Assembly: GCA_964035545.1 (NCBI GenBank)
Contig: OZ037765.1
Span: 14,084,698-14,148,697, forward strand
Source of the DNA: Bugula neritina
Taxonomy: Eukaryota; Animalia; Bryozoa
Length of the DNA: 64,000 nucleotides
Direction: 5' to 3'
The translations under genes and the position numbers were made by a program. This document shows, piece by piece, positions 1-64,000 of the stretch. Under the pieces are notes generated by a model. It searched no databases, was not told the DNA's origin, and saw nothing but the letters and a program-made list of their open reading frames with translations. Positions within the stretch are counted from its first letter, which is position 1, and the number at the start of each line of letters is the position of its first letter.

Positions 1-3000
1 ACATTTTTCAAGCGCTCTGTGTCTGATTAGGAATGACTGCTCCAAATGTCAGGGACCACCTACAGGGATTGAGGCAAGAGCCCAGAATATATCTACATAA
101 TCATGCTAACCAAGTTGAGAGACTGGCCCAGTTTGCCTACGGCAACCTGGACCGAGAGAATCACCAAACTTTATCATTTGAAGCATTCTCCAGGTTTCTA
201 AACAACTCCGGTTGCAAAGCTACCTCCTGGCTGCTCCGGTGGAGATGATAGAAGCGCCGCTGGACAAGTGGAGGGCCTACTTCCAGGTCCGGAAACCCCA
301 GGGTCCAAACTTTACTGCACAACAACTAGAATCAGAATAGAAAGAGAACTCCACCCACCCTGCCGGCACTCCAAGTAGCGGCTGCTACCACAGCCTCATT
401 GGCCCCCACCAAGTTCTCCATGTTACTGGACATGGTGAAGATGTAGCAGACCCAAGCTGGCAGGCGTGCTCCGTGACTGCGGGACGATTTTGCCAAGCCC
501 TTTCCTACCACATGTTGGGAGTTCAGGTCAGAAGGACATAGGGTGCCTTCAAACACCCAAGGCCTGCGGTAACTTCCACCAACCACAAGCCCGAGCCAAC
601 ACCAGTATCCCGGAGGGTCCGATCTGTGCTAAGGGAGGCATGGGCGGAGCCCATCGCCCCTGGGTGAGAAGCGCCTTGGAGATCTCAGAGACTACGAGGT
701 CTATTCAAACCATTGGCTTGGCCACTCAGCAACCGGTTTGCGGGGTTATCCGACGAGGTTGTGGAGGAAGAGTTATCCTATGCTCAGGAGTTTCTCAGAT
801 TGCCCGCCAAACCTCAGAAAACTCTCAAACTCATCAAGACATGGAAGAGGCTTACTGTAAGAACTCAAGAAATGTCTCCCCCAAAGACTGACCACCCCAA
901 AAGCACCCAACCCTACAATAGCAGCTACTTTCTGCCCGGGAGAAGTGCAGGTAAAGCTGCCACTTTCCTGTTGAATACCAGGTGCACTAAAAACCTGCAG
1001 AGTCGGTATTTTTCCGACACTCTTGGTTCCCAAGAGCAGACGGGTCTCGTGCCACATGATAGTGCACATTGTATGTTGGCGGACAGCTCGTGTATTCCAT
1101 TCTACGGCATCATCACACTATCTGGTAGCATCCGCGATCAGGTGATACACAAGACCTTCATTGTCAGCAACGTGAAAGAAAATGCCATCCTGGGCATGCC
1201 AGTCCTGAAGAAACACTAGTGTCACATGGACTTTCAGAAGTCGGCAGTGGTAATGGCCAGGAAGAAACTTGCTTGTGTGGACAAGTTTGGCAGGCCCTTG
1301 GTGGGCAGAGTACAGGTAGCGCAGGACAGCATTATACCCGAGCGCTCCAAAGCCACGCTACCCTGCAGGTTTAACTGCCGGAGGATCACAGAGCTTGAAG
1401 TTGTGGAGGGGATGCATGGGAGAATCCAACTGGCAAACAGCCTGCTGGGGGAAACTTCTTGGGCTAAAGTTGAAGCCCTCCAAGTGCACACGCTTACAGC
1501 AGGAAGTGAAATTTTGGGGACATGTGGTCATTCGGAACAGTGTTGCCACGGACCAAGAGAAAGTATGGACTGTGAAGGAGTGAACTGCTTCCCAAGACCT
1601 CCATGAGTTGCGGTATTCCTGGGCCTGGCAGAGTACTACGGGCAGTACATTTTAGGATTTGCATGGATGGCGGAACTTTTGAATAGGCTAACCGCTAAAG
1701 GGGTCCGGTAGCATCGCACACAGGAAGAGCAGCAGCACTTTGACCACTCCAAGGACCGACTGGTAGAGGCACCCATCCTGACCTACCCAGACCCACCCAA
1801 GGAGTACATCCTAGACACGAACGCCAGCGACTACAACGTGGGGGCTGTGTCTTCAAGTTCAGGGTGGAACAGTGGTGGTAGTGGCTTACTACAGCAAGGC
1901 TCTATCGGCCGCCATGAAAAGCTACTGCGCTACCAAAAAGGAACTCCTAGCAGTAGTCAAGCCAGTCAAGCACTTCCGGCCACATCTGTATGAACGAATG
2001 TTCAGGTTATAAACTGACCATGCATCACCGGTATGACTGCGTAAGTGAGCCAAACCCTCGAGTCAGGTGACCTGCTGGTAGGAGATTTTTTCTCAGTTCT
2101 ACTGGATAGAGCGTCATGCTGGAACAAAGGTCTGAGCTGTCGTTCGGAGGACTGTAAGCAGTGCCTGCACATAAAAAAGCGGGACAGGGACCCACCGCCT
2201 TGATGTTGAGGAACAGTTGGGGAAGGTCGGGACCTACAGCTGGGAGCAGGGCCACTTGCGGTGTAAAACCTACTTAGATGCTGTCAAAGCACAAATTTTT
2301 TTACTGATGATTTTCATTCTGTGAACAGAGTGGAGGTTTCCCTCATGCCAGCCAATGCGGGACGACTCCGATGAGGACGACAGGACAACTTATCCTGCCA
2401 ACGGTCACCTGATCACTTCGGGTCGTGTTAGCAAGGGTGAGCGACAATGTAGCCAGCCACCAACCCATGAGAACGGATAAATCCCCCCCCCCCCCGTAAG
2501 CACCACACCATCGGACAAGCAGGGCACCCTGCGGTACAGATAGCCGTCTGGAGGCTGAGGCACAATCATTGCGGTGGAACTTAGACCGATGTACCAAGGA
2601 ACTTGAAACGTTGAGACGCCGGCTACGCCAATTGAAGCGGGTAGCAGGAGGCCACTGACACCAACACCCCTTCCTACCCGTTTCAGGAGTGCTGGTGTTT
2701 TCTATTCTATATATTTACCTTGTTCGTGTTTTTTATGATGTTATTGTTTATTATTTCCAGTGTGTTTTACTACTCTAGTATTCCAGTATGTTTTCTTAAT
2801 ATCTCATGTATGTCATAGTGGTAGCTTTTAGTTTGCTTTCACAAGATTTACCTTCCAGATGAGACATTTTATTTTCTGTGGCGTGTTATGTAAAGTGCTT
2901 TACATTTTATTTATTTTTGGGGACCAAGTTTTGTTACTATTATTGAATAAGGGAGTACTTTTTGATGAGGGGAGGGTGTAGTACATTTTGGGAGCTGTCT

Positions 3001-3060
3001 TCTATTTTTCAATAGTTCTTTATTTTCTTGTTATTGTAAGTCTGAATTCGAACATCTTGA
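1..3060 (+). mobile_element. Degenerate Ty3/Gypsy LTR retrotransposon (gag/protease/RT-end/RNase H remnants, PPT and start of a putative 3' LTR); 5' end lies outside the window
   Basis: Broken + frames contain a decayed aspartic protease motif (YFLPGRSAGKAATFLLNTRCTKNL...ILGMPVL, from FLLDTG), the RT C-terminus (LKLKPSKC...EVKFWGHVV...VATDQEKV) and RNase H (APILTYPDP..EYILDTNASD...AYYSKALS...KELLAVV...HFRPHLY...TDHAS). There are many frameshifts and stops, and most of RT and integrase is missing. Purine tract gaggggaggg (2967-2976) is followed by tgtagta, consistent with a PPT/LTR junction. The right boundary is approximate. Confidence 0.85.
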
Positions 3061-3099
3061 AGTTCAGGGTTTGAGGTTTGAGCATGGATATGGTCTTGG

Positions 3100-3850
3100 C
3101 CTATGGGTGTCACTTAGTTTAATTATCACTAGGAATATCAGTATGAGTATCCCAATGCGATTACAAAACATCTCTATTGGTATTACTACTAGTACTAGTA
3201 ATACTGCTGCTACTACTACTAGTCTACTATTTGTACAACTATTACTAGGACTACTAGTAATTATACTGAACAGTAGTACTAGTAGGCTACTGCTGTCCAC
3301 TGAGTAAATGCAACTCAGTATTTATAGCAGTCAAACTGTACAAGACTGTAAGTATAACTACAAGGTCTAGTGTAAAGTAGTGCACACTAACATCATCATT
3401 ATTATTTATCACCAACACTATGACTATGATTATTATAAACATTATGATGGTGATAATAGTCATGGTTTATTATGTATCAACTATGCATCGCCTTCTGCCT
3501 TTTGATTTTATATAATCATTTCATTCTGATTCTTCATAGAATAACTATAACTACCAGTATATTAGTATTATGATAGGCATAAGCACCACTATCACTATCA
3601 GTATCAATGTGAATGTCTTCTACCGTTACTGTAAGTATAAGAGTATATACTAATAGTAATATAGTTAAAGCTATTACTATAACTATAACTATAAGTATTA
3701 TAAGTGTAAGTATATATATCACTATTACTATTAGTATTACTAATACTATTAGTATTAGTAAAGTTTAAGTTATACCTCAGGCTCAGGCTTAAGTTTACAT
3801 AGATATTAGATAGTGTTACTGTTACTAAGTCTTATGATTAGTATTAGTAA
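3100..3850. repeat. Low-complexity (ACT/AGT/TAT-type) degenerate simple repeats
   Basis: Runs such as actactactagt and actattact. The ORFs called here are low-complexity I/L/T/S artefacts. Confidence 0.7.
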
Positions 3851-4030
3851 CACATTTTAAAATTTTATAATAATAAAATTATTAATAATAATATTAACAT
3901 TGATCAATGGTAGTGGTAACGCTTCTAAATTGAAGTTATTAATATAAATATTATTATTAATATTATAACTAACAGTATTATTTTATTTATTATATAATTA
4001 TATTATAAATATATAATATTAGCTTACAGC

Positions 4031-6939
4031 TGTCGAACAAAAATTTAAAAATAATTAAAATAATTAAGATTAAAAATAAACTTTGCAATTTATAATTTAT
4101 AACTGAATTAAATAACTGAATTAAATAATTGAATCGGATTAAATTGAACCTCTGGTTTAGTCAGATTGGTCAGTTAAAATGAAGCGAAGTTACTTGTTAG
4201 CTTTTAGTTTCAAAATTTCTATATAATTTGCAATTGATTAATCAAAAACAAGAGTTATCTTTGCTCGACAAATATTATGGTTTGGAAATCATGTAGTAAT
4301 GTATATATGTGGTTCTATGTATATTGTGTAATGGTTAGCACTCAGGCTAATATTCTGTGAGACAAATTTGGGATTTGCTCCCCCAGAAGAATTGAAATTA
4401 TAATATATATGTGTTGTATAATATGTATATCTATTTGATAATAATATTGAAGCAAGCAAATTACAATAATAAAATATTACAAGAAATTAGCCAAACCAAA
4501 ACAAAGATTGTCCTAGCGACCCTTTGAAATCTTGCTGTGTTATACTAGCAACAGAAATAGCTAAGTTTGACAATTGGGATAGAAAGGCTTATACAAAATT
4601 GAATACACAATGAGAATTGCAAGTAGAACATCAATATTAAAATATATGCTTTAACATAAACTCATACAGCCTTGAAATAAATTCTTCAATATAAATTAGT
4701 GCAGCTTTAGAATTCAAATATTTTCTCAATCCAAATATTTTCTCAAGTATAAATTTGTGCAGCTTTTAAAATTCAAATATTTTTTCAATGTAAATTTATG
4801 CAGCTTTAAAATTCAAATATTTCTTCAATGTAAATTTGTGTAGACTAGAAACAAATTTCTCAATTCAAATATTTCTCAAATATAAATCTGTGCAGCTTTG
4901 ACATAAATTTTCTCAATTCAAATATTTCTCAAATATAAATCTGTGCAGCTTTGACATAAATTTTCTCAATTCAAATGTTTCTCAAATAAATTTGTGCTGC
5001 TTCAGAATCAATAAATCAAATCAACAGATTTCTCAAAATAAATTTGTGCTGCTTCAGAATCAATAAATCAAATCAACAATTTGTGCTGCTTCAGAATCAA
5101 TAAATCAAATCAATAATTTCTTAAAATAAATTTGTGCTGCTTCAGAATTAAAAGAACATTGATAAACTTGTTAGTTCAAATAGCGTAGTACAAGAAGTTA
5201 ATACATAAATATATCCATAAAAAATTGTAATATTACTTACTGCAATCAATACGTGTATTGTCAGTCTCTTGAAATTTCCCTTAGCGTTAGCAATTACTAT
5301 TATTACGGTTAATACTAATATATATATTTTGTATTCCGATTATCTTTGTATACCAATTAATTAATTACTCAATTACTCAATTACTGATTTTCCAGAGACC
5401 CGGTGGCTCCTTTTATATCGGATCTTCTTGGCGGTGGTTCAGATTTCAAGGATACCGGCAACAACTGGTGAAAACTGGCCGACGAAAACTGGCGGCAGAA
5501 ATTGACGCGGAATTCGGTCAGGTATGTTGTTGTTTACAGCCAAGATGGGGATTGACGTAAGAGGATCTGCTATTGTTGACTCATCTTTGTATTTTGTAGG
5601 CTATATCATCGTTAATTGTACCTCAGTCTATAATTTGAAGAATAATTTTTGACTACAATATGGTAAAATATATCAGCCAATGGTCACGTGTTGATCTCTA
5701 TAATAGGTTATATTAATGTTAAATAATTTATTAAGCATCTAAATTGTTGTATATCATCTATATGTTGGCATGAATAAATATTCACACATATACATGTATA
5801 TATCTCTATTTGTAAACAGCATCTGTTATATGTTTCAGCTTTTTATCCATTTCCATTTGTTCAGCAATTAGTGTTTTATTTCAAAAGTCAGTATCACAAA
5901 TTCCAACACGTGATCATGGCATGTAGTACTGTCTCAACACCGCAATTACTTATTTAAAAGCCACATTACTAAATAATACTATTTGCATTATCTAAAAGAA
6001 GCTATAAAACCATGTGTCATATATATTAATTATTGCATCAAGCAATTTCTATGCAAGACCAAATATTTAACTTACTCAAAACTTGTACATTTGAATTTTT
6101 AACTTCACTCAATTACTGGGCTTCATGTATCATATAACTTTTGAATGTACTTGAATGTTGTAGATAAACTGTAGTCTACATACCGTGGTGAAGCAGATAT
6201 AATAATTTATAATTGCATCAACCTGCTGCAGCAGCCATCCCACTGGAAGTCTCAAGCAAACGTCAGCATCGCCGAAGCCATATTTTATTAAGCTGGCAGA
6301 ACATCTCAGATACACAACTTGTGAAGTACAGAAGTAAGAATTAACATAAGAGAACAGTATATGTATAATCATGCATCCTACCGAGAATATAGTTTTTTAA
6401 GAATTTTCTGAGAACAATGGTAATATATATATATATAGATATATATCAATACTTTTAGTTTAATCACTTATGACATAATTTATAGAAATTCTACTTCTAA
6501 CATTATTGCAAAATGTTTCCCGCAATCCTTGCAAACTTGTAGAAATGAGGCTATCTAACATTTCTATTTTGTTTATATTAGCGAATAGTTTCAGTCTTTA
6601 TATCGGTCACCATGAGGATACAATTGTTTTGACACTTCTATTCCCATCAATAAAATAAGCATTTTCTACGTAAAAGAGAAACTATGTCTGTTTACCTGGT
6701 AGATTATTTTGCAAGGCCATGATAGAGTTTTGACTTTGCAAGTTATTTTGCAAGGCCATGATAGAATTTTGAATTTCCTCTCCACTACTTTTACTAAAAC
6801 TCTTAAGCTATACTCATATATTCAAACCATTAGTTCTAATCATAACTACTATTAGCATATCATTCTGTAAAAAACATCAAGTTGCTGTGCAGTATCTACT
6901 CTGCAAAATATAAAGTACTGTGTAATCTCTGATCTGACA
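4031..6939 (-). repeat. 3' LTR (2,909 bp)
   Basis: Starts tgtcgaacaaaaattt and ends gatctgaca on +. No difference from 13688-16596 was seen by eye. The 80-aa ORF at 6130-6372 recurs identically at 15787-16029. Confidence 0.95.
4680..5150. repeat. Tandem repeat array inside the LTR (~35-53-bp units, core aaatttgtgcagcttt / tttgtgctgcttcagaatcaataaatcaaatcaa); copy at ~14337-14807
   Basis: About ten imperfect units are directly visible, including two exact 53-bp copies (~4858-4975) and four tttgtgctgcttcagaat copies. Confidence 0.85.
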
Positions 6940-8334
6940 AATCCAGTATCTACTCTGCAATCAGAACGGCCTCGTTCTGAAATATCATACTTAGGCAACT
7001 CTAACTGTAATACTTATAATAACTCAAGCTGTGTAACTTAAACTTGTAAGTGTTGGATAAAAATAAAGGTAAAACTAACAATAACTGATAAGTATTAGTA
7101 TAACATAAGGCTAAGACAAAAGTAAAAGTAAATCATAAATGATAATCAATAACTGCAAAATTACAAATATTAATATATAACATAAGCAACATCTAGGTTT
7201 AAATCTAAGTCTAATGATAATATAATTATATGTAATTGTATAAATCTACTCACTCTCACATTCATATTGTCATCCTATAAGTATATGATGAATGAATAAT
7301 AAAAATCGTACTCCTATTGATAAACTTTCCAATCATAGACTAAGGACCGAATGATAGTTATCATGCTAGTACCGTGGACAAATCATAGTAAGCTCTTTAA
7401 TAACAATAATAGTATTTTTTCAACTAGTTCTAAGCAATAAATCTACTACACCAATCAGAGAGGGCCTTTGTATCGCAAAGGGAGACAACTGCATATGCAT
7501 TCCAAGTTCCATAGTATTATATTGTGCGCAAGCATAATCATACTATTCAGTTCTCATTAGTAGTTATACACGTTCGCATTTTGACATCGATGCTCTATCG
7601 TCAATATAATACCTATGGGATTAACAAGTTAAACTAAAACCGATCTCAATTCTGCAAACTTAAATTATTGAAGTCCTAAAGAAAAGGTGAGCATACTCTA
7701 GTTATTGTTATTATTAAATTTCTGATTATCATGTAATGTGTTGTAATTTAATTTTAGTTTGGGCATAACATTAACTATCAAAATAGTAAAAGTTATTAGG
7801 TAACACCCGTAGTCATATTCATATTCATTTTGATATTCAATTACTATTAGTATTAGTGAATTACATTAATTTTAGTAAATAATAACCATATTGATATTCA
7901 GCTAGTTTTGCTTTGAAATTAATCGTAGTCAAACTTAATAAATTAATCATAGTGTCATGCTCCTCGTAATAGTCAAAGCGATTGTAGATATAAAATCAAA
8001 TAATAAATTGACAACTTATTTATAACCAATAATCATATAGTTATATTGATTAACTTCAAGTGATAATTACTTTATGACGATGGCAATAATGCCCGCAATG
8101 CATTAAATTATACTTATAAAGTTGTAGTTATCATAGATTATTAACATCAGTGCCATAGCATCAGCCTAGTGAGTAGTTTCGCTTGTTTACTGTATAAATT
8201 TAAAATGGTTTTAATCTCATCAAAATCTATTTAAGCAATAATTATCTTATAGTTATTAGTCGAGTAAAACTTAAAGTGAAGTAACATCAAAAATATCTTT
8301 CCCAATAGAATTATCAAGAGTTTATCTTAACATC

Positions 8335-8650
8335 ATCTATCATCAAGAACATTGTCTTGGAATTAAAGAGACTGCAGTAAAATTAGAAATTAAAATATTA
8401 TATCACCAAGAACTCAGCTTGGAATTAGTAATCATCAAGAACTCAGCTTGAAATTAGTAATCATCAATAATTTTATCATAAATTGAAAACACTGCAGCAA
8501 AATTAGAAATTCAAATATACCATCAAGAACTCAGTTTGGAAATAATAATCATCAATAATTTTATCATGAAATCGAAACACTGCAGTAAAATTAGAAATTC
8601 AAATATACCATCAAGAACTTAGCTTGGAAATAATAATCTTATCTTAAAAT
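8335..8650. repeat. Imperfect tandem repeats (catcaagaactcagcttggaa / actgcagtaaaattagaaatt) in the element's 3' non-coding region
   Basis: catcaagaac recurs at about 8341, 8404, 8433, 8521 and 8609; actgcag(t/c)aaaattagaaatt recurs three times at ~89-120-bp spacing. Confidence 0.8.
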
Positions 8651-10286
8651 TAAAATAACTACGACAAAAACCGAAAGTGGAAAGATACATTGGGAACATT
8701 CAAATAAAAGTTTACTCTTCACTTCAAAAGATAAATTCTTGCAAAACTATGATTTGGTAATATTAATCATCATATGAAATTATTATAAAATTTTGTTACT
8801 CATTTTAACTGGACACAAAGGGTTATTTCATTTGATTAGTTTACATACAGCTACGAAAATAATAAAATACTTGCTTAACATTATCAACCAAATAAGCCTA
8901 TTTTTTACATTGCTTTACATTTTTCACATAGAGAATATTGCTGTCATATAACTATTTGATTTTACTCTAAGCCACTGTTGTTGTTAGTCATGGAAGCCAC
9001 TTTACTTGCAAGGTAGAAAGTTTTATCTTAATAAGTCAACAGTCACAATGGCATAACCAAATCAAAATATCCCTCAAATACTCCAACAGGCAACTCTGCT
9101 CAACCATTAAGTATGCTTAGGTTATTACTACTTTATTAATTCACATACTTTTTAGTCAAGCTTAGGATAAGAATCAGCAACTATATACCTAAAGATTAAA
9201 TGTAAGTTCCTGTAAGAATGCAAATTGCACAGTGATCAAATTTGCAATAAAGTTGAAAAGAAAAATCAGAATTTTGTTGGTTTAAAGGTAATGACTGTGG
9301 TTTGCCACCAAAAATTTGGAAAGAAAGCTAGAACCTTTGTGTAATACTGACAGCTCTCATAAATTGAGGTCTAGGTATTTAAGATAAAACGTGCTGTTGG
9401 ATGTCTACAGCAAACATTTGACAAGTAGATCTCGTAAGATCTCACATCCATGCAGGCCAAGGAAGTGCCTGATCAGGTGTACAGGGATTAGCATATTAGA
9501 TTTCTTTTACCTTAAAACTTTAGGCATTGTAAGTGTATGTAACCCCACCTTCTGTACGAATTTTCGAGTCAAATGTTAGGTAATACATAATATTATCATA
9601 CCTTTCAGACCGAAGATGGAATTCAGCTGTTAAGTTGTCCATTAAAGGGCTTTTGTGAAAGTAGTACAACTTAGGTCCAGCCATTCATTTACAATAAAAC
9701 AAAGATAATTAATAAAGCATTTTTTTCAAATTTGCAATTTTGATTTGGATATGTGCACTATGCATACATGTAGCTATCTTTAGCAAATTCTATTGATTTG
9801 ATAAGTATAGTAATATAATAATAGCTATAATAATTAATACAATAATAGCTATAATAATTAATACAACAAGGAATATAATATTGGGTATAATAATAGATTA
9901 AAATACTGGGTATAATATTGAATATAATAATAAATATGGATGCAGTTTAAAGTCTTGGCCCAGGACTATAGCACTAATTTGCACAAGTTGTAACTAATTA
10001 TCTCTGTGTTTTAGTTGACTGAGCAGAATGACCTACCAAAGTAGATGATAGACAAACAGACAAGCCCATACCATAGTACTGCGACCTCAGTTCAGGTGTC
10101 GAAAGGATCAATTAATAACCAATTGGTAAGTTTCAAGTCTATCAGGCTACCATTCATAACTAGTAAACAGCATCCAAATTATAAACATAGTATAGGAGGT
10201 CTAGAATGATAATAGTTTGATTAAATATAGTAAGCAATGGCTGTAATTTGCAGGGTTATAAATGTAATTTAGATAAATATATTATA

Positions 10287-13109
10287 CTACATATGTTTCT
10301 GGGTAATATAAAAATTATCCTTCAATTCAAACCTCAAACCTTGTTTCTTGTTCAGTCTTTCATCTCCAAAGAAGTGGAAATACATTTGGATTGTTGCTTC
10401 CCATCGAGAACAGAGATAGGCTTTCTCCTGTAGTATCAGAGGCTTTGGTTTGTAGAGCTGTACAGTCATGGGAATTACCTTCTCCGTCGAATTTCCGGGA
10501 TTTGGGCAGTCAATTCTTTCTGGCAGATTCAGTATCAGCGCTGGTTGGAATCTTCTGCTGTTAGCGGTGCTACATAACATTGGTTCTTCGGAATGGCCTT
10601 GAACTTTAGCTAGGCAGATTGAAATTATCATTGTCAAGGCAATGACAAATGGGATCCAGTTTGAAAAGGTCAGTCTGTTTCCACCTCCCGTGGTTTGTTG
10701 TTTTTCATCATCGTGTTTCCTGGACAAGTGTGTCAAGTTCTCCTGGTTTGTGCCTGTATCTGAGATGAGTTTTCTTTTGGGTGGATCTTCAGTAGTTGTT
10801 ATTGCTTTCTTCATCTTCTCCCAACTGATAGGTGTTACCGTGACAGGCGATGTTCTGGGTGACTGAGCATCTTTTGAAGTTGGTGTATCAGGTCTTGCAA
10901 CGCTGGTGATTGTTGGTATGTCATTGACTGTGCTAGAGTTGGAAGGTGTGTTTCTTGTGTAGAGATTATGCTCATCTATGAATTGTACAACACGGTCTCT
11001 AGGTTCGTTTGGTTGCTCACGTCTGCTGCGGCATGTATAGTGATGGTGTCCTCTTCGACCACAATTGGTACAGACAGGTCTTCCGTCCATGTCAAACTCT
11101 CCTCCATTGTGTTGTTGGTTGTATTGATGTGCCTGCTGGAATCTACGTTGATGTTGTTGAGATCTCTGAAATCTATTTGCAGAGGGTTGAAATCTGGCTG
11201 GTGCTTGGAATCTTCCTCGTCGCTGGAATCTAGCAGGTGGTTCTTGAAATCTGTATGGTGGCTGTTGGTTTCTGTATGGTTGGTGTTGGGCTGGCATACG
11301 GTGTTGAGTTTCATCTATGTTTCTTCGGAAGTTGTCTCTCCTGTTATTCCATTGCCATGTGGTCTCTGGTCCTCTATAGTAGGAGTGGAATCTCTGCCAT
11401 GTGTCTGGATCTGGCTCCCTGCTGTTATGTTGTCTTCTAAAGCGGCTGGAGTCCTTATGAGAGTAGAAGTCTCGGTTTGGTCCGAGAGGATTCCTTCTCA
11501 TATTGTCATCTCTCCATCTGTGTCTGGCCACTTCATTAGCATAGTTTGCCCTTTCCTTCTCCCGCAGCTCTAAGGCTTTCAAGCTTCTTTTGAGTGACTC
11601 AATCTCCTGGTCTTTCTTCTTATCACTCTCAATCGTGTTGATAGTTGTTTGGTTAACAACATCCTGCAATAATAATTGATTGGTGTGCTCGTATCTCTGA
11701 GCAACCTTGAACGCTTCATCAGAGGAAGTGATTTGGCTATTATTTAGCATCCCACGCTGGAAAGTGATGGGGAGCCCTTTTATGAATTGGGCCAATATAA
11801 TTTGGTCCCTGGCATGTTCATCAATGTTAGGATAAGCTCGCTTCGCCATTGCACATATAGTGGAGTAGAACTTTCCAACTGACTCTGTATCCAGCTTCTT
11901 CCTGCTATTCAAGTCAAAGCTTGGCACTACTCCTCCTGAGTTGATGAACTCTTGATCCATCTCCTGTATTAGTCCGTAGAAGTCTTCATTAAGGCTAGGA
12001 TATTGGTTTATTATCTTAGTGTAAGTTATCTTAGCACCATCCTTAAGATATAGTGCTAAGATTTTGGGCCAGGATTCTTCTGGGATAGAGAGTGCTCTGG
12101 AGTGCATGATGAAGTTCTCCTTGAACTCGTTCCAGGTCAACTCGTCGAGTGGACTGTTGGCCCATTTTTCCACATCTGGAAGTCTGTTTGTCACTGCGAT
12201 GATCTGTTGCTTGACTGGCATTGTTTGAGATATTGGAGTGACAGATCTTGCTCCATAATGGGCATTTCTTCTATGTTTGTAATCATCTTCTTTGTATCTC
12301 CTGTCATCTTCCAATGAGAGCCTGGGATAGTGGGAGTTGCCCTTCTTTGCCGAATGTCTGTCATCATGTTCTTGCGAAGGGAGATAATGTTGGGATTGGG
12401 GAAATAACTCCATGTCAGGTGAAGGTTGTCTTCTCTCATCAGGTTGTGAGCTTCTGTGTTTACTGGGATTAAGGGGTAGCCATTCATCCTCGGAGTCGTC
12501 TGAAAGACATTCATGTAGTTGTGTTCCATAATAATAATCCCTCCTCTTTGAAGGCTGGGCCAGCATATGGCTATATTCGTCTCCTTCACTTCTATGTTTC
12601 AAGATAGATTGTCTTTTCCTTTTGGATTGATGATATTCTGGCTCTTCCTTGTCAAGGGAGTGAGATGACCTTGATGGATGATTAATTGCTTCTGGGTATT
12701 GGAAATTCCTCCTTGTAGTTTTGGGCCTGACATCTGGTTCAGGGGAGTTGTCCCGGAATAGATCAGGGGAGTTGTCCCGGAATAGATCTGGGGAGTTGGC
12801 TTCTGATCGGTGTTGCCTTCTCCTGGGAGATGGGGATGTTTCACAGTTGTACTCATCTACGGTCAGGAATCCTTCATCATCCTCATATTGTTGGTCACGT
12901 TCCAAGTCAGGTAGTTGTGTGGGTGGTAGTTGCGGTGGAGCTGGTACATTAGTGTCATGTTGTGGCTCCCTATAGGCATGGCGGTGTGCTGCAGCCTCCC
13001 TGGCTAAGCTTTGAAAGCTGGTAGGGGCTTGCTTTTGTTTTTGGGGCTTTTCTGGGAGTCCGGTGATACGGCGGAGCAGGTTTGATACTCCTCTGCCAGG
13101 TTTACTCAT
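10287..13109 (-). CDS. Gag polyprotein (disordered N-terminus, Gypsy-type capsid, CCHC knuckle) fused in frame to a signal/TM helix and a truncated class-III-glycoprotein-like ectodomain; ~940 aa from ATG 13109
   Basis: Uninterrupted ORF; the first ATG (MSKPGRG) is preceded by an A-run. Capsid motifs W.EF.E.F...W...LALYLKDGA...ESV..F...A.RAYP...ILAQFIKGL lie at ~12183-11685. CX2CX4HX4C (CTNCGRRGHHHYTC) is at 11072-11031, the hydrophobic helix WIPFVIALTMIISICLA at ~10658-10608, and the Cys-containing segment PMLC...LP..IDCP...VQLYKPK...AYLC...YFHFFG at 10595-10341. Confidence 0.9.
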   Translation of the reverse strand: MSKPGRGVSNLLRRITGLPEKPQKQKQAPTSFQSLAREAAAHRHAYREPQHDTNVPAPPQLPPTQLPDLERDQQYEDDEGFLTVDEYNCETSPSPRRRQHRSEANSPDLFRDNSPDLFRDNSPEPDVRPKTTRRNFQYPEAINHPSRSSHSLDKEEPEYHQSKRKRQSILKHRSEGDEYSHMLAQPSKRRDYYYGTQLHECLSDDSEDEWLPLNPSKHRSSQPDERRQPSPDMELFPQSQHYLPSQEHDDRHSAKKGNSHYPRLSLEDDRRYKEDDYKHRRNAHYGARSVTPISQTMPVKQQIIAVTNRLPDVEKWANSPLDELTWNEFKENFIMHSRALSIPEESWPKILALYLKDGAKITYTKIINQYPSLNEDFYGLIQEMDQEFINSGGVVPSFDLNSRKKLDTESVGKFYSTICAMAKRAYPNIDEHARDQIILAQFIKGLPITFQRGMLNNSQITSSDEAFKVAQRYEHTNQLLLQDVVNQTTINTIESDKKKDQEIESLKRSLKALELREKERANYANEVARHRWRDDNMRRNPLGPNRDFYSHKDSSRFRRQHNSREPDPDTWQRFHSYYRGPETTWQWNNRRDNFRRNIDETQHRMPAQHQPYRNQQPPYRFQEPPARFQRRGRFQAPARFQPSANRFQRSQQHQRRFQQAHQYNQQHNGGEFDMDGRPVCTNCGRRGHHHYTCRSRREQPNEPRDRVVQFIDEHNLYTRNTPSNSSTVNDIPTITSVARPDTPTSKDAQSPRTSPVTVTPISWEKMKKAITTTEDPPKRKLISDTGTNQENLTHLSRKHDDEKQQTTGGGNRLTFSNWIPFVIALTMIISICLAKVQGHSEEPMLCSTANSRRFQPALILNLPERIDCPNPGNSTEKVIPMTVQLYKPKPLILQEKAYLCSRWEATIQMYFHFFGDERLNKKQGLRFELKDNFYITQKHM

Positions 13110-13665
13110 TTTTTTTTTTATGCTGCAAATGTACTTAGCAACACACAAACACAATGCAGCAAGTAGCAAATAGAAGAATGTGTATATATATTGTATTTAT
13201 ATTTTGTGAACAAATAATTGTACTGATAAATATTTGTTGCTCTTATTATATCAACTCTTTAATTGCAAGCAACAAAAACTGTTGGACTGGAAAAGCATGT
13301 ATATACATATATAAAAATTAGTATACAGCAGTATGATAATTTTAAGTAGCTGTGTGTAGAAATATTGTTAAACAGCACTATATTATGTTTATCATACAAG
13401 TTTCAAGAATAGCCAATATAAGATAAGGTAACTCTAAACTAGTTATAGGGTAACTCTAAACTAATTATAATTATTACATTGAATATTTTAGTATATTAGC
13501 ATTAATTAGTTCACAAGATATATGATTTGCAGACAATGTAGCAATAATATAAAAGCTTAGAGGATAAATATACATATATGTATTAATCAATCAAACGCAA
13601 GCAATTTATCACAGGCCCTATTAAAGAAAACTGGCTAGTATGTCCTACACAGCAAGATTTCTCTA

Positions 13666-13684
13666 AGCCCAACAGAAGCTCCAA
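13666..13684 (-). promoter_or_regulatory. Putative primer-binding site (TGGAGCTTCTGTTGGGCT)
   Basis: Begins with TGG 4 nt downstream of the 5' LTR end on the minus strand and would pair with a tRNA 3' end ...CCCAACAGAAGCU-CCA. The cognate tRNA was not identified. Confidence 0.6.
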
Positions 13685-13687
13685 ATT

Positions 13688-16596
13688 TGTCGAACAAAAA
13701 TTTAAAAATAATTAAAATAATTAAGATTAAAAATAAACTTTGCAATTTATAATTTATAACTGAATTAAATAACTGAATTAAATAATTGAATCGGATTAAA
13801 TTGAACCTCTGGTTTAGTCAGATTGGTCAGTTAAAATGAAGCGAAGTTACTTGTTAGCTTTTAGTTTCAAAATTTCTATATAATTTGCAATTGATTAATC
13901 AAAAACAAGAGTTATCTTTGCTCGACAAATATTATGGTTTGGAAATCATGTAGTAATGTATATATGTGGTTCTATGTATATTGTGTAATGGTTAGCACTC
14001 AGGCTAATATTCTGTGAGACAAATTTGGGATTTGCTCCCCCAGAAGAATTGAAATTATAATATATATGTGTTGTATAATATGTATATCTATTTGATAATA
14101 ATATTGAAGCAAGCAAATTACAATAATAAAATATTACAAGAAATTAGCCAAACCAAAACAAAGATTGTCCTAGCGACCCTTTGAAATCTTGCTGTGTTAT
14201 ACTAGCAACAGAAATAGCTAAGTTTGACAATTGGGATAGAAAGGCTTATACAAAATTGAATACACAATGAGAATTGCAAGTAGAACATCAATATTAAAAT
14301 ATATGCTTTAACATAAACTCATACAGCCTTGAAATAAATTCTTCAATATAAATTAGTGCAGCTTTAGAATTCAAATATTTTCTCAATCCAAATATTTTCT
14401 CAAGTATAAATTTGTGCAGCTTTTAAAATTCAAATATTTTTTCAATGTAAATTTATGCAGCTTTAAAATTCAAATATTTCTTCAATGTAAATTTGTGTAG
14501 ACTAGAAACAAATTTCTCAATTCAAATATTTCTCAAATATAAATCTGTGCAGCTTTGACATAAATTTTCTCAATTCAAATATTTCTCAAATATAAATCTG
14601 TGCAGCTTTGACATAAATTTTCTCAATTCAAATGTTTCTCAAATAAATTTGTGCTGCTTCAGAATCAATAAATCAAATCAACAGATTTCTCAAAATAAAT
14701 TTGTGCTGCTTCAGAATCAATAAATCAAATCAACAATTTGTGCTGCTTCAGAATCAATAAATCAAATCAATAATTTCTTAAAATAAATTTGTGCTGCTTC
14801 AGAATTAAAAGAACATTGATAAACTTGTTAGTTCAAATAGCGTAGTACAAGAAGTTAATACATAAATATATCCATAAAAAATTGTAATATTACTTACTGC
14901 AATCAATACGTGTATTGTCAGTCTCTTGAAATTTCCCTTAGCGTTAGCAATTACTATTATTACGGTTAATACTAATATATATATTTTGTATTCCGATTAT
15001 CTTTGTATACCAATTAATTAATTACTCAATTACTCAATTACTGATTTTCCAGAGACCCGGTGGCTCCTTTTATATCGGATCTTCTTGGCGGTGGTTCAGA
15101 TTTCAAGGATACCGGCAACAACTGGTGAAAACTGGCCGACGAAAACTGGCGGCAGAAATTGACGCGGAATTCGGTCAGGTATGTTGTTGTTTACAGCCAA
15201 GATGGGGATTGACGTAAGAGGATCTGCTATTGTTGACTCATCTTTGTATTTTGTAGGCTATATCATCGTTAATTGTACCTCAGTCTATAATTTGAAGAAT
15301 AATTTTTGACTACAATATGGTAAAATATATCAGCCAATGGTCACGTGTTGATCTCTATAATAGGTTATATTAATGTTAAATAATTTATTAAGCATCTAAA
15401 TTGTTGTATATCATCTATATGTTGGCATGAATAAATATTCACACATATACATGTATATATCTCTATTTGTAAACAGCATCTGTTATATGTTTCAGCTTTT
15501 TATCCATTTCCATTTGTTCAGCAATTAGTGTTTTATTTCAAAAGTCAGTATCACAAATTCCAACACGTGATCATGGCATGTAGTACTGTCTCAACACCGC
15601 AATTACTTATTTAAAAGCCACATTACTAAATAATACTATTTGCATTATCTAAAAGAAGCTATAAAACCATGTGTCATATATATTAATTATTGCATCAAGC
15701 AATTTCTATGCAAGACCAAATATTTAACTTACTCAAAACTTGTACATTTGAATTTTTAACTTCACTCAATTACTGGGCTTCATGTATCATATAACTTTTG
15801 AATGTACTTGAATGTTGTAGATAAACTGTAGTCTACATACCGTGGTGAAGCAGATATAATAATTTATAATTGCATCAACCTGCTGCAGCAGCCATCCCAC
15901 TGGAAGTCTCAAGCAAACGTCAGCATCGCCGAAGCCATATTTTATTAAGCTGGCAGAACATCTCAGATACACAACTTGTGAAGTACAGAAGTAAGAATTA
16001 ACATAAGAGAACAGTATATGTATAATCATGCATCCTACCGAGAATATAGTTTTTTAAGAATTTTCTGAGAACAATGGTAATATATATATATATAGATATA
16101 TATCAATACTTTTAGTTTAATCACTTATGACATAATTTATAGAAATTCTACTTCTAACATTATTGCAAAATGTTTCCCGCAATCCTTGCAAACTTGTAGA
16201 AATGAGGCTATCTAACATTTCTATTTTGTTTATATTAGCGAATAGTTTCAGTCTTTATATCGGTCACCATGAGGATACAATTGTTTTGACACTTCTATTC
16301 CCATCAATAAAATAAGCATTTTCTACGTAAAAGAGAAACTATGTCTGTTTACCTGGTAGATTATTTTGCAAGGCCATGATAGAGTTTTGACTTTGCAAGT
16401 TATTTTGCAAGGCCATGATAGAATTTTGAATTTCCTCTCCACTACTTTTACTAAAACTCTTAAGCTATACTCATATATTCAAACCATTAGTTCTAATCAT
16501 AACTACTATTAGCATATCATTCTGTAAAAAACATCAAGTTGCTGTGCAGTATCTACTCTGCAAAATATAAAGTACTGTGTAATCTCTGATCTGACA
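13688..16596 (-). repeat. 5' LTR (2,909 bp)
   Basis: Direct repeat of 4031-6939. It lies upstream of the Gag ORF on the minus strand and is followed by the PBS-like sequence. Confidence 0.95.
15040..15074 (-). promoter_or_regulatory. LTR core promoter: TATA box (TATAAAAG, 15074-15067) and initiator TCAGT (15044-15040); predicted TSS ~15042; copy at 5383-5417
   Basis: The minus strand reads gaTATAAAAGgagccaccgggtctctggaaaaTCAGTaatt. The TATA starts 32 nt upstream of the Inr A, a canonical spacing, and points toward the Gag ORF. It sits in a local GC-rich island. Confidence 0.7.
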
Positions 16597-17779
16597 CAGC
16601 TTCTCCCCTTGCCCCACGCTTTCACTCAAGAAAATGGGATTCAGGTAAATATAAATTTAAATTAAAATAATAGACAAATTTATAATTTGCATCATCAATA
16701 TATTATTATGTATTTAATTAATAATTTGATATTAATAAATAAATATAATTTGATTATCAATAAATTTAAAATGATAAAACATTAACTTTTGCACGTGTAT
16801 GTTGAATTTTTCTATTACTAATAGGCAAAAAGGCTGTTACACATTTTTGCGACTAAACTTGAAATAACTGAGCCACAAAGTGAAAAGTCAGCATCAGCAC
16901 ATTAGCGTTTCCTTCTTCTTTTGTGTTTTGATATCGTTTGCCGCCTGCTACCGCAACTAGACTTAGTACCAACGAGATCACGATTGTGCTGGTGCTTTGT
17001 ACTACCTTAAGCCAATAAAATCATCCGTTGTTTTTCCAACCGCCGTCCATAGTTGAAGTTCAGCTTTGAAATAATAATAATTATGATGATATTATTATCC
17101 TGTCCCATAATATTATATAAAATAAAACCGGTGGGTTTGACCCAGTTTATAAAAGTTCTAAGGTCTAAGAGATATGAAATGTAACATATGAAGCAACATC
17201 ACGATTGCTTATGTTATTACAATTTACAATAATATTATATAATTATTCATTCACTTGGCTATCAGTTTCAAAAATGTAAATCTTTATACATTTAAATAAA
17301 TCATATATAATAGAACATTATATGGTTGGATCAAAATTTAGTGTCTATATATACATATATATTAGATATATCTGATAATATGGTAATAAAATTATCTCTA
17401 AGGTTATTGTTCTACAAATGGTAAATAAATTAATAATAATTGCATGGTGCAGGTGAAGCTTGCTTCCATGTACCATATTATCATTTATGCCCAAGCACAG
17501 CATATAATATCTATATAGCTTATATATGGCATGGGCATGAAGTTTTTAATATTGTGTACTTGCGCTTTAAATTTCACGGTGTGCTTTATAACATCCTTAA
17601 ATTAAAACAGACTTGACCTGCATAAAAATAATGTAGCTCAAAAAAGGATTTCATACCTACCTCAACTTATTTTGCTCCCATTTTCAAGGGTTGTCTTTAC
17701 GATATAGACATCATGTTTTAATAGAGTTATCTGTTCTTGATCACCGTACGTAAACTTCTATGGTTTATAATCTGCTGCA

Positions 17780-18220
17780 TACATATATATGTATATTATG
17801 CAGGTGTGTATATGTTGTGTGTGCTGTGTTGTGTGTATGTATGCGTTGTGTGCGTATTGTACATCACTGCGCTTCTAAGATTTCGCATTATGCAAGTGAA
17901 TGCTGGTACATATGAGTTTGTGGTTGCGGTTTGCATTAACTTATGGTTGTGGTTTCATTTGATATGTCACTGTTTTCAAGTGTCGAACGAAAAAATTTAT
18001 TCACACAATGCGAAGTTTGGAAATTTGGTGTATGTGTGTCTGAATGTGAATCTGTGCGTTGTGCGTGTGTGAGCAATGCATGTGTGTATGCATGCGTTGA
18101 TGTGTACACCTATGTGTGTATATGTGTAACTATGTGAACATGTGTGTGTGCGTATGCATGTGTATATGTGCATTTGTACGTGTGTATGTTTGTGTGCATA
18201 TGTGCATGTGTGTGCACGTA
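17780..18220. repeat. Degenerate (TG)n/TGTA microsatellite-like region
   Basis: tgtgtg/tgtatg runs. The overlapping C/V-rich ORFs are artefacts. Confidence 0.8.
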
Positions 18221-18654
18221 TATTACTTTAATCTGTGTAAAGTAGCTGTTTCAGTGGTTGTCCCCTCATCAGCACAGAGCAAAGAATGTGATATTTTTCA
18301 CAAAAGAGGCATAAAGTTTGCTATATATGAAGCTTTCTGTATTTTAGATGCACTTATATAATTCGAATTATACTACTAGAAAAAAACAAACTTTGCTTTC
18401 ATAAATAATGTTTCAAATCAACCCTTTGTTGCTTTTCTATCTCTAACTGAATACTCTATTTGTTTTCTACTTATTTATGCATTTAGGATATTTATGATAT
18501 CTGAGCACATTTTTCAACAATTATAGTAAATTTCATAAAATGTATTGATATAGCACACATGCAATAATATTGTATTTTTAATCAACAAGTGCTTCAGTAC
18601 GCTATAAATATTTTACTTTAATGTTGAGTGCTGGCTTGCTTGTTATTACAGTCC

Positions 18655-18868
18655 GAGCAGCCGCGCGTGGTTTAGGGGTTAGGGCGTTTGCCTAGTGACC
18701 ATGAAGTCATGGGTTCGAGCCCCAACAAAGGCCATCGGTGATGTTAGGAAGAGCATCCGGTCATAATTGCTCCTGTGCCCCATCTGAATAAGTCCTTAGC
18801 CCGATTTAACAGAAAAACTTCCATCAGGGGTTTTCTCACAGGGATGGCGACTATAAACTTGCGAGAGT
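18655..18868 (+). mobile_element. tRNA-derived SINE
   Basis: Pol III A-box-like tggtttagggg and B-box ggttcgagccc (18712-18722). The body tgatgttaggaagagcatccggtcataattgctcctgtgcc...ggatggcgactataaacttgc is shared with the inverted copy at 49712-49935. Confidence 0.85.
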
Positions 18869-19189
18869 TTGTTTATTATGCTTTAGTATTTATTAGGAGT
18901 TGCACTACTTTTTGCAAGATGTTACCTCGGTTCATCTAAGGTGCGGTAATAGTACTTCTGCTCGCTTCTCCTGCTTGGAATACGCGCGATATTTTATTGT
19001 TTATGAAAGCAGGCTACATACCGCGGTTTTAATCAATATCACTTATCAAAAATAATTATGTGAATATCATGCTCCTAATGATGAATAGTAAAGTGTAAAT
19101 ATAGAGAAATAATTTGCAACCAGTGTAATTTAGATCGTGTTTATATGTATTTTTATGGGAAACTGACTTATTAAATTTGATTGTACTTC

Positions 19190-19790
19190 AACTTGTAGTA
19201 CTAGTTGTACTACTACTTGTACTTGTAGTTGTAGCGCTTACGCCTTACACTTTACAGTTACTGTTAGTGTTTGTAACTCACTAAGTTACTCTAAGACTAA
19301 GAGTAAGTTAGAGTTAGTGTTACACTTACGCCTACTCTTACTCTTAGTCTTACTATTACTATTAGTATTAGTTTTTACACTTACAGTTACACTTAGACTT
19401 AAAGTGATTGCGAAGTTACAATAACAATATCAATATCAATATGAATATTCATATTGATATTACATTTTGATTTAGCTTTGCTATTACATTTACTACTACT
19501 ACTACTACTACTAGTACTACTACTACTAGTACTAGGTCTAGTCAGTGACACTGAATAGGTTAGGAGGCCAAAGTAAAATCTAAATCGTACAGTTTGAGTT
19601 ACTGTTAGACTTAGTGTTACACTACTACTACAATACTAGTAGCAGTACTACTACTCCTAGTACTACACTCTACAGTACTACAGCAACTACTACTACTAGT
19701 ACTAGTAGTAGTAGACTGTCACTGTAGAGTATTACTATGAATAGTAGTACTAGTAATATTACTCAATTAGTACAATTTGAATTACATAAT
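19190..19790. repeat. Low-complexity (ACT)n/(TAG)n simple repeats
   Basis: Long actactact/agtagt runs. Confidence 0.8.
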
Positions 19791-19924
19791 AATAATGATA
19801 ATATAGTTTGGAAAGCGTGCTTTTATAACATCAACATAGCAAAGAAAATACCAAAAAGTGTTGATACCAGGATCAGCTTTGTTTGATGCCACTTTTTATG
19901 TCAAGTAGTTCCGTTAAGTTAAAG

Positions 19925-21995
19925 TCTAACTGCACTGTCCCGTTCAAGTTATTGTGGAAGGATTCTATCATGGCTTTGAAGGGCAGCAATCTTCGGAGGA
20001 AAGATTTTGAATAAACCCTCTCTGCTGTCCATATCAAGTGCCTTTGTCAGGTCAATAAAAGCAACATAGAGAGTCATCCTTTGCTCTCTACACTTCTCCT
20101 GGAGCTGGTGCAGATAGAAGATCATGTCAATTGTTGACCTTTCAGCATGGAAACCACACTGTGACTCCGAGTAGATCCGTTCAGCTAGTATCTGTAGGCG
20201 AACCAGGATAACTTTGGCAAATACTTTGTCAACGATGCTAAGGAGTGATATGCCTCTGTAGTTGTTGCAGTCACTTCTCTCTCCGTTGTTCTTGTAGAGT
20301 GTGGGAGTTTTTGCATCTCGTGTCTTGTGTTACAGCCAGGGTTGGGGTAATTGTAATTTGTAGCCTAATTGTAATTGGTTGTAATTAATTACATTTTTTC
20401 AAGTAACTGAATGTAATTTGTAATTGATATATGAAAATGTAATTGTAATTAATTACATTGCTAATGTAATTGAATTTTACAATCACTTTATATTTACATA
20501 ACAATTACTTCAATTTTTAAATCTTATAAAATTCATATCTTCCCTGCCTTGCCTACTGTTAAATAAAAAGTTCAGATTAATTTAATGTCGTATTTTTCAC
20601 CCTATTCGTTACTGTTGAGAACAAAGAAGGTTGTCTGTTGTCAAAATTGCCCCTGGTAGTTGGACCCCAGCAGTGAGATTAGATAACTTCTACTTGTCTC
20701 TTGTGAAAACAAAAGTAATTGTAATCGTAATTAATTACATTTATTTTATATGTAATTATAATTGTAATTGACAAATTCTCAAGTAATTGTATTTTTAATT
20801 AGTTACATTCATATGTAATTGACCCCAACCCTGGTTACAACACCTTTTTCCCAGCACTGATGAAGAACTTCATGCAAGGGATGTAAAAGAGTGGTCTTGC
20901 AGCACTTGATGAGATCAGGAGGTATGTCATCATTCAGGTAGGTGCCTTGCCCTGGGTCAAACTATAAATGGCTTTATTGGGTTCATCAACAGTGCGTTTG
21001 GCATCAAGATTATCAATAGTAGACATACATTCGACTGCATCAAAAGCAAAGGAAGACACAACATTCTGGTGAGAGTATAGGTTGGTGTAGTGTTTCATCC
21101 ATCTCTCCATCTGTTTTCCTTTGTTGGTGATGAATTCCTCAGTAGCGGATTTGAGTGGGCCGACATGTTCTGGATTGGTCTCATTGCTTTCTTGGTGCCA
21201 TCATACTCTGATATTTCGTGTAGCGGTTGCACTTTAGATACTTTCGCTGAGCTCAGTCTAGTACTCATTGGCTCAACGCCTGGCAGCCTGTCTAGTTTTA
21301 CTCCTGGCAGCTCTCAGTATACAAAGGTTTCGTTCACTTGGTGATTGCTTGTATTCTGCTAGGGCAGCATGTTTAGCTTCAATGATCGGCGTCATCTCTG
21401 TTGACTTTTCTTCAAACCAATTTTGTGAATTTAAAGTCTTTTTACCAAAAGTGGTCAAGGCTGCACTGTGCGTAGAGTTTTACAGGATCTCCATTTTGCG
21501 AGGGAGAGAATTCCTTTTGAAAAACATCAGCGAATTGGTCCACAAGGTCAAGCTGTGATATCTTGGTAATGATGTCAATGCTAGGTTCCCAGTTTTCTTG
21601 GTATGGTGGAACCGCTTTGGTAGGCGGCCTGATTTTGCAGCATACAAGAGAGTGGTCTGTATCACAGTCTGCACTGTTATAGGAGCGGGTGTGGAGGACA
21701 TCCCCGATAGAATTACGTGTAGTAGGGATCAAATCCAGTTGGTGCCATTAGTTGGAACGTGGGTGTCTCCAAGCAACCTTGTGTTGTGGCTTGGTTTTGA
21801 AGTAAGTGTTGGTAATGCACAAGTTGTAGAGAGCACTGAGTTTGAGCATTCTCTGGCCATTGTCATTCAATCTTTCAACACCAAAGTTTCCTAAGCAAGA
21901 GGGCCATGAGTCATGATCGACGCCCACCCTGGCGTTGAACTCGCCCAGTAGAATCGACTGTTATGGGACCGGGATGTTCCTGATGATGGATGCGG
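19925..21995 (-). mobile_element. Degenerate RTE-clade LINE (AP endonuclease C-terminus through RT N-terminus), interrupted by a MITE
   Basis: Minus-strand fragments ILLGEFNARVG, WRHPRSN.WHQLDL, VLHTRSYNSADCDTDHSLV, NWFEEKSTEM, DCNNYRGISLLS, SESQCGF..ERSTIDMIF..QLQEKCREQR..LYVAFIDLTKA are typical of RTE LINE ORF2. Frameshifts and stops are present. Confidence 0.9.
20337..20833. mobile_element. Non-autonomous hAT-type DNA transposon (MITE, 497 bp)
   Basis: Perfect 12-bp TIRs cagggttggggt (20337-20348) and accccaaccctg (20822-20833). 8-bp TSD gttacagc/gttacaac (one mismatch). Dense subterminal gtaatt/aattac motifs. The LINE homology resumes on either side. Confidence 0.85.
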
Positions 21996-24253
21996 GCTAT
22001 AGACATACTAATCACATACTAATAGTGATGCTCATACTGTGATCTTCACTATGATGCTGCTAGTCATAATGATAATCAAGTTCATAATGCTGCTACTCAA
22101 TATTATTTTACTTTTAATTCAAGTTCAGCTTATGCTTCAACTCCAAATCAATTGCAAAGTCTATCACTGTCAATGAGATCAGTTTGTATTTTAAACCTGA
22201 TTAAGTCAATTGGAATTACAACAACTCAAGTATCAGTGTGACAATCATTAATCAGTATCACAATAAATAAAATTGATCACAAAAAGCATCATAATCACAA
22301 TGGTAATGTAGGACCTAATCATTATTATAATTATAAACTTCAAGTTACATTAAGAGCTTGATCTCATAATCATAATGAGTTTCAATCACAATGATAGCCA
22401 CAGTACGGATGTGATTTTTTTTCCATTTCACTGTGACTTCTACAGTTTCCTAGTTACTTATATTTATTATCAGTTTTAGAATAGGGTTGAGATCATCCCG
22501 TGTTCACTTGGAGTTGGAGTATTTGTAAATCAAAATGACTAAAATCGTGTAAGCTTATAGATTTGTGCATTTGGTCACACTGATAGTATAAATCATAGCA
22601 ATTTAGAGTTGTGCTCATGAAATTATCTAAACGTATAGTTATATTTATTTTTAATCTTATGCTTATAAATATATGAGGATATACAAGCACACTGATTATA
22701 ACTATTGACTTTATATAACATATAGCATTGTTTAATTATTGCTTATAGCTATAATTGCATTATATTTATATTCGTTATACTGGTAGAACTCTCTAAGTCT
22801 ACCTTCCCGTTACTAATATACTTTTAGCTACTGATCATAGCCATGTCCATTGTAGTTATTGACACATTTAATATGTATGCCAATATGTATTATTATTAGC
22901 TTTACCTATTTTGTATTTAATAATTTAAATAAATGGGGGGGTGTGTGTTAAAAGCCACAGTTCCATTTTATCAGCATCATTTATATGTCAGTCTTATTAA
23001 AAGTGATCACTACCACCTACAGTTACTGTCATTCTTGAAAATTTTATTGTTATAAACTTTTTTCCTCATTTTATATTGAATATGTCATAATGTAGGCCCG
23101 CTAAGTACTTATATGTGTTATAAGTCAAATCACCTGAATTTAATTATAATGAAAAGTAAGTTACTGGTATGGCTTTGGCTTTTGACTTCAAGATATTTAA
23201 AGATTCTGTTTACAGTCAAAATGACTAGTTTTGGCAATTATCTAGATTTAGTTTGAGCACGTAAGCAAGTTTGGTCACACTTACTTTAAAAGCGTACTGT
23301 AAGCAAGCCATTTATATTTCTATTTTACACTTCCAATTGGTGTATTGTTGATACATCCAAAGTCTGGTAGCTTTTTATTTTAGTATATGTTTAGAGGTCT
23401 TCTGCCATTTTTGAATCGTAAGAAAAAGTTCTGCTTTCTGATTTACTCACATAACATTTTTACGCTATGGGAATATACACTACAATGTCTGCAAACAAAA
23501 ATATATAAAAATATCTTGTTCAGCTTTTCATAGTTTTGCCTATCTAATGTTGAATTCTTTTCCAATCACATCATTCAACTAAATAGTAAATAGATAAATA
23601 AATCTTAAATTTTCCAATGATGGTAAATGTGCTAGGTAAAATGTTTTAGTAAATAAGTGAATCAAGACAAGAAAGCTGTTTTCGTTATCTGTTTTTGGTA
23701 TTTGATTCTTGTTGCAAGAGTCGAGTCAGGTTAACAACAGGACATATGATTCACAATGTTTTATTTATAATTATGAAGTTTACAAAATAAAATTGGTCTG
23801 CATCTGTGTGACAAACTACCAAGACCTTGATGTTTCTATAATATGATACAAGAAACATTAAACTAGGTAAACAATGAATTGGATTTAGGTTTAATAAGAA
23901 AACTCTCATAAGCCACTTATGTAATAGTAATTACTATACTTATTGAAAAATTCATTTTAAATGGAATTTAGATAAAATTGAATTTTTTACTTTTTTGGGT
24001 CGATTTTGCTTGGGTTATTGAGCTGTTATATTTTTTAATGAACTCAAAAGATACATATTTAGTTTGTGAAGAATTCAGCTCATCTAGCTATTCACTCTCA
24101 AAAACATGTGTGCCATTTATGGTAGCTTAAAACCTTAACATTTAACATTTTATTCATTTGTGTATATCGATTACAAAGATGCTAATTTCTCTTTTAGGTA
24201 TACAGAATAAGTCCTGAAATCTATAAAGTCCGTAGAAGCTATAAATTGAAGAT

Positions 24254-27200
24254 ATGCCTCCAAGGAAGCGTAAAGCTCCAGGTTTGCTTTAGATTAGTTT
24301 AATGTTAAATTTGTGTAGTCTGTTTTACAAATTATACAAAATTTCTAAACTTGACATTGAGTTATTGGCCCAGTAAATGTTCTTTCTGGTATATAGCGCT
24401 GTCTTGTCAACATAATGGTTTTCTTATTTGATTTTTTAAAATAATATCTCATAATTAAATATTTTGTTTATAATTCTCTTGGTTTATGCCAATCTAAGCC
24501 ACATCTTAAAATGTATCTATTTATATGCTGATAGCTTTGAATGGAAGGTTTTAACGGTTAATGTTTGATGTAGCTTCTGGAGGTCCTGCAGTAAAGAGTG
24601 CTAAAGCTTCTTCCGTGGCAATAAAGTCAGGTTCTGTATTTGCAGTGTTACTTATATGTATTTTAATCTCTCACAATCTTACTACTGAGTTACATACGTA
24701 CTATACAAATTCCTTGAGCTCCTGTGAATAATTTTTCTCTCAATGCACCAAAAAACTTATTCCTAAGTGATTATCGTTTTTGTGTGTTTCCATAAGGATT
24801 TATTTAAGCTCTTTTGGTTACAAAATAGCATGCAAGTTTCAAAAGGAGTTATTTGATTATTTCAGTGGCTAAAAGTAATGCATATTTCCCTAGTTTTCAC
24901 TCGTATCAAAAATCAAATTATCACGTGACCATTGCAGGTTACTGAATAACTTTTATAAATGTAAGAGTTGGATGCAATGTATTGAAAAAATATTTACCTA
25001 CACTTGCCTTCAACTCATATGGCAACAAAACTAGCAATTTGCTAATTTTGAACTTAGTCTAACTAGCGCAAATAGTTATGGGGAACAGCTTGAAAAGATC
25101 AGGGGTAGCAAGTAAGGGCGCTCTTAATAACTCAAGCATCCTTTCTAAGATTGGAATTGGTTTGGTTGGTTCATAGGTAAGAGCACGCTTCACCTGTTAG
25201 GGGAATAAGTGTCATAGAAGCTTAACCCGTCTTCGTAAATATTGATAGTTTTTTAGTGTAAAATCATTTTGATATCAAGCATTGTTATTCACAATCTAGT
25301 TTATTGTGTGAGTAAAATTAATAATTGTGTAATAATGAAGCACCAATTTTATTATATTATCAAGTAGAGCTCTAGAAACTTCTAAAGATTGGAAAAAGCA
25401 TATCAGCTATTCAAAGATCTTTTTCCTTGTGTGTTGTGATACAATTACGGTCGCTATACTTCATAAATTAATAATGATGCATTTATGTAATAATTATAGA
25501 TGACAGTGTGCAGTTGGATGGACAGTATCAATGGGAATGGGAAGAAAAACCCGGCAGTTGGCTGATCTTTGATGATAAGATACAAATAAGCCTTTCTGAT
25601 GCTTTCAATAACAAAGAGGATGAGGTTTGTACAAAGCATGTAATATTTTAAAAATACCCTTGTTGTTATTTTCTTAATATTTTGGTTTGACTATTCTGTT
25701 AAAGGCACTGATTAATGCTAAATAATATTTTCTTTACGCTACAGTATCATGTCGATGATGAAACCGTCGTCTCTTTTTTAAAACCTGTTAGAAAAACTAA
25801 GAAAACTGGTTATCAAAAGAGGGTGAGAATTGGCAAGAAAGATAAAGACTGTGACAATCAAGGTATGCCGGCTAAATAAGCATATCTACTATAATATATA
25901 TTGAATGGTATTAAGGTGTTCAAAAAGTTATATCTAAAACTTGCAAATATTTGCAGCCAAGTCTTGCACCAAAAACCACTGTTTATAGCAAATACTGCTG
26001 GTCGTTAAAGTTTCTATAAATAGAAATAATTTAGTGAATAATTGAATAATAAATGATTTAGTGATGATTTGGAGCTGGGAGGATGGTAGGAAAAAGAGAC
26101 ATTTCTACAGTGCCTCTAGTGTGGCACAACTTGAGGACCAGCCCACAGCTGCTGGCTTGGACGTCTATTCTGAAGGGAAATCATATAATGTTGATGTGAA
26201 AAATAAGCTCCATACTCCTAGATTCGCCATGTATAGAGAGGAATCAGGTTTGTATTCACTATACTTCAGTTCTAGTTATGCGTAGTGAGCATCACTTGCA
26301 CTTTTTTTGTCAATGGAAAGTTCAGATTTGCTCACTCTGTCTAAAATTAGGCACAGTGTTTGTTTTCATTTGTTAGTTATACGGAGCTAAAAGCTTCTAC
26401 AAATGTAGATGTTCTAGCAGCATAACGCGGTTGTTTTTCCAAAAGAAGTATTTATTTTTCCTAGTCTGAATCAATTATTCGAATTGCATTTCAAATTCAG
26501 AAATCAAATCTTAAATTTCTGCCCTAAAGTGGTAATTGCTATGAACTATTTCAGCTGTTGCAACAGCTACAAATTGGTTCTAAAACTATTTCTCACACAG
26601 TAGTTACTAAGATTTTGTACAAACCTTCTGTGGTAAGGCAACTAAATCTAAATAAAAATACTGATGATTTTTAAATCACTTTCAAATTATGTTTGTGCAG
26701 CTTTAAACGTTGGTTTGCTGCCACTAGTCGGTGTAATAGCTAATCACTGACGAGCCAAATCACTAAAATATTAAACATACATGCTGCTAAAACTTAATTA
26801 ACATAAAGGTATGTGATCCATAAAATATAAGAATTTTACAGGAGTAAAGCATTGCATAAAGAAGTTTCGTCCTTTTAATGTTTTGCCGTGCAAAAATTGT
26901 AACTAGCAAGCTCCAAAATTTCTGATACAAAACGAGTTAGGTGCAAGAAGGCCTTTAAACTTTGTTTCAAGTTAGTTAGATCTCCACAACATTTCACTAA
27001 AGACAGCTGATGTCAATTGTAATTACTCACAGCTTATTATGTGCTGTCTCCTTCAATGTAGATGCAGATACCCAAATTTCTAGTATCACGCTACAGCATA
27101 TCAGATATACCATTGACCCATTATACAGCTACAAGGTGTAATCAGTTGATGAACGTTTTCTGTCACATTGGACAACCAGCAAACACATTTCAATAATTTA

Positions 27201-30200
27201 CACTGCAACATTATGTAGGATAAATATCAATAGTTTTTGCATAAGTGTCTTGAATCTAGGAAAGATAAGTGTTTTAACAGAACGCTGCTAGAGTTTTTGT
27301 ATTATGTGCTTCTTTCCATTAACATCAAATGAAAACTGTTGGCTGCAAATCACACAGAATGTTTATATTACCACTATAATATATGCTTATATTACTACTA
27401 TAATAGATGCTTATATTATTACTATACTAGATGCTTATATTACTAATATAATAGATGCTTGTATTACTACTATAATAGTTGCTTATATTACTACTATATT
27501 AGATGCTAAGCCAGAGCCACCTAAGCCATCCACCAGTAAGAGTAAAGATGCTCCTGCTTCAAAGGGTAAAACTCTCAAAGTGGAGTCTAAACCTGAAGAA
27601 AAGGTAGTAGGTGAGTTGCCTGCTCAAGGTGTTTTGTTTCTTTGATATTACAGCTGGTCATTGATAAGCAAAGACTATCACTAATACAAAAGTCCATCAT
27701 ATTTTAGGTCACATCGGCTCTAAATTCTTGATTTAGCTTTCCAAACTTGTCTAGGGTTGTTGCATGCCATTAGTTACATATTGTTCCATATCTGGGTATA
27801 ATATTTACTTTTCAAAAATATGTTTTGAACTTTTTAATATACTAAAGTTCCAGTGGTAAAAAGAGTAAATCTATCATTAACAATGATAGATTTACTCTTT
27901 TGAGACCAAAATTGTTCATGAGTTTATTTTGTGTGCCAATTTATACGAATAAATATTTGATTGAATTGTATTGTGCTGCAGAAAAGACTATTACTGTAAA
28001 AGGAAAAGCTCCAGTTGACAATGAGTACCCTTCATCCAGTTCTGTACATGTGTTCTACGATGACAATGATATCTGGGACTGTATGCTTAATCAGGTATGC
28101 ACCACGCGTGTTTCTTTCAACATGACTTACCATTTGTATGCTATTATACACAAATACTGAAATCGGGGCTCACAATCTGACTCATTACATAACTGTGCCT
28201 CTGTGGAGTATACTTGAAGTTGTTTTATGATACACTCCTGGCTAACAGTTACTGAACGAGCTTTTACTTGCAGACCAACTTGCAGAACAACAACAACAAA
28301 TATTACTTGATTCAACTACTGAAGTCAGACACCTCTACCTCCTACACTGTCTGGATGAGATGGGGCAGGGTGGGAAAGAAAGGTCAAACTGCTGAATTAC
28401 CTTGTGGCCCTGATTTAAAGAAAGCGAAGAGCTTATTTGTTAAAAAGTAAGAGTATATATCTATTTAACTTAGTAGTTTATAAATATAAGTGTTTTCTAT
28501 CCATCATTTAGTTACGAAAGGGCATGGACAGTCTATCATGATAATATTTCCTTACAGCCTGTTGGCTGCAAATCTGCTAAGACTACCTGCACCATTATGT
28601 TGTGCAACAAGCTGGTCCTCTGCCTTACCATTTGTAAGCACTTGAGTAATGTGTAGTATTGTTGTATCATACAGGTTCCACTTGAGTAATGTGTAGTATT
28701 GTTGTATCATACAGGTTACACTTGAGTAATGTGTAGTATTGTTGTATCATACAGGTTCCACTTGAGTAATGTGTAGTATTGTTGTATCATACAGGTTCCA
28801 CTTGAGTAATGTGTAGTATTGTTGTATCATACAGGTTCCACTAGAGTAATGTGTAGTATTGTTGTATCATACAGGTTACACTTGAGTAATGTGTAGTATT
28901 GTTGTATCATACAGGTTCCATGATAAGACAAAGAATGATTGGGATTCTCGGGCCACCTTCTCAAAGGTTGCAGGAAAATATGACTTGCTAGAAATGGACT
29001 ATGATACAGTAAGTTGTCGATATTGGCATGTTATCATGATACTTAGTATACCAAAATTTGGAAATGTCAGCTTGTTCAACATAAAAGCCTATAAAATAGA
29101 GAAAGCAAGCCTGTATATAAATAATGCTGCTATAGTACCGTCAAGGTAAGCCGTAGACCATATTTTTATTTTGTAATCCTCTGCTAAATGAAACCCGGCT
29201 GAATAGTTCTAAAAAAAGTTTAACTGGTGCCTAAAACTGACCGCAATTTTATGTCATAATTGGAAGTCTGCAACATATTGGTACTAGCCATGTCATTTTA
29301 CAGGCTATTGTTAGTGTGTGTCCGTATTTGTTCATTATTCATTATACAAAGTTTACATCATATTTAGCATCATTACTTAGCAAATTTTGAAGATTAAACT
29401 TTTCATCAGTAACATCAGTATTACCTTCCCCTTACAATTTAACAATTTTTTTCAGTTTGAATAAAAAATAGTGTGCATTAATTAAACATTAGTTTCTATA
29501 ACTAATTTTAAATGCGCCAATAGTCAGAAAACTTCAGTAGGTCACTTCTAATTTTTAAAAACTCAAAGTTTGCAGTCCTGGGGGATCCAGTATAGCTCTT
29601 ATAGATAAATGACTTCTATATTATCTAATGTGCACATTTACATTGACAGGGTGGTCAGGTAGATGAAGTGGATACCAGCAAGGTAGCCAAGAAGGTAGAT
29701 GTACCTGATTCCACTTTAGATAAGCAGGTGCAGGTAGGTAATTCATACCTTTTCTCTTTTGGTATTTTAAAAACCGGTGCTGCATTAAATATTTATTTCG
29801 GTGCAGTTTAATTTACTTACATGTAGATCGAACAATATTTAACATATTTAGATATGTTTGTATGCAATGATTTTGTAATCTTATTACCATGACTTGAACC
29901 TAGATGTGCGCTACCTTCTTGATATAGTCAATCATCATCTTAGTATTATTTTATTTGTATGTTATAGGATTTGATAAGACTCATCTGTGATATCAAAGCA
30001 ATGGAAGAGGCTGTGGTGGAGATGAAATATGATGCTAAGAAGGCACCATTAGGTCAGTCTCTATCTCTATACACATAGCCTTATATCTATGTATTATATG
30101 TGATGCCATTGTTGATTAGTATTACAGTTAGTCTGTCGTAATACTCAAGATCCTGAAATATACTATGTAGCCTGATAGCCTTGCCATCGCCACATTACAG

Positions 30201-33200
30201 CTCTTCAAATGCATTAGTACTGCTTCTTTTACTTGGTTTGTTGTAGGACAAACTAAAATATTTTATATAAGAACCTTTTTTCTGATGGTAAACTTAAATT
30301 CAGTAACTGAAAATAATGTCTATTGGCACTAGATTTTTTTGACCTAAACAATTTAATATTGACGACTAGATTATAGCACCTGTATAGATGCTGTAATTTG
30401 GTGAACTATAATCAAAATATTCATGACTCGTCTCTTTCACTAGGAAAGCTCACCAAGTCTCAAATTAAGCAAGGCTATTCAGCTTTAAAGCAAATAGAGC
30501 AACTTCTGGAAAAGAAAGATTTAGGGTCCAAACTCACTGAAGCATGCAATGCATTTTACACAAGAATACCCCATGATTTTGGGTAAGGGCTGTTGTTGAA
30601 AGCATCTTTCAAAACCTTGGATACAATAATTTGGAATAAGCATTTTTTTTACCCATACAGAGTTTTGGAAACAATTTTTTTAACTGTACCAACCTGAATT
30701 TGAAAAAGTAAAACACTAAAACGTGGTAGCTTTAGATGTGTGTTAACATTCAGTGCAATGAGCCTTTGTTAAAAAGATTTGCAGCATGTATGTGTGTGTG
30801 CGTCTTATAGAATGAAGCCTCCAGAGAGAATAACTACATTGGCACTTTTACAAAATAAGATGAGCTTACTTGAAGCCCTGGGTGATATTGAGATAGCTGT
30901 CAATGTACTGAAAGCAGGTGATCAGTCTATCAATCCAGTAGATAGGCATTATCTGTCACTGGAGTGTAATCTTCAGCCAATGAACAAGTCTCATGAGATG
31001 TATGAGGTCGGTATGAATTTTTCCACAACCTTTGAAGCTACAACCAATATATTCAACATGTATTAGATTTTCACGGAAAAAACAGTTGATATTTTAATGA
31101 CATACATGTTTTACTGCAATTGAAATTTATATAAATCATGAAATTATTGGCTTTGTTTAATTTGTTATGTACGAGTTTGTTTTATATCTAATGAAGTCCT
31201 GTTTTGTAATGGACTTATTTGAAACTTACCTCTCCATATATTGTAGATATTAGCAAATTACTTGCAATCTACGCATGCCTCTACGCACAGCCAGTATTCC
31301 ATGCAGCTGTTGGACATATTTAGTTGTGACAAGGATGAGGGGGAAGCAAGCACTGTGGGTAACAAGTAAGTCTTTCAATTGGTGACAAACTCATAGTCAT
31401 CAAAGAGTTGATATGTGAAGAATTTCAATGCTATTTCTAATGGATTTGTTCATTTAAAAGCAAGTTATTCTATATGGTTGGGTTTAGATGAAGCTATCTG
31501 TTGAAGTATGAGAATTTGTTTAAAGGTTTTTTCTTTTGCTATTCTTTGTATGTAAACTTTTTAGGATGTTGTTATGGCATGGTTCTCGGCTAACAAACTG
31601 GGTTGGGATTTTAGCTAAGGGTTTGAGAATTGCTCCCCCTGAAGCCCCTGTGACAGGATACATGGTAAGCTGGTGATGCTTACTACATAATATTGTGGAA
31701 CTTATGAACACTCATTACAGCGATGCTAGCTGTAAGCTTCAATTACAGTATGAACTTTTCATAGTGACAAGTATTGTATTGTCTGTTTAATCTATAAATT
31801 TTGCTCTTTTAGTTCGGTAAAGGAGTCTATTTTGCTGATTGCTCCAGTAAGAGTGCAAATTACTGCTTTCCAACAAGAACTAAGAATGTCGGCTTACTCT
31901 TGCTCTGTGAAGTAGCACTAGGTACACTTTTGTATTTGTATTTCAACATTTACATGTAGATGTATTTCATAAAGCTGGCCTTGTTTCGCCAGTCGCTGTA
32001 TTTTCTCTGAAGTTTACTGAAAATTTTAAAGCATGAAAACTTTCAAATTAACGCAGTGCCCTTAGTATATCGGTGGTTAAATTATCTTTTCTCTAATATT
32101 TGTTACTGCTGGAGTTACAGTTGACCATAACTGGTTGAAATATGATGTTTTAAGTTGCTAGAGATTAGTCTACTCTTGACTGTGATTATTGTTAATGTGA
32201 TAAGTGCCTTTATCTTATCTCATTTCGTTTTATTTAAGGTAAATCAAGAGAACTGTTAGCCTCGGACTACTACGCGAATAAACTGCCCAAAGGCATGCAT
32301 TCTGTTAAAGGGTGTGGAAAGAATCACCCAAATCCTGCCTCCAATATCACTAAGTAAGTCTAGTGCTGTTTTAACCATTTATTCTGGTCAGTTTAGCTCA
32401 AAGCTTTAATATCTCCGTTAGTTGAACTTTTCTGTCACAACAAATGGCAGCAGGTGAAATGTGTTATCAGATATGTTTGAACAGTTGAGACATAACTACG
32501 AATGTTGTGAAACTTATGAAATGTATTGAATGAAGTTTCAACTTGGAAACACTAAAATTTGAGTTCGGTAGACAGTGTTTAAAATTTCAAGTTCGCCTAT
32601 AGAAAAATATATAAAGATTTCAGCACATGTTTCTACATGTAATATTATATTATTATGATAGAGTTAAATATGAAGGCTGAGACTAATCTGTTTCAACTTG
32701 ACCTTGAAATAAACATAAGTTAAAAGTTTGTCACATGTTCTCAGTTTTATATTTATATTAGGTTTGTACCCGGTTATAAAAATTCGTTAGAACTAGATGC
32801 AAGAGTTGTTAAAGTGATGGTGATTATGATTTGAGTTATTGCTCATGTTTATACTTACCAGTAACTAGTAGCTAATTGTTGCTACATTAGTTTGTAATAT
32901 TACATTGCAGTGATGAATTATATATTTTATTGTGTTTAATAAATATTTAACAGCTCTGAAATTACAGATAGAATTTTCTTTGTGGGTTGATATTAGGCTA
33001 TTTCTACTTTTAAATGTGTAACATGTTATGGCAGTAACTGTGAATCTTGATTTTTATGGCAGGGTACCTTTTTCATTGTGTATGTAAACCATCCTAGTGA
33101 TTAGTCTGTGTATTGAATTTATTAAAAATAACGTGGAATAACAATTGGTAATAATCAATGTTAGCTAGATTTCTAAGAGCTTGGGTCAAAGTCTGGTATT

Positions 33201-33931
33201 AATTGAGAACATGAGAACATTTTTATGCAAAATCTGTTATTAAACAGAATTTCTTGAAAGCCTATAGCTGAGATATTTCTAGGTATTTTTATATTGCATA
33301 AATGTAACTAGCCTGCCTGCTTCATATGGGACATGTTTTTTATTTCATGCTGAAATATAGATTGCTGTGCAGGCTATAAGAAATCCAACTTAGTGTTTGC
33401 CTTGGTCCACACTATAGTCTGTTCAACAAACATTAATTGCTGTGTGGTTGCTTGACTCAAGCTCTACATACACAAGTTCATCACCAAGTTATCTTGTAGA
33501 TGTAAATATATGCTTGGCTTGAGTGTGTAATTTCTAGTTGAGACTTTGGGTTTAAAGCATGCTTGCTTTATTTTACTGAAATTATACAATTTTCCATATT
33601 ATAAGATTATTATTTATCACTCACATTATTATCTGATAGATATGAGAGAAATTGCAAGTCTGCATTTCCTTCAAAGTAGTATGATAGATAATATAGTTTT
33701 AAATTGAAATTGTGCCAGGTAATCATATCATTTAATTTATTGAATATAATGTTTTATTGTTAAATGTTGTGTTGCAGAGATGGAGTAAACATTCCAACTG
33801 GCAATCTGGTGGACTCTGGTGTCAATAACCCTTCTGGATATACCTTGCAGTATAATGAGTACATTGTTTACAACACTAATCAAATCAAAATGAAATACTT
33901 GTTTAAAGTGAAATTCAATTTTAAATATTAA
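24254..33931 (+). CDS. PARP2: Poly(ADP-ribose) polymerase, PARP2-like, with N-terminal WWE-like domains (WWE-WWE-WGR-regulatory-catalytic), ~700 aa, 18 coding exons
   Basis: Phase-consistent GT-AG exons: 24254-24281, 24574-24630, 25500-25624, 25745-25862, 26062-26247, 27503-27610, 27982-28094, 28274-28446, 28915-29008, 29650-29733, 29968-30052, 30444-30582, 30811-31006, 31247-31365, 31565-31664, 31813-31921, 32239-32353, 33778-33931 (2,103 nt). Motifs: [97 protein letters not shown]. The H-Y-E triad is intact. Confidence 0.93.
27358..27507 (+). repeat. 24-bp minisatellite (gatgcttatattactactataata) x~6 ending at the PARP exon-6 splice acceptor
   Basis: Units at 27358, 27382, 27406, 27430, 27454, 27478 and a partial unit at 27502. 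Confidence 0.9.
28641..28920 (+). repeat. 40-bp minisatellite (cttgagtaatgtgtagtattgttgtatcatacaggttcca) x7 ending at the PARP exon-9 splice acceptor
   Basis: Seven near-identical units at exact 40-bp spacing; the last contains the functional acag|gttccat junction at 28914/28915. Confidence 0.95.
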
Positions 33932-34447
33932 CGTAGTTCAGCTGCCATAATCTTTTTGAGCTTTTGCTTTTTAGCAATGATAAACTACTGTATGTATTAT
34001 TAGACCAATCAAATAATTTAGAATTTTTATTTCAATATTTTAAATGTGTTTGTTGTTTACATTTTAATAATAAAAACTTATTTAACAAAAACAATTAGAA
34101 ATACTGAAAAATTACATAAATCTGGTTTTTAGAAAATAAACGCATGTGTGCATTTATTATATAATATAAAAAATCATTCAATTGCTGATTTCCAAACACC
34201 CAAGTAATAGGTAGACTTAATCAGTCATAAAACTTTGGTAGTTCTAAAATTTAGTTCCAAAAAAAATACTGGGTTGCTTAAAGCAGGAGGTAAACAATTG
34301 AAATATGAAATAGCCTCTCTCTCCCCTAGCTGATTAACTTCGGACTTCTTGAGAATTATACACTGTTAAAGACCTGTGTTTGGTTGGTAACCAAACCTTA
34401 AATGCATACATATATACAGTATACACTAACTCTACAATAAATTATCT

Positions 34448-37400
34448 TCAGGCTACTTTCAACTGTCTTTTCATTATGGTTGAAAACAAAGAGTTGTACA
34501 TGTGAAAAACGTTTTCGCCAGTTGCTGCAGACACTTCAAAGTATCTACAAGAGACCATTTAAATTTAATGTCACATATTATAGCTATTGTATTCTTTATC
34601 ATTAGAGTTATTGAAAATTAAAACACTTCTTTTCATTGCAAACTAGACCAATAGACTATCATTCATACCCCATTCTATGCTGTTTAGCCCATTCTTCACC
34701 CTTCTCTTTAGAAATGACTCGCTTATTTGTCTGATCAACCTATAAGAATTTCAATTAGATATGAGAAGACGACTCAAATAAAATTTTTAAACCTTGACCC
34801 ATCACTATCACAATTATTTTAGTTGAACTTTAGCACTAGAAGCCATATCTAGTATACCCTTCTGACCACAAATGTTACATATATATAATGAAACTTCTCA
34901 ATTAAATCCCATTGTCTTGCAACAGCATTTAAAATTAAAACATATTGTGTGCATTTGTGAAAGCTAATCGTCAATTTTAAGGAGTATCTCACAAGCTCCC
35001 TTTGATATGTGAAAAGAGAAATTCTTGTCCGGATATGTAGGAATTATACGACAAGAAAGGATTCGACTATATGCTAACTGCTGACAATAAGTGTACCAAC
35101 ACAATGTAATGTTAAGAAGATGAGCCATGAAAGCTAGTTACTACAGTCTTGCTTTCTAGCTTCCTAACACATTGCTTCTGCAAGAGAGTGGATAATAATA
35201 TATTACCGTATGTATTACCTTGCATGCACAAAGTAAAATAACAGGCTTTGGGTTGCATATTCTGTTGATTTCATTGTACCAAAAGTTGACAGAGTCAAAG
35301 GAGTTGGGGCTAGTGACATCATAAGTAATAAAAGCGCCATCTGTCTTTCCATACAGTTCTATTCTAGTGTCGTAATAGTCATCATCCCCGGAAAGATCCC
35401 AAAGATGTATACGAACTGTTGGAAAGAGTACATAAATGATGGAGTATCAACTTATCAGGCTACATGTTACAGTAAACTCTCGTACTTTTTCAGGCAGAAA
35501 ATATTAATAAGCGTGCAGCCTGCAACTTTTAGAGCAATTAGCTTGATAGCACATCTCCTAAATTTTCTGTAAAAGACTGCTGGCAACTTGTCATTACATT
35601 AGTGTGACTTGCTTTAATAAAACCAAATGAGGGAAATGCATTAATTTTAAAGGCAATTTAATTAAATTTTGTTTACAATTCATAAAGAAAACATGACATT
35701 GAAGTCTCTATTTATATGTTAAAATATACTAAATTAATGAAAAGTAAAGGAATAATTATAGAGTTGGCTCTGTGCATGATAAACAATCATCCATGGGTGC
35801 TTTATTGTTGTAATTGGATTGTTATATAATGATTTATACCCCCTTGCAGAAACTCTCACCCTAATTTCTGATGTCAAACCTACTGCAATATTGACCCATC
35901 AAAATATAGCACTAAATATAAACGCTGATAGCAACATTTACTTGTATATATGTAGAAGCATAAAGTTGCAACATTACTATATTTGTCTACAGTGTAACTA
36001 ACAACTACTCACAAAATATATAAATGGAGTTAACCATGAATTCATGAAACAAAAAGCCTTTTAGCTACAGCACAAGGTCAGAAAACTCCTCTAGGATAGA
36101 AAATTAAAATATAGAAAAGACCCAGGTTGTTCAGATTTCGAAGTATAAAAGATGAAGCGATGTTTTTACATTCGAATTGAATGTAGCAAGTTAGCAGAGG
36201 CTGTTAATAATATGCTGAATATGCTTTGTCTTAATATATATAAACGCTTATACTATGTTATTTATAATAGTCAGTTTGTGCATGTAGATCTAGAGTGGAC
36301 CATTGATATCTAGAGCAATAAACTATCATAAACTCTTCAACCAGTCTCCGAATTTAATAAAGCAAACATAGCATAAACATGGTGTCTTGAGTGAAAACTT
36401 AAAAATTCAAAATTATTTGCTGGAAAGAGACAACAATCAATACAACTAAATCAACAACAAAAAGCACAAGATGAGCATCAGTGTTGACTTCAAGAGGAAC
36501 AGACTCAATCGGATGTCACAGCAGCAATTCCCACAGAAGTGAATATCTTGTAGCCTGAGCCAGCCCCAGTTGAATGGCAACAGTCAAGGCAGATGAGAAC
36601 CCCAGCTAAATATGAGCAATATAAACTACACATACTAAACAATTGTACCTAATCTGACTAGAAGGCATGGGACAACAAACTAGAAAAGCCCAAACCACAA
36701 ACCCTGAGAACATGATGTACCCTAAAGGGAGACAATCTCATAATGATACTTTGTTATACAATCAATAACAAAATCTTACTCCTTGTTTTATGTATCAGTT
36801 CTTAGTTTTTTGTTTTGGTTTTGTTTTCACTATTGTTAAAGTTTTGTAAAGGGGATGTTGATGATATGATATGATTTGTCTTGATATATAACTAGAGCAA
36901 TAAACTATCATAAACTTTTCAAAAAGTATCTGAATCTAATGGAGCAAACATAATATAAACAGAGGCTAAACATATAAACATGAATGCATGGTGCAGATAA
37001 TACATTGGAGTTCATGCTCATGTGCACAAATCACTACCCAAAAAAAACTGATACAATTAGTAAGCAAAAAAAGTGATGGAGTCTAATACAGCCATGATTG
37101 TATAATGTTATCAAATTCAAGCAAAGGAACAGACATTGTAATCAAAAATGAAAATAATGAATACATGTGTGCTAGATATGTATAAAAGTTTTATGTGATG
37201 GGAGAGTTGAAAACAGAGACAAATATGATAAATACAAGGAATGAGTTGAGAGTAAAGAATAGCTTGGATAACTTTAATAAAATAATGTTACACCAATGAT
37301 TGATAGGAGCATTAGAAATAATAGATAAATCTACAGAATATATGTCAACCTACGAAAAGGAAAAGACAGAGTTCAATCATCAATGTCATGCTAAGGGCAG

Positions 37401-38183
37401 CACGGATACTAAGAGAAATGTAAGATATTACTGAGCATAACTTATAGTCCGTAGCTAAATGTATCATAAGTGAATGTCATAGAGTATAATCTAATAATAA
37501 TAATAATAACAATAATAATAATAATAATTTATTAACCTTCCTTGTCATCAACTGTCTCTATTTTAAAGCCATAATCAACGCCAACAGTTGGTTGGTATCC
37601 TGGTGTAAACTAAAAGTTCAAGTACAGAGTTGTAATACTATATTTATAATGTTGTATTATATGCACAACACAATGGACTATAATAAAATAATTAGCATCA
37701 ATTTGCTCATATACTAAGTAAATCAGACTACTTGCTAATGCTAACTTACTAAAAAAATGCAATTAATTTTTTTATTGATGGAACTTGTACAGTTTTAGTG
37801 TAGTCTCACCTTGTTTTCACAAAAATATTTTATTAAACTTGTTTTTCCTGAACCCACACTTCCTACACCAACAATCTATAAAAATTATTTATATTCATAC
37901 CAATAATAAACATAAACCAACAAATATAAAACAAAAGTGCTAAACATAAAACCAAACTGTAATAAATAAAAAAGGTCAAGCACATTGTAATGTGCGTAGT
38001 GAAAGCTTAAATATCTTTCATTTCCTTTAAATCAGTGTAATACCATTCTTTTACTTAATGTACTTTTCCAATGATATTATGGTATTTTTTATAGAAAACT
38101 ATAAAACTTACTTTTAGCCATTTTAAACTATAAATGTGCTCAGAAACTTTAGATTCAATATCTTTTCTTTTATCTTCAACCAT
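34448..38183 (-). CDS. RJL/DNAJC27-like Ras-superfamily small GTPase, 191 aa, 6 coding exons (no J domain, no prenylation motif)
   Basis: Phase-consistent exons 38183-38112, 37875-37810, 37609-37537, 35415-35219, 34739-34669, 34544-34448 give MVEDKRKDIESKVSEHIYSLKWLKIVGVGSVGSGKTSLIKYFCENKFTPGYQPTVGVDYGFKIETVDDKEVRIHLWDLSGDDDYYDTRIELYGKTDGAFITYDVTSPNSFDSVNFWYNEINRICNPKPVILLCACKVDQTNKRVISKEKGEEWAKQHRMGYFEVSAATGENVFHMYNSLFSTIMKRQLKVA*. G1 GSVGSGKT, G2 PTVGVDY, G3 WDLSG, G4 CKVD, G5 EVSA. The start codon is uncertain because an acceptor lies 2 nt upstream. Confidence 0.88.
36202..36961 (+). mobile_element. Miniature LTR retroelement (TRIM-like / Gypsy deletion derivative) in intron 3 of the GTPase gene
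   Basis: Diverged direct repeats TG...CA at 36202-36379 and 36856-36961 (shared tgttRatRatatg, tttgtcttRatatata and ctagagcaataaactatcataaact...agcaaacata). 5-bp TSD GAGGC (36197-36201, 36962-36966). PBS-like tggtgtcttgagtg at 36380; PPT aaagggga at 36848-36855. Confidence 0.75.
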
Positions 38184-38689
38184 ATCTAGAGCAAAGTTGA
38201 AATATTTTAAGACAATAACTTGCTTATGAAATCAAAACTGTTAAAGCAGAACTGCAAGCAGACAATTTAATTATATTTTTTCAAAAATTAGCCAACAAAG
38301 TTTATATTGTAAGTTTTAGTGTCAAAATCAGTAGTTTCAGTTGTAGCTTCGGCCACTAAAATGCAAATCTGGTTAAAGTTATGTTGATTAAGGGAAATCT
38401 TCAACCTAGAGTTTGTAGTTTTACAATTTGGCTATTTTACTAAACATTTTGGTTTGAGTTCATAGTTTTGTTTGACATGAGACTGGTTTCTAAAGCTTTA
38501 GTAAGTTAAAAAAAACTATAAGTATATATTGATATCATTAAACATAATAATTCAATAAATTGTTTCAGGTCAATTTTGTCATAAATAAAACAGTTCATTT
38601 AAGTCTATTCTCAACCGATAACAAAATAGGTTCGCAACAAATTTTCTCTTGAAATTTATGGTATAGTAAGCTTTAGCTGTTTTTGTCCC

Positions 38690-38870
38690 GTAGATATTAC
38701 CGATTATTTAAACGAATAACTTATTTTAAAAAAGACAAAGCACAGGTATATTTAGCAGCCTTGAGCGCAGCCCAAGCGTCGTTGAAATAAACCGCAACTT
38801 TTATAAAGCAGTCCAGAAATCTGTTGCTCATTTAATTAGGCTATGTAGTTTACGTTTCCGGTTATAAGGT
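38690..38870. promoter_or_regulatory. Putative bidirectional promoter between the divergent GTPase (-) and TTC5 (+) genes
   Basis: Small CpG-containing patch (gagcgcagcccaagcgtcg; ETS-like ttccgg at ~38856). It is flanked by a minus-strand donor-like site (~38700) and a plus-strand donor-like site (ataag|gtttaa, ~38868). Both genes have an acceptor just upstream of their ATG, implying non-coding first exons. Confidence 0.4.
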
Positions 38871-41067
38871 TTAAATTCTAGCTTTATATTTCAGTTTTAC
38901 GTCTAAGTATTACTATTACTTTATTAGTAATTATTTAATTTTTATGTTATTTAAAACGTAGCGTTTCAAATGTAAAAACTAGTAATTTTAATTTAAATGT
39001 TCTTGTACAATTTCAGCATTAAATTATCTTGAGTTTTTCATTCTAATACAATACTTACTTAGGACTAGGTCCCTTTGATTTGGATTTTGCAAACTCAAAG
39101 GCACTATGACTATCAGTATCACGGGTCTCAGTATCACGTCTATCAATATCACTATGACTATGACTATTAGTATGACTATCAGTATGAGTATCAGTATCAG
39201 TAAGTCAAAGTAATTGAATCAGTATGATTATCATTATCATTATGACTATCACTATGAGTATGGGTATGACTTAGTCTAAGTCTTATGAGTATCACAATCA
39301 ATGAGTATACTATACGCACTCACTAATTATAATACTTAATAGTAAAATGTCAGACTGAATACGAGCACATTTGCACATAAGTAGGGAGCGTGATAGGCTA
39401 AGTTGAGAGAAGCAGAATGTGTGCCCAAAGTCACCACATAGTTTCACATTCACGTTGAGTTTGACAATTGTGATTGTCATTGTGGCGTTGTTGACACTGA
39501 TTGAATTTGATAATCATATTTACTGGTATTGTCACCACTACCACTACGGCTTATAGTTATATAAATTGTTTTGCTGAATCTGTTTTGGTTTAATAAAATA
39601 TATCAACATACATATATATAGAAACATAACTTTTAGAGTTGGGCAGTGATGGTTGCCTAGTAAAAGCAATTGACACAGTCAAATTAGGAGGGGTAACACG
39701 TAGTAACAATTCTCACAGTTCAAACAGTGTTACCTAATATTTTATTGCATCACATTAATTGATGGTTTTATGCGTTTAATTAAAAATAGGTTTTTGTAGC
39801 GCGTTTAAAAACTGATGGTAACTCTGTTTAGTTTAGAAAGATGAGGTAATTTTGCTTCAATTCACATTTTGTTAATGCCTACAGTAATATGATTCTACTG
39901 CTATTCATATAACCATAGCTACTTGAATTTGACCTTTTAAAACAAAAAACATATCTATATAATGCTTTAATTCTGAAAAGTCCATTGAAAAAACATTGTG
40001 ATGTTAATCTGTTTTATATAGAATTTTTCTATTCTGTGTATACTTGACCTATGCCTTTGGCACCATTTTAGTTTTAGTTTACAGAATTTATTTTTTAAAA
40101 ATTCAATAACATAGCAAAAGTTTATGCATGATTCCTAATGGGGAGAATGGAAAGAGTTTTCAACTACAGCAGGAAAACGTCACACAAAGCTAACAATGAC
40201 TTCACCACAATAGACTATGTTTGCCATAAATTTTGTTGTTACTGCAAATTTTTACTTTTTACAAAAGAACTATCCTGATCAATAAGTCCATTTTCCTCAC
40301 ACAACTTAATTTTACAGCTCTCTCCTCCATGGTGGTACATTCTTCAACGTAGTCAAGAGCACCATGTAGAAATTTCAGAGTTTGGCTATTGCATAAAATT
40401 TGAATTATGCTATATAATTTTAAGAATAAAATATGGATTTTAATAAGTTAAGGTGTTGGGATGCATTTATAGAGCTCTGAATGCAGGGTAGTTATTCAGT
40501 ACAGTTATCATAAGTGCTGAGGCATTTGCTATAAATTTTCACTTGAAACTTTTTGGTTTACATTTTTATGGAATGGTAATTACTTGAAACTAAAAACATT
40601 CTTGGCACCAAAACATGGAACTAAATTTAGAAACTGCTTTAAGTCAGTAATGCCAAAAGCGACAGACCTTTAAATGTTTACACAAAAAAATTTTCTACCA
40701 AAAGACTGGAAGCTCTTTTGCACATCTTTCTGTGCTTTTGTAATGTGCAACTCAACCAATTCTGTTCTTATAACATAATTAAATAAGAGAAGGTGTTATG
40801 GATGTAAAGGGAACTAAAGAGACTTTCTAAGCAAATTAATTAGAAAGTTCAAAAAGGCCTGCTTCGTCTTATTTGATTGACATAAATGGTTTTGAAATAA
40901 ACATTTGAGAAATAAATGTTCTACTCAGTTTTCCATCAATGAGACAACACACTTTGTGTTAAACAAATTGTTTAAAGTATTTTGCAAAGTTTATCAATGA
41001 ATCTGCACTGTTTGAATCGAATCATATAGTAACCCTACTATTGTAGGATTTATTAGAGGCTACCAGT

Positions 41068-42375
41068 ATGAGTCTAACACGAGATGAACTGCTGCAGAAA
41101 GTAGATGAGCTTTATCGATATCGTGATTTGTATATAGAAGAACATTCCGTAGACAAGGCTGATCAGAAAGAGGCTGATATAGAGAAGAAAATGCTAGAAA
41201 CTCTCCAACTTATTGACGACAACAAAACTTCTCTTAAAAGTAAAGCAGAGCATTTGATGCTTTCTGGAAAATGTCTCAATGTCAAATCAAAGTTTGATGA
41301 GAATGCACAGGAACTGGTATCAAAAGCTGTGAAGCTTGACCCAAAGCATGTTGAGTCTTGGAATATTTTAGGCGAATGTTTCTGGAAAAAAGGTGATATT
41401 GAATCTGCCAAAAACTGTTTCACCGGTGCCCTTCAGCATTCTAAAAACAAGGTATCCCTTAGAAACCTTTCTATGGTTTTAAGACAGTTTGGTAGTTCAC
41501 CAGAAGATAAATTGCGTCATATTCATGATAGTGTTACACATGCTAAGGAAGCTATCAACCTGGACATTAGTGACGGAACCTCATGGTTTGTGCTTGGTAA
41601 TGCTTACCTTGCACTCTTTTTCAGTGGCACTCAAAATGAGCAGAGTATACAAAATTGTATGAAAGCTTATAGTCAAGCTGAAAAAGATTTGATTGCCAAA
41701 AATAATCCTGATCTGCATTTTAACCGTTCCATGTGCTATTTGTACCAGGGTGACTTTGTGTCCGCTTTCAGTGGTTTTAAGAAATCAGCTGAGTTGGACC
41801 CTTCATGGGATATGCCTAAGGCTAAAGCTGACATGTTAAAAACCTATTTGAAAGCTCTCACTAATATGCTAATAACAAAGTGTGGACTGGTGGGTAAAAC
41901 CAAGCTTCAAAAGTTGAAATCTTCTATTGACAGTTCAGGTCTTGGTCCATACTCCGGTGGCTCATACACCAGTCCTCTAGGCCATTCCATCAACTTAGAG
42001 TACAAGTGTTTTGGTGCACTCAGCAGTGGGCTGAACACTGGCGTAGTTGTATGCGGTAAGGTGATAGGCAGTAGATCATCTGACTCAGCTATGCCGTACA
42101 CATTCATCCTCGTAGATGCTGATGAACAATGCATTGCTGTCTGCTTATACAATGTAGCTCAAACTTATGGAGTTAATTCTGGGGACTGTGTAGCTATTCC
42201 AGAGCCATATTTAATGTCCATAAAATTTGAGGAAGAAAATTTCGATAGTGATACAATAATACAATATGAATTTGTACGTGTTGAAACTCCTATGGTATTG
42301 GCTGTTAATGGGAAAAAACTTGGCATTGGCAAGCAAGCACCAACTGTACTTTCTGTTACAGCTCTTAGTGACTAA
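41068..42375 (+). CDS. TTC5: Tetratricopeptide repeat protein 5 (TTC5/STRAP), 435 aa, single coding exon
   Basis: N-terminal VDELYRYRDLY, TPRs (SKAVKLDP..VESWNILGECFWKKGD...AKNCFTGAL..SKNKVSLRNLSMVLRQ; DGTSWFVLGNAYL; NPDLHFNR) and a C-terminal OB fold (LGPYSGGSYTSP...GKV...PYTF.LVD...GDCVAIPEP...RVETP.VL.VNGK). Acceptor ttgtag at 41041-41046 precedes the ATG. Confidence 0.95.
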   Translation: MSLTRDELLQKVDELYRYRDLYIEEHSVDKADQKEADIEKKMLETLQLIDDNKTSLKSKAEHLMLSGKCLNVKSKFDENAQELVSKAVKLDPKHVESWNILGECFWKKGDIESAKNCFTGALQHSKNKVSLRNLSMVLRQFGSSPEDKLRHIHDSVTHAKEAINLDISDGTSWFVLGNAYLALFFSGTQNEQSIQNCMKAYSQAEKDLIAKNNPDLHFNRSMCYLYQGDFVSAFSGFKKSAELDPSWDMPKAKADMLKTYLKALTNMLITKCGLVGKTKLQKLKSSIDSSGLGPYSGGSYTSPLGHSINLEYKCFGALSSGLNTGVVVCGKVIGSRSSDSAMPYTFILVDADEQCIAVCLYNVAQTYGVNSGDCVAIPEPYLMSIKFEEENFDSDTIIQYEFVRVETPMVLAVNGKKLGIGKQAPTVLSVTALSD

Positions 42376-44330
42376 AGCTCTACATGTATCAAGTTCATGA
42401 AAATACGATTTTATAAATTCATATTGTGTAAATTTCCATAGATATTGTAGTAATGAAAATGGTTAGCTTATTTATATAAATTTTTAAACCAGGCTGAGCT
42501 GTTTTGGTTTAGTGTATGGTCATGGATTAAATTTGCTGCTTTAGAGCTGTTTTTCCCAGAGTCTCACTATCATAATTTATATTCAATTACCAAAGAATTT
42601 TCATGTAATAATGTTTGGCTAATTTTATTGAGTTATCCTTTAAAATAATAAATAGTAAAACAGTATAGCTATTTTTTGTACTTTATTTGACAAATGGTAT
42701 AAGAATTGATAAAATAAAACAATTATAAAGAACATAACTTATTAGAGCAGCCCTAATATAAATATGTTTTGATGATTATTTGATATTGTTTTGTGAAGTA
42801 GCTGCCTTGCCAAATAACATGTTTTTCTGCTCCATTGTCGGGTTAAAACTTTTTTATGTTTAGCTATGTGAGTGGCTTGTTTCTAAAGAAAGTCAATAGA
42901 TTTTAAGCACTTACCTCCATAAAAATTGCTTCTAATGGACATGGTTAACTCAGTAAATGTTAATTTGAAGGCATAATGCATGCTAGTAATTCTTACTTGC
43001 CTTCTAATAAACTCTGGTTTAGAATCAAACATTGTAATTCAAAGAATCTGAACTTGCCTTAGTCTTCACCCAACTTAGCTATATGTTCATAATGTAATAA
43101 TAATATGCTTGACATTATTTTTCATAATAAATTTAATTCCAATAAACTTGTTGAAAATTTTATTTTGTCTCTGTAATATTTTAATTATAATTAAAAGAGG
43201 AGGGAGTCTTTGATTTTAGGTGCTTTGAAAGCAATATATGTAACTACCCCTAGACTCTTGTGAGACGGGTGCATTAATGCTGCAATTAGCTACCACCAAT
43301 AGCCTATATGTATGATTACTTATAGTCTGATTTTAAAGCTAAACATAACAAAACCGCAGTTACTATTTATTTAAGATTTTATGTGGATGATAGACTGTTC
43401 CATGCTTCATATTCCCATGTATTGTGCAACACAGTCTTAATCAAGGCTGTGCTTTATTTCTTCTTTTTTTAGTTTCAATTTAAAATTAATTTCTTGTATT
43501 TAAATTTTTCTGGCACTTTATATAACCTATTTGCATTTAGTTGAAATTTTGGAAAACTGGTGTATTATTACGCACTTTTGTAGCTCTAAGTGTCAATTAC
43601 CTAATTACATTCTTGCCTTTTTCTAGGTCCTGTTGTTTTGCTATGTAATTGTTTTATCAACTTGACTCACATCATTACAAAGGAATATCTTTCATGATCT
43701 ATTTAGCTACTAATGTTATAATAAACTCTGGATAGCACTGCACTTGTGTCTGCACAACCTAAAATTGTAATATGTAATAAACACATGCTTCGATCTTTAA
43801 AAGTATCATTATACTATATATGTTGTATTCAATATACTATGTTAGTGCAGTTAATTATGCTTTTTTACTTCTTTCTTGTATCCATTTCATTCTGATTCTT
43901 GAACCCAGATATTGTAACAGTTATTAACTAAAATATTGTGGCCTGTGGAAGTGGCATAATATTCCATATTTCAATGTTTTTTATATACTAATAATTATTG
44001 TCACTAAACAGTCCTAAACATGTTATATCTTGCACCAACTATATCTTGCACTAACTGTTGAAAGCACGCCAACTTCTATAAGAAGCAACCTCATTACAGC
44101 CCGATAAGGGCATTAATTATTCATTATTATTGGTGTTGATTTTGTATAGGAACTTCATGCTTGTGCACAGTAATATAATGTTAAAAGTAAGTACTATCAA
44201 CTTGAGAGGAAGGTGGAGTTGTCTACTCTAGCAACCAGCCCGTTAGTTATGATAACATTTTGCAATATGGCTAATAATGACAGAGCTCTTTTGGTAGAAA
44301 ATAAATTTTAGCAGCATGGCTATTATATTC

Positions 44331-44720
44331 TTCTCACCTTTCTCCGCCATTTCCTGATCGGGTGGCAGGCTTTTGCCTAACCCCCAGGTGAACCAGACTT
44401 TTCCATCTTACTCGGTCACTTGTGTCATTCTGGTCTAGATCTAGCCAGCGGAGGTCAGCTTTGGTTGCTTACCACGCCCTCTGCTTCCTTCTACCCTCAT
44501 TTCATATTGTTTCCTGATATCTTCATTTTTCTCGCGCCGGCAACCATTTCAGCCTCTTTTTTCTCAAGACATCTCTGATTGGCAGAATATTAAAGCTTCT
44601 GTCGTTATCTCTTCATTTCTTTTGTGATCTTCTAAACTTATCCCTAGGCAGTACCTTAACATGCGCATCTTGCAGGAGCTAACTTTGTCTACCAGAGTTC
44701 CTGCAACAGGACAGGTCTCA
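44331..44720 (-). mobile_element. 5'-truncated RTE-type LINE 3' end with 16-bp TSD
   Basis: Minus-strand fragments KMRMLRYCLGISLEDHKRNEEI, VLRKKRLKW and VEGSRGRGK are typical of the RTE ORF2 C-terminus. Exact direct repeat catggctattatattc at 44315-44330 and 44721-44736. Confidence 0.85.
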
Positions 44721-45239
44721 CATGGCTATTATATTCATGCTAGAATAATTTAGGGACTGTTGAAATTATAAAGCCTTATAGCAAGAAAAAGGACTGTTAC
44801 ACTCTCCTAAGCTATACAGCAGCTGGCAGCAATATAATACAAGGTGATATAATTCATGACTTTAATACTTTTGCAGACTTGCATGCTCAACCTTATGCAT
44901 TATGATAATTAGAGTTGCGACACTCTCTTTAGTTTAAGCTTGGGCGAATTTAGCTAATTGCATGATGTGGCATTTACTCCTACTTATTCAGAACAAAATA
45001 TACAAACAGCTATATTAAGAGTCAAGACTAAAACTCATGCACAGTATATTTATAAAATAAAAAATAACATATAGTATTATATTGTTTTTGGCCAAATACT
45101 AATAAATTAACAAACATAAGTTATAAGTAATGTGTAGTTATAACTTAATAATCCGATTGTAATGAATTAAGTTTTTGGTTTGGTTCAGCATATATATTAT
45201 ATCTCCATTGGTGTGCTAGATTTTATTACTTACAAACTC

Positions 45240-45416
45240 ACATGGGTTATAACCACCATCCCTGTGAGACCCCATGATTGAAACTGTTTTTCAAAGAGAC
45301 TAAGGACTTATTTTCTATTGTGGTAAGGTATGATTGAATGCCCTTCCAAAAAACACCAATGGCCTTTACTGGGATTCAATCACTAACCTTATGCTTTAAC
45401 CATTCTAACCACCATG
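45240..45416 (-). mobile_element. Degenerate partial copy of the tRNA-SINE
   Basis: atgcccttccaaaaaacaccaatggcctttactgggattcaatc resembles atgctcttcctaacatcaccaaatggcctttgttggggatcgaacc of the 49.8-kb copy. Confidence 0.5.
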
Positions 45417-47159
45417 TTCTATTTCTATAACTATTTTATTGTCACAAGATCATACATTGACTTTCACCATAATTTTCACAATATAAAGTACATATACACC
45501 TGGTTTCTATCACGAGGCTAATTAAACAATCAATTTACAAGCATATTATATGCAAAGACAAAAAAAGAAAAAGACTTGACCAATCAAGTGACAAAAACTA
45601 AGTACAAAATTAAATATTGTGTCTCACAATAATGAAAATAAAAATATTTTAAAAACTTACTACTTTTGCTGCATTAAAAACTGGCTCCGTAGAACTGCAT
45701 ACTTTATTTACCCAAGGACTATGCTGGAGGTACAATATATCTGCAAAAGATTCAGCAAGTTTTGCGTGTAATTTTAATACACCTTATCGCTAAACAGTTT
45801 GAAAATCATTATTTTTAGCAGCCATGCAGCCGCTGAATTTTAACATCTGCTCCGCTGAGAGCTTTAATATAACAGTTGTTGTTAGTTTCTTATTAATCAC
45901 TGCATGCAGTGAACTTTATGTACCAATTTTGCATTTCTATTTAGTCCTGCTTGTATTTACATATCTTGCGATCTATTAAAATATACACAATTAATTAATT
46001 CTAACTCTAAGCGTATTATAAGCATCAAAATTTGGAGGCTTATGATTTCAATGTGCATCGTTAGCTCCATTTAATTCTTATATCAATTATGTTCCTTCAC
46101 TTTTAGTTTGCAAATAATAATCATTTAGACTGCGTGAGTACACATGATCATCTATGCAATGCACTGTGTACACCAACATAACGTACAATACCAACACCTA
46201 CATCCCAATTATTGCTCTTCAACACATAAAGACTGAATAAACATTTACTTGGATTAAATATACAAATCCATACATTATTTCATTTTGGTTGATTGAATTT
46301 ATTCAAGAAATGCATCGTGTGACTAGTTTATTGCGGATGTTGATTTTATACTTTACTTTAATCAATAATGTTCTGTTATAATGCAACCTTCCAGAACTCT
46401 CGTAACATTAGCTGCTGCTGCTGTATAAATTATTAGAGCACTTTGAAAGGCTTTTAAATGTTGATTGACTCAAGTGAGTGAGCTCCGGTCTATCATTGTA
46501 TATTGACTATACCTACAATGCAGAGCAATATCAATGGCTAATCCTTGATGTGTGCAGCAGACTCATAGAGTAAGTATACATTTTACTGTATAGCATTCTA
46601 ATAACTTAGTTGCCGTTCTAAATTCAAGATTTAGTTGGAATAGCTGTGCTTATTGTCATCCCTCGACCACACTTCTATAGTATTTTAGATTTAAATGCAT
46701 CATGGAGACTAAACTATATTTTTTCTCACCTATTCTCACTTATCGCTGCTTTTGGAGACTAAATTATATCATTTTCATAATTATCTTTAATCCCACTTAA
46801 TCCTGCTTTAGTTTTATTTGACCAATATGTGATACAAACATTCTAAAGAACAAAAAATACCCAGAAAATAAATAAAAAAACATTACAAACTTTTGGCATT
46901 AAACGAGTTAAATTTAAAATCAAGAGTTAGCTCAAACTTCACCAATAGAAATGGCAAGTATAGAGTAATACCCCAACCTTGACTAGAATTAAAATAATGG
47001 CTCATATTAACTTGGACCAGTTGCTACAGTAGCCACCTCTGATTGGTTGATAGCCAAGCATTGTAATTAGGGTTAATGCTATATGACACTCTCTTGGAAT
47101 TCCTCCCAGCTTGAATTGCTGCTCCATCATGCTGATGCTGCATGAGCTGAAAGAGTTTG

Positions 47160-47295
47160 GTGCACACATACACGCAACACACACACAACACATATACATA
47201 CACATAGCACACATACACACAACACACAATGCGTGCATAAATGCACACAAAGCACACATACACCACCATGAACACACATGTACACACACACACAA
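47160..47295. repeat. Degenerate (CA)n microsatellite
   Basis: cacacatacacgcaacacacac... runs. Confidence 0.85.
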
Positions 47296-49711
47296 GTTTC
47301 AGTTTCCTGTAGCTGTGTCACCAGTTTAGTTTTGTTTCACCAGCAGTTATGCAACAACTAACACTATTCGAATCTTTTAGCTGTGTTCGTTTAAGTTTAC
47401 ATCAAACAGTAAAGACATTCTTGAATATTACTAGATATTAGTAAGAGCTGCCATCATTGAATAAGATTCCTGCAGTTAGTTGTTCGAACATTAAATAGCA
47501 GTTGACAGCACAAAGACAAGGTAAATAGATTGCTAAATTGATTCTGTGAAAGCAAAGTAAGAAGTGTGAAATGTGTTATGCTGCACTCTATTACCTCTAC
47601 AATCTTAGATAGATATATCTACAAACTTATTAAAACTGTCTCTAAAATATTCAGGCGTCAAACTAACTAAAAAAATAAAAGTAATAAAATATAGTATATT
47701 TTTTTGGTAGATGCTATATAATTATGCAGTTCATATATTTGCTTTATTAAAATATTTTCTAACCACGCACTTACTTTAAAACAACAAATATCCATATTCA
47801 AATATTGAAATTAAACAATACCCTATAAGAGGTGGTATGAAAGCCTATTCATGATTGCATATAATATCAAGATTTTGTAATTATGATGTTATTATTAGGC
47901 CAAAGTCTTATGGTTTGCGCACTTAAAAGCTTTAATGGTTTCTTAATTCTATTGAATTACTGCCTTTACATGATTTTTTGAATAAAGTTTGCCGCAGGCA
48001 GTATATTGCTAAGTAAACTTTAAGAGCAAAAAGTGAGTTCATGAAAATTTCTCTAAGGCTGAAGATTATTTTACGTTAGGTTTCAAAAAGCTAGTCTTCT
48101 TTTAGTTAATAAACTTTCCAAATTTATGTTCAGGGGAAGCTAATTCTATTATTTCTGTTATTTGGAATATAATATTTTAACTTTGCCCATATATTTTTTA
48201 GTTTAGCACTAAAGCGGTCTAGCTATAGGCCTTGTTTGATTAAATAGCAATCAATATTGGTTTGTAGCGCTTGTAAATTTACACTGCTTTGAACAGAAAT
48301 TCTTATTGCAGATCAATTTGACATAAATAAAAAGCTGTACTGCAAGTTGGCACCTTTAACTTTACTAATCTGGCTTCAAATCGTGAGAATATCCCTGAAG
48401 CATGTGTCAACATTTTCATATTAACCAGATAGTTTTTGGTTTCCTTTTGAACCCACAATAAAAAATCTTGGTTATTATAGAGTAAGTTGTTGAATTAGAT
48501 ACAAACACTGATGGGAATGTGTGAAAATAACAATATGCCTCAGCGACTGATTTCTTGGACTCCAACGTTTGCCAGTTACACCTTTCTACCTGAACCACCC
48601 CTTCCCTTTTACAAGTTTTAATCCTGTAGGCTATACTAGGGTTAAGAATGCATTATCATACTTAGTTCAAACCAGAGGTGCTCCATCAGATTGAAAACTT
48701 TTGAAAAAAATTTATATGAAAATACTACAAATTTGGATGTGGGTACAATTTATTACTAACACAAATACAGATCATATGAATTGATCGAGATAGAACTGTT
48801 TTGGCATCTAAATTCTTGTAGTTTTTCATAAAATACATGAAAAATGCATTTTATATTTAGTTTCTACTCTCATATAAAGAATTACTTTAGGTTTGCTCCA
48901 GACTGGTGTAAATAATATTAATGTTATTGTTTTACTATTGCCACTATTGCTACTAATATAAAATAAAATAGTAGATCTGCAAGTTACTTAAAGAAACATG
49001 CTACAGCTACTTGTCTAATAAAATGTGATAATGTTCTAGTTCAGTAATACCACTATAATTAATACTCCATGTGTAAATTATTGTTGATAGTTTACAAACA
49101 CATTAATAGGTAACATTGGCTAGAAACAGTTACCATAATATACCTGTCAATGCCCTGTCACAAGCATAATACATCCAAGACTTGTTATATTGCCTGCAAT
49201 TCCACTCTGATAGCAAGTCACAATAGTTATCATAATTATAGCATTTTAAAGAGTCTGGGAGTATTCTTACATTAGTAATATGCTAAAATTTAAACAGATC
49301 ATCAGTAACAGTAGTAGAAGTTTTATTTCGTACATAAATTTCATTTATACTTAGCATATTAGGAAAGCATTAGTACAGTGAAAATCTCAAAACAATTAGA
49401 GATTCTATAATATACTGTTGAGAAAAATGCAGCAACAAATTACATAATATACACTCACAACTGTTGACTGGACTACACCAACACAGGTAGAATTATGTTT
49501 AATATGGGGACCTCTTCACAAGTTATAGTATAAATGGTCTTTTGAACCAACTTGGTGACTGGTGCTAGTGCATGTCAATTTTAAGTAGGTGGCCTTAAGT
49601 TAATATTACATTGTTAAATTATTATTACCCACAAGAATATCAGCAGCTCTACTCTTTTAAACCGTAAAATATAGAAAAAACACTGAAACATGAAACTATT
49701 AGTTGTTATTT

Positions 49712-49935
49712 ACTCTCGAGCAAGTTTATAGTTGCCATCCATATGAGAAAACCTCTGATAAAAAGGATTTTTGTTAAATTGGGCTATAAAGATTTATTCA
49801 GATAAGGCACAGGAGCAATTATGACTAAATGCTCTTCCTAACATCACCAAATGGCCTTTGTTGGGGATCGAACCCATGACTTAGTGCTTACGAAGCAAAC
49901 GCTCTAGCCCCCAGGGCCTAGACCATGGCTACTCC
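49712..49935 (-). mobile_element. tRNA-derived SINE (second copy)
   Basis: Its reverse complement aligns along its length with 18655-18868, including the B-box ggttcgatccc. Confidence 0.85.
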
Positions 49936-51631
49936 CTATTAGTTGTTATTTACTGCTAAATTCAAAAGATTGGTTCTAGTTTTCACTCAAAGAGCTACAT
50001 AAAACCAATTTGACAAATAGTTATCCAAATATGTATTGTACTAGAATCCTGATAAAGCTTGACTTCATTGCTCATTTTCATTGTTAAAATTATAATTCTC
50101 TAAGTTGCATTATTTATGTTATTTGTTGTGATTGTCTAAAATCAGTAGTATTATTATTGGTAGCTTTTTCAGCATTTACTTGTGTGTATAGGAAAATGGT
50201 CAGCTTAAAAGGCACTTGCTCTTACGCACTATACACAAAGTATGCTGAGTGTTGTGTAACATTTCACTTCACTTCGTGCATTTGTAAAGCACAAAAGATT
50301 ATTTGTTGTATTACCTCTTGACTGTTCAATGTATAATTTTGTTGATGAAAAGTGTTGAGCATTGGCAGCAAACTGAATATGTAATCGGTCCCTTACCTAC
50401 TAGCTATGCAGCTTTACATACTGCAGTGACGTTCGAATCATAAATTTTGACAGAGTTTGTCATAAGATTGTGTGAAGTGTATACAAGGCTGGACTATAAA
50501 AAATGCTGGTATGAAAGGTTAGTGTTAGAAAAAGTAGTTAATGCAGATATGTAGGTGTTGGGAGGTGTCAGAGAAGATAAATACTTTTCAATACCTTTTA
50601 ATATAGTGAGTGTTAGGTACCATGTGTTGAAATATGTAGCAAGTAGTCATAATGGTTTGTTGAACAGTGTCTGCTACCTTAAACAATGTTATTGCTACAC
50701 AACTGCAGACAAGTTCAAACATTTCTACATTTTTACATTTCTAACATTGTAAATTTCATTCTTTTTATAAAAATGATCTTGTGCTCTGAAAAGCTAATGT
50801 TAGTAAGATTGACATACAGTTGAAACCTATAGCTCACCTATTATAATTGTTTTAAACTTATTCAGCATCATTGGCAGAGTGATCAAGATTATAAAAAAAA
50901 AAGGAGATAAACTAATTCTAACATAAATAGAAATTAAAATCATGGCATTGTTGTGATTGAAACTTTTGAAATCTAATCTGATATTTGAGCGCACTAAAAA
51001 TAAAGCAAATGTGAAAAAAGTTACAAAGAACCGTTTTTTAAAAGTAGAGTTTTATGGTAAATGTTCAATAATGTTTTGTTGCAATAATCTTATACATACA
51101 CGCAATAATATATGCAATTGCGGTTAAGATGAAGCTACAAATTTACTGCTTACAATAATTTTAGCATCTGCATTTGTTAGCCATTTTAGCTGAGCCTTGC
51201 AACATGATTTCTGGCTGCTACCAGCGGTAAAGGTGACCTATTGGAAAACTATTCTCTTAGGCATTCACATGAATAGTAATAATCAAGATGTATTTTGGCT
51301 ACAAATGCTAAGCAAGGCAGACTAGCTTAGAGACATATATCTGTTAAAACCAGCTAGCAGTCTTGGTCAACATGAAAACCTGGTGTGAATTTTATGCTTT
51401 CTATCATTGATTTTGAAATGACATTTCAATTGTAAAGACCCCTTCTGCGATATCCATGTGGCATTTAAAATCACTGCTGTATCTCCAGTATATTAATATT
51501 TTTGTATCATATCCTGAAAGGGATTTCTTTGTGCTAGATTTTGTTTGAGGCTATGCTGCTATAATATGTAATGCGAGTCTTTGTCTGTCATATGACTTTA
51601 GTGTCAAACAGCTCTGCAAGTGAGGAGGGTT

Positions 51632-52210
51632 ATGGCTTCTGATCCACCTAGTACTGAACTAGAAATGACTGCCAGCCCAACTCACAGGGTTGATGGACCA
51701 GAAAAGCTATCTGCAGATCTAAGTTATGAACCAACACCTCATGCTTCTAAAGCTGCCAGCTGTGAGGCAATTGATGAAACAGATGAAGCAGATGCTTCAG
51801 GAGGAAATGAGAACCAGCAGACAGACGAGGATAAAGAGGCGGCAGAAGGAAATAAGCTATTTAATATTTTTACCAAAGATAGTTATCAGAGATTACTTGA
51901 TAGAGAATTGGAACGTAAATTGAAAGAAACGCAGAAGAAAAACTCCGACAATGAAGGAAGACTAGTTGATGGGGAAATTGTATTTGATGATCTAGACAAT
52001 GATTCAGCAAAATCATCTCATGACCCTAAACTTGTGGATGGTCAGCCATTACCAGAAAAGCTTGGCAGGTTTCCAAAAGAACTGGAAGGTACTCCTTTAG
52101 AGGAGATAGATGCAAATATAGAAGAAAAGGTTGGTAATGGCATAAATTCGTATGCATTCTTGTGCATGTAGACATTTTAATAATAGAAGTAGACAGTAGA
52201 TGACATGCAG

Positions 52211-52287
<77 letters not shown>

Positions 52288-55200
52288 TGCTTGCATTAAA
52301 TATTATGTAAATATTAATTCTCATAATTGAACCCTTGAAAAACATTACAATGTATTAATAAGCATTGGCCTATAGTAGTTGTTAATGACTAATAGTCACT
52401 ACAAGATTGTTACCATTAGCTTCACAACCTTTACTGCTATCATTTTCAGTTCTCTGAATTGTATATTTATTTTATAAAGCATGCCATGATAATTTTTAAG
52501 AAGCTTTATAAACTGTGTAGATTTTGATGCTAATGCTATCCAACATCAAAGCTAAATATTTAAAACATGAAACCTGTAAAGGTATTAAGCTACAGTAATC
52601 ATAGACCAGACCAGCATTGCATTAAATAAAGACTGGCCTACCTGCATGCCTATTACACAGCAAACATTACATAAGTTATGCTGCCCATTATAGGAGCCTA
52701 TATTATGCATGAATCTTTAATATTTGTTTACCTTAGTTACTGAGCATGCTGTTGGTATATCTAAAGCAATTAAGAGGCAACTTAAGCGCAGCTATTATCA
52801 ACACATTGTTTTTTCACAGCTTGTATTATTCAGCCAGTTTTAGTTTAAACTAAAAAGTGAACTACTCACAACAGTGCAATTATTTGTTTAAAAAGTCATG
52901 AATACACATTACAGCATATCTGTTTATATTAAAAGTGGTTCGGACAATAACTAAGTAAACATTGTTGGCAAGTGGCTGATCAGTTGAATCTGATTCCACA
53001 AGCTGAAATACCACATGGATTAGTCTTCTTATAATAATGAAATATTATACACTTAGACACTTCACGTGAGAAAAAGCAGCTTTTTTTAACAGCTTCTGAT
53101 AGTTTCTCAAATGTTAAAATATGACACAATGTTGGTGTGGCATGTGGTCAGACCTGTCTAGTGGTTAGAATTGCTCAATTCCTGATAATGTTGAACATAG
53201 CATTTAGTCAAAACTGTTCTCATAAAGCTGTCAAGCAATGCTGTCAGCACGGTTTAATTTTTAAAGTGATTGGATATCTAAAAAACTTCAAACATGTTTT
53301 TCTTTTTTTTACGGAAATTTTCAATACCTAATAATTACACAGCCATTAAATATTTACCTAGTTTTTATGTTCTATCATACACGGTGCTGTCATATCAGAA
53401 TAGCTGATAACTTGAAAATATTAGTTTGAGAGCAGTTTTAAGATTCTCTAACTACCTTAATGGTTGTTGAATGTTTCTATGCCCTTTCTTGTAGTCTTTC
53501 ATCATTGTATCAAAGAAGTTCAAGAAGTATCACATATTTCGCTTCTCAGCCACAAGAGCCTTATTCTGTCTATCACCGTGGAATCCAATCAGGAGATTTT
53601 GTTTGACAATCCTTAGCAACCAATGGTTTGATTGGTTCATCCTTTTAACAATAACTGTAAATTGCATTTTCATGCTGATTCCAAAATCTGGCCCAAAATG
53701 TGTTAAGTATGAAACTACAACAGATAATTCTACAGGTGCTTGCATTAAAGAAACAGACTACCTGAATACCGTGCCAGAGTAAGTGTTACTTTCACGAATA
53801 TTTTTCTACATTATATTCAAATCATGTCCTGTTGCAGTTAAGATTATTTTGTGATGGAAATAGTACCTATTTAATGTAGAAATATGATATAGCATTATTT
53901 CAAATGGCACGGTCCTTAAAATCTAACTTGAGTCACAAAACTGGGTAAGAATTTATTTACTTTTATTCTAGCATTCTATTTATTTATTTTTATTCTGTCT
54001 TTAATGTAGACTGCTAAATTTACAATTGATTATGATATAAAACACAATCGCAAGCACAAGCAACAGACAAATTATGTTTTAGCTTTTTGTGTATTTCATA
54101 GCATTGTGAACTTAATAATCATACTGTAGTTTCATATATTTTGTAGAAATCTTTTTCAGTCCATATATACAGTAGAGTTACTAATCAAAGTCTGTGCTAG
54201 AGGGTTGGTTCTGAATAAGTATACTTACTTGAGAGATGGGTGGAATTGGTTGGATTCTATTGTTGTTATTATTGGGTGAGTTTTTATATCCTAAATTTGT
54301 AGGCAAGGGACGGAACTGCAATGATGTCTTCTTTTCGTGTTTAATGTACCTGATGTTAGACACTTCAGGCTCTTGAGCTATGTTCTCTGCTCTGCTAGAC
54401 ATGCATTGCAATACTTTGCAATATGATAAACAATAAAAAAAAAATTAATCAAATCAATAAGCTGTATTATTATACCCATAACTATTGTTGTATTGTAAGG
54501 AGAGACAACAACAGTAATATGATATAATGCTTTACTCTTTTGTTCTTTGTGTCTATTTTAGATATGTGGTGATCATAATTGAAGCAGCTGAATTTAACCA
54601 GTCATCTATAGATTTGAGACCAATTCGAGCTTTCAGGGTGCTGCGAGCCTTGAAAAGTATATCAGTAGTACCTGGTAAATATACCATAGTTTACTGATAT
54701 TAGTGTAAACCTCTAGCTTCTTGCTAATAGCTCAGAAGTTATTAAGTTTTATAATAATAAATGCAAACTAAAAACGCCTTTTAATACTGTGAATGTGTGG
54801 CTCACAATGCCAGATCGATTGCTTAGCTAATTTATATAGTTTATACATGCTGGGCATTGAACTGCTAGGGGAATGATTAAAACTTCCCTTGAGTAAAGTT
54901 GATTAATAACCTCCTCAAGTTTATATTCATTAAAGTTGTTTTAATGTTTAGCATTTTAATAGATTCAACACTTATTCAAATTTGTGACCATGGGCCATAG
55001 ACAGTAGCTTGCTCTCTTATTGCTATTGACTTACCAATATCTTGTGAAGTCACTACAAACATTGCTGTTGGCTACTTATGCCAAAATAAATTTTTTTTAG
55101 ACTGTGTTTTTATCCAAATATCTCAACAGTTTTCAACTATTTAGCTCAAGTTTATTGATGCCAGAGGGTATAAAACTGTTTAATTCCAGAAATACTACCC

Positions 55201-58200
55201 CCGTATAGGCGACCAGCAATATATTCCATTCAGACGACTTTATTTAAAAAACATTAAGGATTAAAAAAGTTAATGATATTTGAAATTGACACTAACTTGA
55301 TTTCATGTGAATCCATGTGCACAGGTGTCTAATTGAAGCCATGTATAAGTGTACAACTGAAGCCATATGCCATAATATGACTCATTAAAGCCGCTGCTCA
55401 AAGAGTTTACTAAAGCTAAACCCATAAGATGCCCACTTGTTTTAAAATAATATAATATGATTTTTTTAGACTATTTATCTATATTATATTGATTCAATTT
55501 CAAAGTTTAAAGTAGTCAAATGAATTTAAATATCATCTGAATCTTAGAAATTAAAAAGAGGCTCATTTTTAAAAGAAAAACACTACAGCTGCAAGTTAGA
55601 TGCACTCTAAAATAGTCTAGTGTATCTATAATTTTTATATATACAATATCTTTAGATTGAGACATGTATGAGAAATGTTGGCGCTTGTTGTTTATGACCA
55701 ATTTCAAAATTGAAAAAAAAAGTTTGAGGGTTCATACAGAATCTCCCCAAGAGCATTAGATTCTGCTGAGAATGTCAGAATAGTCAGCAGTGCTTTGACC
55801 TTTTACAAGGAATATGAACTTTACAGGTCTCAGAACAATAGTGAATGCCTTTTTCAAGTCTCTGAGGATGTTAGGTGAGGTGATGCTGCTCACTCTCTTC
55901 TGCATAGCAGTGTTTGCCTTACTCGCCCTCCAGTTGTACAAAGGTCTTCTCAAACAGAAATGTGTTAATAATATACCCGAGACATTTAATTTCTGCAATT
56001 CAACATATCCTGGTAATGGGTCAGAGTTATGCTTCAATTCCCCTAAGACTCTGCAGACGTACTGGCTTCAAGATGAGGCTAACTATCGCAGAGATCCGTC
56101 TGGTGAATTCATTTTATGTGCGAGCACAGATGATAAAATCAGGTGAGATGAATTTACTCTTATTTTCAAAAAAAAACTTTGCAACAGAAATTAAAATAGC
56201 AATACATAATTTTCTAGCAACTTATGGGTAGGATATAATATTATTTTCAAGTTTTTATAAAACAATTTGCATTTTCAAATAAAAGGTTTAGGGGAGGCTG
56301 GGGCTAGCTTTCATCAAAAATATTTTACTAAAGGCTTTGACCAAAAAGCTCCTGTAACACATATCCATTGCTGTAGTTACGCTTCCCTTGTCTGTTCCTC
56401 TGTTTGCTTCTGCATGTAAGTTTTCACCATTCTGAAAACATTTACAGAATATTTGAATTACACTGTTGACTTATATTTTTATTTGTTCTAAGACTAAATC
56501 TGTGTTAGCATTTATATATTGGGCAGAAAAATTTCAATTAATATAAAACGATAAACTTAAATGCACAAATTTGTGTGCCCAATTGTAATGAACATAACAA
56601 AAATAATTAGTGGGACAAGTTGCACCTGGTTCAATTTCCAATGTGGTTCAACTAGCCCCACACTGTCATGCTACAAATTATTGCCAATATCTGCTGTGAA
56701 TAAGATATCTCTACAACTGTAGGTTATTGCCCAGCTTTGAAAGCATGTTGAAAATACATTCCTGAATTTACTTGACTGGGTTAATGAAATTTGAGAAGTT
56801 ATGCAACTTTTTTTAGAAAAAATAATTTTTCAGTTTGCTCATTTTTTATGCAAGCACCTGAACACTCCTGTTTTGATTTCATTTATTTCAAGACATCTGG
56901 TAGTTGACCTAAATAGCTTTTAAGTAAAGGAGGTAAAAAAGTGCAATGGTTTAAAGTAGGAAACTTAGATAATGTGGTTCAACTAGCCCCACTCTCCCCT
57001 ACAAGTTATTATAATTACAAATATTGATTAGTTTGCTGGCTGTTTAGATGTATATTGGGTCAGAAAATTTAGCAGCCAAGTACACCATCTATTGAATAGC
57101 TTAACTATACTGTGTTTGTAACCTCAGTGGCTGCCCAAAAGATTCTTTCTGTGTACAAGCTGGAGACAATCCCAACTGGAATTACACTCATTTTGACCAG
57201 TTTCACTGGGCAATGCTCAACACCTTACAGCTGGTGTCTCTTGACTTCTGGGAAGACACATATGATAAAGTAAGTTTGATAACAGAATAGATTGTGAGGC
57301 CTGGTGTTTAGCCAAGCTGTGGTTCAGCTTCTACAAAGCTGAGCAAAATTAACTGCAATATGCTACGTACTGCTTGATACTTTCTTGGCCTACTTCACAA
57401 TGTATATTTATAATTAAGTATTTTCAACTTTCCAGAATGATCAAAATTATCATGACAAGCTTCACAAAAGAATGCTTTGTACTGCTGCAGTTTATACATG
57501 ATTGCTATTACTGCAGACTCAACAAACACCACCGCTAATAATTGTTGTCATAGAACCTTTCATTTATTTGCTAATGTTTGATAAACTGAAACGTTACGTG
57601 ATTGTACAGGCTCTGAGAAAAATATATCAGTCTATAATTTGGCTACCTGGCTATAAAATTTCTGTAAATTAATATGCATATTACACAGCGTTCATCAGAT
57701 GAAGTGCTATAATCTTTTCCATTTTTGCAGATCATCATTGTGAGTGGACCTTGGAACATCTTTTTCTTTATGATGGTGGTTTTGCTAGGTTCATTTTACC
57801 TGCTCAACCTTATACTAGCTGTTGTTTTTATGGCATATGTTCAAGAAGCAGATGTAGAAGCAAAGGTAATTTATTAAAAAGATAATTTTAAATGCGATGC
57901 AAATTTACTTATGGTTACATATTAGTAGCTATGTAATCTGTAATATTTCCATACTTTACACCCAGCAATAGTAATTGTAAAGATTTCTGTGAAGTATTGA
58001 TTTTGTTAATTTTATAGACTTAATATTAATATAACTATGCTATATATATATTATTAGTATATTAGGAAGCGTTGTGCCTAAAGTTCTTCATAAGGGTGTT
58101 TGTACTCTATAGTGTTACTCTCTAAAGCACTAAAATAAAGCCAATTGTGAGGTCTATAAGTTTTAGCTACTAAGTGAAACTTAATTAAAAATAACTCCGT

Positions 58201-61200
58201 ATTAACTTAATAGTAACAGTTGCTATACCATCTGGTAAATAGTTCACAATGTATAATCTGCCCTTTAGCTAGCCAAAGAAGAGGAAGAGGTAAGGCTTTG
58301 TTGGTGTAAACAAAGTATTGTGACTAGTAACTAATATTTTACTCTTAGCTTGTGACTCATACATGTTGAGCTTTTCTATGGTAGGCTGCTCTATGTGTAG
58401 TATCTCTTTAGAGCTTTGTGTGTGACTGGTATTGCATTGCCTTGTAGCATAAAATTAAGCTCATTAATAGATAGGTATGTTGATATAATTTTTAGCGACA
58501 CTGAAATTTTAAATAAGGCAGAAGTAAAATATCAAAACTCCTTTCAATTTAGTAATTAAGTGTATTTGCTGGACATTTCTTAATTTTATTAATGCCAAAA
58601 ATCAGTACAATGCTGTGAAAGCATTTTTAAAAAGTAAGTAAAATTATTGTTTATAAAAATATATAATTGCTTTGGATTTATAGGAAGAGAGAGCAAAGGC
58701 TAAGCGAAAAGAAAACACTGCTTTATTATTTGATCCAAAAATTCTAAAGCAGCAACTGCTACAAAAGCAAGAAGAAGAAGCACGAAGAAAACTGGAAATG
58801 GAGTTAGCTAAACAAAGTTCCTCAAACCTAAATGATGAAGCTGGTCAACCATTGAATGAATCTGTTGATGCTAATGAAGACTCAAGCAAGACTAAGGACA
58901 CATTTGAAGAGATTACAGATGTAAAGCCAGATAATAAAAGTGAGATGTCCATGACACAAGTACCACCAATAGCTGTGACTTCACCCAACAACTTCTCTTT
59001 GCCTAATTTTTCAAAATCACCACAGAAATCTGTAAACACTGAAACTACAGATGTTTCTCAAGCCTCTAATAACACCACAGCCGAACATGGTGTCCAGAAA
59101 GAGAAAGCAACTCCAATAAAACGTCCTACTACTGCCCATGGACAGTTTCTAAGAACAGCTGCTATGGTGCCAGACGCCAACTTAAAAAACCGAGAGAATG
59201 ATGAGGTTTTAGAGGTTACTGAACTGGAAGAAGGATATGGAAGTTCTCGCCGAAACTCAGCATGTCCTAACGTAAGTTGACCCACGCATCACTATGCATG
59301 CATGTTATAGTGGTTCAAGCATTATAATACTATATACAATTTTGATGTAATGTCACAGGAATTCTGTGTAGCAGTTGCTTAAAGTTTTAAAAGCACAAAC
59401 TTACAATATTTTATCTAAATAAAGAAATCAAGCAACCTACGATTTCAAAATTTGTTTAATATACTCAATTGCATGTCAATTGTAATAACTGTTTACTGAC
59501 ATTCAAAGCTGCAGTTATAAGCTGCAGCATATGTAGACACAAAGCCACAGCTGAGCTATTATTTTACAGGAAACTACTCAAGAACAAGACCTAAAGGGGT
59601 CCAGAGAAGATGAAGAAGGTTCTTTCTATGATGACCTTCCAGCTATAGACAGAAAGACTGAAAGATATCTGTTGCAAAAATTTGCTACTTTATGGTTGAA
59701 TAAAATCCGACCAGGTTAATATTATGGCATATATTGTGCAGCACAATCTAATGCTAATTATTAATGAAAGGCTGTATAGTCTGTAGTCGATCGGTATAAG
59801 TTCCTGGTTAATTGGTTGTTCTAAAAAACAAAAATGGATAGTATATATAGTACAAGTAAATAATGAGAGAAATAGAAATGTAATCACATCTTTTACTGTT
59901 TGAAGTATGTCAGCTTCACCAGAGCAAAAATGTCTTTTTGGTGCATATCAGTTTGGGTTTGTTCACTTACCAATTCACGTTGAAACATTTCTTTTTAGAA
60001 GAAGACAAGCTAATTGATAGAAATTGCTTGTGCTGTGCTAAGTCTGGATTGCCAACATACCATGTGTGGATGAAAATACAAAATATGGTGTACAAAGTGG
60101 CCAATGATGGCTTGTTTGAGCTCTTCATCACTCTGTGCATTGCTTGTAACACCTGCATCATGGCATCTGAGAGCTACTACATTTGTGAACTCTGTCGCTT
60201 CTGTGTCAACACAACCTGTGATCTCTGTCACAAATCTTGCAACTATGAAGTTGATTCTCAACGTGAGTGGGTAGATGGAATGCCCAAGGTCCATGAGCAA
60301 GTTCTCAGCATCGCAAATGTGGTGGGTTTTCTATACTTTATTATGTTTTTGGTGCTCATTTGTAAGTTCATGCTGTTGAAAATGGAGAACTGGCATAAGT
60401 GCAAAAACTTTTTGAAAAGATACGGCCTAATTATTTGTTGATGATTGCAGGTGTTCACAATTATCTTCACTGTGGAAGCCTGTATCAAATTAGTTGCCTT
60501 TAGCAAAGAGTATTTCAAGGTTGGTTGGAACATATTTGACTTGATTATCGTGGCACTCAGTCTGCCTGATGTCATTCTCTTTTCAATGAAGAACACTGAA
60601 GCAAATGGCTTTCAGCAAATTGCTGGTATTATAAAGATATTCAGATTGGTAAGTTTTAGAAACATAAACACTGAAAGCCAGGCTACATTGGGACATTTTT
60701 AAAAATAAACATGGCTGTTGAAATTTGCAGTATATTAAAATTTGCCGTAAGAACAAAACAGAAAATGGCCGAAAACACATTACGGTAGTGAAATTTTATG
60801 CACTGAAATTGTTTGCTGGAAAAACTTTGTGTACTTAAAAGATAGCTAAATGTATTGACCAGCACTTGTTGAATAATATTCACATTGAGTCTTGTTAGAA
60901 AACATATTTGTTTGCACATATAAATATATAAACTTTTCTAATCCTGGTCAAAAATTTAGAGTTTCGAATAGTTTTAAAAATTTCTGATTCATCAGCCATT
61001 TTTAAACAGAAAAATGCATTATTTTCTAAACAATCAATAGCGCAAAATAGTCATATATTTCATGAAAATCTGAACAGATCTTTGAACTTCTGTTAGAAAC
61101 TGAGTGCTTATTTAGCGTATTATTTTGCTACTAAAGCTAATAATTGCCCATTATGTATAGTTTAACATGAACAAAAGTTTTATATTGCTGGTAGACGCAT

Positions 61201-64000
61201 CATATCTAAGGTTACAACAAATATGAAAATATCTTCTGTAATTATTTGAGTAAAATTGCAAGTTTTATTTAGCATGTGCTTATATTATAAATATTTTGGG
61301 TTTTTTTTAAATGATAATTATTTATATTCCAAATAAACATCCAATATATGAATTACTATTTAAAGTCAGCCGTTTTCATTTAGCTCAAAAACCCAAATTC
61401 AATTCTTTAGCCAGTGTCTGTTCTCATACTGAATCTATGAACAGCAACGGTTTTGCAGGACAGTTCTTTTTTTGATCATAAACATTACAGTAACTCCGAT
61501 TTCTAACTCTAGATATCCCATTAGCTTACTAAATTAATAAATTATATATAGAGCACCGAGTAGTTTAGAAAACATGAAGTAATACAAGTTTCTACAAAAT
61601 CTTTTGTTATTGTGGGTCACAAAAAAGGGAAAATTGTCCTACTATGTTCGTCAAAAAAACACGGCCTTTTAAAGTTTTAATGGTAGCTTTTGTACCTGTG
61701 GTTATGTTATTGTATACTACATATACATGCTATACAGTTTTAATTGCCAACAGTACAATACATTATCTAGGGGTTATAAAGCTAATAAGCATATCTTTAG
61801 CAGGAATAAGCATATCTCTAAGTTTTTTTATCTTTAACATAAATTATTGCACTTAGAACTCTCCATAGATCTAAACATATCAGTTATGATATTTCTTAAA
61901 GCCACCATGACCAAGCAGGCCGGCGCTTTACTTGAATTGTTTTAGGTAATCACACTTATAACTATAACCTAAAAACTAAAAATTTATAGATTTTATATTT
62001 AGTTAAACTAAAGATGAGTCATAAGTTGGGTTTAAAATATGTCTACAAAAAGTAAGCTGCCTCCAATTAGCCCAAGAGGAAAAATATATGATTACGTAGC
62101 AGCAAAAATTCCTTTGAAATATATAATTTTTTCTACGAAAGCTTGTTAGGAAGTTTGGCTTATTTTAGAAAATGTACAAACAGATGAAAACTAGCCCTAA
62201 CAGTTTTATATATTGTGCCACTCAAGCATATTATATTGTGGTGTATAGACTAGTTTGAGCAGAAACCCAATATATTTGTATATGCAATGATATGCCTTTA
62301 GCTGTACCAATATATTTTGCTTACCCTATCTTAAATGCCAATAACCACTAAAAGTGTGTTAACGGTAACTTTGTTTCTATTAATTTCTACGCAGAGTTAA
62401 AGGGGATACTACAGCTAAAATACTATATAAAACTTAAACTTTGATATCATATTGTAATATTTGTAATGTTCATGTTATTGTAGTTGAGGATTGTAAAGCT
62501 AGCACAGTCATGGAGCACCATGAGAACCCTTCTAGCTATTGTGTTTGATGCTTTCGGAGCTTTGGTGAACTTGAATTTAATTCTGCTCATTGTGATACTT
62601 ATCTTTGCTGTGCTGGGCCATGAGCTGTTTGGTGAATTCTATTCCGCCTATGAAGATCTTGTAAATAATCCTCAACTTGCAGACTACGAAGGCCAGCTTC
62701 CGAGGTGTCATATCCATATAATATAATATTTATTGTCGTGTATGAAAGGATGTATGTTTAAAATATAAGTATGTTGAAAAATAAGATTTATGTTAATATT
62801 AAATGAGAAGAATGAATAGGAAAATTCATAAGCTGTACAGCAGTATTATAAATATTGTATAGTACAGACAATGTACTAAATGAAAAATTGTTGCAATCTG
62901 AATCTATGTGTAAATAATAGGTGGCATTTTCACGATGTGACTCACTCATTGTTGATGGTATTCCGGGTTCTTTGTGGAGAGTGGGTGGAGCCATTGAGAG
63001 AATGCATGCGAGTGGCTGGAGATGGCTGCACATTCCTCTTTATCACAACACTTTTGCTTGGAAACTTTATGGTAATTTTGTTGCTATTTGCTTTTATTTT
63101 TGATAATTATAAAAATATTTTATTTAAAGAAATAAATAGAATACAGAATCAGATTGCGGTGATATGCAGCATGTAATGCACACTATGTGTATGCATTAAA
63201 CTAAGCATTTTAGTTCCGATTTGAACATGATGCATTAAAAACAGTAAGCCAGTTATATGCTTTAGGAAAGATTCTTGAGTCAAGTTGTTCTATTTTACGT
63301 CTATATTTTCATAATAGCAAAATATTGATCTACCCTATTTTATTGAAACTGTAATTAATATTATGTTAGTGCATACTATAAACAAAGCTTGCTGAATAAT
63401 TGTAGATATTCAACCTCTTCCTTGCTCTTCTTCTCAACTCATTCAGCACAGATAAAATCAAAAGGGATAAAGTAGAGGAAGGAGAAGGAAAACTGAAGAA
63501 AAGTTTAAAAAGGATTTACAGCTGCTTCCATTCCTGCACCAACAAGAAAGACTCTAAAGATAATCAGGCTCTTGTAAGTAACAAATATTTGATCTCACAA
63601 AACCTTGTTTGATGCAAGCAATATATACCAAGTCAGATAGCCATCCTAGAAACTTGTCAATCATGCTAGAACTGTTGTCTAATCTGGTTGTCAGTAAGAA
63701 GCCTAATCAGTAGGTGGTGCTGACACAAGATGCAGCTGCAATCACAGATATAGTGAGCTCAGATGGGATAGCAGCACTATTATACACATTTTTCTTTTAT
63801 ATCATGTGCGATAATTTTTGGTTTTAGTCTCAAAACTTGCTAAAAGTTGAGGATGACAAAGCAATACAAAGACTGCATCCTGACTCAATTGATCGAAAAC
63901 TTTCAATTAATGTTAATGGAAGTGAGAAAAGTTTAGTCAGCCTGATAGAGGCTACAGAACCGAAATCTCACGGCCATAGAAGTCTGAGTGTAGGCAGCTT
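51632..64000 (+). CDS. Voltage-gated sodium-channel-family alpha subunit, Nav2/DSC1-like; N-terminus through domain II and into the II-III linker; continues beyond the window
   Basis: Phase-consistent exons 51632-52129, 53495-53778, 54147-54275, 54562-54674, 55827-56142, 57128-57269, 57731-57865, (58269-58289), 58684-59271, 59570-59714, 59999-60321, 60451-60648, 62484-62704, 62921-63071, 63406-63573, 63828->64000. Motifs: FP.EL.GTPLEEID, RFSATRALFCLSPWNPIRR, YLRDGWNWLD, S4-I LRPIRAFRVLRALKSISVVPGL, pore-I LVSLDFWE (D), S4-II KIFRLLRIVKLAQSW, pore-II FRVLCGEWVEPL (E), NLFLALLLNSF. LAQSW and EW.EPL are Nav2-type signatures. Confidence 0.92.
52216..52283. repeat. (AT)n microsatellite
   Basis: Uninterrupted tatata run of ~68 bp. 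Confidence 0.98.

What the first reader, a model, noticed from the sequence alone, without database searches (positions are those of the whole stretch)
10287..13109. Pol-less LTR element whose only protein is Gag fused in frame to a membrane helix and a rhabdovirus-G-like (class III fusogen) ectodomain fragment
Seen in the sequence: one uninterrupted ORF runs capsid, then CCHC knuckle, then ~125 aa of low-complexity linker, then WIPFVIALTMIISICLA(KVQG), then 85 aa PMLC...LPERIDCP-x12-VQLYKPK-x3-QEKAYLC-x7-QMYFHFFG with an N-glycosylation sequon (NST). Protease, RT, RNase H and integrase, which normally sit between gag and env, are absent. From established knowledge: the vesiculovirus G N-terminus has the same order of motifs (CP...LQVKMPK...QADGWMC...CDFRWYG, with the aromatic pair at fusion loop 1), and some invertebrate LTR elements have captured viral fusogens. 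Inference: this derives from an enveloped Gypsy-like retrovirus carrying a class III env. The frame has stayed open across the gag/env junction while the element remained mobile, which suggests selection for a Gag-TM-ectodomain protein. Possible roles are a membrane-anchored capsid that buds its RNA in vesicles, a satellite that hijacks a helper's Pol and Env, or a dominant-negative decoy.
Basis: partly seen in the sequence, partly recalled or inferred. Interest (0 to 1): 0.88.

Follow-up and report, generated by a model that had tools for sequence, protein, structure and literature searches.

The report
Capsid-only satellite of bryozoan enveloped retroelement
This is a recently inserted, multi-copy jumping gene, likely of a bryozoan, that lacks its enzymes and most of its virus-like envelope gene and likely spreads by borrowing them from an intact relative; the capsid-envelope fusion is the usual layout of its already described family, and the envelope stub is likely a decaying leftover.

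Summary
Observation confirmed; interpretation largely not. The 940-aa ORF lies in a 12.6-kb element with identical 2,909-bp LTRs, a 4-bp target duplication and no pol. Close copies are Bugula neritina proteins. Residues 300-530 fold as a retro-capsid. Residues 839-923 are 40-46% identical to the start of an envelope protein whose full-length relative folds like herpes gB/rhabdovirus G (class III).

The gag-env junction, however, is inherited. Relatives carry Gag, signal helix, Env, membrane anchor and then Pol in one frame, and GAG-ENV-POL order is published for bryozoans. This scan also noted that order before, in flatworms. So a 3' deletion of most of env and all of pol explains the element.

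The stub covers about 85 of 537 ectodomain residues and a quarter of the fusion domain. It is the most diverged part among copies (21-27/85 versus capsid 3-16/230), and sister copies lost a conserved cysteine. dN/dS was not properly measured.

Best reading: a helper-dependent, TR-GAG-like satellite with a relic stub. Open possibility: the retained signal helix is selected to tether Gag to membranes; a second family shows an independent Gag-plus-helix derivative. Interest 0.35.

The parts
4027..4030 (.). left target-site duplication CAGC
   Evidence: same 4 letters at 16597-16600
4031..6939 (-). 3' LTR, 2,909 bp, with internal 40-58-bp tandem arrays at about 4680-5170
   Evidence: 100% identical to 13688-16596; repeats
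6940..10286 (-). 3.3-kb AT-rich (29% GC) non-coding 3' region; no env or pol remnant; no clear polypurine tract (best 9 purines of 12 near the LTR)
   Evidence: no Rfam family at gathering score
7687..10014 (+). 2,328-nt intron (GTGAGC..TTTTAG) of a likely spliced RNA antisense to gag
   Evidence: joint 7684>10013 GT..AG in 2 of 4 runs laid, X7 and X8, both guessed to be RNA, two studies; splice signals
10015..10125 (+). predicted short antisense exon; likely non-coding
   Evidence: strong donor GTAAGT at 10126 (no joint seen); the difference at 10057 in all X7 contigs there makes codon 5 of its only ATG frame a stop
10287..13109 (-). single 940-aa ORF: Gag - linker - signal helix - env stub - short tail
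10287..10340 (-). 17-codon tail and stop, read-through into AT-rich DNA past the deletion break (break lies at about 10326-10342)
   Evidence: GC 0.29 versus 0.45 in the stub; homology to relatives' env ends at 10326-10353; longer contigs leave the window at 10342
10341..10595 (-). class III env stub, aa 839-923: N-terminal strands plus the first fusion-loop hairpin only
10596..10658 (-). hydrophobic helix aa 818-838, predicted internal signal sequence with a V-Q-G|H cleavage motif
   Evidence: only strong hydrophobic segment (Kyte-Doolittle 2.18 over 19 aa); same place and motif type in relatives; no SignalP available
10659..11030 (-). low-complexity linker aa 694-817; knuckle-to-env gap 149 aa versus 331-372 aa in relatives
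11031..11072 (-). CCHC zinc knuckle aa 680-693
   Evidence: weak Pfam zf-CCHC_4 (E 0.29)
11520..12212 (-). capsid domain and coiled coil, aa 300-530
   Evidence: 45% identical to Gag of P0009/P0023
12213..13109 (-). low-complexity N-terminal part of Gag with in-frame internal repeats
13110..13687 (-). 578-nt leader with 6 upstream ATGs
13666..13683 (-). primer-binding-site-like sequence starting TGG, 4 nt inside the 5' LTR; cognate tRNA not identified
   Evidence: no matching 12-mer in the PBS table of PMC13524379
13688..16596 (-). 5' LTR, 2,909 bp
16597..16600 (.). right target-site duplication CAGC

Best explanation
This is a young, multi-copy LTR retroelement without pol that likely arose from a gag-env-pol errantivirus by a 3' deletion of most of env and all of pol, and that likely moves by supplying its own capsid while borrowing reverse transcriptase and integrase from an intact relative in the same host.

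Shown: the parental family encodes Gag, linker, hydrophobic helix, class III ectodomain, second helix, PR, RT, RNase H and IN in one frame. This element keeps that frame up to about 85 residues into the ectodomain, then runs into non-coding DNA and stops.

Inferred: (1) In the parent, the first helix is an internal signal sequence that threads Env into the ER lumen and is cut by signal peptidase, flavivirus-style, leaving Gag and Pol cytosolic. (2) Here the same cut would release a ~100-residue stub that cannot complete the fusion domain and is likely degraded, leaving Gag held by the helix until a protease frees it. (3) Selection acts on capsid and knuckle, which co-assemble with helper Gag-Pol and package this RNA; the stub is a passenger that stays mostly open because the family is young and a stop there costs little.
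For: Inherited layout: P0023 has Gag, knuckle, linker, helix and 454 aa of env in one 1,533-aa ORF, collinear with ours. P0034 runs Gag-env-TM-protease in one 2,027-aa ORF, and L002 runs env-TM-PR-RT-RH in one 1,212-aa frame. L001 has all parts in frame 3 with two stops. PMC13524379 section 5 reports GAG-ENV-POL order and HSV/gB-type env for Bryozoa.

Recent mobility without pol: identical LTRs and a target duplication. Copies with the same junction and the same env end in P0002, P0005, P0006, P0008 and P0021.

Longer-env relative in the host: in 4 of 4 runs a contig fits only the stub at about 83-89% and continues unlike the window below 10342 (255 letters or more in 3 runs, 21 in the fourth, tables 7 and 8).

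Stub relaxed: it differs from the 5 sister proteins at 21-27 of 85 residues, against 3-16 of about 230 in capsid (Fisher p 5e-5 to 2e-12) and 1-3 of 43 at the knuckle. Differences do not avoid columns invariant in 7 relatives (5-6/16 versus 15-20/67, p 0.36-0.56). All 5 sisters lost C868, Y886 and E917; ours lost T905 and Y912. A frame-shifting 1-base loss at 10593 is seen in one X7 contig, and P0004 leaves the frame just after the helix.

Stub incomplete: the fusion domain spans model residues 52-190 and the stub ends near 85.
Against: Our copy keeps 13 of 16 invariant env columns, more than its sisters (11-12). The 10 best-supported single-letter differences in the stub split 5 non-synonymous to 5 synonymous, against 72% non-synonymous expected under neutrality (P 0.12). 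That is a weak hint of constraint, though the list mixes sister copies with the longer-env relative.

The frame stays open to the same end in 3 of the 8 long Bugula-type proteins and past the break in 6 of 8 (P0003 and P0004 shift; these may be assembly errors).

The autonomous partner was not read: no genome is held, so its pol is inferred. Signal-peptidase cleavage was judged by eye. P0021 has F at -3, which breaks the motif, and flanking charges give no topology signal. No clear polypurine tract or cognate tRNA was found.
Confidence: 0.6

Rival explanations
1. Membrane-tethered Gag satellite: the stub is a relic, but the signal helix is kept by selection because it anchors Gag to the ER or budding membrane. 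There the satellite capsid would meet helper Env and Pol and be wrapped into the helper's enveloped particles or vesicles.
For: The helix differs at only 1-2 of 23 residues between our copy and 5 sisters and at 0 of 23 in 3 sister pairs, while the linker and stub on either side differ at 12-32%. In another family, P0010 has Gag almost identical to full-length P0023, then a diverged but open ~330-aa linker, the helix with an S-Q-A|D motif, no env ectodomain, and a tail like the end of that family's pol frame (39-41% identical). This is an independent env-less, pol-less derivative that also kept the helix.
Against: Helix conservation is not significant against its flanks (Fisher p 0.14; 0.46 against the linker alone). 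P0003 loses the helix by a frameshift. In the P0010 family, P0011 and P0014 stop before the helix. Any 3' deletion that spares Gag will often spare the helix by chance. P0010 rests on one contig.
Confidence: 0.3
2. The env stub works as a decoy or dominant-negative fragment that binds helper Env or its receptor, for the element's or the host's benefit.
For: This copy keeps three cysteines and the first fusion-loop aromatics (13 of 16 invariant columns); the N873 sequon is kept in all six stub-bearing copies.
Against: The stub has about 35 of 140 fusion-domain residues and lacks the second loop, the central helix (model 274-326) and the trimer core. It is the most diverged region, and all 5 sister proteins lost a conserved cysteine. 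The element is mobile and multi-copy, not a fixed host gene.
Confidence: 0.07
3. One reading: a gag-pol-env parent lost pol, and the new gag/env junction was kept in frame by selection for a chimeric protein.
For: Our linker is about 200 aa shorter than in relatives (149 versus 331-372), so a second in-frame deletion is possible. Some relatives' linkers hold an RNase H-like relic (E 5e-6 to 5e-5 against a 3-sequence profile), hinting that pol-like DNA once lay there in deep history.
Against: All relatives in which both ends are visible already have Gag and env in one frame with pol downstream. Our own linker has no RNase H-like match. The published order for Bryozoa is GAG-ENV-POL.
Confidence: 0.03

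Closest known systems
GAG-ENV-POL, HSV/gB-type errantiviruses of Bryozoa, Nematoda and Platyhelminthes (Chary & Hayashi, eLife 2026, PMC13524379; 10 bryozoan entries from Bugulina stolonifera, Cryptosula pallasiana and Membranipora membranacea in Supplementary file 1)
   Same: Host group, env type (class III), env directly after gag, LTRs with a TGG primer site a few bases inside.
   Different: This element has no pol and only about 16% of the ectodomain. The paper catalogued intact elements only: 'non-autonomous' occurs 0 times and 'Bugula' 0 times in its main text. LTRs here are 2.9 kb, against 0.3-1.4 kb in the 6 bryozoan rows with LTR coordinates.
Nematode ERVs with env before pol (Sacco et al. 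2022, doi 10.1099/jgv.0.001739; not held, known from the passage in PMC13524379 and recalled)
   Same: Env placed between gag and pol. As recalled, one continuous gag-env-pro-pol frame with a nyamivirus-like glycoprotein, which fits the relatives here and the nyamivirus G hits.
   Different: Autonomous, in nematodes; the single-frame and nyamivirus details are recalled, not read.
TR-GAG non-autonomous LTR retrotransposons of plants (passages of PMC8704663)
   Same: Two LTRs, one ORF encoding Gag, no pol, transposition that needs an autonomous partner.
   Different: Animal host, descent from an enveloped element, C-terminal signal helix and env stub on Gag, 12.6-kb length.
Mouse IAP, derived from env-bearing IAP-E (passage of PMC12992720)
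   Same: Loss of env from an enveloped ancestor, followed by spread in the genome.
   Different: IAP keeps pol. Its Gag targeting to the ER (recalled) uses an N-terminal signal, not a C-terminal helix.
sORF2/FAST-like proteins of MDG1-group retrotransposons (abstract of PMC11952523)
   Same: An env-less LTR element with a membrane helix that might aid spread between cells.
   Different: sORF2 is a separate small protein in autonomous elements; here the helix is the old Env signal sequence fused to Gag.

Membership tests
GAG-ENV-POL HSV/gB-type errantivirus (intact) | paired LTRs and target-site duplication | tested here: met
GAG-ENV-POL HSV/gB-type errantivirus (intact) | tRNA primer-binding site | tested here: inconclusive
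   TGG-start site 4 nt inside the 5' LTR; no matching 12-mer in the paper's table; host tRNAs not available
GAG-ENV-POL HSV/gB-type errantivirus (intact) | Gag with capsid fold and CCHC knuckle | tested here: met
   (best E 2e-3; all 40 rows shown are capsids)
GAG-ENV-POL HSV/gB-type errantivirus (intact) | class III (gB/G-type) env sequence directly after gag | tested here: met
   stub homologous to relatives' env; relatives pass the Pfam Monjiviricetes_fusion cut-off and fold like gB/G
GAG-ENV-POL HSV/gB-type errantivirus (intact) | complete ectodomain with C-terminal membrane anchor | tested here: not met
   about 85 of 537 ectodomain residues, no second helix
GAG-ENV-POL HSV/gB-type errantivirus (intact) | intact pol after env | tested here: not met
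   so it is a derivative of the family, not an intact member
GAG-ENV-POL HSV/gB-type errantivirus (intact) | RT/IN placed in Ty3/gypsy by phylogeny | not tested
   no RT in the element; relatives show PR-RT-RH-IN order and a GP[Y/F] motif after the integrase core, but no tree was built
TR-GAG-like non-autonomous LTR element | LTRs with a single Gag-encoding ORF and no pol | tested here: met
TR-GAG-like non-autonomous LTR element | multiple copies and recent insertion | tested here: met
   7 cluster members plus P0021; identical LTRs
TR-GAG-like non-autonomous LTR element | autonomous partner in the same genome | tested here: inconclusive
   contigs that fit the stub and run on past the break in 4 of 4 runs; their pol not seen; no genome held
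truncated-Env decoy or restriction factor (concept recalled, e.g. Refrex-1, suppressyn) | purifying selection on the Env fragment | tested here: inconclusive
   protein-level tests point to relaxation; site counts 5:5 are uninformative; no copy DNA for dN/dS
truncated-Env decoy or restriction factor (concept recalled, e.g. Refrex-1, suppressyn) | fragment is a complete, independently folding domain | tested here: not met
   ends about 35 residues into a ~140-residue fusion domain
sORF2/FAST-type cell-cell fusogen elements | separate short transmembrane ORF | tested here: not met
   3 sense ORFs of 30-54 aa in the 3' region, none with an obvious membrane helix by eye

The most novel reading that the evidence does not exclude
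Enveloped gag-env-pol retroelements repeatedly spawn satellites that shed Env and Pol but keep Gag plus the Env signal helix as a selected C-terminal membrane anchor. Their capsids would dock on the membrane where helper Env accumulates and hitch a ride between cells: defective-interfering, membrane-tethered Gag satellites, seen here and independently in the P0010 family.
Probability: 0.25. Interest if true: 0.62.

Novelty: new variant of a known kind. Interest (0 to 1): 0.35.

Why it matters
The parent class is published and Gag-only satellites are known from plants, so the basic result is modest. It records an active, helper-dependent satellite of an enveloped bryozoan retroelement, which intact-only surveys would miss. 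It also shows from sequence that these elements make Gag, Env and Pol as one membrane-threading polyprotein, which explains the apparent chimera. If the helix proves to be selected, it would be a simple natural case of a capsid anchored by its C-terminus, and would bear on how env-less elements spread between cells.

Tried and rejected
Searches on the stub alone:
- Pfam and PDB sequence searches gave nothing meaningful; the PDB hits were to a glycosyltransferase at E 0.28 or worse.
- Env profiles against PDB sequences gave 1 chance hit and 0 hits.
- ESM Atlas with homologue P0005 gave no usable hit.

Collections:
- No whole genome is held, so no copy census or partner search was possible.
- Metagenome scan with the whole protein: 0 of 65 candidates confirmed.
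- Viral contigs: 0 of 76 and 0 of 85 confirmed.
- No RNA holder is on record for the stretch. X7 and X8 are only guessed to be RNA, and contig depth was not used as expression.

Element features:
- No env or pol remnant in the 3' region, no Rfam hit at gathering score, no tRNA gene in the window.
- The idea that the antisense exon encodes a peptide was dropped: its ATG frame is stopped at codon 5 in X7 contigs and has indels near 10100.
- The different C-termini of P0005, P0006, P0007 and P0021 look like a predicted splice from the ORF end into the 3' region. They were not supported by a joint and were left out of the tail count's interpretation.
- The post-integrase tail of L001 as a second env copy got only a weak profile match (E 0.012 over 22 positions): not established.
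- Positive-inside charge bias around the helix: none.
- No complex prediction was run, since no binding is claimed.

Literature:
- 0 papers for 'gag-env-pro-pol'.
- 0 papers with 4 of 5 terms retrotransposon / non-autonomous / truncated env / membrane-anchored Gag / signal peptide.
- 0 papers for the IAPE term set.
- 3 papers, not read, for bryozoan LTR terms; none appears by title to be about such elements.
- Sacco 2022 and Ribet 2008 are not held.
Full report
1. The observation. The ORF is real: 940 codons on the minus strand from 13109 to 10287 with no stop, with motifs in the order given. It lies in a 12,566-bp element bounded by two identical 2,909-bp LTRs with TGTC..GACA ends and a CAGC target duplication. 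A TGG-start primer-site-like sequence lies 4 nt inside the upstream LTR on the minus strand, which agrees with the gene's direction; its tRNA was not identified. A polypurine tract is not clear. No other long ORF lies between the LTRs apart from shadow frames over the gene, and translated searches with pol and env of relatives find no remnant in the 3.3-kb 3' region. Identical LTRs of this length mean a very recent insertion, although the element has no enzymes.

2. Host and copies. No genome is held. The nearest proteins are P0002 and its cluster of 7, of which 5 are named Bugula neritina, plus P0021, also Bugula; the host is therefore likely this bryozoan or a close relative. P0002, P0005, P0006, P0008 and P0021 have the same Gag-linker-helix-stub order and lose env similarity at the same place. 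P0003 shifts frame before the helix and P0004 just after it; these two may be assembly errors. Hundreds of short contigs laid along the element in each of 4 runs, many 80-95% alike, also point to a multi-copy family. P0021 resembles our copy in the capsid (3 differences in 231) but the sisters in the stub, which suggests recombination between copies (inference).

3. Capsid and envelope identity. The model of aa 300-530 (7-sequence alignment, pLDDT 70) retrieves only retro-type capsids in the 40 rows shown: PNMA2, Arc, HERV-K, MLV, Ty3. The best E is 2e-3. The stub alone finds no family, but an exhaustive search found 6 proteins at E 1e-3 or better, and a profile of these brought 11 loci. The stub is 40-46% identical to the env start of P0023, L001 and L002. 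Of 17 alignment rows, 7 match Pfam Monjiviricetes_fusion, 5 weakly match the rhabdovirus fusion domain and 1 weakly matches herpes gB; P0034, L005 and L006 pass the curated cut-off. The L002 ectodomain model is of low confidence (pLDDT 50) and TM-scores are low (0.2-0.3), yet all listed PDB hits are herpes gB (best E 9e-12), and the top viral hits are nyami-, rhabdo- and chu-like G proteins (best E 1e-18). Model residues 52-190 superpose on the fusion domain of Mokola, rabies and Chandipura G (Z 8.0-8.2, rmsd about 4, 111-125 aligned). The stub ends near model residue 85: it has the first hairpin and fusion loop but not the second loop, the long central helix or the anchor.

4. The junction is inherited. 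P0023 holds Gag (31% identical to ours over 685 columns), knuckle, linker, helix and 454 aa of env in one ORF. P0034 runs Gag-env-anchor-protease for 2,027 aa, L002 runs env-anchor-PR-RT-RNase H for 1,212 aa, and L001 has knuckle through integrase in one frame broken by two stops. Of the 11 loci, 4 show knuckle and env start in one stop-free frame. L008 has gag and env in the same frame with stops, and the other 6 are broken there or do not reach gag; none has PR, RT or IN between gag and env. PMC13524379 reports that bryozoan, nematode and flatworm elements carry only HSV/gB-type env and are arranged GAG-ENV-POL, and that the ectodomain may be flanked by two membrane segments. From this paper I saw the abstract, section 5 part 1 of 2, section 14, search passages, and bryozoan rows of Supplementary files 1, 4 and 5. 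Figures, including the env alignments of Figure 5-supplement 1, were not visible and may show the single-frame layout. Two earlier notes of this scan record the same order in flatworms. So nothing had to be deleted between gag and env, and an open frame there needs no special selection. A 3' deletion at about 10326-10342 is enough: GC falls from 0.45 to 0.29 there and homology ends there. In 4 of 4 runs a contig fits just the stub at about 83-89% and carries on unlike the window below 10342, as a longer-env relative in the same host would. Whether that relative has pol was not seen. Our linker is about 200 aa shorter than in relatives, so a second, in-frame deletion is possible.

5. The helix. 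It is the only strongly hydrophobic segment. Relatives have one at the same place, ending in small-X-small motifs (AQA, TKA, CNA, VDG, ADA, ARG; ours VQG) a few residues before the conserved PMxC. By established signal-peptidase rules, judged by eye, this is an internal cleavable signal sequence. With the second helix after Env it gives the parent a cytosol-lumen-cytosol polyprotein (inference). The product here would thus be Gag with a C-terminal anchor plus a released stub, not a stable Gag-TM-ectodomain chimera. P0021 has F at -3, against the motif, and flanking charges are balanced.

6. Selection. Against 5 sister proteins, the stub differs at 21-27 of 85 residues, capsid at 3-16 of about 230, knuckle at 1-3 of 43, linker at 12-18 of about 100 and helix at 1-2 of 23. 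Stub differences hit columns invariant in 7 relatives as often as variable ones, and all 5 sisters lost C868, Y886 and E917. A neutral simulation gives 20-29% protein divergence for 10-15% DNA divergence, in line with 25-32% seen. Contigs over the stub differ from the window by roughly 10-17%, but they are not the same sequences as the proteins and some are the longer-env relative. Against relaxation: our copy keeps 13 of 16 invariant columns, and the 10 best-supported letter differences split 5:5 (P 0.12 under neutrality). One way to reconcile these is that our lineage re-acquired this stretch from a helper by template switching (untested). A proper dN/dS was not possible. The helix's low divergence is suggestive but not significant (p 0.14).

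7. A parallel case. P0010 shares a nearly identical Gag with P0023 up to about residue 575, then a diverged open linker and helix, then a tail resembling the end of that family's pol frame, with no env. It looks like an independent env-less, pol-less derivative that kept the helix. It is one contig, and two other members of its cluster stop before the helix.

8. Antisense RNA. Two runs guessed to be RNA, from two studies, join 7684 to 10013 with GT..AG ends on the plus strand; the two other runs laid do not. The window has a canonical donor and acceptor there. The RNA would run against gag and looks non-coding. Its role is open; a source of silencing small RNAs is a guess.

9. Comparison and verdict. 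The element works like a plant TR-GAG (passages of PMC8704663) and descends from the published GAG-ENV-POL gB-type errantiviruses. It is not an intact member of that group, failing the pol and full-env tests. Env loss followed by spread has a precedent in mouse IAP (passage of PMC12992720). The sORF2 route (abstract of PMC11952523) uses a different kind of protein. My searches found no paper on pol-less derivatives of these elements, but the library lacks most subscription journals. Verdict: a real feature and a new variant of a known kind. Interest 0.35; the tethered-Gag reading has about 0.25 probability and would merit about 0.6.

Noticed in passing
window 439-2990 (+): An older, decayed Gypsy element lies left of the insertion: broken RT/RNase H pieces and a purine tract followed by TGTAGTAC at about 2965-2985. 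The young element sits about 1 kb into or beyond its likely LTR.
   Followed up: partly
window 7687-10014 (+): Canonical intron spliced in two runs guessed to be RNA, antisense to gag; a further strong donor at 10126 whose acceptor was not found.
   Followed up: partly
L001 7335-8078: The pol frame continues after integrase into a second signal-like helix and a ~230-aa cysteine-containing domain; only a weak echo of the env fusion-domain motif (E 0.012). An unexplained secreted-looking accessory domain.
   Followed up: partly
L006, L007, L008 and P0034, linker between knuckle and env: RNase H-like relic in the gag-env linker (E 5e-6 to 5e-5 against a small profile; weak Pfam RT_RNaseH in P0028 and P0030), a possible trace of how the gag-env-pol order arose.
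   Followed up: partly
P0010 (ENA protein, no locus held): Gag-linker-helix joined in frame to the end of its family's pol-frame tail: an independent env-less, pol-less derivative.
   Followed up: partly
window 18675-18867 and 49715-49911: Two ~80-87% alike copies of a short repeat in opposite orientation with tRNA-like boxes by eye; likely a SINE.
   Followed up: no
window 41047-42375 (+): Single open frame encoding a TTC5-like TPR/OB-fold protein (Pfam TTC5_OB E 5e-32); likely a host gene.
   Followed up: no
window 19949-20329 (-): Reverse transcriptase fragment (Pfam RVT_1 E 5e-10), unrelated to the element studied as far as tested.
   Followed up: no
window 28599-28960 and 27335-27526: Tandem arrays of 40-bp and 24-bp units.
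   Followed up: no
window 8360-8638: 88-bp direct repeats inside the element's 3' non-coding region; possible cis-acting signal, untested.
   Followed up: no
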